A DNA stretch of 64,000 bases from Geosiphon pyriformis uo1 (taxonomy: Eukaryota; Fungi; Glomeromycota). A program made the translations under genes and the position numbers. The notes beneath the pieces were generated by a model. The model was not told the origin of the DNA. It saw nothing but the letters and a program-made list of their open reading frames with translations, and made no database searches. The stretch lies in the NCBI GenBank assembly GCA_016748015.1, contig JAAOMT010000213.1, forward strand, positions 464,485 through 528,484, in the 5' to 3' direction. Each line of letters begins with the position of its first letter. Within the stretch, counting starts at the first letter, position 1. Positions 1-64,000 of this stretch are shown here, piece by piece.

Positions 1-685
1 CAGATTTTTAAAAGTTAATAACAAAATATACTTCAATTTTATCTTTAATTGTTATTTGTTCTTTAATTATAAACAAAATATTTAAATAGTTTTTTATTTA
101 ATAGTTATGAATAATAAAAAAGACATTTTAAATAATTTAATTAAAGAAATATTTTTTTATGTTAATTAAAAATATGTTTATTTTAGAACTAAAATAATTT
201 TTCTTATAATTGTTTTGGTGTTTTATTGTTAATTACTTTGAGTATTATAATAATTGGTAACTAATTAGTTTTTTTGTAATTTTTTTTAATTTGTATACTA
301 TAAACAGATCAAATAATTAAATTTTATTTTATTTTAGTCTTATAATATATATAATGTATTCTAAGTTTTTTTTACTAATAAGCTAAAAAAAGCTTTTTTT
401 TATTTTAAAGCAGTTTTTAAAAACATTTATGTCTATATATAATTTTTTTATAAATAAAATTAACAATTAAAATAGCTGTTTAGTTTGATATTGCTTTGAT
501 TTTTACTTATTTTATTAAATAATTGGTTATTGTTATAATGTATCTATTTTTATTAAAAATTACAATTAAAGATTTAACAACATCAAATATAAAATAAATG
601 TTTTTTTTCAATTGGAGTTTTTTTTTATTAGCAGATATTACAAGTTTTAATGTATTTTATTATATTTTTTCTTAATTTTGACCAG

Positions 686-1535
686 TGTTACTTATAGAAT
701 ATAGGAAGTATATTAACATATAAATTAGCCAATCAGAAGTAGCCATAATAAATATAAAATTCTAGGATTCCTTTTAGAGAAATTGCAGAATTCTAGGAAT
801 TGTAGAATTCTCATATAAAGAATCACAAAATTCCAAAATTTCAGAATTTTTCTTAAAGAAATTGCAAGATTCCAGAAATTTCAGGATTCCTGGTGTGAAG
901 AATTAAGGAATTGAGAAATCTTAATTATGTATATATAGTGGTATCATTAAAAGTAGAAAAGACAGACCTCTGAGTTTAAATTTTATCTAAGCAATCTTTT
1001 AATTCACAAATATTAATAAATAATTATTTGCTATTTCAATTTACTATTCACTATCAACATTCTATGTTGATAGTATCAAATACTTGATTACACTGAAACA
1101 ATAACTCTTGATTATGACTATTAATGAGATACTAACTTTAATTGCCTTGGCTTATTCCTCTTTAATTTCTTTATTTCTTTTCTTTTTTTTATTTCTCTTT
1201 TATTGTTGTTTAATAATTGATTAAAAATTAAGCACTAAGTTACAGATGTTATAGAGACTGGTAAAAAACCCATGAAACAAGGGTAGAGAACTTATAAATT
1301 TGAGAATAGCTTACCAGGAAGATTACCAGTCATCACACTGAGAAAAAAATTTGACAGAATTGTGATTCTGGGAGATTACTGAAACAACCATTAAATTTCT
1401 TTCTATTATACAAAGGACTCAACCAAAATCTTTAGATACAAACAATCTACAGATATTACCAATATTATCAAGCAAATTAACACCAAGTTATGAGTTTGTT
1501 ATTTGATTTGAGATTCCAAATAATCATCTGTAACA
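686..1535 (+). mobile_element. Solo LTR (same family as the 5' LTR of element F)
   Basis: TGTTA...TAACA termini; 4-bp TSD CCAG/CCAA; CCAAT box, GAATTCCAG-type repeats and TATA; colinear with 61632-62467 and, inverted, with 2724-3589. Confidence 0.92.
755..915 (+). repeat. U3 tandem array of ~9-10-bp GAATTCCAG/GGATTCC units (F-family LTR enhancer region)
   Basis: Repeated gaattc/ttccagaa units between the CCAAT box (agccaatcag, ~727) and TATA (tatatata, ~930); also at ~3355-3520 and ~61700-61840. Confidence 0.75.
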
Positions 1536-2723
1536 CCAATAATATTTTGCTAATGTTTTTTGAATAGTTTTTGTTTTTCCAAAATAGTTTGCTAAAAAAA
1601 TTAATATAAATATTATATATTATAATTTTTTTTTCTCAAATTAAATAACTCTTTATAAACAATTAGAATTTTTTTAGTTTTTTTTATATTATTAATTCTT
1701 ATAAATCAAATTTTTATTTGATTGTTTTTACAAATATTCACTTTGCTATTAATTATATTTTAATAAATATTGTTTTTACTCAAAAATTAGATAAAAGCTG
1801 AATAATTTTTCAAGTTTATTTGTTAATTTTTAATTTAAGCAATTAATTTTTATTAGATAACTAATTAAAATAAAGTATTTGTATTTTAATTGTTTATTTT
1901 TTTTGATATTTAATATTATAATTAAATTTATTTAAGTAGATAATCCAATAAAAAAGCTTTTTATAATCTAGCTTTCTTTTGTTTTTTAGCAAAATTAAAG
2001 CTTAATAATTAATATATACATCAAATTTTTTTTTTATAAAATACTAATTTTAGTAATTAATAAATTATACTATTATTAAATATGTTTTTTTAGTTATAAT
2101 ATAGTTTTTTTTTGTTTGTCTTAAAGTTCTATTATTATAGACTATAACTCATTTTTTTTTCTTTTTTTTATAATAAAACAGTATTAAGAAAAACATCAGA
2201 AATATTAGTATAAAAAATAAATAGTTTATTAAAGTCAAATTGTTTTAAAATTAATTTAATGGTTAGTTTTTTCTTGAAAGTTTTAATGCTTTTTGTTGAG
2301 AAATATTTCAATGATAATTAACATTTTTTTTAAGAATTACTTAAACAGATGTGTAATTTTAAAAAAATTTTTAATAAACTTTTAATAATATAAAACTAAT
2401 TTCAAAAAAGATTGTAGTTCTAAAATATTTATTAATTGTCTAAGTTTTTGTAGTTTTTTAACTTTGATTGAGTTTAGAAAAATTTTAGCTTTTGTTACAA
2501 AATGTTCTAAAAATAATTTAATAAAATTAATTTTAAGTCTAGCATTTTTTAGAAAGTCAAAAGCTTTTTAAAGATATTCTAGATACTTATCTCATATTTT
2601 TAAATATATAATTATATCATTTAAATATACAAAAACAAACTCTTAATGTTTTAATTTGAATACTTTATTTATTAATCTTTGAAATATATGTGAAGTTTTT
2701 GTTAATTTAAAAACCATTACTAT

Positions 2724-3589
2724 TGTTACAAGTAATTATTTGGAGTCTCAAAGCAAATAACAAACTCATAACTTGGTGCTCAATTAATATAATAATGTTG
2801 ATTGCTAAAGATTGTTTATATCTGAAGGTTTTGGTTGAGTTTTTTGTATAATAGACAGAGATTCAATAGTTGTTTTCAGTAGCCTCCCAGAATCGCAATT
2901 CTATTAATTTTTTTTTAGCTTAGTGGTTGGCAATCCTCTGGTAAGTAATCTGTAATTCTTTTACATGCTTTATTCATTTGCAGAGGTCTTTTATTAGGCA
3001 ATCTTTGATGTCAATAATTCAGCACTTAATCCTTAATCAATTTAGTAAACAACCAAAAAAATAACAAAAGAAAATAAAAAAAACAACGAAAATAAAGAAA
3101 TAAGCCAAGGCAATTTTGCAAATTAGTATTCCATCAATAGCCATAATCAAGAGCTATTGTTTCAGTGTGGTTAAGTATGAATTACTATCAACATAAAGTG
3201 TTGATAATGGAAAGTGGATTCGAGATAATAAATTATTATTTATTGATATTTGTGATGTAAAAAGTTGCTTAGATCAAATCTAAACTGAGAGGTCTCTAAT
3301 TAAAAGATTTTGTTTTTTCTACTTCTAATGCTACTGATATATATACATAATTAAGATTCCTCAATTCCTCAATTCTTCACACCAGGAATCCTGGAATTCT
3401 TGGAATTCTGCAATTTCTTTAAGAAGAATCCTAGAATTCTGAAATCCTGCAATTCCTTGTATGAGAATTCTGAAATTTCTGAAATTCTGCAATTCCTCTG
3501 AAAGGAATCCTGGAATTTTATATTTACTATGGCTACTTCTGATTGGCTAATTTATATGCTAATATACTTTCTATATTCTATGAATAATA
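2724..3589 (-). mobile_element. Solo LTR (F family), reverse orientation
   Basis: Plus-strand termini TGTTA (2724) and TAATA (3585-3589, decayed TAACA); perfect TSD CTAT at 2720-2723 and 3590-3593; reverse-complement similarity to 686-1535. Confidence 0.92.
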
Positions 3590-5724
3590 CTATAAACTTA
3601 TAAATTTTATATTTTATAATAAATATAGTTTTTTTTGCTGGCAGAATCTATTTTTATTTGTTAAAATCTAGTAGTTAAATTGATTATTATAAAATATATT
3701 GAGCTTCTAAATTGATTAAATGTATTAATAATCTTAGAAAAAAAATATCTATTTCATTTAATAATTGTATTTAATTGTTGATAATCTATACAGAAACATA
3801 AAAATCTTTCTTTTTTGAATATTACTATAACAAAAAATGCTTATTTGCTTTTGGTATTTTGTATAAATTCAAGTTTTTTTATTTGGTTTATTTTTTTTAA
3901 TAAACTCATCATTTTATTAATTTAATTAATAGAATTTTAAATAAATTAGTTAAATATTTTTGGTTTTGATTATATGTTAAATAAGATTTGTTTGGCCAAA
4001 ATATTTTTTTTTAATATTACTGCTTTATTTCTTGTTAATAAATTTTTAATATTTTTTTTACTGAGTTTTTTTGGTTTAATTACTAAAAATTAAGTTTTAG
4101 ATACTTTTTCAAATAATTTTTGTACAACTTTAATTTTTTTTATCTAAGATTAAACTAATTGGTTCTCAATTCTTAAAAAAAAATAAACAAGATTTGTATT
4201 TATTGCTTAAAAAGTAAAAAAGTAACTGTATTAATCTTAAATATATAAGTTATATTATCAATAGTTTTATTTTGCTTTCTTTTTAGATTATTGTCTAAAT
4301 ATTTTTTTGATCATATTATAATATAATTAATAAATAATTTTTTTATTAACAATCAATTCTTTATTGTTGGCTTGTATATTATTTAAAAAGTTATTATTAT
4401 TATTAAAAATAGTAAAAGCTAATTCTGTTTTTTTATTTTTATTTATTTTTATTTTTTAGTCTTTAGAATTATTAGAATTATTATTATTACTGTTTTGTTA
4501 TTATTATTAGATTACAGTAAAAGAAACAATACAATGATAATATTTGATTACAATTAATTAAAACTTATTTCAAATTGTAAGTTTACAAAGTTTATAGTTA
4601 AAAAGAGCTTTTATTTTTTTTAATCATTTATTTTCAATAATTATGATATAATTTTTTGTTTTTAATATTACTATATCAATTTTAATACAAATTTTATTAA
4701 TTTAAATAAGAATAATTTTAACACTTTTTAGACTTTTTTTCTTGTTTTTATGAACATTAGTTATCAATTTTTTTAATTGCATCCAAAAAATGTTGAACTA
4801 TAATATTAATTAATAAACTGCTATTTAATATTAGATTTATGTAATAACTAACAACTTAAGTTTTATAAATAAGAGAAATAATATTATTACTAAGAGCTTA
4901 TGTTAATTATTAAAAGTGTTTATTGGTCTTTAATTGTTTTTTTTGAATATTAATAATTTTTTGAAGTTTTTTCAAAACTAAAAATATGTTATAAGTTATT
5001 TAAAAATAATATAAATAGATGTTTCTATCAAATTTTTTACAATTAAATAAAAGCTTAATTTTTGAACAATTTTTAATAATTCTAATTTTGGCAAATTTTT
5101 AAATATTTTTACTTTTAAAGCTTTATTTTTATTGTTAAATATTGAAACAATAATATTGAAATCTAAATTAAATTCCATTTTTTGTTTCTTGAATCTGGTA
5201 TAGTTTAATAGCTTGTTATTGTTTTTTTGTATTTTTGTATTATTATCTGTTAAATTAAAACTAAATAAGAAAATTTTTTTTTAATTTGCATTTTTACTCT
5301 TTAAAAATGTGTCTATTAATTTAAAGATTAATATTTTGTTGTTTTGATTAAAAAAATTTTTCTAAAAAAATTTACATAAGCCTAATTCATATTTGGATAA
5401 GATTTTAATTATTGTTAATTTTATTGTTTGGTTAATTATTATTTTTTAAACTAAAAAAAACATTAAAAAATTATTACAATTTTGTGTCAGATAATCAATA
5501 TTTCTATATTAGTAACAAACAAAAAAGCCTTGTTTTTTGAGTTTTAAGTTATATTAAGATTGCATTATTTGGAAAACTTTTTTTTTCTCTTACCTCCAAA
5601 TAATCCTCAAAGAGCGCATTTTCTGAAAAAGAAGTTTTTTAGTTTTTTTTGTTAAGTTTATATTAACATTTCTTTAACTAATAACCTCTTTGTCGGGAAT
5701 TTAAAAGCTGCTTCTAGCAGTGAT

Positions 5725-7528
5725 ATGTCTAAAAAAAAAGCACCTAAAAGTACTCTTCATGGTCCTGCTGGTGGATCTTTCTCCCAAAAGAAAAAAGTGG
5801 TTCTTGGTAATGTTAAACATTCAGATGATAAAAGAAACATTTCTCTTGTCAAACTTGGTTCTGATGACATGTACTCAGACATGGATAGTAATCAAGTTGT
5901 GGTGAAAACAATACAGTTATAGAAGGTATCAACAATGGATCACTTTTAGGCTCAACAGTTACTATTCTTAAAGCAAAAAGAATGAATTCCAGCATGGTTT
6001 TTGGGTCTCTTCTTGGCTCCCCCAATTATAAAATGGATTGATCCTAAGATTGTGAAAACCCCTGTGGAAGTTTCTGTTAGAAAATTATTTGCTTTGAATA
6101 TTAATCTTTTGGCAGTGGAAGGCAAATTTACTACAGCAAAAACTCAGTTCATCAAGAAAATTTTTTCAACAGTCAATGGTTTTGGGAGGGCCACTACCCC
6201 CTCAAAATTTGAAGGGATCATCTGATCAACATTTACCTTTGAAAAAGCATGGAAATAGCCGTATTATTGGCCAGAGAAAAAAGAATTGACATAAATAGCG
6301 ATTTTAAAAGACAAGGAATGAGGTCAGATTGGGCTGTGGTGATTAAGAAAATTCTCATGGATATACCTAAAGATATAATCATTGCCACAGTGTCTGAATT
6401 TGGGGAAATTAAGTCAATTAAAATTTAACTGATTGGAATGTGACAAAAAGCTGTAGTAGAGTTTGCTAAATTAGACCAAGCTGATTTGTTAGTCTCTAAG
6501 TGGTCATTCCTGATTGGAAAGGATTCTGTGCACATAGCCAAAGCAGTGGGAGATTGTGAGACTTAGGCTTCAAGGGATTGGTTCAAAGTGCTTTTGTTTA
6601 CTTTGCCAGTGGGAACAACAGCACATGATTTTGGGACTCTTCTGGATAGGGCTGGTGGGAAAACTTGCATTATAAACAGATCTCTGAAAACCAGTAATAG
6701 GATTTGTTGTGCTGTAGTTGGTTTTGAATCTGATGATAATCTGGAATCTGCTTTTTACATGGAGCCAATTTTTGGCAGCGTTAAACTTTCTTGGACAAGG
6801 ATAGATCTGGTTTGGTGTGAAAAATGCAGAAAGTTTGGTCATTCTGCTCTGAAATGTGATGCACCTGTTGCATTTCCATCTGAGCCCTCAAGAACATTTA
6901 AAAAAGTTGCATCTGATGAACATCGTCTTCAATTGGCAAAGTTGTATAAAAAAAAGATGTTCTGATATCTTGGCCAGCTGCCTTTGGTGGCAAATTTTGG
7001 GCTCAAGTGGTCTCACTTGCTGGTCCTTCTGGTGGTTCTTGTTTCAGTAATAGTTCTGGTTCTAATCCCCCCCTTTTTGGTGTCTTAGATTTAATCAATA
7101 ATTCTTTTCTCATTTTAGCTAACAACTCTTCTTTAAATGATTATCTGAATACTTTGAAATGCTCCTTAAAGCTCTTGACAGATCAGGTGTTCAGTATATT
7201 GATAAAATTAGGTGGCATGGAACTGGTACCAATAGTGATTCCTTCTAGTGTTCTTCCTTCAGTCACTCCTGCCCTCTTGGTACCACGTTTGGATGTGGAT
7301 ATGACTTTGGACGATATAATATTGGCTTCCACTTCTATTTCTTCTTTTTCAGCTGTTAATGACATTGTCCATAATTCTAGTTTTAGTTTTTCCAAGGTTC
7401 TAACCTCCAAGGTGGGTAAATTGGAATCAAAAATAGTAGTTTTTGAGGTTTCAATTGGTTCAGTTTTGGAAAAGTTAGATTGTCTACATTCTGGTGCAGG
7501 TTTTTTAGCTCTCCTTCTATCTCAATAA
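5725..7528 (+). pseudogene. LINE ORF1 (gag-like nucleic-acid chaperone), with stops and frameshifts
   Basis: Starts MSKKKAPK; RRM-like segments; CCHC knuckle WCEKCRKFGHSALKC (~6815-6860); C-terminal coiled-coil-like segment. Confidence 0.8.
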
Positions 7529-10500
7529 CCAGTCTAGTTTGAAAGATTGCCACTTGCAATATTAGAGGGATAAACAATCCTGCCAAGCAGGATGACATTA
7601 TTTATTGGCACAAAGATATAAACAATTTGATTTCAATTTTTACTGAGACTAAGTTAAAAGACAGAGTTTGTCTTTGGATTGCCAATAAATTTAATGGCAT
7701 TCATGTTTTTACTTCTGGTTTGGATTTTGGTCACTTGAGTTTTGGTGTGGCAATTGTCATGGACAACTCTCTGGCAAGGCACGTTTGTAAGGTTTCTGAG
7801 GTGCCTGAATGGCTTTTCTCTATTAGATTACTTTTTAATAACAAACTTTCTGTTATAATTTTGGAACTGTATGCCAGCGCTTCTTCAGATGTTCAGTTTT
7901 TTTAGGCTGGCAACATCAATTTGCTAATTGCCAGGGCTGTGAACAAATCCTCCTTTATTGTGCTGAGTGGTGATTTCAATAAGAATGGTTTACATAAGAG
8001 TGCCAGTTTCAAGAAATGCTTGGACCTCAGCTTGGTTAATTCTTTAGATAGGAGCTTGTTTGCTAAAATGCCAATGTGGGCTAACTTTTGAGGTGTTTCT
8101 AAAACTATTGATTACATATTCGTTTCTTACAACTTGGTTAGTGTGGTAGTTAATTGTGATGTAGCTGATGTTGATAATCATTTTGACTCTGATCATAGAG
8201 CAGTTTCTGTGTGTGTAGGCTTGAGTGAACTATTGGATATGCATTTGAATTCTATTCACAAGCAAGTGAATAAGGATTGTTGGAAGTATGATATCAAAAA
8301 TGCTAACAATGTTAAGTAATGTGGGTTCAAAGTGTTAATGGCAGTGAATGCTGCTATGTTTTCTGAGAAGTTTGCTTCCTCTGTGGGTTTCTCTGATCTA
8401 GATTCTATGTGGGATATTGTTCATAAAGTGATGGTTTTTTCAGCTAATAATTCATTTAAGAAAAAATGGTTTAAAGGCTTTGATAACATCTTTACCAAGG
8501 ACTTTTCTAGGTTTTACAGATTGGAAATTTTGGTTTCGAGAATAGTCAAAGTGTCCCATGGCCAGAACTCTGTGAGGTTTACATCTTTGATGAGTCATTG
8601 GACTTTTTTAGACTCTGACAAAGCCTTGGCAGTACAGGTTCTTTTGGATTTTAGTACAGATTTTGATTGTGTTAGAACTGCTCTTTTTGGTGTGCGGAAA
8701 TCTTATCATGTCTCCAAACTTGCCAAATCTTTAAGAGTTCAGGAGTCAAGTATTAGGTCTGCCATTAATAAGCATATAAAGAGCTTCACTTCTGATAAGA
8801 GTCATACTATTAGGAGTGTTTTAGAGTGTCTGTTCCATAAAGTGGAATTGAATCATCTAGTTGTTGGTGACAAATTGATTCTGAAGTCTGAATTGGTTAA
8901 GACTAAGGTGGATGTAATTATGGAGGGGTGGACTAAGAGACACAAGGTAGTTTCTGATATCTTTAGTAAATGGTCTTATCAATACCAGTCTCTGGAATAT
9001 GTTTTTAATGGTGCTTTTTCAGGTGTGATGTAGCCAGTTGTTTTCGATAAATTGTTTGGTGTAATTTTTGATCTGCCTGATGGCAAAGCTGGTGGCCTTT
9101 CCAGTATTCCCAATAAATTTTGGAAACACTGTGACAACTCTGTTATAGATATGCTTTTGGAGCTTTTGAACACTTGTTTAATTATTGAATCTGTGCCTAA
9201 TTTTTGAAAGGAGGCTTGGGTCTTGATGATCTCTAAACCATACAAATGGGAGAAGGTTCTCATGAACACTCATTTTCACAGTTGGCTCAGTAATAAAAAA
9301 TGCTCTGGAGAAAAACTGCAAACTCTGGCTAGTTTTACAGGACATGTGGAAGGCATATGATTCTGTTGGTTGGAAGCATCTTAAGAGAAATTTGATTAAA
9401 ATTAAAATGTATAGCAAGTTCATACATTTTTTTGGTAGTATTCATTGCAACCACGTTAACAAGGTTATGACTGACTTTGGCTTAACTGATGAATATTATG
9501 TTCATGATAGCTTGGATTAAGGGGAGGTTTTCTCGTTACTTCTCTGGCACATATTCTATGATCCTCTCCTTTGTGAGGTTAAGAGACAGGAAAGTGTGTG
9601 TGAGTACAGATTAAATTCGCATTTCATTTCAAAAAATGGTCATTTAGAACTCATTGCTGGGTTGTCTTCTTTTTTTGCTGCTGAAGCTTTTGTCAATGAT
9701 ACAATTTGGGTTGGTAGCAGTCAGAGTGCTACTCAGTATATTCTCAATATTGCCAGTGAATTTTTTTGGGTCAATGATATTTCTATTAATATAGACAAGA
9801 CTGTTGTCATCCCTATTAATTGCAAAGTTGGTAGTCCTTCTTTGGTTATTAGTGGCTTACCCATTGTTATTGTGAAAAGAGAGGAATTTCATCAATATCT
9901 GGGCATCTATCTTTCAACTAAGAGTCTTTCAAAGTCTAGCTTGGCCAAAGCACAATCAGATGTTTGGTTTTTCTCTAACCTTGTGCTAAGAAAGGCCATT
10001 TCAGATAAACAATTTTTGTACTTGGTTTTGGCTGTTCTCTATTCTATTGTGAGCTATAGGACTCAATTCAGTTTCATACCTTTTGATGTATACAACAAAT
10101 AGAATACTTTGGTTCAGAAAAACCTTAAATTGAAATCCAGCCTTCCTCTTGACTTCCCAAATGATTCGATCCACCACCCTTTTTTTTATGGTTTGAAGTC
10201 TTTTGAGCAGGTGCAATCTGAAGACAAAATAGTCTTGCTTGTGAGTTTTGCAAACTCTGGTGGGACTTTGGGTCATATGTTCTCTCATAGGTCTTATGAC
10301 TTGTAAGTTTTGTGTTGGCGTCTTGTTCACCCTCTGAGTTTCTGAGTGTGTGTTTACATTAGTCCTTTGAATAATTTTTTAGCTGGTGTGGTCTGTATTT
10401 TGGCAAAAAATAATCTTTCTCTGAGTGGATCTTTGGGCAATCTATTTTGTCATCGGAGTGGGATCTCTATGTTAGTGGTTCTTGGAGAAGCTAAGTTTTG

Positions 10501-11309
10501 TGCATGTCTCTCCTCTTTACATTAGTATAGTGTTGTCTTTGTAGATCAGCTCTATAATTGCTATGATGCCGTTTTTAATTAGAAAACTTTTAAGTGCTGG
10601 AAGAGGTTGGATCCTCGTGGTCCGGTTCCTGAGTGGTTTGGTCTTTCTGTCACCTTTCTCAGTAATGTGACTTCTTTTTTTCCTGGTCTATTTCTCCTTG
10701 GGGGTGTTGGTAAGCTTTTGAACATTCTGGAGTCTCAAGAATTTAAGTTGGTATGTGATCAGTTGTCTTGTGTTAGTACTAGTAGTCTGTCTGTTTATAC
10801 GGATGGTTCTCTAAGAAATTTGGGCACCATACAGAGGAAGACTGATGCTGCTGTTTTTTTTGATAACATTGGTTTGGGTTTGGGCATAAGAGTCACTGGC
10901 TTGTTGTCTTCCACTTTGGCGGAGCTACAGGCCATAGCTCTGGCATTGGAATGTGTTCCTTCTCTTAGCTCAGTTTGCTTACACTCTGATAGTCAGACTG
11001 CTCTGGATGTATGCAAATTGGAGCTGTGTTTTATTTGTTTGGATTTTCACATTCAGTGTTGGGTTGAACATCAGCATATTGTGAATATTATTCATTGCAA
11101 AAATTTGAGAGTGAATTGGATTAAAGTGAAAAATCACTCAGGTGTTGTGGAGAATGATTGTGCAGATACCCTTGCTGCTGTTGCCTTTGACTCTGATTGG
11201 CATCTTCTCCCTCGTTTAAAGAACCATTGTCTTTTAGCTGGTAGTGAGCTTGTTTCTGGTAATTCTAGACATTTTGTCTAAAATGTTTTTAGATCAGTTT
11301 ATTGTGCAT
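7525..11309 (+). pseudogene. pol: LINE ORF2, 5' part: APE endonuclease, reverse transcriptase, RNase H
   Basis: APE motifs ATCNIRG, TETKL, SGDFN, IDYIFV, SDH; RT motifs LQDMWKAYDSV, GEVFSLLLW, AFVNDT (decayed FVDD); RNase H motifs VYTDGS, AELQAI, SDSQ, KVKNHSG. Confidence 0.92.
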
Positions 11310-12293
11310 TGTTACCAGACAAAATTAGAAATATTGTTTAGCATAAAATTACCCTTATAAATCTTATTATTAATTAGCATATATTATTATTTCAAATTAT
11401 CACTTATTACATTAGCAAAATGTTCAAAATTATTATTTAATTAATAACTCAATTTGTACATAACACAAATATAACTTAAGTGCGATGATCAATCATGCAA
11501 TACTCTGAAATATGTAACATTCAAAAGTTTGCCAAAATTTGTAAAAATTTGCCAAAATAATTGATAGTTTACTGAAATATCTAATAGTTTGCAGAAATAA
11601 CTTGTAGTTTGCCGAAATGTATTTTTAGTTTAGCAAAATTGTAGAAAAGAGCAAAGTTCAAGTTCATAGAATAGTATTACGACAAGTTGTATAAAAAAAG
11701 AGCTTCTTTCTTTGAAAAAATGTATCTTACTTCAAATTTAATAATTAGAATCATTCTTTACACACAAAAACAAAATAAATATCAAATAAATTCAAAATAC
11801 CAAATTCTTAATTATTTCTCTTAAAATTAACCAATTCCTACTAACAGTTTGAAATTGATTAGCTACCAATTTCAGTAGACTGTTAAAGCACTTCCAGGCC
11901 TGGATCCAAAACGACTTCCATAAATTATCAGTTTTACTTTTTCTTTTACATTTCTTTTATTCTCTTTTTTTTCTTGTTATAAATCATTTGGGTAGTCTAC
12001 AGACAAGAATTCCTGTAGAAGAGTTGACTTTCACAGCAAAGTAACTACACATCTTAGTGAGCTTCCAAATGAGCAATTCCTGGGAAAGAGTTGACGTTTA
12101 CTACAACATAACTATACAAAGTAACTGGCATAGAATTGGTCATTCCACTTATAAGCCCAGCAGTTCAAATTATAGGAAATAATTTGAAGATAAATTCAGT
12201 TATTGGAGGTTCAAATACTTCCCATAATCATGAATTAACAGCATTACAACAAACATACAAGAACTAAAAAGAGACCAAAAACCTCTGGTAACA
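11310..12293 (+). repeat. 5' LTR of element A
   Basis: TGTTA...TAACA; direct repeat of 20214-21197; ~20-bp gtttgccgaaat repeats at ~11525-11650; TATAAAA at 11690. Confidence 0.95.
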
Positions 12294-12295
12294 TT

Positions 12296-12310
12296 TGGTG
12301 CTCTTCTACA
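12296..12310 (+). promoter_or_regulatory. Primer-binding site of A (TGGTGCTCTT)
   Basis: TGG 2 nt after the LTR end; TGGTGCT also occurs in C, D, E and F; complementary to a tRNA ending in AGCACCA (elongator tRNA-Met-like, inferred). Confidence 0.75.
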
Positions 12311-12337
12311 GAAACAACACAGCAAAACAACTTCAAA

Positions 12338-15300
12338 GTGGCGACCACACCAGACACAACAACTCTAGAGTATTACTAATCAATTTACACCCACTGCAAG
12401 CAAAGATTCAACATTCCAGATGGAATTGAAGTTGTCAAGAAATCAGTATACCAATACATTGAAAACTGCATCAACAATTATCTTTTTGGAAATTACAATA
12501 TCTCAAAAGTTAGAAGCAACTTTTACAATAATTTAGTACACTATTCCCAGTTGGAAACTGAAGACCTTAACAGTAAAACACTTGCCACTTACTTTCAAAA
12601 ACTAAATTTTAACATTATCAAGTACTATGAAAAAACATATCTAGTGCAGTCTCAATACTCCATTGATTTTGAATCAGAAACAGAAACAAGCAACAAAGGC
12701 AAACAAAAATTGAAGCAATATTCAAAAACCACCCCAAATACCCCAATACTACCAAAAACAACTGCCAAACACTTACAAACACCTGAACAAGGAACCAGTT
12801 CAAAACTTCCACTTACTATCACATCTTTTTCAGCTTCACTTGCACAGGCACAAACACCTAATTTACCCTTAAATTGATTTGCAAGACTAGAAGATTTTAC
12901 ATCACCCAGAAGTCTCACCAGACAACAAGAACCCCTTCAAACTAGTTCTAATCTCCTTGACTTTCTAGCTGAAAATCGAAGTGAACACTCTGAGACAGCA
13001 GTGAACAAAGAAAACAACTCTGAAATATCTGAAGAAGAATCAATAGACAGTGAAAACAAAGAAGACAAAATGACAGCATACATCACAAAAATCCCTGAAT
13101 TCAATGGAGAAAACATTGAGACCAGTCCCCAAGAATGGCTTGACCAAGTTACTAAAGCTGGAAAGGCAAATGGATGAAATGCTGCCAGAATATTAAGAAC
13201 AATTCTCTACTTTCTTAAAGGAACAGCAGGTGAATGGTTTGAAAACTTAACCACCCCTTTTAATGACTAGACAGCTTTCAAAACTGCCTTCTTAAAACAA
13301 TTCACTGATAACAATACCTCAATCACTCTTTGAAATTGTTTTTGCAATATCAAACAAGAACCCTCCAAATCTGTTATGACTTATATTGGAAAATTCAACA
13401 AACTTCTCAGATGAATTCGCCAACTTGAAACTAATGATTATTATTCTGATGCTCAAATCTTGGATCAATTTATCACTGGTTTAAAAGATAAACTGATTAA
13501 AAAGGTTTGCCCACATGCCCCAGAAGATTTAAACTCTGCCATTCAGCATGCAAAAAAATATAAAATGGCCATGGAAGAAGCCAATCGTACAAAACTCATG
13601 AACTTAGTCATTGGAAAAACCAGCTCAGCAGCTGAAGAGAAAATTGACCAACTCACAAAGAAAGTTGAAAACTATTTCACCAACCAACAACAATAGCAAT
13701 CCCAAAGATATCAACCACCCTAAAGATGGAATCAAAACAGCTTCACATCACTCTCTAATAACCAGTCTCAGAGTTGCCATTACTGTGAAATTCTTGGCCA
13801 CTGGAAAAAAGATTGCAGAAAGCTACAATGAAACCAACAAAATAGGAGTAATCAACATTACCCTCCACCACAACAATTTTATTATCAACCACCACCACCA
13901 GCTTACTATCCACCAAGACCCCAATATCAAAGTAACTATTATCAGCCTGTCTCACAGCCAATTCAACAGCAATACCAACAATTACCCACACAACATTATC
14001 AAGTGCCTGCTTGAAGATTAATTCCACAAAATCAATTTACACCACAAAACCAATACCAAGTAAACAACAATAGAATCAATTCAAACAACCAATTAGTTCT
14101 CCAAAATCCAGCTCAGCCAAAACCCACCTATTATTATACTCAACCTAGCTATTTTATAATACCTGAAGAACAGGATTTTCACCAAACTGCATTCTTGGAA
14201 GGTAGAGCTGCAGCACAACAACAAAACTCTTTCTATACTCCTACCACAATCCCACCAGCCAGAATTGCTGAAAATGCCAACTTTTCAGACATATTCCCTT
14301 TTGAGTTTAAAGCAAATGAGTCACCATTCCTGTTTAGCAATGCGGCCACCAACGAACAAAAAGCAATCACTGCTATGTATACTGAAGCAGAAGTCGAAGG
14401 AAAGGCAATTCGTTTGATCCTAGACAGTGGATTTGCCGGAAGCATCATCACCTACCAGTTAATACAACAGTTAAAGAGAAATGTTGACTGACCAGCTCAA
14501 ACAGTAATTGTTACTGCCGATAGCATAAAAAAGACTCCAGTAGAAAAAATTGACAATTTTTTGTTCACTCTTGATGGAATCACCATTCCAGTCAAAGTTT
14601 TTGTAATAGATGTGCCCCAGTACCAAGCTTTTGTCAGAAATGATTGGCTTCAAAAAGCCAATACTAATCTGAATTGGAAGACACAAGAGTTAACAATCTC
14701 CTACTAAGGACAACATGCCCAGGTACCTGCCACTTGTGGTACATTCAACAAATGCTCCAAAAAAGCCCTGGCTTTTGAATTCGAACTGGAAGAAAAAAAG
14801 CCCATCATTAAAACATTTATGACACTTGGATCAACCTCCAATTGAGCTGATAAAACTAAACAACAGTACTTTTCAACAAATAATTCTCTTGAAACAAAAG
14901 AACTAGTAACAACCGAATGGAATGTTCCCTATTCAAAACCAGAACCACGAAAACAACGCCCTTATATTCCACTCAAATGTAAGGACTGCCACAAGAAACT
15001 CTCTTCAATGGGAGCCTGCATTTCACCTGAAGAAGAATATGAAAATCATACTTGTTATTACTGCAAGGCTTGCCATAGAGAATGATGGGGCCATCTAATA
15101 AAAAGAAGCGGAAAATGGGATAACACCCCTTGTTTAACTTGTGGAGATATGCTACCAGAAGAATGCAATTGAATTGATGTAGCAATGAGAGGAGGAGTCT
15201 GCAATCAGACCTGCCAATATGCTTTATCAATTGCAAAAAAAGTAAAAAGAGAAACACCTTTTAATACGGCATACAACAGTGCTCTCAACAAACTTTATTA

Positions 15301-17971
15301 CTACTTCTATAATGCTGAGATGATTTTTGACCTAGCAATGGCATAAATTAATGGAGCTACCAAAGAAAATGTCCGTCAAATGAAGGAAGCAAAATACATT
15401 GAATACACCATAGAATTAGCTGAATTTGATTATGAAGATGAAGTAGAAGTCTACCACTAAATTGCAAGTCACACTTACCCAACCCAAAAAGCTCAAATTC
15501 AACAATTAGAGCAAATGAACATTAGACTATGCAAAGAATGCATTATGTCTTGTGATGAACAGTAGTGTCCTGAATGCTATGCTCTTAGCATTCCTCTGCC
15601 CAGTAAAAACAATGAGAACAAAATTGAATTTGGAAAACCTGAAGCAACAGAAGAAATTGAAACAACACCCATCTATCTTATCAAAAACCAGCCTGCCTTA
15701 CAACTCAAATACTTCAACAACAATGAACAAGGAATAAAACCCGAAAAAGCACATGAAATTGATGCTGGATATGACCTAAGATATCCAGACAAGGATACTC
15801 TCATTCTCAAACCCAAATCTCTTACAAAAATCAACCTTAAAATTGCTCTCAAAATCCCACCAGGAGCAATGGTTCAAATTGCCTCCCGGTTCTCTCTGGC
15901 AAGCAAAAAAATCAATGTTAGAGGAGGAATAATTGATGCTGGATATACTGGTGACATAACAGTAATACTCTAAAATGAAACTGACAAGCCATTTAAAATT
16001 GAACATGCCGAGAAAATTGCCCAAGCCATTTATTTACCCTTAATCAACATTTCGGGTTTACAATTAGTCAATAAAAGAGAACTATTGAGAAAAAGTAAAA
16101 AAAGAATCCAAGGTTTTGGTTCAATTGGACAATTCACAGTTTTAGTAAACATAGCCCTCAATGAACAGAAAGAATTTCACCAGATTTTACAACTTCCACA
16201 ACCAATTACTATTTCACCCTTTGGAGAATACCCTGAAATTTACACTTGTAAAAAGCTAACAACCACACAACAAATTTTTGAGTCCAATGAACAAATCTGC
16301 TTGGAATATAATATCTCGATTCCAAACATTTATATTCCAAAAGGAACAAAGAAAATCTAAGTTACTTTTTACAATCCCAACAATTTCCCCATAGTTTTAT
16401 TAAATAACTTAGAAATTGGAGTTATTCACAGTAATATCTTTTAACAAGAATTACCCCAAACAATTCCCAATTTCTCTGAAATTATTGGACATTTACTACC
16501 AAAAATCAACCCAAACACCAGCTCTAAAAACTACCATGTTGTTATAGAAAAACTATCTCGAATCAACATAAAACAACTTAAACCACAACAACAAAACCAG
16601 CTTAAAGAGCTAATTGCAGAATTTGCCGATATCTTTGCCGAAAACAACAATAACTTAGGAAGAACTGATTTGGTTCAACACCAAATCTATACAGGAGATG
16701 CCAAACCAAGATAACAACAAGCCTACTGAGTTGCTCCAAAAAGTTACCAATTTATCTGAGAAGAAGTACAACGGATGCTTAACAATAGGCTTATTCAACC
16801 ATCAATGAGTCCATGGGCCTCGCTTGTGGTTCTAGTTAAGAAGAAAAATGGAAAGATATGATTTTGTGTTGATTATCAACAACTCAACAGCATCACCATG
16901 GGAGATGCCTACTCTCTTCCCCAAATTGATGACATGTTAGATGCCCTTGGAAAATCCAAATACTTTTCAACACTAGATCTAGAAAGCGGATACTGGCAAG
17001 TTGCCATGGATCCCAAAGATTGTCCCAAAACAGCCTTCACAACCCAAGAAGAAAACTACAAATTCAATATAATGCCTTTTGAATTATGCAATGCACCAGC
17101 AATATTTCAGAGATTAATAGATATTGTGTACAAAGGACTCCTTTGGAAGTCAGTAGTCATTTATCTTGACGATACTGATATTTATTCTTCATCATTCGAA
17201 TTACACTTAAAACACCTGCAAGAAGTATTTCAACAATTATGAAAAGCAGGACTGAAACTCAACATCGAAAAATTCTACTTTGGAAAAACAAGCTTGGCCT
17301 TTCTTGGTCACATTGTTAGTAAATATAGAATCAAACTGGACCCTGAAAAAATCAGCACTGTCAAAAACTTCAAAACTCTTCAAAATACTACAGAACTAAG
17401 AGGATTTATAGGGTTAGCCTTCTACTATCGGAAGTTTATCAAAGGATTCTCAGAAATTGCAAAACCTCTCAACCAGCTTATCACCAAAAACATCGAATAC
17501 AAATAGACTGCTGAACACCAAAATGCATTTGAAATCCTCAAAGAAAAACTAACCACAGCTCCAATTCTTGCCTACCCAGATTTCAGCAACCAATTCGCGT
17601 TAGCAACAGATGCCTCTTATACTGCCTTTGGTGCCATCCTATCACAGTTAAATGACAATAGAAATGAGCAAGTAATTGCTTATGCTAGCAAAACATTGAA
17701 GCCAGCTGAAAAGAACTACCCTGCAACAGAATTAGAAACTGCAGCAGTAATCTGGGCCTTATATCACTTCAATCTTTACCTCAGACCCAAAGAATTTGAT
17801 ATTATCACTGATAATATTGGACTCAAATGGCTTCAAAACAAAAACACTCAGCTGAATGCCAAACAAATCCGATGGACAGAATTTTAAGCCAACTACCAAT
17901 ACATTGTACATCACAAATCAGGAAAACTCCACACCAATGTTGATTGTTTTTCAAAAATGAGACAAGATTAG
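12338..17971 (+). pseudogene. gag-pol: Element A Gag-Pol: N-extension, capsid, CCHC, protease, Cys-rich module, dUTPase, RT, RNase H; one frame with nonsense mutations
   Basis: ORF fragments 12551, 13460, 14195, 16085, 16898, 17294 and 17696 share one frame; CHYCEILGHWKKDC, LILDSG, FSTLDLESGYWQ, IYLDDT, LATDAS; stop TAG at 17969-17971. Confidence 0.92.
15735..16130 (+). pseudogene. dut: dUTPase domain in Pol of A
   Basis: Trimeric dUTPase motifs DAGYDL, IASRFSL, GGIIDAGYTG, IAQAI, GFGS. Confidence 0.9.
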
Positions 17972-18017
17972 AACATAAAAACAACACCTATTTGAATTAA
18001 CAACAAAACAACAAACA

Positions 18018-19403
18018 ATGAATTCTGAAAACTACAACAATCTTAAACAATATCTGGAGACATTAACAATCCCAACAGATTGGTCCCCAGATAAAAAACA
18101 TTGGTTACAACAACAAGCCAAACAATACTTCTTATACAACAACATTATTTATTATTAAAACTTCAGAAACCAAGACAATCCGCTCAGATTAATACAAGAA
18201 CATAAAAAAAAAACCATTTTATATAACATGCACTCAGACCTTTTATCAGCACATCTAGGAAAAGACAGCACCACCCAGAGAACACTAGCATATTATTTTT
18301 GGCCTCAAATAAGAAAAGGCATTCATGAATATGTTAAGTCTTGTAATAGTTGTTAAAGAAGAGGAGGAACTCGCCCTACAGAACCTTTAAACTTAATCAA
18401 AGTTGGACAGCCATTTGACCGAGTTGGTATCGATTTAGTTGAACCACTCCCTATCACAAACCAAGAAAACCATTATATTGCAGTAGCTGTAGACTATCTC
18501 ACCAAATAGCCTGAAGCCAGAGTCATTCAATGAGCAGATGCGAAATCAGTAGCAAACTTCATCTACAAAGACATCATTTGTAGACATAAATGCCCAATAG
18601 AACTTTTATCTGATCAAGGAACACATTTCGTGAACAATTTAATCCAGGAAATTTGTGAACAATTTAATGTCAAGAGACCATTATCTTTGCCCTACCATCC
18701 ACAAACAAATAGACTTGTAGAACATTTTAACAGAACATTGTGTAAATCATTAGCCAAAGTCTCAACTGATTTTAAGCAAGAATGGGATCTCTTTATTCCA
18801 TCAGTGTTACTGGCATATAGAACACTAAAACAAGATATCACAAAACACACACCATTTGATTAAACTTATAGAAGGACAGCAATATTACCAATTAGTTTCA
18901 CTGTAGAAACATACTCAACACAACCAATCGATAAAAACAATTTCCAGGAAACACTACAACAAAAAGCCTACACTCTGCTTAGCACATTGGAAGGAAAACG
19001 ACAAATAGCAGCCACCCATATTAAACACTCTCAAGCTTAACAAAAAGAACAGCATGACGACAAATTGCCTCCAGTTACCAATGGATTTAAAATTGGAAAC
19101 AAAGTTCTCTTACACAGAACTAAAGCTGAAAAACAATGGAGTGGAAAATTTGAAAATAAATGAGATGAACCATTCTTTATCTATAAAGTCCTAAACAACA
19201 GATCATATAAGCTAAGACTTGATAACAAAATCCTAGCAAAAGTTGCACATGGAGATCGTTTGAAACACTATAATTCTAGAAACAATCCTGAACCATTAAT
19301 TCTACAAATTGGTACACATTCCCTTTTAATCAATCCTGAAGATATTCCCCGAAAATTAGAACCAATAGTTGACATTGAACAACCTCCCAACTTGAACACT
19401 TAA
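18018..19403 (+). pseudogene. int: Stand-alone integrase ORF of A (~461 codons, with stops)
   Basis: Own ATG 46 nt after the Pol stop, in another frame; HHCC region, VGIDLV, SDQGTHF, YHPQTN, GPY/F-like C-terminus; no chromodomain. Confidence 0.9.
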
Positions 19404-19525
19404 TTTGAATTTATCATTATAGTTATATCATTATAATTTAGAAACAATCTCACAAAAACAAAACAAAAATAACATAAAAACCCATACACCAAAAATAATT
19501 TTCTTTTATTTTCAAATCTCTTATA

Positions 19526-20245
19526 ATGTCTATTCCTCAAAACATTCAACAATTATCCCAAAAACTAATGTTAGCTTTAAAAACAATACTCGAATTATCT
19601 ATTACTGTTATTAGAAACCACATTAATTATACCCAAACAGAAGTAGTTACAAATTTAGCTCCAAATGCACAAAAATATCACCTGTATAAGAAGAACACAA
19701 GAAGTTATTCTGGAATTCACCTGCCAGAACTTCTAAAGCTTGCTTTAAGAGAAAACTTAATGCTCACTTCTATTAGTATTCCACCGAATGCTACTATTCA
19801 ACAAAAACTTCAACTGTGTCTTAATGAAAAAAACTATGACTATACTCCAATATATAAATATTTCTACATTGGAAAAACACTTCATGAACGAAAACAGGAG
19901 CTTATAGCAGCAAACCTCACAAAAAAAGCTATTCGGAAACAACTCCACAATAAATTCAAGACAACAGCTGGACCTACAAACAGTTATTATAAACTAAGAG
20001 CTGCTCTTAGACTTTATGACCTATTCCACACCTGTGAAAACGTCCTACAAAACCCAATTTTACAGCCTTTGAAGATTCAATACATTGGAAAGCTCACAGA
20101 ACTGAAATTTCAACAATTTTCAGACCAAATTTCTTCAATAATTTTGGATTATTATCTGAAAATTACAGACAGTACTTGGACTTTGATGGAGCTCAATCTT
20201 AAAGAGGAGGTTATGTTACCAGACAAAATTAGAGATATTGTTTAG
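19526..20245 (+). CDS. Accessory ORF3 of element A, 239 aa, unknown function (open frame)
   Basis: Uninterrupted ATG-to-stop ORF between integrase and the 3' LTR; homologous to the ORFs at 28097-28804, 53454-54089 and 60216-60567; runs through the PPT into U3. Confidence 0.8.
   Translation: MSIPQNIQQLSQKLMLALKTILELSITVIRNHINYTQTEVVTNLAPNAQKYHLYKKNTRSYSGIHLPELLKLALRENLMLTSISIPPNATIQQKLQLCLNEKNYDYTPIYKYFYIGKTLHERKQELIAANLTKKAIRKQLHNKFKTTAGPTNSYYKLRAALRLYDLFHTCENVLQNPILQPLKIQYIGKLTELKFQQFSDQISSIILDYYLKITDSTWTLMELNLKEEVMLPDKIRDIV
20201..20213 (+). promoter_or_regulatory. Polypurine tract of A
   Basis: AAAGAGGAGG-TTA immediately before the 3' LTR. Confidence 0.85.
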
Positions 20246-21197
20246 CATAAAATTACTCTTATAAATCTTATCATTAATTAGCATATATTATCACTTTAAA
20301 TTATCACTTATTACATTAACAAAATGTTCAAAATTATTATTTAATTAATAACTCAATTTGTATATAACACAAATGTAACCTAAGTGCGATGATCAATCAT
20401 GCAATACCCTGAAATATGTAACATTTAAAAGTTTGCCAAAATTTGTAAAAATTTGCCAAAATAATTGATAGTTCACTGAAATATCTAATAGTTCACAGAA
20501 ATAACTTGTAGTTTGCTGAAATGTATTTTTAGTTCAGTGAAATTGTAGAAAAAAGCAAAGTTCAAGTTCATAGAATAGTGTTATGACAAGTTGTATAAAA
20601 GAAGAGCTTCTCTTTTCAAGAAAATGTATCTTACTTCAGATTTAATAATTAGAATCATCCTTTACACACAAAAACAAAATAAATATCAAATAAATTCGAA
20701 AAGCCAAATTCTTAATTATTTCCCTTGAAATTAACCAATTTCTACTAACAGTTTGAAATTGATTAGCTACCAATTTCAGTAGACTGTTAAAGCACTTCTA
20801 GGCCTGGATCTGAAACAACTTTCATAAATTATCAGTTTTACTTTTTCTTTTACATTTCTTTTATTTTCTTTTTTTTCTTGTTATAAATTATTTGGGTAGC
20901 CTACAGACAAGAATTCCTGTAGAAGAGTTGACTTTCACAGCAAAGTAACTACACATCTTAGTGAGCTTCCAGACAAGCAATTTCTGGGAAAAAGTTGACG
21001 TTTATTACAACGTAACTATATAAAGTAACTGGCATAGAATTGGCCATTCCACTTATAAGCCCAGCAGTTCAAATTATAGGAGATAATTTGAAAATAAATT
21101 CAGTTATTGGAGGTTCAAACACTTCTCATAATCGTGAATTAACAGCATTAAAACAAACATACAAGAGCTAAGAAAAGACCAAAAATCTCCAGTAACA
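20214..21197 (+). repeat. 3' LTR of element A
   Basis: Direct repeat of 11310-12293. Confidence 0.95.
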
Positions 21198-21968
21198 GTG
21201 TATTGGAAAGTTGGTTCTAATTCAAAATTTCTGGTGGGTGATTTGGTATCAGACATTGATTGGTTGAGATCCTCCTTGGTGTGGCATCCTGATTCACATA
21301 TGGCTACAGGCTTCATAAGCAAACCATTTGCTGGCTTGCATACATATTTTATGAAGGCCTTACACTATTAACTGTCTGTTGTTGTGTGGAAGTGACTATA
21401 CTCCAGACGTTACTCTAGTATATTATGTTTGTTCTGTGGTGAAGTTGAATTTTCTGATCATGTTTTCTCTTGTGTGATTGACTTCCCTATCCACTGTCAG
21501 TTGTTGGAAACCCATGCAGTTTCCTGGGAGCTGATTTTTGGTTTTTCTTATTCTTCTTTTTGTGTGTCTCAGCTTCTGTTGTCTTGTGCTTTTAATGTCT
21601 CTGTGTTCACAGCTCTCTTTAAAGATTTTGTTTTTGACAATTGGTTCCAGGAAGTTGTGTCTATCTTTCATGATTCCAAACTCACAGGTCAGAGAATTGT
21701 GGAATTTGTGCGTGCTTTCAGTCTCAGCTTCAAGGATGGCATATAGTTGGTTTACATTAAATACCGAGTTCTCATGAAAAAAAATGGGTTGATTCCACTT
21801 GATGGTTTGATACCTGCTTCAATTTTTGGTCTGTTGTTAGGGCTGTTTGGTGGTGTTATTAGATTGCTTGGAATTGCTAATGCTTTTGGTGTTTGTTTTG
21901 GTTTCTGTAGGTTATGTTCATTTTTTTCTGGTATTGGCAATAATGTTTCAGTTCACATAGCTGTGTAA
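21198..21968 (+). pseudogene. pol: LINE ORF2, 3' part with C-terminal Zn finger
   Basis: Continues the frame left at 11309 (YWKVGS); CLFCGEVEFSDHVFSC; ends SVHIAV*. Confidence 0.85.
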
Positions 21969-22024
21969 TGGTGTTTTGATTAATCTGAGTGGCTGGTCAC
22001 ATGTAGAAAAAGCATAATTTGCAC

Positions 22025-22891
22025 TGTTACAGTTTAAGAATTTAGCAAAAGAATCATAAAAATAATATAAACTATTCAATCATAATATAGCACAGTAATA
22101 ATCTTAAAAAGGTAATGATTAACATAGTAGCAAACCCCATCTTGCAATAGTGGCAAGCACCAGTTCACAATAGCAGCCAACACCAACTGGTGATAGCAGC
22201 AAACACCAGGTTGAAATATCAAAAAGAAAGTATTACAATATGTTTTTTCGTAAAACTACAAACATGTATATATACAGTAGCTTTAATATTGAAAAAAGTC
22301 AATCAAGTAATAAAAATCATAACTTATCAAGCAATAAATCCAATTTATTCAACAAACTCCACTTTAAATCGTATTTTTAAATTAAATATCTCAAGAAACC
22401 TTTAAATCAAAAAAAAAAATGAAAAAAAATATTTAAAACTGAATTATCACAACTCCAAAGTAATAAGAAACTCACTTGTGTTAATTATTGAATAAAACTA
22501 TCATTCATCAGTTGAATTTCTTGGAAAAGTAATTCCTGATCAACATTGCTACTAATTGATAAAAGCTTTATTGTGAGAATTAAGAAAAGCACTAAAGACC
22601 ATTAACATTCCGTGTTTCTAGATTAGAGAAACACATCAGGCAATTGCAAGGATAGCCTCAGAGAAGACTCCAGACAGTGGGTAGATTTCAGTTCAGCCTC
22701 TGAGAAGGAATACATAAACACACACAACAATCAGGAATTGAAAAATAACTTACATTATGACACTAAAGAGAAAGCCTTCAGTATAACAGTGCTATTATCA
22801 CACAAATAGAATTAAAGAACTCACAAGAGACTGATTGCAATTAAAATGGGATATCGACAATTAAATATAACAAGAAAACCATCCCATAACA
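22025..22891 (+). repeat. 5' LTR of element B
   Basis: TGTTA...TAACA; repeat of 38805-39678; tagtagcaaacacc-type repeats at ~22125-22215. Confidence 0.93.
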
Positions 22892-22973
22892 TTTGGTGAA
22901 CCCTACGAAAAAAAAAAATCAAAAAGAAAATAATAATTAGCAATAATTCATTGCTAAAAAGGAAGAGACAAAA

Positions 22974-25900
22974 GTGGTGACAAAAACCCCTAATCTTATT
23001 GTTCTTGAATTTTGCTGTGCTATTTACACACAAAATCAAAGTGATCTTGGATTACCAGAAGAGTGTTGTCCAGCAGAATCTGCCTTTATTTATTATATCA
23101 ATGCCAGAATAAATTATCATATAGGAAAGGAAGAAGAACCACACAATGCAAAACTTGGATTGTATAAAGAATTATTACAATACACTACAAAGGAAGTAGT
23201 AGTAATAGCTGCAACTATTGTCAAAATTCATTGAAAAATTGAACAATACGCCAATAAAAATTTTCTAATATCTACAGAAAACACTAGGGAACGCACCAAC
23301 AAAACCAAAGAAAATTTAGAAACTAATCAGGAAAGTAACCAGCAAAAACTAGGAACACCTGCTCAAACACCAAAGAAAACTGTTATTCAATCAATAAAAA
23401 AACAACATATTTATTTACCAGAAAATAAATCATACCATTTTTCACCAGAAAATAAGATACAAATTCCATTAGGAGCTGCATCATTATTAACATTAACTCC
23501 ACAAACACCAAAAACTCCTAGTTATATTAATAAAATTAAACAATATAACTGGGAAGACATACCAATTACAGGAGAATATTCATCACTATTCTAAAACCCT
23601 CTTTTTCAGCCAAAATTTGGAATGGGGTTTGAAAACCGTGAAGAGAAGTCTGAATTGAAATCCAAAAAAAAGATCAGTGAAAAAACAATCACAAGACTGG
23701 TCACTGGAACAAGCAGCCAGTCCAAAAACTAAAAAACTTGTGATCAAGAAGAAGAACCGGATATAAGGGAAGCCATCTTTAGGAATGCTCAAGGAAATAT
23801 CATCCCACCTTCTCTTAGACCAATAAGTCTACCAGCAAAAAATGGCAATAAAATAACCACACCATACATTGCAAGACTAACAGATTTCTTAGGAGAAGAA
23901 GAAGAAACAGATGTGTACACATGGTTCAAAGAAGCACAAAAAGCCATCCAGGCAAATAACTGGAATGACCAAAGAGCAATTCAAACATTACTTTTCTTCC
24001 TGAAAGGCACAACTAACTCATGGTATCAAAGCCTGAAAACAAAACCCACAAGCTTTGCTGAATTTAAAAATGCACTTCTGGAGTATTTTAGTGACCCAAA
24101 TGCCATAATCCAACTACAGAACAAATTCAATACTATTAAGCAAGGTACTGGTGAAACTGTCACCCAATACCTTGCTCAATTCAATCAAATTCGCCGTCAG
24201 ATTGAAATGATTGAACAAGGATACTACACTGATTCTCAGGTTTTAAATCAGTTTATTAGAAGATTAAAAAGCAGCATTTTAGGAAGAGTATGTCCTGCCT
24301 ACCCTAATTCCTTACCAGAAGCCATTACGCTTACCAGAGCCCTTGAATCAGCTGAGAAAGAAGCTAACCATAGTCAAATGGTTAATATAGTAATGGAGAA
24401 AAATAAGACAGAAACATTAGAGAAAAAAGTAACGCAATTAAGAGAGGAACTCTTTAAGAAAATAGAAAGTTATCTCATCCTGAATCCAAGAAAAAATACA
24501 TACCAAAAAAGACGCAGCCAGAAAGTCAGTGACAGTCAAAATAATCGCTCATTGTGCCAGGAATTCAGAACAGAAACACACACCTGCCATTTTTGCAAAT
24601 GCGTAGGATATTTGATTAGTCAATGTCGAACACGAATAATGCAAGAAGCACACAAAAATAATTATTACACGCCACCCCAAATGCTCAGAAACCAGTACAT
24701 GCCAATACTATGCCAATATCCTACCACGTATCAAAATCAAGGAACTTACCAGCAACAGCCCATGATAGCCAATCTGAATTGGCATCCCAAGGCCCGAAAT
24801 CAGCCTATGTGGAACCATAATGCATTGGTCCAGAGGAATCTAAACTGCACCAGAACCAGTTAGCAAACCAATCCAAACTACCAAAATTATTAACAAACTT
24901 ACCTTAATATACCAGAAAATCTGATCATCAGAAACAATGACAGTAGAAACATAAACAGAACCAAAAATTTCTTTAACAAATTGAGCCAAACAATACCACC
25001 AGCAGTTGCCACCAAAGATAGCAGCCTCGCAGCTATTTTTCCTTTTGAATTAGAAGAAAACAAGACTATGTTCAGTGGAGCAGCATTGGACAAAAAATGC
25101 CCAATTACTGCTATGTATACAGAAGCCACTGTAAACAATACTCCAATCAAACTTATCTTAGACAGTGAATCCACTAAAAGCATTGTAATGCTTCAACTTG
25201 TAAACCAATTGGGTTTCAAAGTTGATCATGCCGTGATGTCCCAAATCATAACAGCCAATGGAAGTACAAAGCTGCCTCATGGTGAAATTGACTCATTTCC
25301 TTTCAAAATTAACAGCATAGTAATACCTACAAAAGTATTAGTAATAAACGCTACACAATATTAAGTATTAGTAGGGAATAACAGGCTAACAAAAGCCAAT
25401 GCCACCTTAGACTGGACCACCCAAGAGCTTCTGATCAATTATAATGGCCACCAGGCCAGAATTTCAGCCACTTGTGGCCACTTCCAAAAACCCAGTGCCA
25501 ACCAAAGACCTACCTTCAAATTTGAGGAAAATCCAGCACTACCAGCCATTGAAATTTATCAACTTTTTTGTGCTAATGACCAAAGAACAGGACTACCAAC
25601 CATACCAACATGAACCAGCGAAGAAAGATCTGAATGGAACCAGATAAGTCCACAAAGAAACCACCAGCGATGCAGACCAAAACTAGAATGCTCAGTTTGC
25701 AAAAAGAAACTCTCGTCTATGGCTATGTGCAGTGCACCAGATGAAGACCCAAGAAACCCCATCCACTACTATTGTAACCATTGTAACAAAGAAAAATACA
25801 GTTACCCAGAAAGACATGGAAAATGAGACGAGGAATTATGTCTCACTTGTGGAGAACTGTTACCAAGAGAGTATGACTGGAACGACATACTAAGCAGAGG

Positions 25901-27103
25901 AGGAATGTGTGATGCAACTTGCCAATACATGATCCTCATCTGTGACTGGGTAAGAGGAGGAACACCATTCAAAACAGCATTCAACAGAGCATTAAAAAGA
26001 CTACAGCACTACTCACACGACGAGGACGAGTTGTACAACACCACATAAGCCAAAGTAAGAGGAGGAACCACCAAAGAAATACGATATTAGAAAGAGTTAG
26101 CCAAAGTAGCCGATGAAGTTGCCAGCTACAACATGTTCAACCCAGTGGATAAATTCTAGGACTACTACCAACAACTATGCCCCATTCAACAAGAGCAAGA
26201 ACAATACCTTGCCCAAATCAACACTTACTTCTGCAAAAACTGTCTTATCCCGTGCCAAAATCAGTACTGTAAAGAGTGTTAAGATGAAAGGGACTTAGAA
26301 AGAAAAATAGAAATTAAGAATCAGCAGTCTCAAAATCAATCAATAAACCAACAAGACTTACCTAATGGTCCCGAGTCAGAAAAATTTGTAGCTTATACTG
26401 ACCTAGAACAGATGATTGACATTTGATACTTTGACAATGGGCACTTAGAAATAATACCTGAAAGAGCCCATCCAACTGATGCTGGATTTGATCTATGTTA
26501 TCTAGAAGACCAATCCACAATGTTACTACCCAGGAGCATTACCAAAATTGACCTAAAAATAGTGGTTGAAATTCCGCCAGGAATAATGGTTCAAATAGCA
26601 TCATGATCAAGCCTCGCGAAAAAAGGAATAAGCATTCAAGGAGAAGTAATTGACTCCAGATAAACTAGAAATTTGATGGTTTTGCTACAGAACAATTCAG
26701 AAAAGCCTTATACCATTGAATCTAAGGAAAAGATTGCACAAGCAATTTTCCTACTATTGGTAAAAATTGGGAAATTTGTGCCAATGGAAAATTATAAGGA
26801 ATTGTCACAAACAATGAGAGGAACTTTTGGTTTTGGATTGACAGAAAAAGGAATTGAAGCAAATATCACTAAAACAATAGAGGAAAAAGGCAAAGTAATT
26901 AAAACTGAGCAGTCTATCATGCTCCTACCATATGGAAAATCAGAAATAAGAATAAAAAAGACAATTAAAGAAAAAGACCTAATATTTAAGCCCTACTCAG
27001 AAACTTGTCAACAGTTTCTCATAGGACTTACTAACCTTTTTATTCTAGCTGATAAAGCTCAATAGATAAAAATTCCTATTGCAAACACTACAGAAGAACC
27101 CGT
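22974..27103 (+). pseudogene. gag-pol: Element B Gag-Pol, 5' part (Gag, protease, Cys-rich module, dUTPase ~26450-26850)
   Basis: Opens at AAAGTGG; capsid ANNWNDQRAIQ; CHFCKCVGYLISQC; LILDSE; CSVC..CNHC..CLTC; DAGFDL, IAQAIF, GTFGFG. Confidence 0.9.
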
Positions 27104-28116
27104 TGTTACTGGAGGTTTTTGGTCTCTTTTTTTAAATGTTGGTAATGTTGATTTGCTGTGAATTCACGTTCTCAGGAAGTAGTTGAACCTCCAATAACTG
27201 AATTTATCTTTAAATTATCTTTTATAATTTGAACTTGCTGGGCTTATAAGTAGAATGGCCAATTCTGTGCCAGTTACTTTATGTAGTTATGTTGTAGTAA
27301 ATGTCAACTCTTTTTCAGGAATTGCTCGTCTGGAAGCTCACTAAAATGTATAGTTACTTTGTTGTAAAAGTCAACTCTTCTACAGGAATCTTGTTTGTAG
27401 ACTACCCTAATAATTGTAATAAGAAAAGAAAAGAAAAATAAAAAAAATGTAAAAAAAATAGAATTTTGTCAAGAGAAACGTTTTCTATTCAGGCCTGGAG
27501 TCACTAACAGTTTACTGAAATGGGTAGCTAATCAATTTTAAAACATTAGTTGGGTTTTGAGGATTTTCTAAGTGCAATAATTTAAAGAGTTTGGTTTTTC
27601 GAATTATTTGATATTTATTTCTTTTTGTGTGTGTAGCAATGGTTCTAAGTGATAAATCTAAAGTAAGATACATTTTTCAGAAGAGAAAAGCTCTTTTTTT
27701 ATACAACTTGTTGTAGTACTAGTCTATGAACTTGCACTTTTTCTCTTTGCTCAAATTTCAGCAAACTAAAGATACATTTTGATGAACTACAAGTTATTTT
27801 GCTGAACTATTGATTAATTTGGGTGAACTATTCATAATTTTGACGAATTTCTGTAAATTTCAGCAAATTTCTTATAAATTTCGGCAAATTTCTGTAAATT
27901 TTGGCGAATTTTTAAATGTTACAAAGTTCAAAGTATTGTGTAATTTAATCATCCTACTTTCTGTTATACTAATTAGATTATTTTAATTGAATTGTGATAT
28001 GTGATAATTGATTAAATAATAAATGATAATTTAAAATAATATTAATATACTAATGAATTATAGAAATTATAAGAGTAATTTTATGCTAATTAATAGCTAA
28101 AATTCTATTGGTAATA
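27104..28116 (-). repeat. 3' LTR of element C
   Basis: Repeat of 36037-37029 with one extra ~20-bp U3 unit. Confidence 0.93.
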
Positions 28117-28804
28117 TAATCTCCTCCTCAAGACTGAGCTCCATCGAAGTCCAAGCACTATCTGTAATATTGAGATAGTGATCTAAAATAATTAAAGTAA
28201 TCTGGTCTGAAAATTGTTGAAATTTCAGTTCTGTGAGTTTGCCAATGTATTGGACTTTTATTGGTTGCAGTATTGAATTTTGTAGAACATTTTCACAAGT
28301 ATTAAACAAGTCATAGAGTTTAAGAGCTGCTCTAAGTTTGTAGCGAGTGTTTGTTGGTCCAGCTGCTGTTTTGAATTCATTGTGAATTTGTTTTTGTATA
28401 ATTTTAGGAGTGAGATTTGTTGCTTCAAGTTCCAGTTTTTGTTCATAAAGTGTTTTTCCAATTTGAAAGTATTTATAGATAGGGGTGTGTTCATTGTTCT
28501 GTTCATTAAGAAGTAGTAGAAGTTTTTGTTGCATTGTAGCATTTGGTGAAATGTCAATAGGGGCAATTAAAAGATTTTTTTTTAGTGCCTGCTTCAAAAG
28601 TCTTGGTAATCTATTCTCAGAGTAACTTCTTGTTTTTCTTTTATAGGGGTGATAGTTCTGTAAATGATTTGCTACTAAGACTGTAGTTTCTTTCTGAATG
28701 TAATTAATTTGACTTCCATTAATCGTTATAGATAAGTTAGGGAGTGTTTTCAAGGCTAACATTAATTTTTGGGATATTTGTTAAATATTTTGGGGAATAA
28801 TCAT
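28097..28804 (-). pseudogene. Accessory ORF3 of element C (one nonsense codon near the N-terminus)
   Basis: MIIPQNI*QISQKL followed by a 221-aa open frame; clear homolog of A ORF3. Confidence 0.8.
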
Positions 28805-28946
28805 GATAAAATTGACTAATTATGAAAAGAGAAAATAAAGAAAATTATTTTTGGATATGGGGTTTTTATTTGTTTTTGGGTTTGGGTGTTTTGTAATTAT
28901 TTACTATTTTTGTCTTTGTGTTTTTATTAAAAAATTATTGTAAAAT

Positions 28947-30332
28947 TTAAGTGTTCAAGTTTGGTTGTTGTTCTATTATAATTATTGGTTCTAAATTTTA
29001 GGGAATATCTTCAGAATTAATTAAAGGGGAATGTATACCAATTTGTGGAATTAATGGTTCAGAATTGTTTCTGGAATGATAGTGTTTCAATCTGTTTCTA
29101 TGTGCAACTTTTGCTAATATTTTGTTATTAAGTCTTAACTTATATGATCTATTGCCTAGAATTTCATAAATATAAAATGGTCCATCCTATTTGTTTTCAA
29201 ATTTCCCACTCCATTGTTTTTCAGCCTTAGTTCTGTGTAAGAGAACTTTATTTCCAACTTTAAATTCGTTGGTAATAGATGGTAATTTGTTGTCATGTTT
29301 TTCTTTTTGTTGAGCTTGGGAATGTTCAATATGAGTTGCTGCTATTTTTTTTTTTCTTCCAGTGTACTAAGAAGAGTGTAGGCTCTTTTTTGGAGTGTCT
29401 TTTGAAAGTTTTCTTCATTGATTGGTTGCACTGGGTATGTTTCCACTGTGAAATTAATTGGTAATGTTGCTGTCCTTCTATAAGTAAGATCAAATGGTGT
29501 GTGTTTCATAGTATCTTGTTTTAGTGTTCTGTATGCTAGTAACACTGATGGAATAAAAATATTTCATTTCTGGTCAAAATTTGTTGAGACTTTGGCTAAA
29601 GATTCACACAATGTTCTATTGAACTGTTCTACAAGTTCATTTGTTTGAGGGTAATAAGATAATGATAGAGGTCTTTTGACATTGAACCATTCACAAATTT
29701 TTTGTATCAAGTTGTTCACAAAATGTGTTTTTTGATCAGATAAGAGTTCAATTGGGCATCCATGTCTACAGATAATGTCTTCATAGATGAAATTTGCTAC
29801 TGATTTTGCATCTGCTCTTTGGATGGCTCTAGCTTCAGGCCATTTGGTAAGATAATTCACTGCAACTGCAATATAACGATTTCCTTGGGTTGTGATAGGT
29901 AATGGTCTGACTAAATCAATTCCAACTCTGTCAAAAGGTTGTCCAACTTTGATTGGATTTAGAGGTTCTGTGGGGTGAGTTCTTCCTCTTCTTTGACAAT
30001 TATCACAAGATTCTACATATTGTTAAATGTTTTTTTGCATGTGGAGCCAAAAAATAATGTTCAAGGGTTCTTTGAATTGTTTCCTCTTTTCCCAAGTGTG
30101 CTAAAGACAGATCTGTGTACATGTTGTATAAAATTGTTTCTTTTTCATTCTCTTGTACTAATCTGAGTGGCTGGTTTGGTTTTCTGTGATTTTTATAATA
30201 GATTTTGTTCTGGTGTATGAAATATTGTTTTAATTGGTGTTGTAAGTGGTGTTTTTCACTTGGAGACCAGTTTTTTGGCATGGTAAAAGTCTCCAAATAA
30301 TTTTTAAGATTGCTGTAGTTTCTGAGATCCAT
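28947..30332 (-). pseudogene. int: Stand-alone integrase ORF of C
   Basis: Starts MDLRNYSNLKNYL; YLTKWPEA, SDQKTHF, YPQTN; same 1386-nt length as in A. Confidence 0.9.
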
Positions 30333-30389
30333 TCTTGTTTGGTTATTTTGTTGGTAAGTTGGTAAATTGTAGTGGAATTGTTGTTGGTA

Positions 30390-33300
30390 TTAATTTTGTC
30401 TCATTCTTGAGAGGCTATCAACATTGGTATGTAGTTTTCCTGGTTTGTAGTGTACAATATATTTGTAGTCTGTTAAGAAGTTATTCCATCAAGACTGTTT
30501 GGCACTTTGTTCAGTTTTCTTTTTATTAAGCCATTTGAGGCCAATGTTATTCGTTATTATGTCAAATTCTTTTCCATTCTTCAGATATTGTTGAAAATGT
30601 TTAAGAGCCCAAATAACTACAGCAGCTTCTAATTCAGTTGAGCCATATTTGAGTTCTGTTGGCTTGAGTGTTCTGCTGACATAGGCAATAACTTGTTCTT
30701 GGCCATTTTCATCCAATTGTGATAAGATGGCACCAAATGCTATGTGTGAGGCATCAGTGGCTAATTGGAATCATTTGTTGAAGTCTGAGTAAGCAAGAAC
30801 TGGGGCTGTTGTCAATTTTGTTTTGAGAATTTCAAAAGCTTTTTGTTGTTTTTCAGTCCATTTGTATGGTACGTTTTTGTTGGTAAGATAATTGAATGGT
30901 TTGGCAATTTCTGAGAATTTTTTTATGAATTTTTGATAATAAGAGGCTAATCCCACAAATCCTTTTAGTTCTGTAGTATTTCTGGGGGTTTGAAAGTTTT
31001 TGACAGCACTGATTGTTCCTGGATTTGGTTTGATTTCATCTTTACTAACTATGTGTCCAAGAAAGATTAAGCTTGTTTTTCTAAAGTGACATTTCTCAAT
31101 ATTTAACTTTAATCCTGCTTTCCATAATCATTGAAAAACTTCTCGCAAGTAAATGAGATGGGCTTCAAAGCTTGGTAAGTATACATCAGTATTATCAAGA
31201 TAAACAACTACTAATTGCCATAAAAGCCCTTCATAGACAACATCCATAAGTCACTGAAATGTTGCTGGTGCATTGCAAAGTCCAAAAGGCATAACATTAA
31301 ACTCATAATTTCCCTCTTGAGTGGTAAATGCTGTTTTGGGTCTATCTTTTGGGTCCATTTCGACTTGCCAGTATCCACTTTCCAGGTCTAAAGTTGAAAA
31401 AAACTTGGCTTTTCCTAGAGCATCTAGCATGTCATCAATTCTTGGAAGAGAGTAGATATCTCCAATTATAACACTATTCAGTTGTTTATAATCAACACAG
31501 AATCTGATTTTTCCATTTTTTTTTTAACTAAAACTACTGGTGAGGCCCAAAGATTTCTTGATGGTTGAATCAATCCATTATTGAGCATTCTTTGGATTTC
31601 TTCTCTAATGAATTGGGGGCTGGCAGATGGCACTCAATAAGCTTGTTGACGTTTTGGTAGAGCATCTTCTGTATGGATCTAATGTTGAACAATGTCTGTT
31701 TTTCCCAAGTCATTGTTGTCTTTTGCAAATATATCTGCAAATTCAGCTATCAATTGTTTCAATTGTCTTTGTTGTTGAGGTTCTAAGGGACTCATATTGA
31801 TTTGAGAGAGTTTTTCTTCCAACAAGTGGTAGTTTTCAGTAGTGGAAATAATATTTGGATTTGGGAGTAGAGTGTGCTTTACAATTTCGATGAAATTAGA
31901 GACAATTTGAGGGTTTTCATCTTGAAAGATATTGCTATGTATGATTCCAATTTCTAATTTGTTTAATAAAACAATAGAGTAATTATTGGGGTTGTAGAAT
32001 GTAACTTGAAATTTTTTCATTCCTTTGGGAATATAAACGTTTGGAATTGATATTTCATGTTTCAAACAGATTTGTTCATTGGATTCAAAGATTTGTTGTG
32101 TAATGGTGGGTTTTGAGCAAGCGTAAATTTTGTGATGTTCTCCAAAAAGTGAAATGGTAATTGGCTGAGGAAGTTGAAGAATTTGGTGAGATTCATTTTG
32201 TGTATTAAGAACTATGTTTACTGGGACTGTAAATCGTCCAGTTGAACCAAAACTTTGAGTTCCTCTTTCACTTTTTCCCAATTGTTCTCTGTTGTTTACT
32301 GATTGTAAACCCGAAATGTTGATTAAGGGTAAGTAAATTGCTTGAGCAATTTTTTCAGCATGTTCAATTTTGAATAGTTTGTCTGTCTCATTCTGTAACA
32401 TGATGGTAATGTCTCCAGTGTATTCTGCATCTATAACTCTTCCTCTAATATTGATTCTTTTGCTTGCCAATGATGATCTGGAGGCAATTTGAACCATTGC
32501 TTCTGGTGGAATTTTAAGAGCAATTTTGAGATTGATTTTTGTCAAAGACTTTGGTTGGAGAATCAAAGTATCTTTTTCTGGGTATTTTAGGTCATATCCA
32601 GCATCAATTTCGTATGCTTTTTCTGGTCTGATTCCTTGGCCATGGTTGTCAAAATATTTAAGTTGTAGAGGTGGTTGTTTTTCAAGAAGATAAATGGGAG
32701 TGGTTGGTAGTTCTTCTACTAGTTCAAATACTCTAAATTCGATTTCATTTTCATCATTCTCATCTGGCAGAGGAATGCTAAGAGCATAACATTCTAAATA
32801 CCATTGGTCATTACAAGGCATAACACATTCTTCACACAATTGAATGTTTATTTGCTCTAATCATTGAATTTGAGCTTCTTTGGTCGGATATATGTGGCTT
32901 GCATTTGGTGGTAGGTTTCTACTTCATTTTTATAATCAAATCCAGCTAATTCTATAGTATACTCAATATATTCAGCTTCTTTCATTTGGCAGACATCTTC
33001 TTGGGTGGCTCCATTTATCAATGCCATTGCTAGATCAAAAATCATTTCAGCATCATGAGGGTAGTGGTAAAGTTTATTGAGAGCACTGTTGTATGCTGCA
33101 TCAAATGGTGTTCCTCTTCTGACTTTTTCCGAAATTGATAGAGCACATACTCCTCCTTTTATTGCTACATCAATCCAATTGCATTCTTCTGATAGCATTT
33201 CTCCACATGTAAGGCAAGGTGTGTTGTCCCATTTTCTACTTCTTTTTGGAGATTCAAATCGTTCTTTATGGCATGCTTTGCAAAAGTAACAGGTACGAGT

Positions 33301-35991
33301 TTCATATTCCTCTTCTGGAGAAATACATGCTCTCATTGATGAAAGTTTTTTGTTGCAATCTTTGCATTTGAGTGAAATATAGGGTGGTTGTTTCCGTGGT
33401 TTTGGTGTAGAATATCTAACTTTCTTCCATCCCCTTGATTCTTCAAAAATCTCTTGTTCGGTTTCTTCAACCCAATTGGATGTTGATTCAAGAGCCATGT
33501 AGGTTTCAGTAAGTGGCATTTCTTTCTCCTCTTCAAATTCAAATACTGAAGCTTTTTCTGATTGTTTGTTAAAGGTATTACAGGTTGCAGGTACTATGGT
33601 ATATTGTTCTTGGTATGAGATTTTAAGTTCTTGAGTTTCCCAGTTTAGGTTTGCATTGGCCTTGAGAAGCCAATCATTTCCAACTAGAGCTTGGTATTGG
33701 GGTGCATCTATAACAAGAACTTTAACTGGAATGGTGATTCTATTAATTGAAAAAGAGAAATCATCAATTTCTCCTACTGAAGTTTTCTTCATACCATCAG
33801 CTGTGACAATAACTGTTTGAGCTGGTCTGTCTACATTTTGTTTGAGTTGTTGCATCAGCTGGTAAGTGATGATACTTCCAGCTGATCCACTATTTAAGAT
33901 TAAGTGAATGGGTTTTCCTTCTACTGTAGCTTCTGTGTACATAGCAGTAATTGCTTTCTGTTCATTGACTGCTGCATTACTAAGCAGAAATGGTGATTCA
34001 TTTGCTTCAAATTCAAATGGAAATATATCTGACAGATTAGCATTTTGGGCAATTTGAACTGGTGGAATGGTGTGGTTGGAAGGGTTTGATCTTAGCGTTG
34101 CAACTTTATCTTCAGAAAGTGCAGTTTGTTGAAAATCCGATTCCTCTGATGTTATAAGATAACTGGGTTGAGTGTGATAGTAATTGGGTCTTTGCTGACC
34201 CGAATTTTGGGGAACCAACTGGTTATTTGGATTGATTCTGTTGTGGTTATTCTGCAATTGATTTTGGGGTGTGAATTGGTTATGTTGAACCAATCTTCTT
34301 GCTGGTACTTGATATTGTTGAGTGGGTGGTGTCTGATATGACTGAATTGGTAAAGGTTGCTAATATTGTTGCTGCATTGATTGTGGAGCTGGTGGATAGT
34401 AGTTTTGATTTTGTGGTCTTGGTGAATAATAGGTTAGTAGTGGAGATTGGTAATAGGATTGTTGTGGTGAAGAGTAACGTTGGTTACTCCTGTTTTTTTG
34501 GTCTTTTTGCAATTTCTTACAATCTTGTTTCCAGTGTCCTAAAATTCCACAATAATGACAATTTTGAGATTGGTTGTTGGATGGTAATCCAAAATTGTTT
34601 TAGTTGTGTCATTGTGGTGGTTGATATTTTTGTGGTTGTTGCTGCTGTTGTTGTTGGTTTGTAAAATAGCTTTCAACTTTTTTTGTGAGTTGGTCTATCT
34701 TTTTTTCAGCTGCTGAGCTGGTTTCTCCAATTGCAAGGTTTACAAGCTTGGTGTGATTTTTTTCTTCCATTGCCATCTCATAGCTCTTTGCATGTCTAAT
34801 AGCAGTTGCTAAGTCTGCTAGAGCATGTGGACAGACTTTTTTAATCAGTTTGTCTTTTAACCCTGCTATAAACTGATCCAAAATTTGAGCATCAGAATAG
34901 TAGTCATTGGTTTCCAATTGTCGGATTCGTCTGAGAAGTTTGTTAAATTTTCCAAAATAAGTCATAACAGATTTAGATGTTTCTTGTTTGATATTGCAAA
35001 AGTGGTTTTTGAGAGTGATAAAGGTATTGTTGTCAGTGAATTGTTGTAGAAAAGCATCTTTGAATGCTTGCTAGTTTTCAAATAGTTCTTCTAAATTTTC
35101 AAATCATTCTCTTGCTGTTCCTTGGAAAAAGTAGGGAATTGCTTTGAGCATTCTTGCTGCAATTCAAACATTTACATCTTCTGCTTTTTGAATCTTGTCA
35201 AGCCATTCTTGAGAACTGGTATCATTGTCTTTACCAGTAAATTCTGGAATTTTTGCAATGTAAGCAGTTGCCATTTCTTCTTTGTTTTCTGTAATTTCTT
35301 CTGGTTTTGATTCAGTTTCTTCACTTTCCAAGCTTTTTGAGTGATTACTTTCGTTTTCCTGTAAGTAATCAATGATATTGGCACTTGTTGATATTGGTTC
35401 CTGCTGTTGAGTAAGATTTCTAGGTGACTGAAAATCTTCTGGTCTGGAGAAATGGCTAAGTAGTGAACTTGGTGTTTGTGGTTAAACAAATGAAATTGGA
35501 AATGGTGTAATAGAAAGTGGTAATTTGACACTGGTTCCTTGTTCAGGTGTTTGCAAGTGTTTGGCAATTGTCTTTTGTAGTGTTGGAGTGTTTGGAGTGG
35601 TTTTTGAGTATTGGTTCAATTTTTGTTTGCCTTTGTTGCTTGTTTCTGTTTCTGATTCAAAGTCAAAAGTGTATTTAGACTGTATTGGGTATTTTTCTTC
35701 ACAATACTCAGTAATGTTAAAATTAAGTTCTTGGAAGTAGGTAGCAAGTGTTTCACTGTTTAGGTCTTCTGTTCCCAATTGTGAATAGTGTACTAAATTA
35801 TTGTAGAGGTTGCTTCTAACTTCTGAAATGTTGTAGTTTCCAAAAAGATAATTGTTGATGCAGTTTTCAATGTATTGGTATACTGATTTCTTTACAACTT
35901 CAATTCCGTTTGGAATGTTGAATCTTTGCTTGTAGTGGGTATAAATTGACTGATAATACTCTAGAGTTGCTGTGTCTAGTGTGGTCGCCAC
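30390..35991 (-). pseudogene. gag-pol: Element C Gag-Pol (dUTPase ~32240-32640)
   Basis: GTG 35991, capsid ATG 35274 and ORFs 34965 and 34293 in one frame; 1-nt deletion near 32900; DAGYDL, ASRSSL, FGSTG; RT LDLESGYWQ and YLDN; ends DSLSRMRQN*. Confidence 0.92.
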
Positions 35992-36036
35992 TTTGAATTT
36001 GTTGTTGCTGTGTTATTTCTATGGGAAAGCACCAAA

Positions 36037-37029
36037 TGTTACCAAAGGTTTTTGGTCTCTTTTCTTAAATATTGGTAATGTTGATTTGCTGTGAATTCAT
36101 GTTCTCAGGAAGTAGTTGAACCTCCAATAACTGAATTTATCTTTAAATTATCTTCTATAATTTGAACTTGCTGGGCTTATAAGTAGAATGGCCAATTCTG
36201 TGCCAGTTACTTTATGTAGTTATGTTGTAGTAAATGTCAACTCTTTCCCAGGAATTGCTTGTCTAGAAGCTCACTAAAATGTATAGTTACTTTGCTGTGA
36301 AAGTCAACTCTTCTACAGGAATCTTGTCTGTAGACTACCCTAATAATTGTAATAAGAAAAAAAATAAAAAATAAAAGAAATATAAAAGAAATAGAATTTT
36401 GTTAAGAGAAACGTTTTCTATCCAGGCCTGGAGTCACTAACAGTTTACTGAAATTGGTAGCTAATCAATTTCAAAACGTTAGTTGGGTTTTGAGGATTTT
36501 CCAAGTGCAATAATTTAAAGAGTTTGGTTTTTCGAATTATTTGATATTTATTTTTTTTTGTGTGTGTAGAAATGGTTTTAAGTGATAAATATAAAGTAAG
36601 ATACATTTTCCAAAAGAGAAAAGCTCTTTTTTTATACAACTTGTTGTAGTACTAGTCTATAAACTTGCACTTTTTCTCTTTGCTCAAATTTTGGCAAACT
36701 AAAAATACATTTTGATGAACTACAAGTTATTTCACTGAACTATTGATTAATTTGGGTAAACTATTCATAATTTCGACGAATTTCTGTAAATTTCGGCGAA
36801 TTTCTTATAAATTTCGGTGAATTTTTGAATGTTACAAAGTTCAGAGTATTGTGTAATTTGATCATCCTACTTTCTGTTATATTAATTAGATTATTTTAAT
36901 TGAATTGTGATATGTGATAATTGATTAAATAATAAATGATAATTTAAAATGATATTAATATACTAATAAATTATAGAAATTATAAGGATAATTTTATGCT
37001 AATTAATAGCTAAAATTCTACTGGTAACA
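36037..37029 (-). repeat. 5' LTR of element C
   Basis: TGTTA/TAACA termini, followed on the minus strand by TTTGGTGCT. Confidence 0.93.
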
Positions 37030-38609
37030 CCATCTATATTCTGGAAGATACCATCATTGGATACCTCGGAATGGAGCTAGAAAATGCATCAACACCACAA
37101 AAAATTCTAAATTTCCCAGAAATCGCCCTCTACTGTAAACTCACTTTAATAAATTGGCAACAACTGTTGGAATGCTATCAATTTATGACAGAAAAATTAA
37201 CCAAATTAAACATTGGAACAATGAATCCTGACCAACAGCGACAATTAAAAGCATTAGTTTTAAAATACTCTGATATATTTTCATGAAATGACAAATTTGG
37301 AAGAACCAACTTGGTTCAACACCAAATCTCCACTGGAGACACCAGACCTGAAAAACAATGCACTTACCATGTTCCACCAATGGAACATAATTTTATCAAA
37401 GAAGAAGTCCAAAGCATGTTAGAAAAAGAAATAATACAACTATCAATGAGCCTATGATCTTCACCAGTTGTTTTAGTAAGGAAAAGGAACGGAAAAATTA
37501 GATTTTATGTCGACTATTGCAAACTAAACAGCAAAACAACCAAAAACTCATACCCAATACCATTAATTGACAAAATCTTTGACATTTTTGGAGGAGCAAA
37601 ATGGTTTTCTACACTGGACTTAACCAGTAGGTACTGGCAAGTGGAAATGGACCCAAAAGACAGGCATAAAACAGCATTCACAACACAAAATAGCAATTAT
37701 GAGTTCAATGTAATGCCATTTGGATTAACAAATGCTCCCGTGACATTCCAAAGACTAATAGATGTAATTTACTCCAGAATCCTGTGGCAATCTGTTGTTG
37801 TCTACTTGGATGATACAAATGTTTTCTTGTCAAAATTCACAGATCATCTCCAACATTTACAACAAGTTTTTAAGAGATTGAGACATGCTGGACTTAAACT
37901 AAATCTAGAAAAATGTTTCTTTGGGAAAAATGAGCTAGTATTTTTAGAACACGTAGTTGGAAAAGATGAAATAAAACCAGATCCATCAAAAATAGATAAA
38001 GTAAAAAATTTTCCAGTATTTCAAAACGTTTCAGAAGTTAGAAGCTTTTTAGGACTCACATCTTACTACTGCTGCTTTGTAGAAAACTTTTCAAACATCA
38101 CCAAACCTCTTAATTATCTACTATCCAAAAATGTGAAGTTTGAATGAACTAAAGCACAACAAAAAGCTTTTGAGTACCTTAGACAAAAGCTCATTGAATC
38201 ACCAATAATGATTTATCCGAATTTCAACAAGAAATTTATTTTGGCCACAGATGTCTCTAGAACTGGACTTGGAGCCATTCTGTCACAAAAAAATGATAAT
38301 GAAAGAGAACATGTAATTGCTTATGCCAGCAGAAGTCTCAGTACGGCAGAGCAAAACTATGCAGCACATGAACTTGAATGCTTAGCAGTAGTCTGGAGTT
38401 GTGTTCATTTTAACACATATTTATGATACCAACCCTTTGAGATTACCACAGATTATAGAGGTCTGGTCTGGTTAAATAACAAGAAAGCGCTAAAAGAAAA
38501 ATATGCCAGATGGTTACAAACGTTAGCATCATACAATTATATTATCAAATACAAAGAAGGTACCAAAAATGCTAATGCTAACTGTTTGTCAAGAATGAGA
38601 CATACATAA
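37030..38609 (+). pseudogene. pol: Element B Pol, 3' part (RT, RNase H)
   Basis: FSTLDLTSRYWQ, MPFGLTNAP, VYLDDT, LATDVS, AYASRSL; ends CLSRMRHT*. Confidence 0.92.
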
Positions 38610-38638
38610 AAATCACCAACCCACCCGCCACAACAATA

Positions 38639-38791
38639 ATGAACATAATAACAACCAACAGTATTGAATGATTTACCAACTCACAATTTTAAAAATTACA
38701 ACAACAAATTAATAACACAGTATTGAACCACTATAGTAACTTAGAATTTAATGAAGAAATTAACTTCAATTTTGATGGAACTCAATCTTAA
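38639..38791 (+). pseudogene. Residual ORF of B: integrase-type start fused to the last ~45 codons of ORF3
   Basis: MNIITTNSIE*FTNSQF*KLQQQINNTVL...FDGTQS* aligns with the ORF3 C-termini of A and E; integrase absent. Confidence 0.6.
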
Positions 38792-38804
38792 AAGGAGTAG
38801 ATAA

Positions 38805-39678
38805 TATTATGGTTTAAGAATTTAGCAAAAGAATCATAAAAATAATATAAACTATTCAATCATAATATAGCACAGTAATAATCTTAGAAAGGTAATAATT
38901 AACATAGTAGCAAACACCATCTTGCGATAGTGGCAAGCACCAGTTCACAATAGTAGCTAATACCAACTGGTGATAGTAGCAAACACCAAGTTGAAATATC
39001 AAAAAAAAGTATTACAATATGTTTTCTCATAGAACTACAAACATGTATATATACAGTAGCTTTAATATTGAAAAAAGTCAATCAAGTAATAAAAATCATA
39101 ACTTATCAAGCAATAAATCCAATTTATCCAACAAACTCCACTTTAAATCATACCTTTAAATTAAATATTCCAAAAAACCTTTAAATCAAAAAAAAAATGA
39201 AAAAGAATATTTAAAACTAAATTATTACAACCCCAAAGTAGTAAGAAACTCATTTGTGTTAATTATTGAATGAAACTATCATTTATCAGTTGAATTCCTT
39301 GGAAAAATAATTCCTGATCAAGATTATTCATGTTGTTACTAATTGATAAAAGCTTTATTGTAAGAATTAGGAAAAGTGCTAAAGACCATTAACATTCTGT
39401 GTTTCTAGATTAGAGAAACACATCAGGCAATTGCAAGGATAGTCTCAGAGAAAATCCCAGACAGCAGGTAGATTTCAGTTCAGCTTCTGAGAAGAAATAC
39501 ATAAACACACACAACAATCAGGAATTAAAAAATAACTTACATCACAACACTAAAGAGAAAGTCTTCAGTATAACAGTGCCATTATCACACAAATAGAATT
39601 AAGAAACTCACAAGAGACTGATTGCAATTAAAACAGTATATTGGCAATTAAATATAACAAGAAAACCATCTCGTAACA
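38805..39678 (+). repeat. 3' LTR of element B
   Basis: TATTA (decayed TGTTA)...TAACA; repeat of 22025-22891. Confidence 0.93.
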
Positions 39679-39682
39679 GCAC

Positions 39683-39757
39683 CTAGTTTAGGTTATTTGT
39701 ATGATGTATTGTATTAGGTGACATTTGGACCTCATTCGTAATACAATAAAAAAAAAG
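39683..39757 (+). other. Distal LINE 3' UTR and poly(A) tail
   Basis: Continues 21969-22024 after the TSD GCAC; ends AATAAA-A(n). Confidence 0.8.
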
Positions 39758-41427
39758 ATTACTATAATTAATTATAATGAAGTTAATATTAGAGTCTTTA
39801 AAATTTTTGATTTTTTTAAACTGTTTTAGTTAATAGTTTTAAAAGTCAGACAAAACTTGCTGTTAATTTATCTATTAATTATTTACTTGGATTTTAAACA
39901 TAAGTAGTAAATAATACAAAAACTAATTGAAAAGAAAAAGTAAAAATAAAAACAGCTATTAAAAAAATAATTATGTTTTCTAAGTATATTTGTTAATTGT
40001 TTTTAATTTTTTGTGCTATTTCTATTGTTGAATTTAAGATGAAATTATTTTTGATAACAAAAAAAAACCATATAACATAAAATAAGTTTGTTCTTAATTT
40101 TTTCATAAATAAATATATTTTTTGTTCTTTTGTCTAATTTTTTTTTAAGTTAATTCGTTTTATTAATTTTTTAATTGTTTTAACATATTTAGTAATACTT
40201 TTTTTAAAATTTTGTACTCTTTTTCAATTTTATTTTTCATTTAATATTAATATTACAATATAAAATTTTTCTTTAAATCTGGTGATAAAGAAAGTTATAT
40301 TTTGTTTAATATTTTTAGGTAATCATTAAATTATTTGTTGAATAGCTATATTATTGATTTTTTGAATAAATTATATAGCAGAAGATTTTTGGACCTATTT
40401 TTTTACTATTTAAAACTTATATTTATTATTGTATATATTTGTTGTAACAGTTTTTTTAAAGTTTTTAAACTGTTTTAAGAGTTTTTTCTAAACAAAAATA
40501 AAGAACTTATGTTTTTTCAACTTAAAATAATTTGCATGTTTTATTTTATGTTATAACTAAAGTAGATGTTTAAGATAAAAAGTTTAAATTATTTGAAAAA
40601 AATTTAAAACCAGATACTGTTTGATAACTTTTTTTATTTTTGGTTTTTAAAGAAGTTTCAATTTGTTAATAAGTATTTATTTAAGTATAAATTTGTTGAT
40701 TTAAGATTTTGAATTCAAAAAAAAGTTGATTAAAAATAATTAAAAATAATTATTAGTTAATATAATTGTCTTAAGTTTCAAAGTTTTTTTTAAAATATGC
40801 TTTATTAAAGAAATAAATAGTATATACTAAGTAAATTTCAGCTGAATATTTAATTGAAAACCAATTCCAGAAATTTTGGAATTCTCAACTAGACTGTTTT
40901 TTAACCAGAAAACAAATAAAGTAAGATAAAAAAAGATTAAGTTTAATATAGACTAGATTATTTTAATTGTGTACTATAAAGTAATTTTGTGTTTATATTA
41001 TTAAAAAAAAGTAATTGTTTATATAATACTAGATAATTTAAGAATTTAACACCTTATAAAGAACACCACTTTTATGTTATGATTAGATTAACAAGCTAAC
41101 AAATAACAAAAAAAAACAGTATTATATAATAATAAAATAATTAAAAAAGTAATTCAACTTTAATAAATGAATTAAATTAGTAAAAATTTAATATATAAGA
41201 TCAATCTTATAAATATTTTAGTCATTATTTTTTCCAAAAAGTAATAAAAAAATTTAAAAATAGAGAAATAGTATGTACTATTAACAAAAGATAACACATT
41301 AATATAATTTTATCTCTTATATTAGCACTTTTAAAATTCAATATTAAATAAATTAAGTTAAATAAAAAAAGCTAAAATAAAATATAATTTATAAAGTTTA
41401 GCAATAAAACTATCTAAATATTGACTA

Positions 41428-41763
41428 TTTTTTTTTTTATTTGCTTAATGAGTGCAGCCCAAAAACAATCTAATATTATACACCAAAAAAATGATCTAAA
41501 CTAGATGTTAATCATGTGCTTTCTATACATGACTAGTTACTTGGACCAATCAAGGACACACTATGTTGAAACAATAGGATGTGGAAATAATCCCAACCCA
41601 CAAATTTTTTTAATAACACCATTCAGATTTCTAGAATCAAAAATAAACTCACTAAGAAATAATCTAGTAGATTCAACACTACTCTTAACCTCAGTACTCG
41701 ACATCTGCCACAAAGCTATAACATGCTCAACAGTGTTCTTACTTAAGAGAGAAGACTTGGTGG
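41428..41763 (-). mobile_element. 3' end of a second LINE-related element (poly(A), shared 3' UTR, different terminal ORF)
   Basis: Poly(T) at 41428-41438; minus strand gattggtccaagtaactagtcatgtatagaaagcacatgattaacatctagtttag resembles the 3' UTR of the big LINE; upstream ORF ends ...GLGLFPHPIVST*. Confidence 0.7.
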
Positions 41764-42815
41764 TGTTACCCGAGTAGAAAAACCGATCCAAAGTTATGAA
41801 GAAACATGACCAGAATGTGACATAACACAGAATAGCATGCAATAATGTTGAATAATGCATTATAACTTAGGATAGCATGCAATAATATTGAATAATGTGT
41901 TATAACTTAGGATAGTGCAAGATAATGTGTTACAACATGGGATAATACAGAATAACACTAGATAACGTGTTATAACATAGAATAACTAGTAATAACATAG
42001 AAAAACAAAGCAATAACAGAAATAACAAAACAATAGTTAGCAATAATGAAACAATCAGAAACAATCCTGTAAAACCAAAAGAATGTATAAAAGCGAGTAG
42101 TAATAAAAGATAGAAAAAAAGACAGATAGATATGAACCACTAGACAAGAAACAAATATCCATCACCCCTCCTCATTTATTATATTTCCATATTCATCTTC
42201 TAAAATAAATCAATTATCAAAGAAATCAGAATCACGAATTCATGTTCTTGAACTGTGTGAGATTTATGTAAATTAACCATTGTTTTGTATCTTTGTTTTA
42301 GGACAGATGCTCTTAGCATAACTGCCTTAGACTATTAATAATTTGAACCAATCACTCTTGATCATGGCAATTGACGATACTAATTTATTTATTTATTTTC
42401 TTTTTTTTTCTTTTTTTCTTATTTTTTTTTGTGGAATGGCAACATAGTAAAATTGACTATCTGGAAATAAACTTTGTGATAGTTTGATAAAAAAGGGAGG
42501 CTCTTCCTAGGTTTTGGATATTAACATTATCTTGTTAGCTTACCAAAAGGGTGAAAAAACACCACCAGACCCTAATAACTGTGTTTGTTAGCTCAGAGAA
42601 GAAAGCTTACATTTATGGAAGACATTGCAATTGACAAAAGACAAACTCTGTGTCTTATAATCAAAGAACTCAACAGGTAGATTTACATCCAGAAATAGAT
42701 CTTCAAAGACTGATAATCAAGATTAAGCCAACAGAATTACACAGAAGATGTATTACCAATAATTGAGAGCACCAAACATTATCATTTCTATTATCTACCA
42801 AGTTTACTCATAACA
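41764..42815 (+). repeat. 5' LTR of element D
   Basis: TGTTA...TAACA; ~10-bp ataacacag/ataacatag array at ~41810-42060; TATAAAA at 42086. Confidence 0.93.
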
Positions 42816-42876
42816 TTTGGTGCTTTCTGTGAGATTATAAATTCACAGAAACAGAGCACCCCAGAAATACACAAAA

Positions 42877-44863
42877 GTGGTGACTATTGGAACAGTAGAA
42901 AAAGACTACTCTCCATATGAAAAAGCACTATTTCAATACTTTTGAAAAAACCTAAGAATATCAGCAGAAACTGCTTATACAGAAAGTGATTTTTGTAACT
43001 ATATTAATGCAAAAATTGACTGCTTATTAGGCCACACAACTGACACAGGAAGACTGGGAGAACAAATCCATCAAAGCTTATTAGGGTACTCAACAGCCAC
43101 AACCATCCAAGCAATCACTAAAACTCTGCGCATAATCAATACAGACATTAAATATTACATGGCAAAATGATTCTCTCAAATACAACAACCAGTGGAATCT
43201 GATCCTGAGGAATATGAAGATGAATCCAACAACTTCATAACTGTCCAAGCCAAGTTCATGGTCAACAAGAAACCAAGATTCCTTTCCCCAACAACTCCAT
43301 CATACTATCAGACATTTCAAAGTAGAATTGTATTCAACTCACTCCCGGAAACTCAGTTAGAAACACCACAAACTCCTGAAAATCCATACTCTTGGAATCA
43401 ACATAGTTGGACCAAATCATTAGGAGAATATGGATTGTTGTTTGGAAATCTCTCTCCAACATTTAACAAAACAGACAGCAATACGTTGACATGGGAACCA
43501 CCACCAACCCAACTATTGACCGAATTATCAGCCACGCCCTCTAAAGAAACAGCTATTCTCTAGCCCATTGAGAAAATTAACAAAGGGAAACAACCAGAAT
43601 TAGCACCAGGAGAACACTCTAACATGCAAACACCAAACCCTTTAGCATCAATCAGTAAAACTCCACCTACCCACCAGATCATGGCTTACCGAAATATTGC
43701 CAAATTAGAAAAATTTTCTGGTGAAGAAGATGATGCATATATATGGATTGTGAAAGCTGAAAAAGCCATTACCGCCAACAATTGGGATAATGATAGAACC
43801 ATTCAAGCATTGCCATTCTTTCTGACTGAAACCACAGACTCATGATATCAAAGTCTTGCAGAGAAACCAACTGACTTCGCCGCCTTTAAACTTGCCTTTC
43901 TGCAATACTTCTATAACTCTAACACTCTCATCAGATTACAAAATCAGTTCAGTATCATAAAACAAAAAAACCACAAAACAGTAACCACTTATCTTGGATG
44001 ATTCAACCAAATCCTTCATCAAATCCAGGCCATTAAAAGGGATTACTACACTGTAGTGCAAATCTTTAACTAATTCATCAAAGGATTAAAAAGCAGTCTT
44101 TTCTGATCCATAAAATCCCACCACCCAACAAACCTATAAGAAGCAGTTACTCTTGCTTATGACTTTAAGTCAGCAGAATAAGAGGCTAACTATACTTAAG
44201 CCATTAACCTGGCTATTAATAGAACATCTAATATCGACACAAAAATAACTCAATTAAGTGAGAAATTAACTCAGAAAATTAAGGGATTTTTAGCCAGTAC
44301 CATAAGATCCTACCAACCACCACAACGAAAAGATAGTGATAACACCAGATACCAATAACAACAGAATCACCAACAACAACAACAATCTTAGAGATCCAAT
44401 CCCCACAATTGTTACTATTGCCAGAAACTTGGACATATCATTCAGAACTGCCGTAAGAAAGTAATAAACCAAAATTAAGAAAATTAATATCAGCACTTGA
44501 AATACCCTCAAAACATGGTATTTCAATACTCCATGCCTCAATATCAACTGCCTCAATACTTACAACAAATGCAGTATACCCAGCAACTGCCTCAGACCTA
44601 CTACTAGTCTTTACAGCCAATGGTTCAAGCAGCACCCCAGTACCAAAACCCCATTAATAGCCAACCTAAGCATTATGTGATTGATTACAACCAAGAATGG
44701 AGGAACCCCAGCAACAATCAGAGACCAACTAACAGTGTACCATCACGATTCCTAAATTGTAGTAATGCCCTGTTTTGACCAGCACCAACTGGATACCCTA
44801 AACAAGCCTCATATTTTGGTCTTACTGAAATCAAGATTTTTATAGTTCTACATCTTTAGAAGA
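42877..44863 (+). pseudogene. gag: Element D Gag (GUG-opened extension, capsid ATG at 43681, CCHC knuckle)
   Basis: AAAGTGG; MAYRNIAKLEKFSGEEDDAY; CYYCQKLGHIIQNC. Confidence 0.88.
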
Positions 44864-45708
44864 TGTTACTCATAGAAAAAAAAAACAGATATAGGAAAAT
44901 AAGAGACCAATAGGAGAATAGTAGTTAGCACATAAGCACATTGCTTAGCAATGTGAAGCAATGTCAGAAATCACAGCACATCACTTAGCAATATGGAGCA
45001 ATGTCAAGAAAATATGGCACATTGCTTAGCAATGTGAGCATTGCTTGAGAAATTATAGCACATTGCTTGAGAATGTGAGTGATTTCGTAGAACCCAAATT
45101 ATGTATATATAGTGGTAGCATTAGAAGTAAAAAAAAACAGACCTCTTAGTTTAGATATGATCTAAGCAACTTTCTATTCACAAATATCAATAAATAATTA
45201 TTTACCATTTTAATCTACTTTCCACTATCAACACTTCATGTTAATAGTAAGTGATACTTAACCACATGAGAACAATAGCTCTTGATCATGGCTATTGATG
45301 GGATACTAACTTGCAATTGCTTTTATTTATTTCTTTATTTTCTTTTCTTTTATTTTCTTTGTTTTGTTATTTCATTGGTTTTACTAAACTGATTAAAAAT
45401 TAAGTGTTAAGTTATTGACATCAAGGATAGCCTGGTAAAAGACCCTAAAGGAAGGATATAGGAATTGAAAATTTAAGGATAGCTTACCAGAAGAGCATCT
45501 CTGCCAAGATTACCAGCCACCATGCTGAGAAAGAAATTTGATGGAATTGCAATTCCGGGAGGCTATGAGAAAGACAACACTTGAATCTCTGTCTATTATA
45601 CAAAAGACTCCACAACAAAATTTTCAGATAGTGACACCAGAATACCAACCCAGCACCAAGTTACAGATTTGTTATTTGACTTAAGACTCCAAATAATTAT
45701 CTGTAATA
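44864..45708 (+). repeat. 5' LTR of element E
   Basis: TGTTA...TAATA; ~40-bp units with the palindrome CACATTGCTyAGCAATGTG; TATATATA at 45104; AATAAA ~45189. Confidence 0.93.
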
Positions 45709-45771
45709 TTTGGTGCTTCCTGTAAGGTATAATCCTACAGAGAACCAGCACCAACTACACTCATCCCAAAA

Positions 45772-48700
45772 GTGGCAGAATCAGAAAGTATAGGAGCAAA
45801 CCATTTAGGATTCACAAAATCTTTATTTCAACACTACTGTCAACACTTAGAATTAAACCAAAATCATATATCAGCAGAATTAGCCTTCAATTTCTATGTC
45901 AACAAGAGAATTGCATATTTGTTAGGAACATCAGTAAACACTAAATCAGCAAAAGAAACTTTTTATCATGAATTAATCCAAAACACCAGTCTACCAACAA
46001 ATTATAATTTTGCATCTATCATTACTGAGATTAATAAAGAAATTGAACATCACACACAACAAAAATATCCAATCACTTATGCTAGTAAAGGCAAAAGAAA
46101 ATTACAAACACCAGCAGTGACACCAAAACAAATACAACCACCCACTTGAAAGAAAACCAGAGTTGAATCACCAACAAATCCATCATACCACTATACACCT
46201 AAAAGCACTATCAACATCACATCAACAGGCGTGTCCACATCACACTCGACATCAACTTTTGAACGATTCCCATTTCAGAGTAAACAAAGGAAAGAAGATC
46301 TTTTAGAACCATACAGCATGTATTTTGAAGGATTTAAGTCCTGATTGCCAATGCTATTAGGACTTCAATCTCCACCACTCCAACCAGATTTCAGAACCAT
46401 GAGTCCCTGGAAAGTAATGGAATCGGAAGAAGAACAAAAAGAAGAAGAAGAATCTAAAGATCAAGAATTTACTTACCAGAACCCGATCCCAGAGAACCCA
46501 AACATTGAAACCCTGAATTTCCAGACTCAACAAAATTTAAATTTAGAAAATCCGGAAATTGAAACTCCGAATTTTTAAATGCAGCCAAATCAGAATGACC
46601 GAAACCCTGACTTAATTATTCAACAAAACTTACTTTCTGGAATTATTATTAATCAACTACTAGCTGAATCCATATAACAGCCATCTCAACAACCACTTCA
46701 ACAAATTCATTAGTCATCTGTACCACAACAATAACAACAAATGGCATATACACCAATTGCAAAGCTTGATAAATTCACTGGCGAAGAAGATGACACCCAA
46801 GTCTGGCTGAATGATGTAGCTAAAGCAATTACAACCAATAACTGGGACAATGCTAAAGCTATGCAAGCAATTCTCTACTTTCTTCAAGACACCACTGATA
46901 CATGGTACCAAAGCCTTGCCATCAAACCCCAAAATTTTAATGAATTCAAAACCAAATTTTTGAAGTACTTTAGTAACAATAATAGCATCAACAAGTTAGC
47001 CAACACCTTCATCACAATCAAACAAGAGGAAACTGAAGCAGTTACCACTTACTTGGAATGGTTTCACAGGAACCTACGCCAAATTCAAGCGATCCAAGCT
47101 GACTATTTTACAGCACCACAAATTCTAAACCAGTTCATCCATGGGTTATGCAGTAGCATTCTTCAACATGTACACTTAGTGCACCCACAAACTTTCCAGG
47201 ACACAGTTACCAATGCATGAAATTTCGAAGCAGCTGAACTAGAAGCCAATCATGCTCAAGCCGTAAATTTGGTTATAAATGGATCATTTGAATTGGATTC
47301 CAAATTGAAACAATTCAGTGATTCAATTAATCAGAAATTGGAAGGATACTTAGCTAACAATTACACAATATATCAACCATCACAATAATGTAATAATTCC
47401 GAAAACACAGATCGTTTCCAGAATCAGTCACATCTAACATCCTCAACCAATCAACAGTAGCAGTAGGAAATGCGTATTTGCCACTATTGTGATAAACAAG
47501 GACATTTGCAATTTGAATGTCGAAAAAGAATAAGTGACCAGAGATCAGTTAATCAGTATCGAAACTCTGATCACCGACTACAAACTCAGAATTATGTCAG
47601 TAATCAATTAAATCCAGCTCTATATCAACAAGATTACCTACCTATAATGCAGCCAATATATTAAACACCAATGATGTAGCAATTATACTCACCTCCAGTC
47701 TATCAGCCTCCAGCAGCAATTTATCAACTGCAGTCTTAACCCAATTATCAGCTGCAGTTTCAGATAAATTATCTGCCCCAACAACATCAAACACCACCAC
47801 AGAACTTACCTTAAAACAGAACTCAAAGACTGAGATTAACACAGCAAAGCTGGAGATTGTCAATGCTAGTCCATTAACTGATCCCCAGTTCCACAGCACA
47901 ACCATCAGGATCTCGACCATGGAATTTGGGCACCAGATATGCCCAAAACCCAAATTCCCGGAACTATTTAAGTCTCCTGGTTACCCCAGAAGATGCCTCA
48001 CCCAATAATCTGAAAACCAACCAAAAACAATCACTTACCAACAACATACCTCCAGCCACTGTCATCAACAACGAATCACTAGCAGCAATTTTTCCATTTA
48101 AACTTGAAAAAACTACACCAGTTCTATTATTTAGTGAAGCTGTTCTTGACACTAAACCAATCACCACTATGTACACTAATGTTAAAGTTGATGGCCACTT
48201 CATCAAACTGATCTTAGATAGTGAATCAGCTGGCAGTATTATTACAAAGCAACTCATGGACCAATTAGGTTGCTGAGTTGATTGCACTGCCAGTGCCAGA
48301 ATCATAACTGCTGATGGAGCAACCAAAACTCCCATTAGTGAGATTGATGACTTCTTTATAGAAGTCAATAGCATTATCATACCAATCAAAGTATTTGTCA
48401 TGGAAGCCACCCAATACCAAGCACTTATTAGTAATGATTAGCTATTTAAAACCAATGCATCGCTTGATTGGAATACACAGGAGCTTCAAATCAGCCAGAA
48501 CGGACAACACACATGTGTACCAGCCATATGTGGCCATTTTACAACCACTAACTCAACAGCACCACTTATAGAATTCGAAGAAGAAAAAGAAAAACCTACC
48601 TGGGAAGCTTATCAAGTGTTTTGAACTGACAAAAAACACAACAAGCTGCTGCCAGTACCTTCATAGAACGACAATAACAGGAAAGGAAAGAAAAGAGAAG

Positions 48701-51700
48701 AACTTACCTGGAATGCTGACCAAAACTGGGAAACCTATAACAATCAAGACGAATTATCAACAATCTGGAAATAGGAAGAGGATAAAATTAAAGGAAAAGG
48801 GAAAGAAAAAAAAGAAAATTCCATACCAACCCCTATTCACCCTACATATATAACACCACAATCAAGCTATTGTTGCCCAAAACTCATATGTGTTGATTGC
48901 AGCAAGAAATTGTCGTTAATGGGCATGTGTTGTGGTGACAATGAGGAATACTTAACAGCAACCAAATTCTATTGCCATACGTGCATCATAGAATGCTTTG
49001 GATGTCCAAAATGAAAAGAGAAATAAGACAATGAATTATGCTTGGCTTGTGGTGAAACTCTTCTAGATGAAGGAATATGGAACAACATTCTTGGGCAAGG
49101 AGGAATGTGCGACAAATTGTGTCAATACACAATTCTCATAAGTGACTAGGTAAGAAAAAAAACACCTATAGACACTGCCTAGAGACAAGCTATCAAATGT
49201 CTGAATGGATGTCCACATAATGATAACAAAATCTGGTGAATGGCACTCACCAAAATCAAAGGAGTGACTTCAGAAGAAATAAAAACAATCAAAGACAACC
49301 CACCTGAACTCATAAAACTTGACTGGGACCCAGAACCAGTTATAAATCTACTAGATTCAGAACAATTTCATGAACACTACCAAGAATTAGCACCCACTAA
49401 AGAAGAACAAGAGCAACAGTTGGAAGAAATCAATACTTGACTATGTGACCATTGTTTAATTCCCTGTGACTTTTAATATTGTAATAAGTGTGACCTCATT
49501 TACAATCCACTACCACACATGATCTACACAATCCCAGAGGAAAAAAACCAATCAACAGCTGTGCATCAGAATCAGAATCAGTTTCCAATCCTAATTCAGA
49601 TTCCGACAATGACAATGACAAAAATAACAGTTCCAGCTCCGTTCAAAATGGCAATAACAATAACAACAATCCCAATTCAGATTCAAATTCTGATTCAAAC
49701 TACGAACAATATATTGTGCTTCCTAACCTCACCAAAGAACAGAAACTAAAATGGTTCAGTAATAATGATGAAGGTATTATGCCAAAACGCATGCATGATA
49801 TTGATGCAGAGTTTGATCTAAGATATCCAAGGAAAGATCCCATTAAATTGAAACCACATTTGCGCACTTGCATCAATTTGAAAATAGCACTGGAAATTCC
49901 AGCTACAACAATGGTTCAACTAGCATCCAGGAGTAGTTTAGCAAAAAAAGGAATTAACATTAGAGGAGGAATAATTGATGCAAGATATGTAGGAAATATT
50001 ATTGCTATGCTACAAAATGATTCAGAAAAAGCATATATCATAAATCCAAACAAAAAGATAGCACAGGCAATATTCCTACCTCTGATAAAAATAGCTTAAT
50101 TAATGTTAGTGGAAAACAGGAAGAAATTAGGGATTACAGCTAAAGGGATACAGAGATTTGGATCAATGGGTAGAATAGATATACCAGTTAATATAGTAAA
50201 GAAAAAAATTGTTGACAAAAGAAAAATTATCTCAACTCATCAAGCAATTTTCATTCCACCATATGACCAGTATATGTTAGCCATAAAAAGAGAGGTAAAG
50301 AATCAAGCTCAATTGTTTGAAGCAAAAGCCACTATTTGTGAATCAAGAAAGATTGGACTCACCAATCTCTACATCTCAGTCAACAGCTCCAAAAATATTA
50401 AAATTCCTATCCACAACACAACTGGAAACATCATTGAAATACCAAAGGGAACCATCATTGGATATTTAATCACTGAAGTGGAAGATCAACCACCAAGCCA
50501 CATTCCAAATTTCCCACAACTGTGTGAATATGTGAACATCACATCATAAACCATCTATGAACGAAGTGAATGCTATCTGCTTCAACCAAAACAATTGAAA
50601 CAAATAAAAATGGGAAATCTAGACCCACTTCAACAGATGCAACTAAAGATGTTACTTAGCAACTTCAATGACATTTTTGCTAGCAAAAATGAATTTGGCT
50701 ACACCAACATCATCCAGCATCAGATCAAAACTGGAGATGCAATGCCAATTAAACAAAGAGCATACAGAGTACCACCAGCTAGCCATGAGATCATTTGTCA
50801 AGAAATCAATTAGATGCTTGACAATGGGCTAATTCAGCCATCAATGAGTTCATGGTTGTTACCAGTGGTACTAGTCCAGAAGAAGAATAGAAAAATTTGC
50901 TTTTGTGTAGATTACCAAAAATTGAATGGAATAACTAAGGAAAACAGCTACTCAACTCCAAAGATCCAAGAACTATTCGATGCTTTTGGAGAAAACAAAT
51001 GGTTCTCGACATTGGATCTAGATAGTGGCTACTGGCAAGTAGCCATAGATCCAGCTAACAAAGAAAAGACTGCATTTACAACAAGAAAAGGAAATTTCGA
51101 ATTTGAAGTCATGCTATTTGGCTTAATAAACACTCCAACAACATTCCAACGGCTCATGGAAATTGTATATACTGGACTACTATGAAAATCAGTAGTTATA
51201 TACTTAGACAACACCAATGTATTCTCAAAGACATTCGATGATTATCTGCATTATTTCCAGCAGGTGTTTGAAAAACTAAGAAGAGCCAGATTGAAACTAA
51301 ATGCAATGAAGTGTTTCTTTGGAAAAACTGAACTCAAGTTTTTGAGACATGTTGTAAGCAAAAATGATATCAAAATGGATCCAGATAAGATTGCAATAGT
51401 AAAGAACTTTCCAGTACCAACAAACTTGCCAGAACTAAGGGCATTTTTGGGATTTGCAGGCTATTATCACCACTTTATCAAGGACTTTTCTAAACTAACT
51501 TAGCCACTTCACCAGCTACAAACTAAGAATGTAAAGTATGAATGGACTGAAGCTCAACAAAAAGTATTTGATACATTGAAAAGAAAGCTTATTCAAGCTC
51601 CAGTGTTGATGTACTCAGACCACAGCAAACCATTCATTATTACTATGGATGCATCAGGTCAAGCATTGGGAGCAGTACTATCGCAGAAAAGACCAGATAA

Positions 51701-52004
51701 AAGAGAACATCCAATAGCTTATGCCAGTAGAAGCTTAAGTCCAGCTGAAAAGAACTATGGAACTCCAGCACTGGAACATTTAGCAATCTATTGGACAGTC
51801 ATGAAATAAAAAAAATACTTGAGCCAAAAGTTTGAAATATACACAGATCACAAGGGACTAACTTCAATTCAGAAACAAGAATTTGCAGACAATCACCATG
51901 CCAGATGAAAAATAGAACTTTCACCATTTAACTATATAGTATATTATAAAAAGGGAAAAGATAATGGAAATGCTGATGAATTGTCACAAATAAGACAAAT
52001 CTAA
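45772..52004 (+). pseudogene. gag-pol: Element E Gag-Pol (dUTPase ~49770-50175)
   Basis: GTG 45772; capsid MAYTPIAKLDKF at 46741; CHYCDKQGHLQFEC; LILDSESAG; Cys-rich module; DAEFDL, ASRSSL, GGIIDA; LDLDSGYWQ; ends ADELSQIRQI*. Confidence 0.92.
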
Positions 52005-52034
52005 AAACATTCCAACCCAAAAATATAACAAAAG

Positions 52035-53394
52035 ATGAATATACAAAAATACCAACAACTACAACATTATATAAAGACTCAATTGTTCAAGAAAAAATTA
52101 TCTCAAAAAAAACAAAGAGACATAAAACAATAATCCAAATATTTTATCAACCATCAAAATATACTTTACCAGAAAAACAAAAGAAATCCAGATTAACCAA
52201 CCAGAGAAAGAAACAATATTATTCAATATGTATTCAGACCCAACAGCAGGGCATTTTCACAAAGAAGCAACCATAAAAAGAACCAGAAAAAGATACTATT
52301 GGCCAGCAATGTATCCAGACATTATCCAATACATGCAAAATTGTGATGTTTGTCAGAGAAAAGAAAAAACAAGACCAAGTAAACCATTAAAACCAATCAA
52401 AGTGGGACAACCATTCAATCATATTGGAATTGACTTAGTTGGACCATTAACAATCACCAGCAGAGGCAACAGATATATCACAGTAGCCATGGACTATCTT
52501 ATCAAATAACCAGAAGCAAAAGCCATTCAAAGAGTAGATGCAGAATCTGTTGCTGAATTTGTTTATCAAGATTTGATTTGTTGACATGGATGTCCAAAAA
52601 AACTATTATTAGATCAAGAAACTCACTTTGTGAACAGAACACTGGCAGAATTAAGTCAAAGATTTGGAATTAAAAAACCATTATCATCGTCATATTATCC
52701 ACAAACCAATGGACTAGTTGAAAGATTCAATAGAACATTGTGTGAAGCAATCGCCAAAATCAGTCAAAAAAACCAAGACAAATGGGATTTGTTCATACCA
52801 TCAGTATTATTTGCTTATTAGACAATAAAGCAAGATACCACACAAGTAACACCATTTGAACTAGTATATGGTAGAACAGCAATATTACCAGTTAAGATAG
52901 AGGTCAATACATATCCAACTGAACCAATAATAGAAGATAATTTTCAAGAAACATTGTTGAAAAGAACATATAACTTAATGGAAACACTAGAAAACAGACG
53001 ACAAAAAGCAGCTGACAATATACAAAAGTTACAAGAAAAACAAAAAGAGAGACACGATAACCAACTATCAGACAAACCAGTTGAATTCAAGATTGGAGAC
53101 AAAGTACTTCTACATTGTACTAAAGTGGAAAAACAATGGAGTGGAAAATTTGACCCCAAATGGAACAGATTATTTCACATTGAAGAAATTCTTGGAAATG
53201 GAGCTTACAAATTAAGATGGAACAACAAAATCTTAGCCAAAGCAACACATAGTGATTGACTGAAACAATATTACCAGATAACATTATTATCTACCAATAA
53301 CATTTCACAACTAAAAGTACAAAGAATACTAATTCAACCAGATGAGATTCCACGAGATCTGGAACCAATCATAGTTATTGAACCAAACATGTAA
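52035..53394 (+). pseudogene. int: Stand-alone integrase ORF of E
   Basis: MNIQKYQQLQHY; GHF..YYWP..CDVC; IGIDLVGPL; YPQTNGLVERFNRTL; GPY/F-like tail. Confidence 0.9.
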
Positions 53395-53453
53395 AATTAA
53401 ACAATTAGAGAGTATATAAAGACACAGTATACGTGATAAAAGCAATCAAGAAA

Positions 53454-54089
53454 ATGGAAATACCAGATCATATTCACACTATAGCTCAACAACTGTTCCA
53501 GGCCTTAAGTCAACAACAGTTAAACATAGAAATTATTGTTAACAACCAAACAATTTGCTATCGAAATACTAAAAGAAAAACAAAGAACACACCATATTAG
53601 CAGATACCAAAGAATGATAAAAACTGGTCAGATAACATAATAGAAAAAGTAAAGAACATGTTTAGGAAAATACCTATTATAGTACCAACAGAAAAATTTA
53701 CAAAAAAAAATTGGAAGCAATGGACAGAACAACTTCTAATATCATACTGTTACTACCAGTTAGGTCGGAAGTTAAATATTTAGGAGTTGTATATTGACAA
53801 ATCCAAGAGAATATTCAACCAAGACATAATACAACAAATTGAAAAATTTATCAGAAAGAAAATGAATTCAACACTACATGTTAGAACAATGTACTGACTA
53901 CACAACATATTTCGAAACTATCCAGAAATACTGTTACACTCTGACATGGAAATCATAACAATTAACCAATGGGAAAGAATAAACAATACATAAGTGGAAG
54001 ACATGAGAAACAGAGTCAAACAAACAATACTTGAAAAAGAAGTATTAGAATTAATTCAAAATGAAGATTTTAACAGAGCTCAATATTAA
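53454..54089 (+). pseudogene. Accessory ORF3 of element E (stops and a frameshift)
   Basis: MEIPDHIHTIAQQLFQAL..IEIIVNNQTICY; YYQLGRKL; RTMY*LHNIF; aligns with A and C ORF3; TATATAAA at 53413 upstream. Confidence 0.75.
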
Positions 54090-54103
54090 AAAGGAGGAGA
54101 TAA

Positions 54104-54988
54104 TGTTACTTATAGAAAAAGAAAACAGATATAGGAAAATAAGAGACCAATAGGAGAATAGTAGTTAGCACATAAGCACATTGTTCAGCAATGTGGAGCA
54201 ATGTCAAAAAGTATGGCACATTGCTCAGTAATGTGAAGCAATGTCAAAAATCATAGCACATTGCTCAGCAATGTGGAGCGATATTAAAAAAATATGGCAC
54301 ATTGCTTAGCAATATGAGCATTGCTTAAAAAATTATAGCACATTGCTTGGGAATGTGAACAATTTCATAGAACCCAAATTATGTATATATAGTAGTAGTA
54401 TTAGAAGTAAAAAAAGACAGACCTCTTAGTTTAGATATGATCTAAGCAACCTTCTATTCACAAATATTAATAAATAATTATTTACCATTTTAATCTACTT
54501 TCCACTATCAACACTTCATGTTGATAGTAAGTAATACTTAACCACATGAGAACAATAGCTCTTGATCATGGCTATTGATGGGATACTAACTTGCAATTGC
54601 TTTCATTTATTTCTTTATTTTCTTTTATTTTATTTTCTTTGTTTTGTTATTTCGTTGGTTTTACTAAACTGATTAAAAATTAAGTGTTGAGTTATTGATA
54701 TCAAGGATAGCCTGGTAAAAGACCCTAAAAGAAGGGTATAAGAATTGAGAATTTAAGGATAGCTTACCAGAAGGACATCTTTGCCAAGATTACTGGCCAC
54801 CATGCTGAGAAAAAAATTTAACAGAATTGCAATTTCAGGAGGCTATAGAAAAGACAACACTTGAATCTCTATCTATTATACAAAGAACTCCACAACAAAA
54901 CCTTCAGATAGCGACACCAGAATACCAACCCAGTACCAAGTTACAGATTTGTTATTTGACTTGAGACCCCAAATAATTATCTGTAACA
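54104..54988 (+). repeat. 3' LTR of element E
   Basis: Repeat of 44864-45708 plus one extra ~40-bp unit. Confidence 0.93.
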
Positions 54989-57900
54989 AAGGGAAGGATG
55001 TAAGAGAGACTTTTATCTCTTTAAGGCAAAATCAAATCAACAATACCATTTTACTCACCACTATTACCAAAGACACTACTCTTGCCACCATATTCCCCTT
55101 TGATATTGATCATCTGAACACCACTAGCTTTTTCAGTGGAGCTGCTATTAATCAGAATAAACCAATCACAGTTCTATACACTGATGCTAGAATTAGGAAC
55201 ATAGATATTAAGTTAATTCTAAACAGCAGTTCAGTGGGCAGTATAATAACAAAACAATTCATAGATCAATTAAGTCACCAAATAGATTGTGCCACAACTG
55301 TCCAAATCATCACCACAGATGGCAATACCAAAACTTCTATTGGAAAAATCAATAATTTTCCCTTTGAGATCAATAGAATCCAGATTCCTACTAAAGTCCT
55401 GGTCATAGAAGCCATGCAATATCAAGCCCTTGTTGGAAACAACTGATTGGCCAAAGCCCATGCCACTCTTGACTGGAACACACAGAAATTACAGATCACT
55501 TTTAATGGACAACATGCCCAAGTCCTGGCTACATGCAGACACTTCTAAGTCCAAAGCTCAAAGAAACTACTAATTGAATTCGAAGACACAACACCACCAC
55601 CTACTATAGAAACCTATCAAGTTTCATGAGCAGATGATTTCTGAACAGAGTTACCTCCACCACCAACTTGGGAAGAAAAAGGAAAGGGAAAAGCAGAAGA
55701 ACTACAATTGGCACCTGCAGGCTATTTTGCCTTAAGTCAAGGAAGTCAATAGTATTGAACCCCAAAATTAAATTGTGTCGACTATGAGAAAAAGTTATTT
55801 TCCATGGACACATGTATAGAAGATAATGAAGAATAGCCAACCACCACAAAATACTATTGCAGACCATATGTAATAGAAAGATTCGAAAAACCGAAACGAC
55901 AAGGATAATAGAACAAAACACCATGCCTTGCCTGTGGCAAGATTCTATTAGATGAAGAATTCTGGAATAATGTTCCTGACAGAGGAGGGACATGCGATGA
56001 AGTGTGTTAATATACCATCTTAATCAATGATTGGATATGAAAAAGAACCCCAATTGAAGCTGTCTGGAGATGAGCTCTTAGTAGATTGGATGACTATCCA
56101 CATGATGAACACAAAATATGGAGGATGGCAAGTACCAAATCTAAAGATGCCATACTTAGTGAAATACGAGAAATCAAAGAAAACCCATTTGTATCTAAAT
56201 ACAAAGGACCTGATTACATTACTAAAGATTTCCTTACTGATGACCCAGATGCATTTTAGAACCATTACCAAGAATTGGCCCTGACCCAAGAAGAACAGGA
56301 ACAGAGACTAGCTGACCTAAACACGAAATTATGTGATCATTGCTTAATCCCTTGCCATTTCTAGTATTGCAATGAATGTAACCTCATGTTTAATCTACCA
56401 TCAAGAATATTACACCCTATTGATAAGCTACTAAAATCTGAAGAAGAAGCCAAGTTAATAATTGAGGACATGCTGTTTCAAGAGCCTAATGAGGCTATTA
56501 AAACAAAGCAGTATCTTGCATATCCTGATCTATCCAAAGAACTAGAGCTAAAATAGTACAGTGACAATAAAGAAAAAATTTGCCCCAAAAAAGCACATAA
56601 CACTGATGCTGGTTTTGATCTACAATACTCCAGACAATTACCCATCATTATAGCCCTACATTCTCTTGTAAAAATAGATCTTAAAATAGCATTAGAAATT
56701 CCTGTTAGTACAATGGTACAAGTTGCCTTTCAATCTAGTCTAGCCAAGAAAGGAATCAACATAAAAGGAGGAATCATTGATGCTGGTTACACAAGAAACA
56801 TTATCGTGATGCTACAAAACAATTCAGACAGATTTTACAAAATAGAATCACAAAAAAAGATTGCCCAAGCTATCTTTCTACTCTTAGTCAAAATACCCCA
56901 ATTAACTCCAGTAACAATCTAAGAAAAATTAAACTTTACTGTCCAAGGAATCAATAGGTTTGGATCAAGTGGAAGAGGAAATATACCAATCAACTTCACA
57001 GAGGAAGACAGTAACCAGATAAAACTTATCTACACTGATACAGTTATTTCTATTTCTCTTTACCAAAAATACCTCCTTAAAGTGAATTGAAAGATCCAAG
57101 ATCAAGCCCTGTTATTTGAAGCTGATTCTAAAATCTGTTCTCTAGCTGATGTTGCTAACTTATACCTACTAACCAAAGTCCATAAACACTTCAAAATCCC
57201 CATCCACAATCTCACAAAAGATGTAATTAAAATCCCCAAAGAAATCTTTATTGGTTTTATTTTACTGGACATTTAACATCCCAAAAAACCTCAGTTCATT
57301 CCAGATTTCACACAACTATTCCTATTTTGTGACATCACCTTACAAGTATGGAATTTGCCAAAAGAAAGTTACTTGTTTATACCAGAAAAGATCCATAAAT
57401 TGAATTTAGGAAACTTAAGTACCCTATAACAAATGCAACTCAAAGTTCTTCTGAATCAATATGCCGATGTCTTTGTCAGCAAAAATAAGTTCGGACACAC
57501 CAACATCATAAAGCATCAGATTGATATGGGAGATGCTCGACCTATTAAACAACGAGCTTACTGAATACTCCTATCTGGCAACAACCTTATCAAACAAGAA
57601 GTCCAACAAATGTTTGACAATGGCTTGATCAAAGAATTATTAAGTTCTTGGTTCTCTCCAGTAGTCTTGGTCACCAAGAAAAACAGAAAGATGCAATTTT
57701 GCATAGATTACTGAAAACTAAATAGTGTCACGCAAGAAGATAGTTATCCCACTCCCCTCATTCAAGAAATTTTAGACAATCTAGGGAAAAAAAAATGGTT
57801 CTCGTCATTAGATTTAGCAAGTAGTTACTAGCAAGTTGAAATGGATTCCAAAGACAAAAAAAAAACAGCATTTACCACTCAAGACGGAAACTTCAAGTTT

Positions 57901-58800
57901 AATGTAATGTTTTTTGGACTCTGTAACACTTCTGCCACATTCCAGTGCCTCATAGATATTGTATACAAAGGAATCCTGTAGAAATCAGTCATAGTATATT
58001 TAGACAACACCAATGTTTTCTCTAAAACATTTGATGATCATTTGCTCCATCTACAACAAGTTTTCGAATGCCTTCGTAGTGCCAGATTGAAACTCAACCC
58101 CGATAAATGCTTCTTTGGAAAAACCAAGTTAAAGTTCTTAAGACATGTAATCGACAAAGATGGAGTCAAACCCAATCCAGATAAGGTCCAAAAAGTCAAG
58201 GATTTTTTAGCTCCAATCAACCTCAGAGAATTATGAGGATTTCTAGGATTGGCGGGCTATTATTGTCAATTTGTTAAAGGTTTCTTAAACATTGCAAAAT
58301 CACTCTATTATTTGTTGTCCAAATATGTACTGTACTTGTAGAAGGAAGAACAACAGAAAGCATTCAATTATCTCAAGTAGCATTTGATTACATCTCCCAT
58401 CTTGATTTACCCAGATTTTACTAAATGGTTCATTGTCACTATGGATGCCTCGAAAAATACTCTAGAAGCAGTATTATTCTAGATAGGACCAAACAATAGA
58501 AAACATCTAGTTGCCTATGCCAGTCGTAGCATGAGCCCAGCAGAAAAGAATTATAGCACAACAGATCTGAAATGCCTTACCATTTATTGGGCCATACAGA
58601 CTTGGAAACATTACCTCAGTCAACCATTTAACCTATATACCGATCACAAAAGACTTATTTGGTTACTCAATAATCCACAATTAGAAGAAAAATATGCGAG
58701 ATGGAGTACTTATTTGCAACAATTTCCACTCAAAGTCTATTACAAAGAAGGATCTAAGAACACTAATGTCAACAGTTTGTTGAAGATACCACAAACCTAA
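54989..58800 (+). pseudogene. pol: Element D Pol (protease, Cys-rich module, dUTPase ~56575-56975, RT, RNase H)
   Basis: IKLILNSSSVGSII; CLACG, CDHCLIPC; DAGFDL, GGIIDAGY, IAQAIF; LDLASSY*Q, YLDN; ends NSLLKIPQT*. Confidence 0.9.
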
Positions 58801-58810
58801 TTTCAGACCC

Positions 58811-60135
58811 ATGGACACACTCACTTATCAACAACTACATCAGTACCTATCAACACTATGTTTTAAGAAGATATTATTTTAACAGAAATGAGATACCATA
58901 TGAAAACAAGCCCAAAATTATTTTATTTAAGACAACCAATTATAAAGAACAGTGAAAAGGAAACTATATTATATAATATGCATTCTGATTCAACCACAAG
59001 ACACTTTAACAAAGATGCTACTCTCGAAAGAACACTAAATTTATATTATTGGCCAACAATGTACAAAGACATTTTCGAATATGTGCTCAATTGTGATGCA
59101 TGCCAGCAAAAAGAAGGAGCAAAATTAACAGAACCACTTTGATCCATTCCAGTTGGAAATCTATTTAATAGAATTGGAATCAATTTGGTTGGACCTCTCT
59201 CGATTACATTTCAAGAAAATCACTATATCACTGTAGCCATAAATTATCTTACAAAATGGCCAGAAGCCAGAGCAATCCAAGTGGCCGATGCCAAAACAGT
59301 AGCTGAATTTGTGCATCAAGACTTAATTTGCTGACATAAATGCCCAAAAGAATTATTATCTGATCAGGAAACACACTTTGTTAATAATACACTAACTGAA
59401 CTAAGTCAATGGTTTGAAATAAAGAGACTTTTATTGTCACCATACCACCCACAAACAAACAGACTGGTAGAACAATTTAACAGAACACTGTGCAAAGCAC
59501 TAGCAAAAATAAGTCATGAAAACAGACAAAAATGAGACTTATTCATACTCTTTGTACTCTTGGCATACCGAACATTAAAACAAGATATGACTCAGTTCAC
59601 ACTATTCAAACTAGTCTATAAAAGAAAAGCTACATTACCAATTAAATGAGTGATACCATCATATCCAACAAAAACAATCAATGAAGAGAATTTTGAAGCT
59701 ACCTTATACCAAAAAATGTACCAGCTAATGGAAACATTGGAAAACAATTGAAGAACAGCAGCTAACAATATTAATTATGCTCAAGAATGACAAAAAGAAA
59801 AACATAATAAATGTCTAGCAAAACAACCAATGGAATTCAAGATTGAAAACCAAGTACTGTTACATCATACAAAAGCTGAGAAACAGTAGAGTGGAAAGTT
59901 TGACCCAAAATAGAATGATCCATTCCACATACACAAAGCATTAGAAAATGAAGCTTACAAATTACAATTGGAAGACAGGATTTTAAAGAAAGTAGCACAT
60001 GGAAATCGGTTAAAAATTTATCATGTAAAACAGGAATCATCATCATCAGTACCTTAACTAGAAACACAAATTTTATTAATCAGACCAGAAGATATATCAT
60101 GAAATCTGAAACCAATCATCATCATTGAAATATAA
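58811..60135 (+). pseudogene. int: Stand-alone integrase ORF of D
   Basis: ATG 10 nt after the Pol stop (MDTLTYQQLHQYL); YYWP..CDAC; YLTKWPEA; SDQETHF; PYHPQTN. Confidence 0.9.
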
Positions 60136-60215
60136 ACAACATACAGCAAATTAAATTGGAAAATTCAAATATATATAGCATCCAAAAAGCAACAAAAAAT
60201 GATTGAAATTTTAAC

Positions 60216-60567
60216 ATAGACCTTTCAGATCAAATTTTAAAATTATCTAAACAATTATTTAAAACAATTCAAAAATCGATATTTCCAATAGAAATTATAA
60301 TTAATAGAAAAGAGATAAGATATAGAAATAAGGGGAAGAGAGGGATGGGCAAAAGTTCAACTAGAACTAATCATTCCTATCCCTACATCCTGTCCGAGAA
60401 AAAAATTTTACAAAAAAAAAATTAATTTGTCTTGGGTGGAACTTGAAAAAAGTGTGGAGGAATGAGAAATATTTTATAAAAGAAAATACTTGGTTCCCGA
60501 GCTCGAATATTACACAAACAAAGACATAAGAACAGATACATATAATTTTGCAGAAGCTCAATTCTAA
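60216..60567 (+). pseudogene. Short ORF3 variant of element D
   Basis: (ATA)DLSDQILKLSKQLFKTIQKSIFPIEIIINRKEIRY matches the ORF3 N-terminal motif; shorter, unrelated-looking C-terminus ending NFAEAQF*. Confidence 0.6.
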
Positions 60568-60581
60568 AAAGAGAGGGATAA

Positions 60582-61627
60582 TATTACTTGAGTAAAAAAA
60601 CTGATCTGAAGTTATAAAAAAATGTGACCAAAACATGACATAATACAGAATAGTGTGCAATAACATTGAATAATGTATTATAACTTAGAATAGCATACAA
60701 TAACATTGAATAATGTGTTATAACTTAAGATAGCACAAGATAACGTGTTACAACATAGGATAACACAGAATAACACTAGATAATGTGTTATAACATAGGA
60801 TAACTAGTAATAACATAGAAGAATGAAGCAATAACAGAAATAACAAAGCAATAGTTAGCAATAATGAAACAATCAGAAGCAATCCTGTAAAACCAAAAGA
60901 ATGTATAAAAGCAAGTAGTGATAGAAAGTAGAAAAAAGAACAGATAGATATGAACCACTAGACAAGAAACAAATATCCATCACTCCTCCTCATTTATTAT
61001 ATTTCTATATTCATCTTCTGAAATAAATCAATTATTAAAGAAATCAGAATTATGAATTCATATTCTCAAACTGTGTGAAATTTACATAAATTAACTATTG
61101 TTTCATACCTTTGTTTTAGGACAGATGCTCTTAGCATAACCACCTTGGACTATTAACAATTTGGACTAATTGCTCTTAATCATGGTGATTGACAATACTA
61201 ATTTATATATATATATTTTTTTTTTTTTTTCTTATTTTCTTTTGTGGAGTGACAACATAATAAAATTGACTGTCTGAGAATAGGCTTTGTGATAGCCTGG
61301 TAAAAGAGGGAGGCTCCTCCTAAGTTTTGGATATTAACATTATCTTGTTAGCTTATCAGAAAAGCGAAAAGACACCACCAGACCCTAACAACTGTGCTTA
61401 TTAGCTTAGAGAAGAAAGCTCACATTTATGGAAACATTGTAATTGACAAAAAACGAACTCTGTGCCTTATAATCAAAGAATTCAATGAGTAGATTTACAT
61501 CCAGAAATAGACCTTTAGAAACTGATAATTGAGACTAAGCCAACAGAATTATGTGGAAGATACATCACCAATAATTAAAAGCACCAAATATTATTATTTC
61601 CATTACCCACCAAGTTTACCCATAACA
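60582..61627 (+). repeat. 3' LTR of element D
   Basis: Repeat of 41764-42815. Confidence 0.93.
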
Positions 61628-62529
61628 GTGGTGTTACTCATAGAAATATAGGAAATATATTAGCATAATTATTAGCCAATCAGAAGTAGATATAGTAAAT
61701 GTGGAATTTCAAGATTCCAGGAATTACAGGATTCTCACACAAGGAATTGCAGAATTCCAGAATTCCAGGATTCCTCTTGAAGGAATTGTAGGATTCTAGG
61801 AATTCTGGAATTCCTGTCATAAAGAATTGAGGAATTGAGAAATCTTAATTATGTATATATAGCAGTAGCATTAGAAGCTGAAAAAAAAGGATCTCTGAGT
61901 TTAAATGTAATCTAAGCAACTCTCCAAATCACAGTCATCTAATAAATAACTATTTGTTATCTCAAAAAACCACTTCTACTATCAACTATTTATGTTGATA
62001 GTAATTGATACTTAACTACACTAGAACAATAGTTTTTGATTACGGTTATTGATGGGATATTAAAGTTGCACACTATTTTGGCTTATTTCTTTATATTTCT
62101 TTATTTTCTTTATTTTTCTTTGATTTTTGTTATTGTGCACTAACCAATTGATTAAAAGTGCTGATTACTGACATCAAGGATTGCCTGGTAAAAGACCCCT
62201 GCGAGTGGGTAGAACATGTACAGAAGATACAGATTACTTACCAGAGGATTGCCGGCCACCAAGCCGAGAAAAGAATTAACAAACTTGTGAGTCTGAAAAG
62301 CTATGAATAAAACAACTATTGAATCTCTGTCCATTATACAAAGAACTCATTTGGAAAACCTTCAGATACCAACCACTTAAAGATATTATCAACAATGTGA
62401 GTAGTTTTTGAGCACCAAGTTATGGGTTTATTATTTAATCCAACAACAGAAATTGTCACCTGTAATATTTGGTGCTCCCTGTAAGGTATAATCCTACAGA
62501 GAACCAGCACCAACAAACACCATCCAAAA

Positions 62530-63617
62530 GTGGCAGAATTAGAAAATATAAGAGCAAATCATTTAGAATTTGCGAAATTCTTATTTCAACACTATTGTCA
62601 ACACTTGAGATTAAACCACAATTATATATCCACCAAATCAGCCTTTAATTTCTATGTCAACAAAAAGATTTCCTTTTTGTTAGGAACACCAGTGAATACT
62701 AAATCAGCAAGAGAAACTTTCTACAGAGAATTAATTCAAAACACCAACCTACCAACAAATCATAATTTTACATCCATTATTACTGAGATTAACAAAGAAA
62801 TTGAACATCACACCCAACAAAGATATCCAATTACATACACTAGTAAAGACAAAGAAAAATTACAAACACCAGCAGTAACTCCCAGAAAAATACAACCACC
62901 TACTTGGAAGAAGACAAAAGTTGAATCACCAACCAATCCATCTTATTACTATACACTCGGAAGCACCATCAACATTTTATCAACAGATGCATCCACATTA
63001 AATGCAACATCAGCATTTGGATGATTCCCATTCCAAAGTAAACAAAAGAAAACAGAATTATTAGGACCATATAGCAAATACTTCAAAGGATTTAAATCAC
63101 AATCACCAATGCCATCAGGAATTTGATCACCGCCACCTCAACCAGATTTTGGAACCACTACCCCATAGGAACTATTTGAAGAAGAAAAGAAAGAAGAATC
63201 AAAAGATCAAAAATTTATTTACCAAAACCCAATCACTGAAAACCCGGAAGTTGAAACACCGAATCTTCAAATCCAGCAAAATTTAAATTTAGAAAACCCA
63301 GAAATCAAAACCCTGAATATTCAACCATCACCAAATTAGAACAATCAGAACTCCAATCTAATTAATCAACCAGACTTACTTCTCATTATCATCATTAACC
63401 CACCACCAGTTGAACTGATTGGCCAGCCACTACAACAATCACACCAGCAGATTCAACAGCCACTAATACCACTTTAACAACCACCACAACACAACTTAGA
63501 TCCAATGGCATATGCACCAATAGCCAAACTTGAGAAATTCACTGGCAAAGAGGATGACACTTAAGCCTGAATTAATGATGTCGCCAAAGCAATTACTGCC
63601 AATAACTGGAATGACGC
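62530..63617 (+). pseudogene. gag: Element F Gag, 5' part
   Basis: GTG in AAAGTGG; AELENIRANHLEFAK; capsid start MAYAPIAKLEKF ~63506. Confidence 0.85.
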
Positions 63618-64000
63618 TGTTACTGGAGGTTTTTGGTCTCTTTTCTTAAATGTTGGTAATGTTAATTTGCTATAAATTCACATTTTCAGGAAGTAGTTGA
63701 ACCTCCAATAACTGAATTTATCTTCAAATTATCTCCTATAATTTGAACTGCTGGGCTTATAAGTAGAATGGCCAATTCTTTGCCAGTTACTTTATGTAGT
63801 TATGTTGTAGTAAATGTCAACTCTTTCCCAGGAATTGCTTGTCTGGAAGCTCACTAAAAATGTGTAGTTACTTTGCTGTAAAAGTCAACTCTTCTACAGA
63901 AATCTTGTCTGTAGACTACCCTAATGATTGTAATAAGAAAAGAAAAGAAAAAAATAAAAGAAATGTAAAAGAAATAGAATTTTCTCAAGAGAAACGTTTT
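63618..64000 (-). mobile_element. LTR of element G (C family), inserted in gag of F, truncated by the window end
   Basis: Near-identical to 27104-27485; left flank ACGC. Confidence 0.9.

What the first reader, a model, noticed from the sequence alone, without database searches (positions are those of the whole stretch)
11310..21197. A Ty3/Gypsy-type lineage with a complex-retrovirus-like, three-ORF genome
Seen: elements A, C, D and E, with different LTR U3 regions, share the order LTR-PBS-[GUG extension-Gag-PR-Cys module-dUTPase-RT-RNase H]stop-[ATG integrase]stop-[ORF3]-PPT-LTR. B (integrase deleted) and F (truncated) match as far as they extend. Known: Metaviridae normally make integrase as the proteolytically released C-terminus of Pol, and fungal members usually carry no accessory ORFs. 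Inference: this is an old, diversified clade with its own expression strategy and several accessory proteins. A is the uninterrupted plus-strand type copy.
Basis: partly seen in the sequence, partly recalled or inferred. Interest (0 to 1): 0.9.

Follow-up and report, generated by a model that had tools for sequence, protein, structure and literature searches.

The report
Retrotransposon lineage with stand-alone integrase gene
This decayed fungal jumping gene and dozens of intact relatives keep integrase as its own gene behind the polymerase's stop codon, usually followed by a third gene with no known match, so integrase is likely made by ribosomes restarting on the same RNA rather than being cut from one long protein as in ordinary elements of this class.

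Summary
Confirmed. Element A (11310-21197) is a decayed LTR retrotransposon, host inferred as Geosiphon pyriformis. Gag-PR-Cys-dUTPase-RT-RNase H is one frame ending in a stop; integrase starts at its own ATG 47 nt later; a 239-aa ORF3 follows. C, D and E share the junction with spacers of 57, 30 and 10 nt in different frames. It is not decay: 47 of 47 metagenome loci showing RNase H stop before integrase, and 95 of 120 homologues start at A's methionine. Spacers run from -20 to 1600 nt, include TAATG overlaps and lack AUGs (12 against 37 expected); 24 of 80 loci carry a covarying stem-loop just before the ATG (absent from this window, not in Rfam). ORF3 is a 612-cluster, all-helical, membrane-anchor-free family without a match, present in 23 of 35 testable loci. 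dUTPase, Cys module and GUG start are seen only in the Geosiphon copies. Likely mechanism: reinitiation or internal initiation on genomic RNA (about 55%); spliced RNA about 30%; no RNA data. 'Complex-retrovirus-like' is only an analogy. One origin is neither shown nor rejected. Not found in ten literature searches; the scan noted split integrases before on other DNA.

The parts
11310..12293 (+). 5' LTR of element A (984 bp, TG...CA); 4-bp target duplication flanks the element, altered by two transitions
12294..12306 (+). PBS-like site (TGG start two bases after the LTR); predicted to pair with U5 in a hairpin; priming tRNA not identified
12338..12340 (+). In-frame GUG in AAAGTGG context, likely start of Gag-Pol (inferred)
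   Evidence: same context in 6 of 6 elements, no upstream AUG
12338..17970 (+). Single Gag-PR-Cys-dUTPase-RT-RNase H ORF, decayed (28 internal stops); first in-frame ATG at 13070
12338..13069 (+). Gag N-terminal region (about 245 codons), homologous among A-F, weak coding signature, no Pfam match
13208..13816 (+). Gag capsid domain (PF03732, PF19259) and CCHC knuckle
14351..14701 (+). Aspartic protease (DSG)
14870..15625 (+). Cys-rich module, present in A-E, under coding constraint, no Pfam match, absent from metagenome relatives
15740..16123 (+). dUTPase (PF00692, E 2.9e-18)
16835..17896 (+). Reverse transcriptase (YLDD) and RNase H
17968..18020 (+). RNase H stop, 47-nt A/C-rich AUG-free spacer, integrase ATG in another frame
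18018..19403 (+). Stand-alone integrase ORF (461 codons, 7 decay stops; H2C2, rve, weak SH3; no chromodomain)
19526..20245 (+). ORF3, 239 aa, open; all-helical model, no membrane helix, no family or fold match; ends inside the 3' LTR
20201..20210 (+). Polypurine tract, preceded by a GGAGCTCAAT-like motif shared by A-E and several relatives
20214..21197 (+). 3' LTR of element A
22025..39678 (+). Element B (C nested inside); RNase H stop 38609, integrase deleted, ORF3 tail kept
27104..37029 (-). Element C, 76% identical to A; RNase H stop 30390, integrase ATG 30332, ORF3 ATG 28804
41764..61627 (+). Element E (D nested inside); RNase H stop 58800, integrase ATG 58811, ORF3 remnant
44864..54988 (+). 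Element D; RNase H stop 52004, integrase ATG 52035, ORF3 ATG 53454
61632..63617 (+). Element F, 5' LTR and Gag N-terminus, cut by an opposite-strand LTR of the A/C type at 63618

Best explanation
A is a decayed copy of a Ty3/gypsy-derived LTR retrotransposon lineage, likely of Glomeromycotina fungi, in which Pol stops after RNase H and integrase is its own AUG-started gene, likely translated from the full-length RNA by ribosomes that restart or enter at the junction. Shown: the three-ORF layout, the conserved stop and ATG, purifying selection on each ORF. Inferred: ribosomes translate Gag-Pol (in Geosiphon one ORF, likely GUG-started, with a shorter AUG form), terminate after RNase H, and a minority resume at the integrase AUG, helped either by stop-start overlap, by a short unstructured AUG-free spacer (the window's case) or by a structured element before the AUG (a sub-lineage). 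This would set integrase well below Gag and RT in amount, and integrase would have to join the particle or the cDNA without being part of the polyprotein. ORF3 is predicted to be a soluble, mostly basic helical accessory protein, most likely nucleic-acid- or particle-binding, and is dispensable in some sub-lineages; how it is expressed is open. dUTPase and the Cys module are later cargo of the Geosiphon branch.
For: Stop and ATG at homologous places in A, C, D, E with spacers 47, 57, 30, 10 nt in all three frame offsets. 47 of 47 loci with RNase H in view stop before integrase, 46 with an ATG at the homologous place, frames 11/19/16. 95 of 120 homologues begin exactly at A's Met. 11 of 45 unique junctions overlap or lie within 2 nt, 34 of 45 within 100 nt; TAATG occurs, the signal shown to couple stop and start in a fungal virus (PMC2699510, abstract). 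Spacers hold 12 AUGs against 36.6 expected, 24 of 29 none. Start context: purine at -3 in 59 of 68, G at +4 in 60 of 68. No AG at all in 8 of 29 spacers; no YAG nearer than the next upstream AUG in 12 of 45. L074 strings two extra cistrons between Pol and integrase by TAATG and an ATG/TGA overlap. A covarying stem-loop sits only before the integrase ATG in 24 of 80 loci; RNA structure downstream of the stop is needed for reinitiation in SART1 (PMC10275272, passage).
Against: No transcript or protein data. Known viral reinitiation after long ORFs falls off beyond about 30 nt (PMC10275272, passage), and most spacers here, A's and C's included, are longer; 11 of 45 exceed 100 nt. 33 of 45 junctions do have a YAG nearer than the next upstream AUG, and A's own stop TAG could be an acceptor. 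The window's elements lack the stem-loop. Integrase-to-ORF3 spacers are not AUG-depleted (26 against 32.2). The 80 loci were picked by likeness to stand-alone integrases, which favours the split; one truly fused protein (P0244) falls among the split integrases. AUG depletion also fits a capped subgenomic RNA that starts upstream.
Confidence: 0.57

Rival explanations
1. Same layout, but integrase and ORF3 are made from spliced or internally promoted subgenomic RNAs, as retroviral accessory genes and foamy-virus Pol are (recalled).
For: Strong start context and AUG-free spacers fit a 5'-proximal AUG; 33 of 45 junctions have a usable YAG; long spacers exist; a TTGA(C/T)TT(T)AAC-like motif lies within 35 nt of the ATG in 7 loci and in A and could be a branch point or promoter element; ORF3 spacers show no AUG depletion.
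Against: No acceptor at a fixed place; 8 of 29 spacers have no AG; stop-start overlaps in 11 of 45 junctions and chained cistrons in L074 have no purpose under splicing; the stem-loop is paired RNA next to the AUG.
Confidence: 0.3
2. Integrase is still made fused to Pol by stop-codon readthrough, frameshifting or removal of a small intron across the junction.
For: C and D have integrase in the RNase H frame; relatives use recoding elsewhere (TGA-CTA between PR and RT in three loci); four NCBI gene models from Rhizophagus and Cetraspora join RT to integrase.
Against: All three frame offsets and overlaps of -20 to -1 occur; D has two stops; three of the four models lack the RNase H end motif and two sit next to split loci in the tree, as expected of predicted introns bridging a stop; the Met is position-invariant.
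Confidence: 0.07
3. The split is an artefact of decay in old copies of an ordinary gypsy element.
For: A carries 35 internal stops and CpG o/e of 0.23.
Against: Intact, stop-free relatives all show the split; spacer lengths differ by tens to hundreds of bases; third-position excess in integrase and ORF3 but not in the LTR.
Confidence: 0.01

Closest known systems
Ty3/gypsy LTR retrotransposons (Metaviridae), e.g. Ty3
   Same: LTRs, PBS, PPT, Gag, order PR-RT-RH-IN; RT-RH closest to Ty3 among solved structures (E 1.7e-86).
   Different: Integrase is not part of Pol (in PMC3248453, passage, it is a domain of the pol polyprotein); a conserved third ORF without env features; Gag and Pol share one frame in the Geosiphon copies.
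dUTPase-bearing fungal gypsy elements (Tmt1 of Tuber, Postia, Phanerochaete; PMC2864245 and PMC6431247, passages)
   Same: dUTPase between PR and RT.
   Different: Those passages describe no separate integrase; here dUTPase is late cargo (0 of 21 relatives spanning PR-RT); no chromodomain.
Ginger1 DNA transposases and Athila/Tat integrases (PMC2836005, abstract and sections 7 and 9)
   Same: Integrase group: two Ginger1-like proteins and three plant Tat-type proteins (labels inferred from their Pfam domains) fall with the split integrases in one group (SH-aLRT 99); own start Met at about the same place; 4-bp GC-rich duplications and TG...CA ends.
   Different: Ginger1 has terminal inverted repeats, no RT, and a C-terminal protease domain; the branching inside the group is unresolved.
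Foamy viruses (Spumaretrovirinae; recalled)
   Same: An enzyme gene made apart from Gag with its own AUG, and accessory ORFs before the 3' LTR.
   Different: There the whole Pol is separate and spliced; here the cut is between RNase H and integrase; RT similarity is far lower (E 1e-36); no env.
Stop-start translation in CHV1 hypovirus, SART1, caulimoviruses (PMC2699510 abstract; PMC10275272 passages)
   Same: UAAUG and similar overlaps, downstream ORF on a long RNA, structure near the junction.
   Different: Not LTR retrotransposons; spacers here are often longer than the known range; nothing measured here.

Membership tests
Ty3/gypsy (Metaviridae) | Two LTRs with TG...CA ends and a short target duplication | tested here: met
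   five LTR pairs 87.5-94.7% identical, 4-bp duplications
Ty3/gypsy (Metaviridae) | PBS and PPT | tested here: met
   the priming tRNA was not identified (no tRNA gene in the window)
Ty3/gypsy (Metaviridae) | Gag capsid, PR, RT, RH, IN in gypsy order with gypsy-type RT | tested here: met
Ty3/gypsy (Metaviridae) | Integrase encoded as the C-terminal part of the Pol polyprotein | tested here: not met
   so filed as a Ty3/gypsy-derived lineage that works like one, not as a canonical member
Ty3/gypsy (Metaviridae) | Placement among named reference clades (GyDB, REXdb, Repbase) | not testable with these tools
   no reference library; trees used unnamed or auto-named hits only
Chromovirus | Chromodomain at the integrase C-terminus | tested here: not met
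   (none at E up to 1); none among the Pfam lists of 120 homologues
Errantivirus / retrovirus with env | Third ORF is a membrane glycoprotein | tested here: not met
   max 19-residue hydropathy 1.19 in A; 1 of 146 family members above 1.8; all-helical soluble model
Spumaretrovirinae | Whole Pol (PR-RT-RH-IN) separate from Gag | tested here: not met
   Gag and RT share one frame, integrase is the separate part
Gmr1-like gypsy | Integrase before RT | tested here: not met
   the 13 IN-RT proteins form their own distant group
Ginger1 DNA transposon | Terminal inverted repeats, no RT | tested here: not met
   integrase lies inside LTR elements next to RNase H; 33 of 80 loci show no RNase H upstream, mostly short contigs, and were not tested for inverted repeats
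uS13-like H2TH nucleic-acid-binding fold (ORF3) | Structural match of the C-terminal helices | tested here: inconclusive
   profile hit E 0.19; not among the listed fold matches
Termination-reinitiation system | Downstream translation depends on upstream translation and stop position | not testable with these tools
   needs reporters

The most novel reading that the evidence does not exclude
A whole ancient clade of polycistronic LTR retrotransposons in mycorrhizal fungi that runs like an operon: integrase is switched on by a new class of structured RNA start element or stop-start coupling, ORF3 is a new-fold factor that enables this or brings free integrase to the particle, and the self-standing integrase gene is the stepping stone between gypsy retrotransposons and Ginger1 DNA transposons.
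Probability: 0.2. Interest if true: 0.92.

Novelty: new variant of a known kind. Interest (0 to 1): 0.74.

Why it matters
LTR retrotransposons and retroviruses get integrase into the particle by making it part of Gag-Pol. A large, successful lineage that has dropped this rule must have another way to dose and deliver integrase. It offers natural, short, testable eukaryotic stop-start and internal-start signals (one is a new covarying RNA motif), an abundant protein family with no known fold, a candidate link to Ginger1 transposases, and it explains a class of mis-annotated 'hypothetical proteins' and intron-bridged gene models in mycorrhizal genomes, where LTR elements reach 41% of the Geosiphon genome (PMC11952901, passage).

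Tried and rejected
No whole genome is held, so no genome-wide survey. No RNA holder was listed; this is no evidence either way. Viral contigs gave only 4 weak integrase hits and no motif match. Rfam: no match in 13 loci at gathering score nor in 181 nt around one motif at E up to 10. The motif model finds one 19-bit hit in the window, inside D's RNase H about 270 nt before the ATG: not counted. ORF3: no Pfam family above 1 of 109 members, no usable Atlas hit, no Foldseek match at E 0.001 in PDB or BFVD, best VIA Z 5.7 and 5.3 although the compact model is confident (pLDDT 92); absence of a match does not show a new fold. Cys module and N-terminal region: no Pfam match; no Atlas result for the Cys module, so its family stays open. 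Whether ORF3 binds integrase: no verdict was obtained. Careful bootstrap trees did not finish; only SH-type support is quoted. LTR divergence (K2P 0.056-0.144) is nearly all transitions (63 to 2 in A) and was not used for dating. No family consensus was built; intact relatives answered the same question. 'ORF3 is kept intact by the host' was considered and not pursued: C's and D's copies carry stops.
Full report
What is in the window. The window is a nest of LTR elements: A (11310-21197, +), B (22025-39678, +) with C (27104-37029, -) inside, E (41764-61627, +) with D (44864-54988, +) inside, a truncated F (from 61632), and solo LTRs. LTR pairs are 87.5-94.7% identical, ends are TG...CA, duplications are 4 bp and GC-rich, each element has a TGG-starting PBS and a PPT. 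In A one frame carries Gag (PF03732, PF19259), a CCHC knuckle, protease, a Cys-rich stretch, dUTPase (E 2.9e-18), RT and RNase H and ends at TAG 17968-17970. Integrase starts at ATG 18018 (H2C2, rve) and ORF3 at 19526. All copies are decayed: A has 28 stops in 1876 Gag-Pol codons and 7 in 461 integrase codons, C has a sense codon at 31 of these 35, and CpG o/e is 0.23. The host is inferred as the fungus Geosiphon pyriformis: 119 of the 120 listed ORF3 hits (of 204) are its proteins at 62-91% identity and the remaining one is flagged as the window's own.

The split is real. RNase H stops at the same place in A-E. The integrase ATG follows after 47 (A), 57 (C), 30 (D) and 10 (E) nt, covering all three frame offsets. 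A search with A's integrase among proteins of like length gave 452 hits; of the 120 listed, 117 begin with Met and 95 begin exactly at A's Met; named ones are from Rhizophagus irregularis and R. clarus. That search cannot see fused forms, so I fetched DNA: 80 metagenome loci, the best of 578 confirmed. 47 show RNase H upstream; 47 of 47 stop before integrase and 46 have an ATG at the homologous place; 33 show no RNase H, mostly because the contig ends. Hosts of these loci are unknown; mycorrhizal fungi are my inference. The loci were ranked by likeness to stand-alone integrases, which biases toward the split. As a control I searched longer proteins (711 hits, 120 listed). The closest are NCBI gene models of Cetraspora and Rhizophagus; three lack the RNase H end motif and two sit beside split loci in the trees, so they are likely introns predicted across the stop. 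One protein, P0244, is truly fused at 44% identity; nearly all other fused proteins are at 40% or less.

Each ORF was under selection. A against C differs most at third codon positions in the N-terminal region (0.19/0.15/0.27), Cys module (0.18/0.13/0.31), integrase (0.19/0.11/0.28) and ORF3 (0.21/0.15/0.38) but not in the LTR (0.17/0.16/0.17).

One lineage? On RT-RNase H alone the 35 split rows fall in a 49-row group with 14 fused rows (FastTree, 139 rows, SH 95); IQ-TREE on 54 rows needs 3 or 5 changes, none forced by a strong branch. On RT-RNase H plus integrase the 27 split rows form one side of a branch against 26 fused rows, SH-aLRT 87, unstarred. Left out there: 7 near-duplicate loci, B, the four gene models and most fused rows. 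On integrase alone P0244 (with model P0243) and two more fused proteins fall among the split rows. So one origin is neither shown nor rejected; reversals or several origins are possible. The window's elements form their own well-supported branch (98-100). The same integrase tree puts two Ginger1-like and three plant Tat-type proteins (labels inferred from Pfam domains) in the larger group (99), which fits the Ginger1-Athila/Tat link in PMC2836005 (abstract, sections 7 and 9 read).

ORF3. 31 of 35 ORFs directly after integrase join one BLAST component with A's and C's ORF3; the link to the window runs through L002 (E 3e-16) and an independent family profile hits A and C weakly (E about 2e-5 in a 15-sequence search). 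A profile finds 612 clusters at 50% identity. Of 35 loci with at least 700 nt after integrase, 20 hit the profile and 3 more link by BLAST; 12 lack it. The core is about 145 aa, all-helical (pLDDT 92), mostly basic (pI above 8 in 89 of 146) and without a membrane helix, so it is no env. No family or fold matches; a uS13 profile hit (E 0.19) hints at a nucleic-acid-binding helix motif but the fold searches do not list it. D's ORF3 is a decayed homologue; E's is a remnant.

What is Geosiphon-specific. dUTPase and the Cys module are absent from 21 of 21 loci that span PR to RT. Relatives start their Gag N-terminal domain at an AUG shortly after the PBS and many separate gag from pol by a frame change; the window's six elements instead share an in-frame AAAGTGG with no AUG before it. 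AUGs between it and the Gag Met are scarce in A, C and B (3, 1, 5 against 8, 9, 13) but not in D, E, F, so the GUG start is likely, not shown.

How integrase is likely made. For restart or internal entry on the genomic RNA: 11 of 45 unique junctions overlap or lie within 2 nt, TAATG included, the signal that couples stop and start in the fungal virus CHV1 at 2.5-4.4% (PMC2699510, abstract); 29 spacers hold 12 AUGs against 36.6 in shuffles; 8 of these have no AG; L074 chains a Nudix-kinase ORF and another ORF between Pol and integrase by overlaps. A pattern for a stem-loop found 18 hits in 80 loci, all 26-36 nt before the integrase ATG. On 20 aligned copies 10 of 13 pairs change on both sides (0 of 500 shuffles); 15 of the 20 were picked for pairing of the inner stem, so that part is circular, but the outer stem was not selected and 4 of its 5 pairs also change on both sides. 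A covariance model finds 24 hits (20 in training), all ending at the ATG; one prokaryote-bin contig has it about 35 nt before an integrase Met. Against: the window lacks the motif, its spacers are simply A/C-rich and unstructured; known viral reinitiation fades beyond about 30 nt (PMC10275272, passages); 33 of 45 junctions have a YAG that could serve as acceptor; ORF3 spacers are not AUG-depleted. I put restart or internal entry at about 55%, subgenomic RNA at 30%, recoded fusion under 10%.

Comparison and novelty. It works like a Ty3/gypsy element (RT closest to Ty3) but fails the feature that integrase is part of Pol, so I file it as a gypsy-derived variant. Ten literature searches gave no description of this layout. 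I saw passages only of PMC11952901 (no mention of integrase; 41.2% LTR in Geosiphon), 10.1101/2021.03.30.436303, PMC3248453, PMC2864245, PMC6431247, PMC10275272 and PMC5009743. No supplements were read, and repeat libraries (Repbase, GyDB, Dfam, the library of PMC11952901) could not be searched; entries there may already show the ORFs. Statements on foamy viruses are recalled. Two earlier notes of this scan report split integrases in other genomes; whether they are the same lineage I could not test (no sequence match).

Verdict. Observation confirmed; interpretation partly supported; new variant of a known kind; interest 0.74.

Noticed in passing
L022, L026, L030, L061 and 20 more loci, 40-70 nt before the integrase ATG (e.g. 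L061:4453-4509); also L085: Conserved, covarying stem-loop with an A-rich internal loop, not in Rfam; mostly in the sub-lineage with a long Pol tail; candidate translation-start or protein-binding element.
   Followed up: partly
L008:2498-2503, L013:2882-2887, L057:3290-3295: In-frame TGA followed by CTA between protease and RT in three related loci, a readthrough-like context (recalled); L074 has an in-frame TGA at the same place.
   Followed up: partly
L074:7092-8629; L023:1945-2886: Extra cargo cistrons: Nudix plus deoxynucleoside kinase between Pol and integrase in L074; a Nudix ORF in the ORF3 position in L023; an HTH protein there in L015.
   Followed up: partly
L026, L032, L037, L055, L056, L061, L071, L075 after RNase H: Pol continues 217-341 aa past RNase H with an acidic and Cys/His-rich tail where integrase would normally sit; no Pfam match for two tested; suggests that the split arose by cargo insertion.
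   Followed up: partly
L004:2998-3990, L015:299-, L032:301-, L075:6341-: Relatives' Gag starts with a His/Cys-rich N-terminal domain unlike the Geosiphon N-terminal region; no Pfam match in the one tested.
   Followed up: partly
window 12268-12306, 45650-45718, 42766-42825, 62409-62477: U5 sequence pairs with the PBS in A, C, D, E, F although LTRs differ; could regulate priming.
   Followed up: partly
window 61628-61632: F's LTR begins directly after E's target duplication, hinting at shared target preference.
   Followed up: no
window 10583-11281: A is inserted just after an RNase H ORF (PF00075, E 1e-11), probably of a non-LTR element (inferred).
   Followed up: partly
window 686-1535, about 2724-3591, RT pieces 2364-2720 and 3643-3867 (-): Two solo LTRs of the D/F type, one sitting in an older, very AT-rich gypsy RT remnant.
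   Followed up: no
L001, L004, L007, L015, L017, L019, L020 and window 17991-18001: A second, unstructured T-rich motif within 35 nt of the integrase ATG.
   Followed up: partly
P0241-P0243, P0248: Public gene models that join RT to integrase probably bridge the stop with a predicted intron.
   Followed up: partly

Follow-up and report, generated by a model that had tools for sequence, protein, structure and literature searches.

A separate integrase reading frame behind a conserved Pol stop in Ty3/gypsy-type elements of Geosiphon pyriformis and their relatives

The window, meaning the whole stretch of 64,000 nucleotides of Geosiphon pyriformis DNA analysed here, is AT-rich, and self-comparison shows that it holds five nested LTR elements of the Ty3/gypsy type (A to E), all of them decayed. 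The five LTR pairs are 87–93% identical, and their differences are nearly all transitions (50–127, versus 1–5 transversions per pair). The five families are only about 56–72% identical to their nearest neighbour in the window. The elements lie as follows.

11310-21197, plus strand: element A, bounded by an LTR pair
about 22025-39678, plus strand: element B, bounded by an LTR pair, with C inserted within it
inside B, minus strand: element C, with an LTR pair
41766-61627, plus strand: element D, bounded by an LTR pair, with E inserted within it
inside D, plus strand: element E, with an LTR pair

Direct LTRs with TG...CA ends, a purine tract and a target-site duplication, a feature of the Metaviridae, are present, and the 4-bp target duplications are exact in B and D, carry one mismatch in C and E, and are ambiguous in A. 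The Pfam domains follow the gypsy order of protease (PR), dUTPase, reverse transcriptase (RT), RNase H (RH) and integrase (IN), and the genes within one LTR pair run Gag-PR-dUTPase-RT-RH, stop, IN and a third ORF. In a search with the IN of A, the closest named match is a G. pyriformis gene model with 78% identity; the accessible text of PMC11952901 reports that LTR sequence makes up 41.2% of the G. pyriformis genome. The features of A and the Pol-IN junctions of the other elements are these.

11310..12293, plus strand: A 5' LTR (TG...CA), 93% identical to the A 3' LTR, followed by a TGG-starting site resembling a primer-binding site
12302..17971, plus strand: A Gag-protease-dUTPase-RT-RNase H in a single frame, 1890 codons with 29 stops including the terminal one
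17969..17971, plus strand: A Pol stop TAG, four codons past the RNase H end motif
17972..18017, plus strand: A spacer, 46 nt, A/C-rich, no ATG, unstructured (z 0.22)
18018..19403, plus strand: A integrase cistron with its own ATG at 18018; H2C2 zinc domain, rve core and SH3-like C-terminus; 7 decay stops
19526..20245, plus strand: A third ORF, 239 aa, without significant Pfam match, extending into the 3' LTR
20214..21197, plus strand: A 3' LTR, with a purine tract just before it
30333..30392, minus strand: C Pol stop TAA (30392-30390) and 57-nt spacer
28947..30332, minus strand: C integrase cistron with its own ATG at 30332, one frameshift near 30060
28097..28804, minus strand: C third ORF, 68% identical to the A third ORF
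38607..38804, plus strand: B Pol stop TAA (38607-38609), 29-nt spacer and residual ATG (38639), then a remnant that by eye resembles the end of a third ORF; integrase absent before the 3' LTR
52002..53394, plus strand: E Pol stop TAA (52002-52004), 30-nt spacer and integrase cistron from the ATG at 52035, decayed
58798..60135, plus strand: D Pol stop TAA (58798-58800), 10-nt spacer and integrase cistron from the ATG at 58811, decayed

In all five elements, Pol ends at a stop four codons after the DxLSR-type motif of RNase H, and the positions that the first-pass annotation gave for these stops check out. The motif M-(N/D)-x3-Y-x2-L-x2-Y opens IN in A, C, D and E, as read there, and the spacers between stop and start are A/C-rich and G-poor (A 46, C 57, E 30, D 10 and B 29 nt), with exactly one G each. 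That the spacers cover all three frames is true of the relatives described below (16, 14 and 12 of 42 non-redundant junctions) and is not true of the IN-bearing spacers of the window, which occupy two frames: those of 46 and 10 nt give +1, and those of 57 and 30 nt give 0. The third frame is represented in the window by the ATG of B alone, after which IN sequence is absent. B has no integrase at all, not even a decayed one, only 195 nt lying between its Pol stop and the 3' LTR.

Because the window copies are heavily transition-decayed, the stops might be C-to-T decay of a pol gene that was originally fused. Decay stops are rare in the five RT-RH frames (21 in 1895 codons) and the families have diverged, so that five stops at one codon are not attributable to decay; the chance of five co-located decay stops is estimated at about 1e-4, even assuming 15% per sensitive codon. 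The A junction was compared with other copies in contigs from X1, a run whose sample may be that of the window itself, with differences counted at 5% or more; runs X2 and X3 gave no contigs there. There are 49 differences, and none of the 40 listed falls in the stop or the ATG. At 17885 and 18156, where A has decay stops, most other copies have sense codons; the junction stop, in contrast, is not among the listed variants. The B junction, with differences at 10% or more, has 14, all of which leave the stop untouched, so the stop is unchanged among the listed differences of both families. The intact relatives carry the stop as well, which rules out a decay origin of the junction stops and leaves this reading with a negligible probability.

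A search with the IN of A returned 449 proteins of near length, a design that is blind to fusions. The best 120, which were listed, are mostly about 420 aa, and IN begins at the homologous position in 96 of them, with MD, ME or MN in 95 of those. Met-Asp/Glu/Asn is the NatB acetylation pattern, and such a start suits a real N-terminus without proving one. A search for longer proteins gave two with close scores among the 120 listed, both of them eukaryotic gene models that lack the IN start as well as the end of RNase H. An RT-first search was run independently of IN: its 37 top-scoring proteins all lack IN, and 36 of them end at most 27 residues from the RNase H end. A search of representatives returned mostly gene models with several RTs; the top two matches in a single stretch are without IN, and later ones are mostly fused. 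Among 80 metagenome loci, 57 have an RNase H end upstream of IN, 18 do not, and 5 lack a usable IN start. An in-frame fusion occurs in 0/57, and the combination named in advance as speaking against a separate gene, a sense codon in place of the stop together with an in-frame spacer, is likewise absent in 57/57. All three catalytic (DDE) motifs are kept in each of the 50 full-length INs (50 of the 57 loci). The best relative of known structure is the Ty3 integrase (7q5b, E 4e-47); no chromo family appears at the IN C-terminus in P0001 or in the Pfam lists of the best 120 matches. Viral contigs yielded one distant locus and no match to the hairpin pattern described below. Together with the window, these intact relatives bear out the annotation of integrase as a separate cistron, and the split into two reading frames is real with near certainty.

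The anatomy of the junction varies greatly among the relatives. The spacer ranges from -20 to +506 nt among the 57 loci; an 827-nt spacer at locus L050 is due to a frameshift in the Pol extension, and this locus was left out of later counts (56 loci, 42 non-redundant). The Pol stop and the IN start overlap in 13/57: in four loci they form TAATG, and in nine the ATG lies 8–20 nt inside Pol. Three of the overlapping loci do so by 11 nt in another frame. As the Pol stop, TAA occurs 34 times, TAG 13 times and TGA 10 times. Stop readthrough or a frameshift that yields an ordinary Pol-IN fusion would fit C and E, whose spacers are in frame, and one relative, P0315, is a true in-frame Pol-IN fusion with an IN close to the split clade; the relatives also seem to recode the Gag/Pol border, and in many of them an apparent frameshift or an in-frame stop precedes Pol itself. 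However, the even use of the three frames, the choice of all three stops and spacers of up to 506 nt make this route very improbable. A single readthrough or one fixed frameshift is excluded as a clade-wide rule, in line with the first-pass annotation.

Splicing could place a 5' leader in front of the IN ATG. Alternatively, removal of an intron could take out the stop and so carry IN into the particle as a Pol-IN fusion. Seven NCBI gene models join RT-RH to IN (one from Cetraspora and six from Rhizophagus clarus), and a YAG lies shortly before the ATG of D. However, neither the RNase H end motif nor the IN Met is present in the seven models, whose joins differ, as predicted introns would to judge from the models; the five R. 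clarus models from the RT-first search join RNase H to IN at differing points. The CTAATTTCAG of D had been pointed out as a splice signal, but it is not general, 8/35 spacers being wholly without AG and no YAG peak being found before the IN ATG. A branch-point bias at the N-A/V-D codons is absent (20/57 versus 34/124), a conserved 3' splice site was not found upstream of the IN start, and a fusion has no need of a conserved Met. Splicing is therefore unlikely, and of the three routes first proposed for IN, namely reinitiation, a spliced RNA and a subgenomic RNA, it is the weakest, while the other two both stand.

The trees, which were built without named reference elements, place the split elements apart from the fused matches. 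In a quick IQ-TREE tree of RT-RH with 44 rows hand-picked from 152, all 27 split or IN-less rows are grouped together by a branch (SH-aLRT 85), and P0315 is placed as their sister. In the FastTree tree of all 152 rows, a branch (89) holds 57 IN-less, 42 split and 6 gene-model rows together with P0315, which is nested weakly. This topology is compatible with a single old origin of the split, and P0315 may be either a sister or a re-fusion.

The preferred explanation, to which roughly even chances can be given from the layout of the sequences, is that ribosomes restart after the Pol stop on the same genome-length RNA to make IN. Ribosomes would finish Pol and restart at the IN ATG; in the window elements they would have to scan no more than a short A/C-rich spacer (10–57 nt) that has neither structure nor ATG, and relatives would use a stop/start overlap or place RNA structure next to the ATG. 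IN would then arrive as a free protein and be packaged non-covalently, by binding Gag-Pol or RNA. The earlier proposal that IN is packaged independently of Gag-Pol accordingly holds in that IN is not covalently part of Gag-Pol and is slightly too strong otherwise, since IN could ride in by binding.

Restart is favoured by the stop/start overlaps, the ATG-poor and unstructured spacers and the chains of ORFs, which amount to a polycistronic layout. The overlap is the arrangement described for termination-reinitiation in the accessible parts of PMC10275272 and PMC11921876. The IN start also has a purine at -3 in 65/75, a good start context. Spacers of 20–165 nt contain 4 ATGs versus 21.3 expected, with 0/400 shuffles as low, and 24 of the 27 non-redundant ones have none. 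ATG is the second most depleted of the 64 triplets in both spacer groups. This depletion is not specific, because GTA is as depleted as ATG, CAT is partly so and the control region is mildly ATG-poor too (14 versus 20); CAT and GGG are low in one spacer group. The window spacers fold no better than shuffles, four of the five z-scores lying between -1.1 and +0.4, apart from a small stem that surrounds the stop of E (z -3.0).

Several observations weaken restart. At 46, 57 and 30 nt, the spacers of A, C and E are longer than the 20 nt that the accessible text of PMC10275272 gives for TURBS-type restart, a limit of about 20 nt that is kept by D (10 nt) and by 13/57 relatives. The spacers longer than 165 nt (6 of 42 non-redundant) hold 1–10 ATGs each, a hairpin in 23 loci would block scanning, and one close relative, P0315, is fused in frame. 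Restart behind a recoded Pol could also give very little IN. Since the norovirus TURBS-type restart is said, in the accessible text of PMC10275272, not to need Kozak context, a good start context fits a separate mRNA equally well.

Such an mRNA would be a subgenomic RNA for IN, transcribed from a promoter within the RNase H region or released by processing of the genomic RNA, with the spacer as its 5' leader and the hairpin or pseudoknot-like motifs marking or protecting its 5' end. The good start context and the ATG-free leaders agree with it, the long ATG-containing spacers are mostly free of ATG from the conserved motif to the IN start (L046 is an exception), and the dose of IN would be independent of the recoded Pol. 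On the other hand, the tight overlaps in 13/57 loci would serve no purpose, and the window spacers are unstructured. A subgenomic RNA is the main alternative to restart, though a rather doubtful source of IN. Different sub-lineages may use different routes.

A subset of the relatives carries a bulged hairpin of 10 pairs that lies 2–10 nt before the IN ATG (31 nt in L072). In this hairpin 96.5% of the cells are paired and compensatory changes occur in 8/10 pairs, with 0/500 shuffles and no slid control coming near, a significance that is overstated because the structure was derived from the same, related sequences. RNAalifold yields the same fold. A model built from 20 copies finds the hairpin in 23/81 loci, once each and beside the IN start, three of them outside the training set. 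Against the window, the model finds none at the junctions, the best hit (E 0.064) lying inside RNase H. An Rfam search of 10 loci left the hairpin unmatched and returned four chance-level matches, none at a junction. The hairpin is an RNA motif new here and absent from Rfam. Six loci with long spacers carry a second spacer motif, and two of these six have two copies of it. The covarying hairpin so near the ATG would suit IRES-like entry, in which RNA structure recruits ribosomes internally without prior translation of Pol. However, the hairpin is missing from the window and from 58/81 loci, has no Rfam match, spans only about 40 nt and folds weakly as a single sequence (z near 0), which makes internal entry an improbable route.

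The reading frames around IN extend the polycistronic layout. Several long spacers contain a small basic ORF, and in L040 an extra ORF overlaps the IN start. A third ORF of at least 100 aa follows IN in 24 of the 38 loci with at least 500 nt downstream; it matches no Pfam family, and the third ORFs of the relatives are only weakly similar to that of A (best E 6e-4 in the set of 24).

Element B ends in TG...CA and is flanked by its 4-bp target duplication. From the RNase H end to the LTR, 29/29 bins are covered by many variant contigs of X1 (depth is not a copy number), 17–29 of them at several points between spacer and LTR; no single listed contig spans the whole stretch, and the junction shows no joints. 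The variant-contig cover, the TG...CA ends and the 4-bp duplication together suggest that B belongs to a multi-copy family that moved without an IN of its own. If IN is able to act in trans, such an IN-less family could spread.

Compared with known systems, the window elements resemble Ty3/gypsy elements (Metaviridae, for example yeast Ty3) in their TG...CA LTRs, their PR-RT-RH-IN order and their H2C2/rve/SH3 integrase. PosPlaTy3-5 of Postia placenta has a dUTPase between PR and RT, as here, according to the accessible text of PMC2864245. The accessible parts of PMC3248453 and PMC2864245 present Ty3/gypsy IN as the final portion of the pol polyprotein, whereas here IN is a separate cistron outside the Pol polyprotein, followed by a third ORF. 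The window elements are thus a variant of the Metaviridae and not a canonical member. In the caliciviruses with TURBS, the hypovirus CHV1, the victorivirus HvV190S and SART1, as far as the accessible text describes them, the start of a second long ORF overlaps or closely follows the first stop, like the TAATG of the relatives (4/57). The accessible sources place TURBS upstream of the stop and require the start to be no more than about 20 nt away from it, whereas the hairpin here sits between stop and start. SART1, a non-LTR element, needs an RNA structure downstream of the stop (PMC10275272). In the Caulimoviridae (CaMV, with TAV-driven reinitiation), a reverse-transcribing element has its polyprotein split into consecutive ORFs with short overlaps or spacers, in the accessible text of PMC5902531. 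A TAV homologue was not found here, the third ORF having no family match in Pfam. Caulimoviruses are not known to have an integrase or LTRs. In foamy viruses, Pol is produced separately from Gag and its packaging is non-covalent, but this Pol is translated from a spliced RNA, and IN remains part of it. Human LINE-1 restarts at ORF2 after a spacer of about 60 nt, and is not known to carry LTRs or an integrase.

A separate IN ORF is undescribed in the freely available full text that was searched; priority could still be affected by the element table among the supplements of PMC2864245. Such an ORF is not mentioned in the accessible text of PMC3248453, PMC2864245, PMC5911963, PMC4427930, PMC11952901, PMC11921876, PMC5902531, PMC10275272 or bioRxiv 10.1101/2021.03.30.436303. 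The covarying hairpin, the third ORF and the signs of B as a multi-copy IN-less family are new here.

In textbook LTR retrotransposons and most retroviruses, IN enters the particle only as the tail of Gag-Pol. The elements described here depart from this Gag-Pol-IN polyprotein rule, a real and lineage-wide departure, and a lineage in which that link is missing has to produce, dose and package its integrase by other means. In the relatives, one and the same intercistronic junction occurs naturally in many forms, as an overlap, a bare spacer, a hairpin or a pseudoknot-like motif, and these are useful for studying how ribosomes restart in fungi once a long ORF has been translated. In annotation, tools for transposable elements see intact members of the split clade as broken, and gene finders appear to bridge the Pol stop with introns. 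A tentative wider picture, somewhat short of even probability, is that of an old fungal lineage with a polycistronic genome RNA encoding Gag-Pol, a free integrase, a third ORF and optional small ORFs. Its translation signals between RNase H and IN would be several and interchangeable, one of them an undescribed structured RNA of 40 nt by which restart or internal entry would be driven. Its IN would be loaded non-covalently, so that families that keep RT may drop their integrase and borrow another.

A bulged hairpin with covarying pairs lies immediately 5' of the integrase (IN) ATG in L053 (4458-4507), one of the metagenome loci of relatives, and in 22 further loci in a model search of 81 loci, and its bulge and loop sequences are conserved among these loci. 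A search of Rfam with 10 of the loci gave no match to the hairpin, and the hairpin model did not find it in the window. A second conserved motif of 30 nt, which could form a small pseudoknot, is located in the RNase H/IN spacer of L020, L027, L034, L046, L052 and L055 and is present twice in L027 and in L055; a similar pseudoknot is possible in L067.

The stop between RNase H and IN is bridged in seven public gene models found by searches with IN or reverse transcriptase (RT) (P0122, P0123, P0306, P0307, P0310, P0336 and P0337). The RNase H end motif is missing from all seven, and the bridges are probably predicted introns. A single in-frame stop separates the Gag-protease ORF from the RT-RNase H frame at L013:2747, L015:2500, L018:5041, L027:5334 and L074:3292, suggesting from sequence that readthrough may occur at this unusual site.

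Further ORFs surround IN:

L040:3112-3297, small basic ORF inside a long RNase H/IN spacer
L055:1733-1936, the same
L027:6887-7222, the same
Window 19526-20245 (+), third ORF 3' of IN in element A
Window 28097-28804 (-), third ORF 3' of IN in element C

A third ORF is present 3' of IN in 24 of 38 relatives' loci and has no family in Pfam; a Y-x-L-G-like motif, judged by eye, is common to many of these ORFs. ORFs that look unrelated to them occupy this position in E and D. Element B (window 22025-39678), which appears to be multi-copy, retains Gag, protease, dUTPase and RT-RNase H, but its IN is missing and little of the third ORF is left.

Each LTR pair in the window differs by 50-127 transitions versus 1-5 transversions, a sign of strong directed hypermutation. 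Decayed ORFs at window 6000-11300 and 21200-22000 (+) look LINE-type by eye (endonuclease, RT, RNase H), and A looks to be inserted into this element.

Pol runs 180-361 aa beyond RNase H in L012 (4940-5716), L019, L029, L032, L035, L044, L053, L057, L068 and L072. This extension contains an acidic stretch as well as a Cys/His cluster; a Pfam search with that of L012 gave no match. In the window elements, protease and dUTPase flank a Cys-rich region (about 14950-15600). The Pol extension of L070 (2357-3013) resembles thymidylate kinase (Pfam E 4e-5, below the cut-off), and NUDIX domains are listed for the protein matches P0297, P0300 and P0319. The clade seems to accumulate nucleotide-metabolism domains.

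Follow-up and report, generated by a model that had tools for sequence, protein, structure and literature searches.

A selected, soluble-looking orphan gene in the env position of three-ORF Ty3/Gypsy elements of Geosiphon pyriformis

Retrotransposons commonly carry additional ORFs between pol and the 3′ LTR, and according to the available text of one study (PMC7264820) the function of these ORFs is mostly unknown. The locus studied here raises this question for an ORF (ORF3) that occupies the env position and follows the integrase gene in LTR elements of Geosiphon pyriformis. The window, which is the whole analyzed stretch of 64,000 nucleotides, contains nested LTR retrotransposons of the families A to F (Table 1). 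Their assignment to the Ty3/Gypsy group is based on paired LTRs (TG...CA), a primer-binding site and a polypurine tract (PPT), and on the Pfam domains Ty3_capsid, Asp_protease_2, RVT_1 and rve in the ORFs of B, C and E; for the decayed frame of A, the domain names are borrowed from these equivalent ORFs. RNase H was located by tblastn with L001, a contig carrying a related element. The order gag-PR-RT-RH-IN with a Ty3-type capsid holds, and a dUTPase is positioned between PR and RT.

Table 1. Positions of elements, ORF3 copies and associated features in the window (L001 positions refer to that contig).
Feature	Position	Strand	Remarks
Element A	11310-21197	+	
5′ LTR of A	11310-12293	+	TG...CA; TGG primer-binding-site-like sequence next
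gag-PR-dUTPase-RT-RNase H frame of A	12380-17971	+	decayed; terminal stop common to other families
Integrase of A	18018-19403	+	separate ORF; own ATG 46 nt past RNase H stop, other frame
Integrase-ORF3 spacer of A	19404-19525	+	AUG-free, G-poor (2% G)
ORF3 of A	19526-20245	+	open, 239 aa; start 122 nt past integrase stop
3′ LTR of A	20214-21197	+	93.4% identity to 5′ LTR
U3 repeat array of A	20428-20545	+	period ~20 bp; candidate binding sites
TATA-like box, A 3′ LTR	20594-20600	+	downstream of array
Element B	22032-39678		contains C
Element C	27104-37035	-	within B
ORF3 of C	28097-28804	-	235 codons in one frame; single stop, codon 8; 68% identity to A
ORF3 tail of B	38633-38788	+	~residue 170 onward; deletion joins tail to spacer after RNase H
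Element D	41766-61627		contains E
Element E	44863-54986		within D
ORF3 of E	53454-54089	+	211 codons, one frame, 4 internal stops; ~22% identity to A
ORF3 remnant of D	60216-60567	+	N-terminal part plus C-terminal tail; core lost; frameshifted
Element F			start only in window
RNase H stop/integrase start sites	17969-18020; 30390-30330 (-); ~52002; ~58797; L001:772-801		
Other U3 arrays	11522-11618; 27764-27911; 38904-38989; 41830-42035; 44935-45077; 61703-61813		just upstream of TATA-like box, as in every LTR family

The LTR pairs within the window differ by 5.5-12.5%, and 358 of the 371 differences are transitions. The window and L001 alike have an observed/expected CpG ratio of about 0.2, and the mutations are almost purely C-to-T/G-to-A, a pattern expected of methylation-driven decay. 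By eye, the target-site duplications flanking A, C and E look 4 bp long if transitions are allowed. A long N-terminal region precedes the gag capsid domain (12380-12877, 35482-36012 (-), 45733-46149 and 62485-63024); no significant Pfam match was obtained in the two copies scanned. Pfam likewise gave no significant match for a Cys-rich stretch with several CxxC pairs between the protease and the dUTPase (~32860-33400 (-) and the equivalent region of A). Element A starts 29 bp past a decayed element (6567-11281), which is probably a non-LTR retrotransposon with an RNase H domain (Pfam 1e-11) and, by eye, an endonuclease-like start and an RT-like middle. Two inverted F-like LTR copies with 78% identity (684-1543 and 2716-3591) and an integrase fragment (~423-744 (-)) are located near the start of the window.

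The initial annotation described homologous ORFs after integrase in A, C, E, D and B. The open frame of A and its homologues at the same place in C and E bear this out, while the labels of the other two copies are corrected here. D, regarded as a short form, is instead a deletion derivative, in which the N-terminal part and ~20 codons at the C-terminal end remain and a core of ~130 codons is missing, as judged against the protein P0202. The B copy had rightly been described as a tail only. It shares 83% identity over 48 aa with P0150 and, judging by this match, is a genuine ORF3 tail, the deletion having taken the integrase and the first ~170 ORF3 codons. The ORF3 of A extends across the PPT, its last 32 nt lying within the 3′ LTR, whereas those of E and D stop just ahead of the PPT. 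The N-terminal motif proposed for the family is present but loose: the N of I-x-h-N is missing from A, and in the D family the P is replaced by S. The reported Lys/Gln richness is mild (9.6% K and 7.1% Q in A), and with pI values of 5.4 and 5.9 two homologues from metagenomes are acidic.

Homology between the families is beyond chance, since HMMs that leave a family out still recover the copies of the window. An HMM built without the A/C sequences finds A at E 1e-9 and C at E 5e-14. A second one, derived from two metagenome proteins only, finds A (1e-24), C (3e-25) and E (2e-14) and misses B (E 0.79) and D. Among 372 candidates, 204 homologues were obtained at E 0.001 or better; the best 120 comprise 119 G. 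pyriformis proteins and the product of one window ORF. In a profile search of 1.84 billion representatives, 72 matches were obtained, and the 20 that were looked up belong to G. pyriformis (17) or are ENA or JGI proteins (P0152, P0158 and P0191). A deeper search yielded 58 proteins among 7417 candidates, namely P0158 and 57 from G. pyriformis. Six ORF3 families can be distinguished (A, C, E, B-type, D-type and one more), with 22-43% identity outside the A/C pair, in elements whose RT/RH identity is only 44-58%. P0158 is encoded on L001 in a nearly intact RT-RH, IN, ORF3, PPT, LTR order. This indicates that neither ORF3 nor its position is peculiar to a single genome. Well over 100 annotated G. 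pyriformis "hypothetical proteins" (within P0002-P0236) are ORF3 copies or chimeric models across retrotransposon pieces, and the gene count of this fungus is inflated as a result.

ORF3 is under purifying selection. The dN/dS between A and C is 0.21 (bootstrap 0.14-0.32), far from the value near 1 named at the outset as refuting the initial reading. Codons 1-100 have a dN/dS of 0.26 and codons 101-215 one of 0.13, and the mismatches at codon positions 1, 2 and 3 number 54, 35 and 91. In the two alternative forward frames the values are 0.68 and 1.41. In the same pair, the integrase core, the RNase H region and PR-dUTPase have values of 0.15, 0.17 and 0.19, respectively (one mis-framed row left out). 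All these values include neutral decay after insertion and thus understate the constraint. Deeper ORF3 pairs yield 0.46-0.59, near saturation. Among A, C, E and L001 with the A/C pair excluded, ORF3 identity is 22-32% compared with 58-75% for integrase; by this measure ORF3 diverges far faster than integrase across distant families. The earlier impression that ORF3 is less disrupted than gag-pol is not supported: observed versus expected stops are 0 versus 2.7 in A, 1 versus 1.4 in C and 4 versus 3-5 in E. The deficit in A has P ~0.05, but A was chosen for being open.

No transmembrane run was found, in agreement with the initial annotation: the highest 19-residue Kyte-Doolittle mean is 0.27-1.29 in nine of nine proteins, and ORF3 contains only 1-2 Cys. 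The transmembrane anchor or fusion peptide expected of an Env is therefore lacking. A confident match to a known Env or a chromodomain, which would have spoken against the proposal, did not appear: the Pfam and fold matches listed include no Env and no chromodomain, and the confidently modelled core of ORF3 is all-helical rather than beta-rich. ORF3 is a selected, soluble-looking, non-Env orphan third gene inherited with the three-ORF Gypsy clade. Its proposed role as a soluble regulator is upheld as far as selection, apparent solubility and the absence of Env features are concerned; no Tas or TAV family or fold was among the Pfam and fold matches listed, and no specific type of regulator is picked out.

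The structure model of ORF3 is confident and has no clear structural relative. Profile comparison with the ParB/KorB-type helix-turn-helix, DUF3102 (PF11300) and the N-terminal domain of DUF1016 gave E values of 0.027, 0.089 and 0.078, none of them significant; these families were picked after the motif had been seen. Control pairs scored 2e-4 (DUF1016_N and ParB), 0.0056 (DUF3102 and DUF1016_N) and 0.031 (DUF3102 and ParB). In all three families, the IG-x2-L, the G-turn, the R-L-Y helix and a short helix align in register with ORF3. Helix-turn-helix rows rank 10, 22 and 33 in the fold search, level with unrelated helical proteins and in a range classed as a common arrangement, and no such family was found by Pfam for 30 ORF3 members (among 25 of 45 families listed).

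The second pointer comes from the LTRs. Unbiased autocorrelation of the 180 bp before the TATA-like box reveals periodicity in all 11 LTR copies of the window (z 4.9-10.6) and none downstream of the box (z 2.1 or less); TRF recovers the same arrays. The arrays are family-specific, with periods of 20-23, 30 and 40. The L001 LTR lacks periodicity (z 0.9), and a motif chosen by eye is scattered over it in just five copies. The core of the A array reads TT(CG)N(CG)AAA with CpG decay allowed. The A/C pattern has 3-7 copies in each A or C LTR and is absent from the remaining eight, while the E pattern has nine in each E LTR and at most one elsewhere; both patterns were read from the LTRs themselves, which makes the nulls post hoc. 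Since the A and C LTRs are ~76% identical, the motif common to both may reflect plain descent. A strict palindrome test is passed by D, E and F and failed by A, B, C and L001; with CpG decay taken into account, the A/C core can be read as a short palindrome. With periods close to multiples of 10 bp (B, at 23, being the exception), the sites would all face the same side of the helix. LTR elements often carry U3 repeats, to which host factors may bind, and such factors or slippage could account for the arrays just as well.

The weak helix-turn-helix-like core and the U3 arrays point, both indirectly, to the transcriptional option. We tentatively propose, with somewhat less than even confidence, that ORF3 is a soluble helical DNA-binding protein acting on the repeat array of its own LTR. 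In the predicted helical core, helices 126-141 and 146-160 (P0158 numbering) would form a helix-turn-helix directed at the U3 repeats of its own element, and binding would activate transcription or keep it unsilenced. ORF3 would thus work like Tas without being a Tas homologue. The acidity of the two metagenome homologues and the missing periodicity in L001 speak against this proposal. ParB/DUF3102-type helix-turn-helix domains are otherwise known from prokaryotic mobile elements. An extended version of the proposal, which we consider unlikely, is that the three-cistron fungal clade (gag-PR-dUTPase-RT-RH, integrase, ORF3) has a sequence-specific transcription factor of its own, of this type, which has co-diverged by family with CpG-containing U3 operator arrays. 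Such a pair would be a private, methylation-sensitive positive-feedback switch, as in a complex retrovirus without Env.

The organization of the integrase gene bears on two other explanations. The RNase H stop lies at a shared motif in all six elements compared (A, B, C, D, E and L001). In the five that keep integrase (all but B), its ATG follows after a short, A/C-rich spacer of 10-57 nt, out of frame in A and D, and judging from this arrangement integrase would not be part of a Pol polyprotein in these five; seven stops were counted in a stretch of the A integrase. A stand-alone integrase is the second feature at odds with the textbook layout, and it poses the problem of how this enzyme is translated and packaged. 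A separate integrase ORF with its own ATG leaves the element with a downstream-cistron problem to solve and favours the translational option, in which ORF3 acts on the element RNA, either as a TAV-like aid to the integrase and ORF3 cistrons or as a CERV/Rev-like export factor. The IN-to-ORF3 spacers of A and E, which are AUG-free and A-rich, suit such a role, for which the available text on CERV of a nematode LTR element (PMC10309623) offers a precedent. However, no such family was among the Pfam matches listed, the L001 spacer contains two AUGs in 316 nt, and reinitiation over short spacers or subgenomic RNAs could suffice without a helper; we regard this role as somewhat unlikely. Alternatively, ORF3 could bring the free-standing integrase, which would need another way into the particle when outside Gag-Pol, into that particle, or tether the integration complex to DNA. 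ORF3 accompanies the separate-integrase layout in every complete case seen, and a helix-turn-helix-like core would also suit tethering, but ORF3 diverges far faster than integrase, and we regard this role as rather improbable.

The decay of the elements in the host by transitions and their CpG depletion would fit a counter-defence protein, such as an RNA-silencing suppressor. In a related fungus, CG sites are methylated and small RNAs arise from Gypsy elements, according to the available text (10.1101/2021.03.30.436303), and the fast divergence between families would suit an arms race. On the other hand, the Pfam and fold matches listed include neither a dsRNA-binding nor a known suppressor family, the selection between A and C is purifying rather than diversifying, and the option gains nothing specific from the data; it is improbable. 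That ORF3 is a degenerate Env, a coat protein captured from an RNA virus or cargo without a function is very improbable despite the env position and the listing of closterovirus coat protein (PF01785) in both Atlas searches (0.91 and 0.93; 148 and 156 of 256 features), as ORF3 has no hydrophobic run and few Cys, no coat protein appears among the Pfam matches listed or the best 50 BFVD rows (Foldseek; none at E 0.001 or better), and the dN/dS excludes neutral cargo.

The proposed transcriptional role can be set against known systems. Caulimovirus TAV is an element-encoded soluble expression regulator in a reverse-transcribing element, and foamy virus Tas binds its own LTR. No homology of ORF3 to TAV was detected, nor to CERV of the C. 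elegans element Cer1, described as another soluble element-encoded expression regulator in the available text (PMC10309623). In plant LTR retrotransposons, additional sense ORFs located after pol and ahead of the 3′ LTR resemble ORF3 in position, orientation and conservation within families; as far as they are described in the available text (PMC7264820), they are called env-like and some have transmembrane domains, whereas ORF3 has none, is fungal and follows a separate integrase. Bdelloid rotifer LTR elements also bear a dUTPase and a third ORF, in some cases of 210-230 aa. The types listed in the available part of that report (PMC5408684) are Env, GDSL, DEDDy, CC and TM; the fungal ORF3 has no GDSL, DEDDy or TM match, and is one protein family kept across element families rather than a set of family-specific captures. 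The available text of a survey of fungal chromodomain Gypsy elements (PMC2864245) places the dUTPase between PR and RT in one family and draws an "add. ORF" of unknown function for some. An extra ORF in this position is thus of a known kind; the literature searched contained neither this ORF3 family nor its combination with a separate integrase nor the candidate operator arrays. LTR elements make up 41.2% of the G. pyriformis genome, as given in the available text (PMC11952901), and a self-encoded activator could help to explain this expansion. One orphan family has been kept across very divergent elements, and the family-specific LTR arrays provide a concrete test of its function. As a working model we propose Tas, likewise the product of a 3′-terminal accessory ORF beside the 3′ LTR in the available text (PMC7828637): no sequence or fold similarity to it was found and the ORF3 elements are without env, yet ORF3 may transactivate its own element in a comparable manner.

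Follow-up and report, generated by a model that had tools for sequence, protein, structure and literature searches.

The window analyzed here, a 64,000-nucleotide stretch of the Geosiphon pyriformis genome, contains six decayed Ty3/Gypsy LTR elements (A to F) that amount to four independent families.

11310-21197, plus strand: element A, with LTRs at 11310-12293 and 20214-21197
~22025-39678, plus strand: element B, carrying C nested inside it
27104-37029, minus strand: element C, nested within B
~41763-61627, plus strand: element D, carrying E nested inside it
44864-54988, plus strand: element E, nested within D
from 61631, plus strand: element F, cut at ~63615 by an A/C-type LTR, its 3' part leaving no trace in the window

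The elements show the Ty3/Gypsy layout of paired TG...CA LTRs with a primer-binding site (PBS) after the 5' LTR, and Pfam matches (PF03732, PF19259, PF13650, PF00078, and PF00665) identify a Retrotrans_gag/Ty3 capsid, an aspartic protease, a reverse transcriptase (RT), and an integrase in PR-RT-IN order; a dUTPase is present too, and the RT of C was located through its DNA likeness to that of B. A reported 41.2% of the genome of G. pyriformis consists of LTR elements (PMC11952901). The LTR pairs of A to E are 87.5 to 94.7% identical, and ~96% of the differences within pairs are transitions; 72% of CpG sites have changed, versus 17 to 23% of other C sites. As ATG arises by such decay from ACG, xAC|G, and CGTG, decay has to be allowed for in any count of start codons. 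For per-copy DNA statistics we used the six elements in the window together with 13 copies of LTRs, and contig pile-ups as well as predicted proteins; the proteins are gene-model predictions from one genome, biased toward ATG starts and in some cases spliced by the predictor. Upstream of A, at 6950-11278 (plus strand), lie decayed open reading frames (ORFs) with an RNase H match (PF00075), probably the remains of a non-LTR element that A interrupts.

The features of element C, all on the minus strand, are as follows.

36037..37029: 5' LTR (TG...CA), 94.7% identical to the 3' LTR (~27104-28122)
36631..36636: TATA-like box and putative promoter, ~600 nt before the LTR end
36098..36100: ATG in U5, the sole one between 36606 and the capsid start
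36017..36034: PBS, beginning TGGTGCT right at the LTR end; its 3' limit is approximate
35989..35991: candidate GUG start, context ttcaaaGTGgcg
35677..35991: conserved N-terminal domain of ~105 amino acids, with four predicted helices at residues 7-23, 31-50, 55-69, and 79-100
35275..35676: linker kept in frame, rich in S/T-P, that includes a basic KGKQK cluster and has an acidic end
35272..35274: capsid AUG (gaaATGg), opening the Retrotrans_gag/Ty3 capsid region
29567..35274: decayed gag, protease, dUTPase, RT, and integrase, from Pfam matches and DNA likeness

The original prediction for this locus was that the long frame of each element opens not at an AUG but at a GTG within AAAGTGG, well upstream of the capsid. 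This GTG was confirmed in all six copies (at 12338, 22974, 35991 on the minus strand, 42877, 45772, and 62530), each time in aaaGTGg, with the A at -3 and G at +4 that mark a favorable context for a near-cognate start. In 6/6 copies it is in frame with the capsid start 239 to 325 codons downstream, the GTG-to-capsid spacings of A to F being 732, 879, 717, 804, 969, and 975 nt, each divisible by 3. The capsid ATGs were also found where they had been placed (13070, 35274 on the minus strand, 43681, and 46741), with that of F starting at 63505 and B having ATA at 23853. Two parts of the prediction had to be narrowed: the motif occurs in all six elements, but these are not six independent cases, since A and C (81% identical over the extension region) and E and F (78%) are sibling pairs; and although the frame starts at the GTG in 6/6 copies, it is open in none, every copy having 1 to 6 stops. 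The extensions of the other elements, all on the plus strand, are as follows.

12338..13072: extension of A, from GTG to capsid ATG
22974..23855: extension of B, from GTG to capsid codon, which is ATA here and Met in 2/3 family proteins
42877..43683: extension of D, from GTG to capsid ATG, Met in 11/11 family proteins
45772..46743: extension of E, from GTG to capsid ATG
62530..63507: extension of F, from GTG to capsid ATG

Several patterns indicate that the extension is coding. Its first 105 codons align across families around an invariant Tyr, Ile, and Leu, at a between-family identity of 20 to 27%, versus 35 to 51% in the capsid. Within the domain, 21/38 differences between A and C and 27/51 between E and F fall at third positions, with third-position transversions at 5/6 and 7/10, respectively. 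The checkable stops sit at columns that are Gln, Arg, or Trp in family proteins (clearly so for 8/13 stops in B, C, D, and E), the one TAA in the linker of C being at a family Gln column. Judged by these patterns, the frame is a coding one, and its conservation begins at the GTG. The distance from the GTG to the invariant Tyr is 40, 41, or 42 codons, in frame every time, and around the domain start the GTG is the sole in-frame near-cognate codon common to all six copies. Upstream of it, E/F-like proteins use three frames (24, 5, and 4 proteins, plus 4 other), A/C proteins use several different frames, and the PBS region of D, E, and F carries a stop. Position 1 could be aligned in 151 family proteins, of which 126 have Val, 17 Met, and 8 another residue; we read the Met copies as products of G-to-A decay because they are scattered and are favored by gene finders. 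Position 2 is mostly Ala, and the residue preceding the GTG is Lys in most proteins and Thr in one subfamily, either of which preserves the A at -3. AAAGTGG occurs 21 times in the window versus 7.0 expected, and its signal is its place and frame, not its mere occurrence. In contig pile-ups of C and D, no alternative letter was seen at the GTG among the rows listed, the shares of which lean to the reference, and 0/18 of the listed changes that were checked in C create an ATG. A stimulatory hairpin ~14 nt past a near-cognate start helps initiation but is optional; no conserved one was found after the GUG, with z < -2 in 1/6 copies, all of them decayed, and decay erodes pairing.

The extension itself appears to consist of a folded domain and a flexible tether. 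AlphaFold2, given a 53-row alignment, predicts a four-helix domain (pLDDT 89, pTM 0.81), and the linker, 134 to 220 residues long and S/T-P rich across copies, is likely disordered; 5/6 copies retain a KGK[QR]K-like cluster. All 92 database hits for the extension of C and all 46 for that of D are G. pyriformis proteins. The domain has no Pfam match, and none was found by a search of solved sequences (in which only the capsid region aligned, to dArc, at E 0.11 to 0.18), by Foldseek against PDB and BFVD (nothing at E<=0.001), or, in usable form, in the ESM Atlas; the best VIA-align results (Z 7.1, rmsd 3.9) were to unrelated helical proteins. As regards a myristoylated matrix protein, residue 2 is Ala, not Gly, and the fold searches gave no clear match of any kind. 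A signal anchor was considered and rejected, as the maximum 19-residue hydropathy is 0.47 to 1.49 in 6/6 copies and the highest values fall in the linker or in an amphipathic helix.

The second component of the prediction was an AUG desert between the PBS and the capsid. Element C has 0 ATG over these 762 nt versus 7.5 expected from dinucleotides (P 5e-4), within an 826-nt ATG-free run that is the longest in the window on both strands, and A has just the two ATGs that had been noted (12420 and 12627), neither of which is present at the aligned position in C. Raw counts for A to F are 2, 5, 0, 10, 9, and 5, versus 8.1, 15.7, 7.5, 14.5, 13.5, and 11.6 expected, so that the desert as first described holds for A, B, and C and weakly for F but not for D and E (P 0.14 each); in-frame ATGs ahead of the capsid ATG occur in B, D, E, and F. 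Pooled with one copy per family, there are 20 ATGs versus 49.3 expected, or 26 versus 51.8. ATG is the first or second most depleted of the 64 triplets in A, B, and C, while the gag-pol bodies of A, B, C, and E have about as many as expected. Stable Met columns number 0/909 in the extensions versus 6/561 downstream (P 0.003), five of the six coming from one family, that of C.

Most of these ATGs look like products of decay after insertion. A decay call required CpG-type mixing in family proteins (~25 to 55% G-to-A or T/M, V/M, or R/Q mixing, over a background of ~15%) or a sibling that retains CG or CA. By our tally, 21 of the 31 ATGs have this signature (1 in A, 3 in B, 8 in D, 4 in E, and 5 in F), 3 (A +82, B +172, and D +553) are ambiguous, and 7 are without test data, five of these lying in the E linker and being absent from F. 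The question of whether the leaders of B, D, E, and F retain genuine AUGs, on which the prediction could have failed, thus came out mostly in its favor, with some sites ambiguous. At +82 in the A/C family, Arg is found in 9/85 proteins and G>A mixing is below the CpG level, suggesting that most of the family carries a genuine out-of-frame AUG in weak context; a 4:1 asymmetry in the ACGG context, at n=5, bears on the same site. Synonymous resampling of the extensions revealed no extra ATG avoidance (P 0.16 to 1.0), so the deficit resides in amino-acid choice and order; codon shuffling gave P values of 0.048, 0.008, and 0.01 for A, B, and C and of 0.62, 0.068, and 0.144 for D, E, and F. CpG-type junctions show no significant excess in extensions (11/18) versus downstream (7/15; P 0.49). 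The low-complexity Gag tail is also ATG-poor (A, 5 versus 8.3 expected; C, 3 versus 8.2), the G content of the element strand is low, at 11 to 14%, and a 688-nt ATG-free run occurs in AT-rich DNA elsewhere in the window. A real desert therefore exists as regards in-frame Met and, overall, in A, B, and C; it is partly compositional and not absolute, given the likely genuine +82 AUG of A/C and the AUGs of short upstream ORFs (uORFs) in the U5 of D, E, and F.

Further upstream, a TATA-like box is similarly placed in 13/13 LTR copies examined (~730 nt from the LTR end in D), and the transcription start was placed from this motif alone. The last ATG common to all four A/C LTRs is at 36606, 30 nt past the box; over the R-U5 region (~560 nt), no ATG is fixed among the four copies, and C has ~1,330 nt after the box with a single, decay-derived ATG. 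That ATG, at 36098..36100, is by comparison of the LTR copies a product of CpG decay, since the 3' LTRs of both A and C read CGTG at this position; the one upstream in-frame ATG of A likewise corresponds to CGTG in the 3' LTRs, and the U5 ATG, at -108/-109, was rejected as a start for this reason. The leader of B has one shared uORF of 5 codons, and in D, E, and F several AUGs are shared, most of them opening short uORFs, ~410 to 550 nt before the LTR end. Shared uORFs in the 5' part of U5 (2 to 10 codons, with one of 27 to 36) are found in the LTRs of D, E, and F and in solo LTRs at 684-1543 and 2724-3591. The PBS of B, at 22899-22915 (plus strand), reads TGGTGAACCC, while A/C and D/E/F use TGGTGCT..., which suggests that B was primed by a different tRNA; AAAGTGG is kept regardless. 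A ~30-nt motif stands twice in tandem in the A/C U5, after a T-rich tract (36230-36330, minus strand).

We consider it probable, at roughly 0.7 from the sequence comparisons, that initiation at the GUG, combined with leaky scanning, yielded a long and a short Gag(-Pol). For the predicted pair of starts, conservation of motif, frame, and coding potential was borne out, and their use by ribosomes is inferred from it. During the active life of the elements, the GUG just past the PBS would have captured a minority of ribosomes, and most would have scanned on to the capsid AUG, the first dependable AUG, giving a minor long product and a major product starting at the capsid. For near-cognate starts, G at +4 together with a purine at -3 is described as required, and initiation as ~2 to 30% (PMC3542737), so most ribosomes would pass on; GUG is described as second to CUG among near-cognate starts (PMC5666671). 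In D, E, and F, ribosomes would have to pass the short U5 uORFs or reinitiate after them, as described for other leaky-scanning RNAs (PMC3542737). The long form, having no membrane anchor, would likely bring a soluble accessory domain into particles, where nuclear or cytoplasmic targeting, regulation, or copy-number control may be guessed at; the KGK[QR]K-like cluster is only a hint toward targeting.

It is unlikely that the GUG was used while the capsid AUG was reached by another route (through an internal or spliced transcript, by shunting, or by reinitiation) or was a mere internal Met. Such a route would spare ribosomes the ~1.3 kb of scanning that, in C, lies between the inferred transcription start and the capsid AUG, and the encounters with the U5 AUGs of D/E/F and the +82 AUG of A/C, and Ty1 is described as using an internally initiated RNA (PMC5408680); however, it leaves the ATG deficit in the extension and in the A/C U5 unexplained, Met is retained where the capsid begins, both between families and in a second lineage described below, and AUG-free scanning over 895 nt is documented for rice tungro bacilliform virus (PMC3542737).

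We regard it as more doubtful still that an upstream exon provided a true AUG, with AAAG|TG as a splice acceptor, or that translation read through from an in-frame AUG in U5. Several predicted proteins do splice LTR sequence onto the domain at AAAG|TG, one (P0010) runs in frame from an ATG in U5, and a Diversispora-type lineage has Met at the start of a long linker. Against this, the U5 ATG is the CpG decay product described above, the 90 nt upstream of the GTG contain no CTRAY-type branch motif, the sequence before the AG is mostly purine-rich, no upstream in-frame AUG is conserved across families, and the upstream frames vary even within families; a splice-supplied AUG, which the original prediction had named as a challenge to itself, is thus not supported. 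Very improbable is the reading of AAAGTGG as a cis-acting element, in RNA or DNA, close to the PBS, with the start elsewhere and the ATG deficit a by-product of A/C-rich, G-poor low complexity: the G-poor strand, the ATG-poor A/C Gag tail, the 688-nt run, and the 21 motifs would fit it, but the motif keeps frame with the domain over three spacings in four families, coding conservation starts at the motif, the stretch from the motif to helix 1 is free of AUG, and ATG depletion in A, B, and C contrasts with gag-pol bodies near expectation.

The domain appears confined to Geosiphon in our searches: in a profile search, the 150 of 197 matches listed resemble the Geosiphon families, 6/6 divergent matches looked up were from Geosiphon, and the domain was absent from the metagenome contigs searched. 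The RT and integrase were not found in the viral or prokaryote contigs searched. Of 80 integrase loci, 6 were examined in detail, and L004 and L022, both metagenome loci, reach the capsid start. The undecayed L004 has 0 ATG in the 349 nt ahead of its capsid ATG, where 5.0 are expected, and at xAY|G junctions it uses C in 6/6 cases in the extension versus 7/25 downstream (P 0.002). L022 has 5 ATGs in the 231 nt upstream of the capsid versus 3.7 expected and thus no desert. Relatives of L004, among them five from Diversispora epigaea, carry extensions in frame with the capsid that span ~160 to 260 residues and lack internal Met; together, proteins P0277-P0284 and L004 (1-349) form a second lineage with a Met-free extension before the capsid Met. 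A helical segment of the Diversispora type was rejected as a homolog of the Geosiphon domain (hhalign probability 0.5, unrelated). What the two lineages have in common may be the layout and not the GUG: some Diversispora-type members have Met at the head of the long linker, the helices are unrelated, and L022 lacks a desert, so perhaps the layout alone is shared. We put forward tentatively, at a little under an even chance, a clade-wide dual-start Gag: Glomeromycotan Ty3/Gypsy elements would have independently evolved the initiation trick of glyco-Gag, one conserved GUG and <=1.3 kb of AUG-purged RNA would fix the ratio of a long Gag with a new four-helix accessory domain to capsid Gag, and the second lineage, with its unrelated extension in the same Met-free layout, would share the strategy, concealed by annotation that considers AUG starts alone.

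Other ORFs of these elements also deserve mention. Integrase appears to be encoded by a separate ORF in C (30300-30420, minus strand), where a stop after RT-RNase H is followed a few codons on by Met-Asp/Glu, and the same is seen in L001 (739-800), L004 (3695-3830), and L022 (3737-3810). A separate integrase ORF is unusual for Ty3/Gypsy elements and may need reinitiation or an RNA of its own. An extra ORF of ~230 codons without a Pfam match follows integrase at 19499-20242 (plus strand) and 28100-28780 (minus strand); L001 has a similar-looking one (2456-3145), and L004 and L022 have 149-codon ORFs there. A Cys-rich segment with CxxC pairs, again without a Pfam match, lies between protease and dUTPase (~33050-33380, minus strand) and is also found in A and B.

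G. pyriformis gene models start these proteins at spurious upstream exons. If our reading is correct, the elements of this early-diverging fungus have a new accessory domain and a testable GUG start, and a conserved near-cognate codon followed by an AUG-poor frame past the PBS would serve as a search rule for hidden Gag extensions of further retroelements.

The Geosiphon elements share the order of LTR, PBS, capsid, protease, RT, and integrase with Ty3/Gypsy elements (Metaviridae) that have a dUTPase, and they differ from these in their additional N-terminal domain and linker without a Pfam match. PEG10 is itself of Ty3/Gypsy origin. Like the Geosiphon elements in our reading, it makes a Gag-like protein from both a non-AUG and an AUG codon, as established by mutagenesis; PEG10 is a domesticated mammalian host gene with a CUG and a 34-residue extension (PMC2800197), whereas the Geosiphon elements are autonomous and have a predicted folded domain and a long linker. 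The comparison with glyco-Gag, part of the original prediction, applies to the logic of initiation: as we propose for Geosiphon, murine leukemia virus (MLV) makes a minor, N-terminally extended Gag from an in-frame non-AUG codon upstream of the AUG (PMC5120145, PMC3542737). It does not extend to a signal anchor, for which no segment is hydrophobic enough, or to a gammaretroviral Gag, as the capsid is of the Ty3 type and resides in a fungal genome. MLV glyco-Gag uses a CUG, and its 88 extra residues include a signal sequence that makes it a type II membrane protein (PMC5120145, PMC3542737); the fungal LTR retrotransposons have a GUG, 239 to 325 residues without an anchor, and an AUG opening directly on the capsid. 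Rice tungro bacilliform virus resembles our reading in its non-AUG first start followed by ~895 nt without other AUGs, but has separate ORFs, an AUU start, and shunting (PMC3542737), in place of the single continuous frame of Geosiphon. The Neurospora gene cpc-1, also fungal, has a long, conserved, AUG-free near-cognate extension plus uORFs; it encodes a transcription factor and uses several near-cognate codons, yielding, in an in vivo reporter, <1% of the output of the main AUG (PMC5487733), where Geosiphon has one conserved GUG. In literature searched by title and start of abstract, with subscription papers thinly covered, we found no non-AUG Gag of an autonomous LTR retrotransposon. A non-AUG extension of Gag is thus already known from gammaretroviruses and PEG10; the Geosiphon case would place it in fungal LTR elements, together with a new domain.
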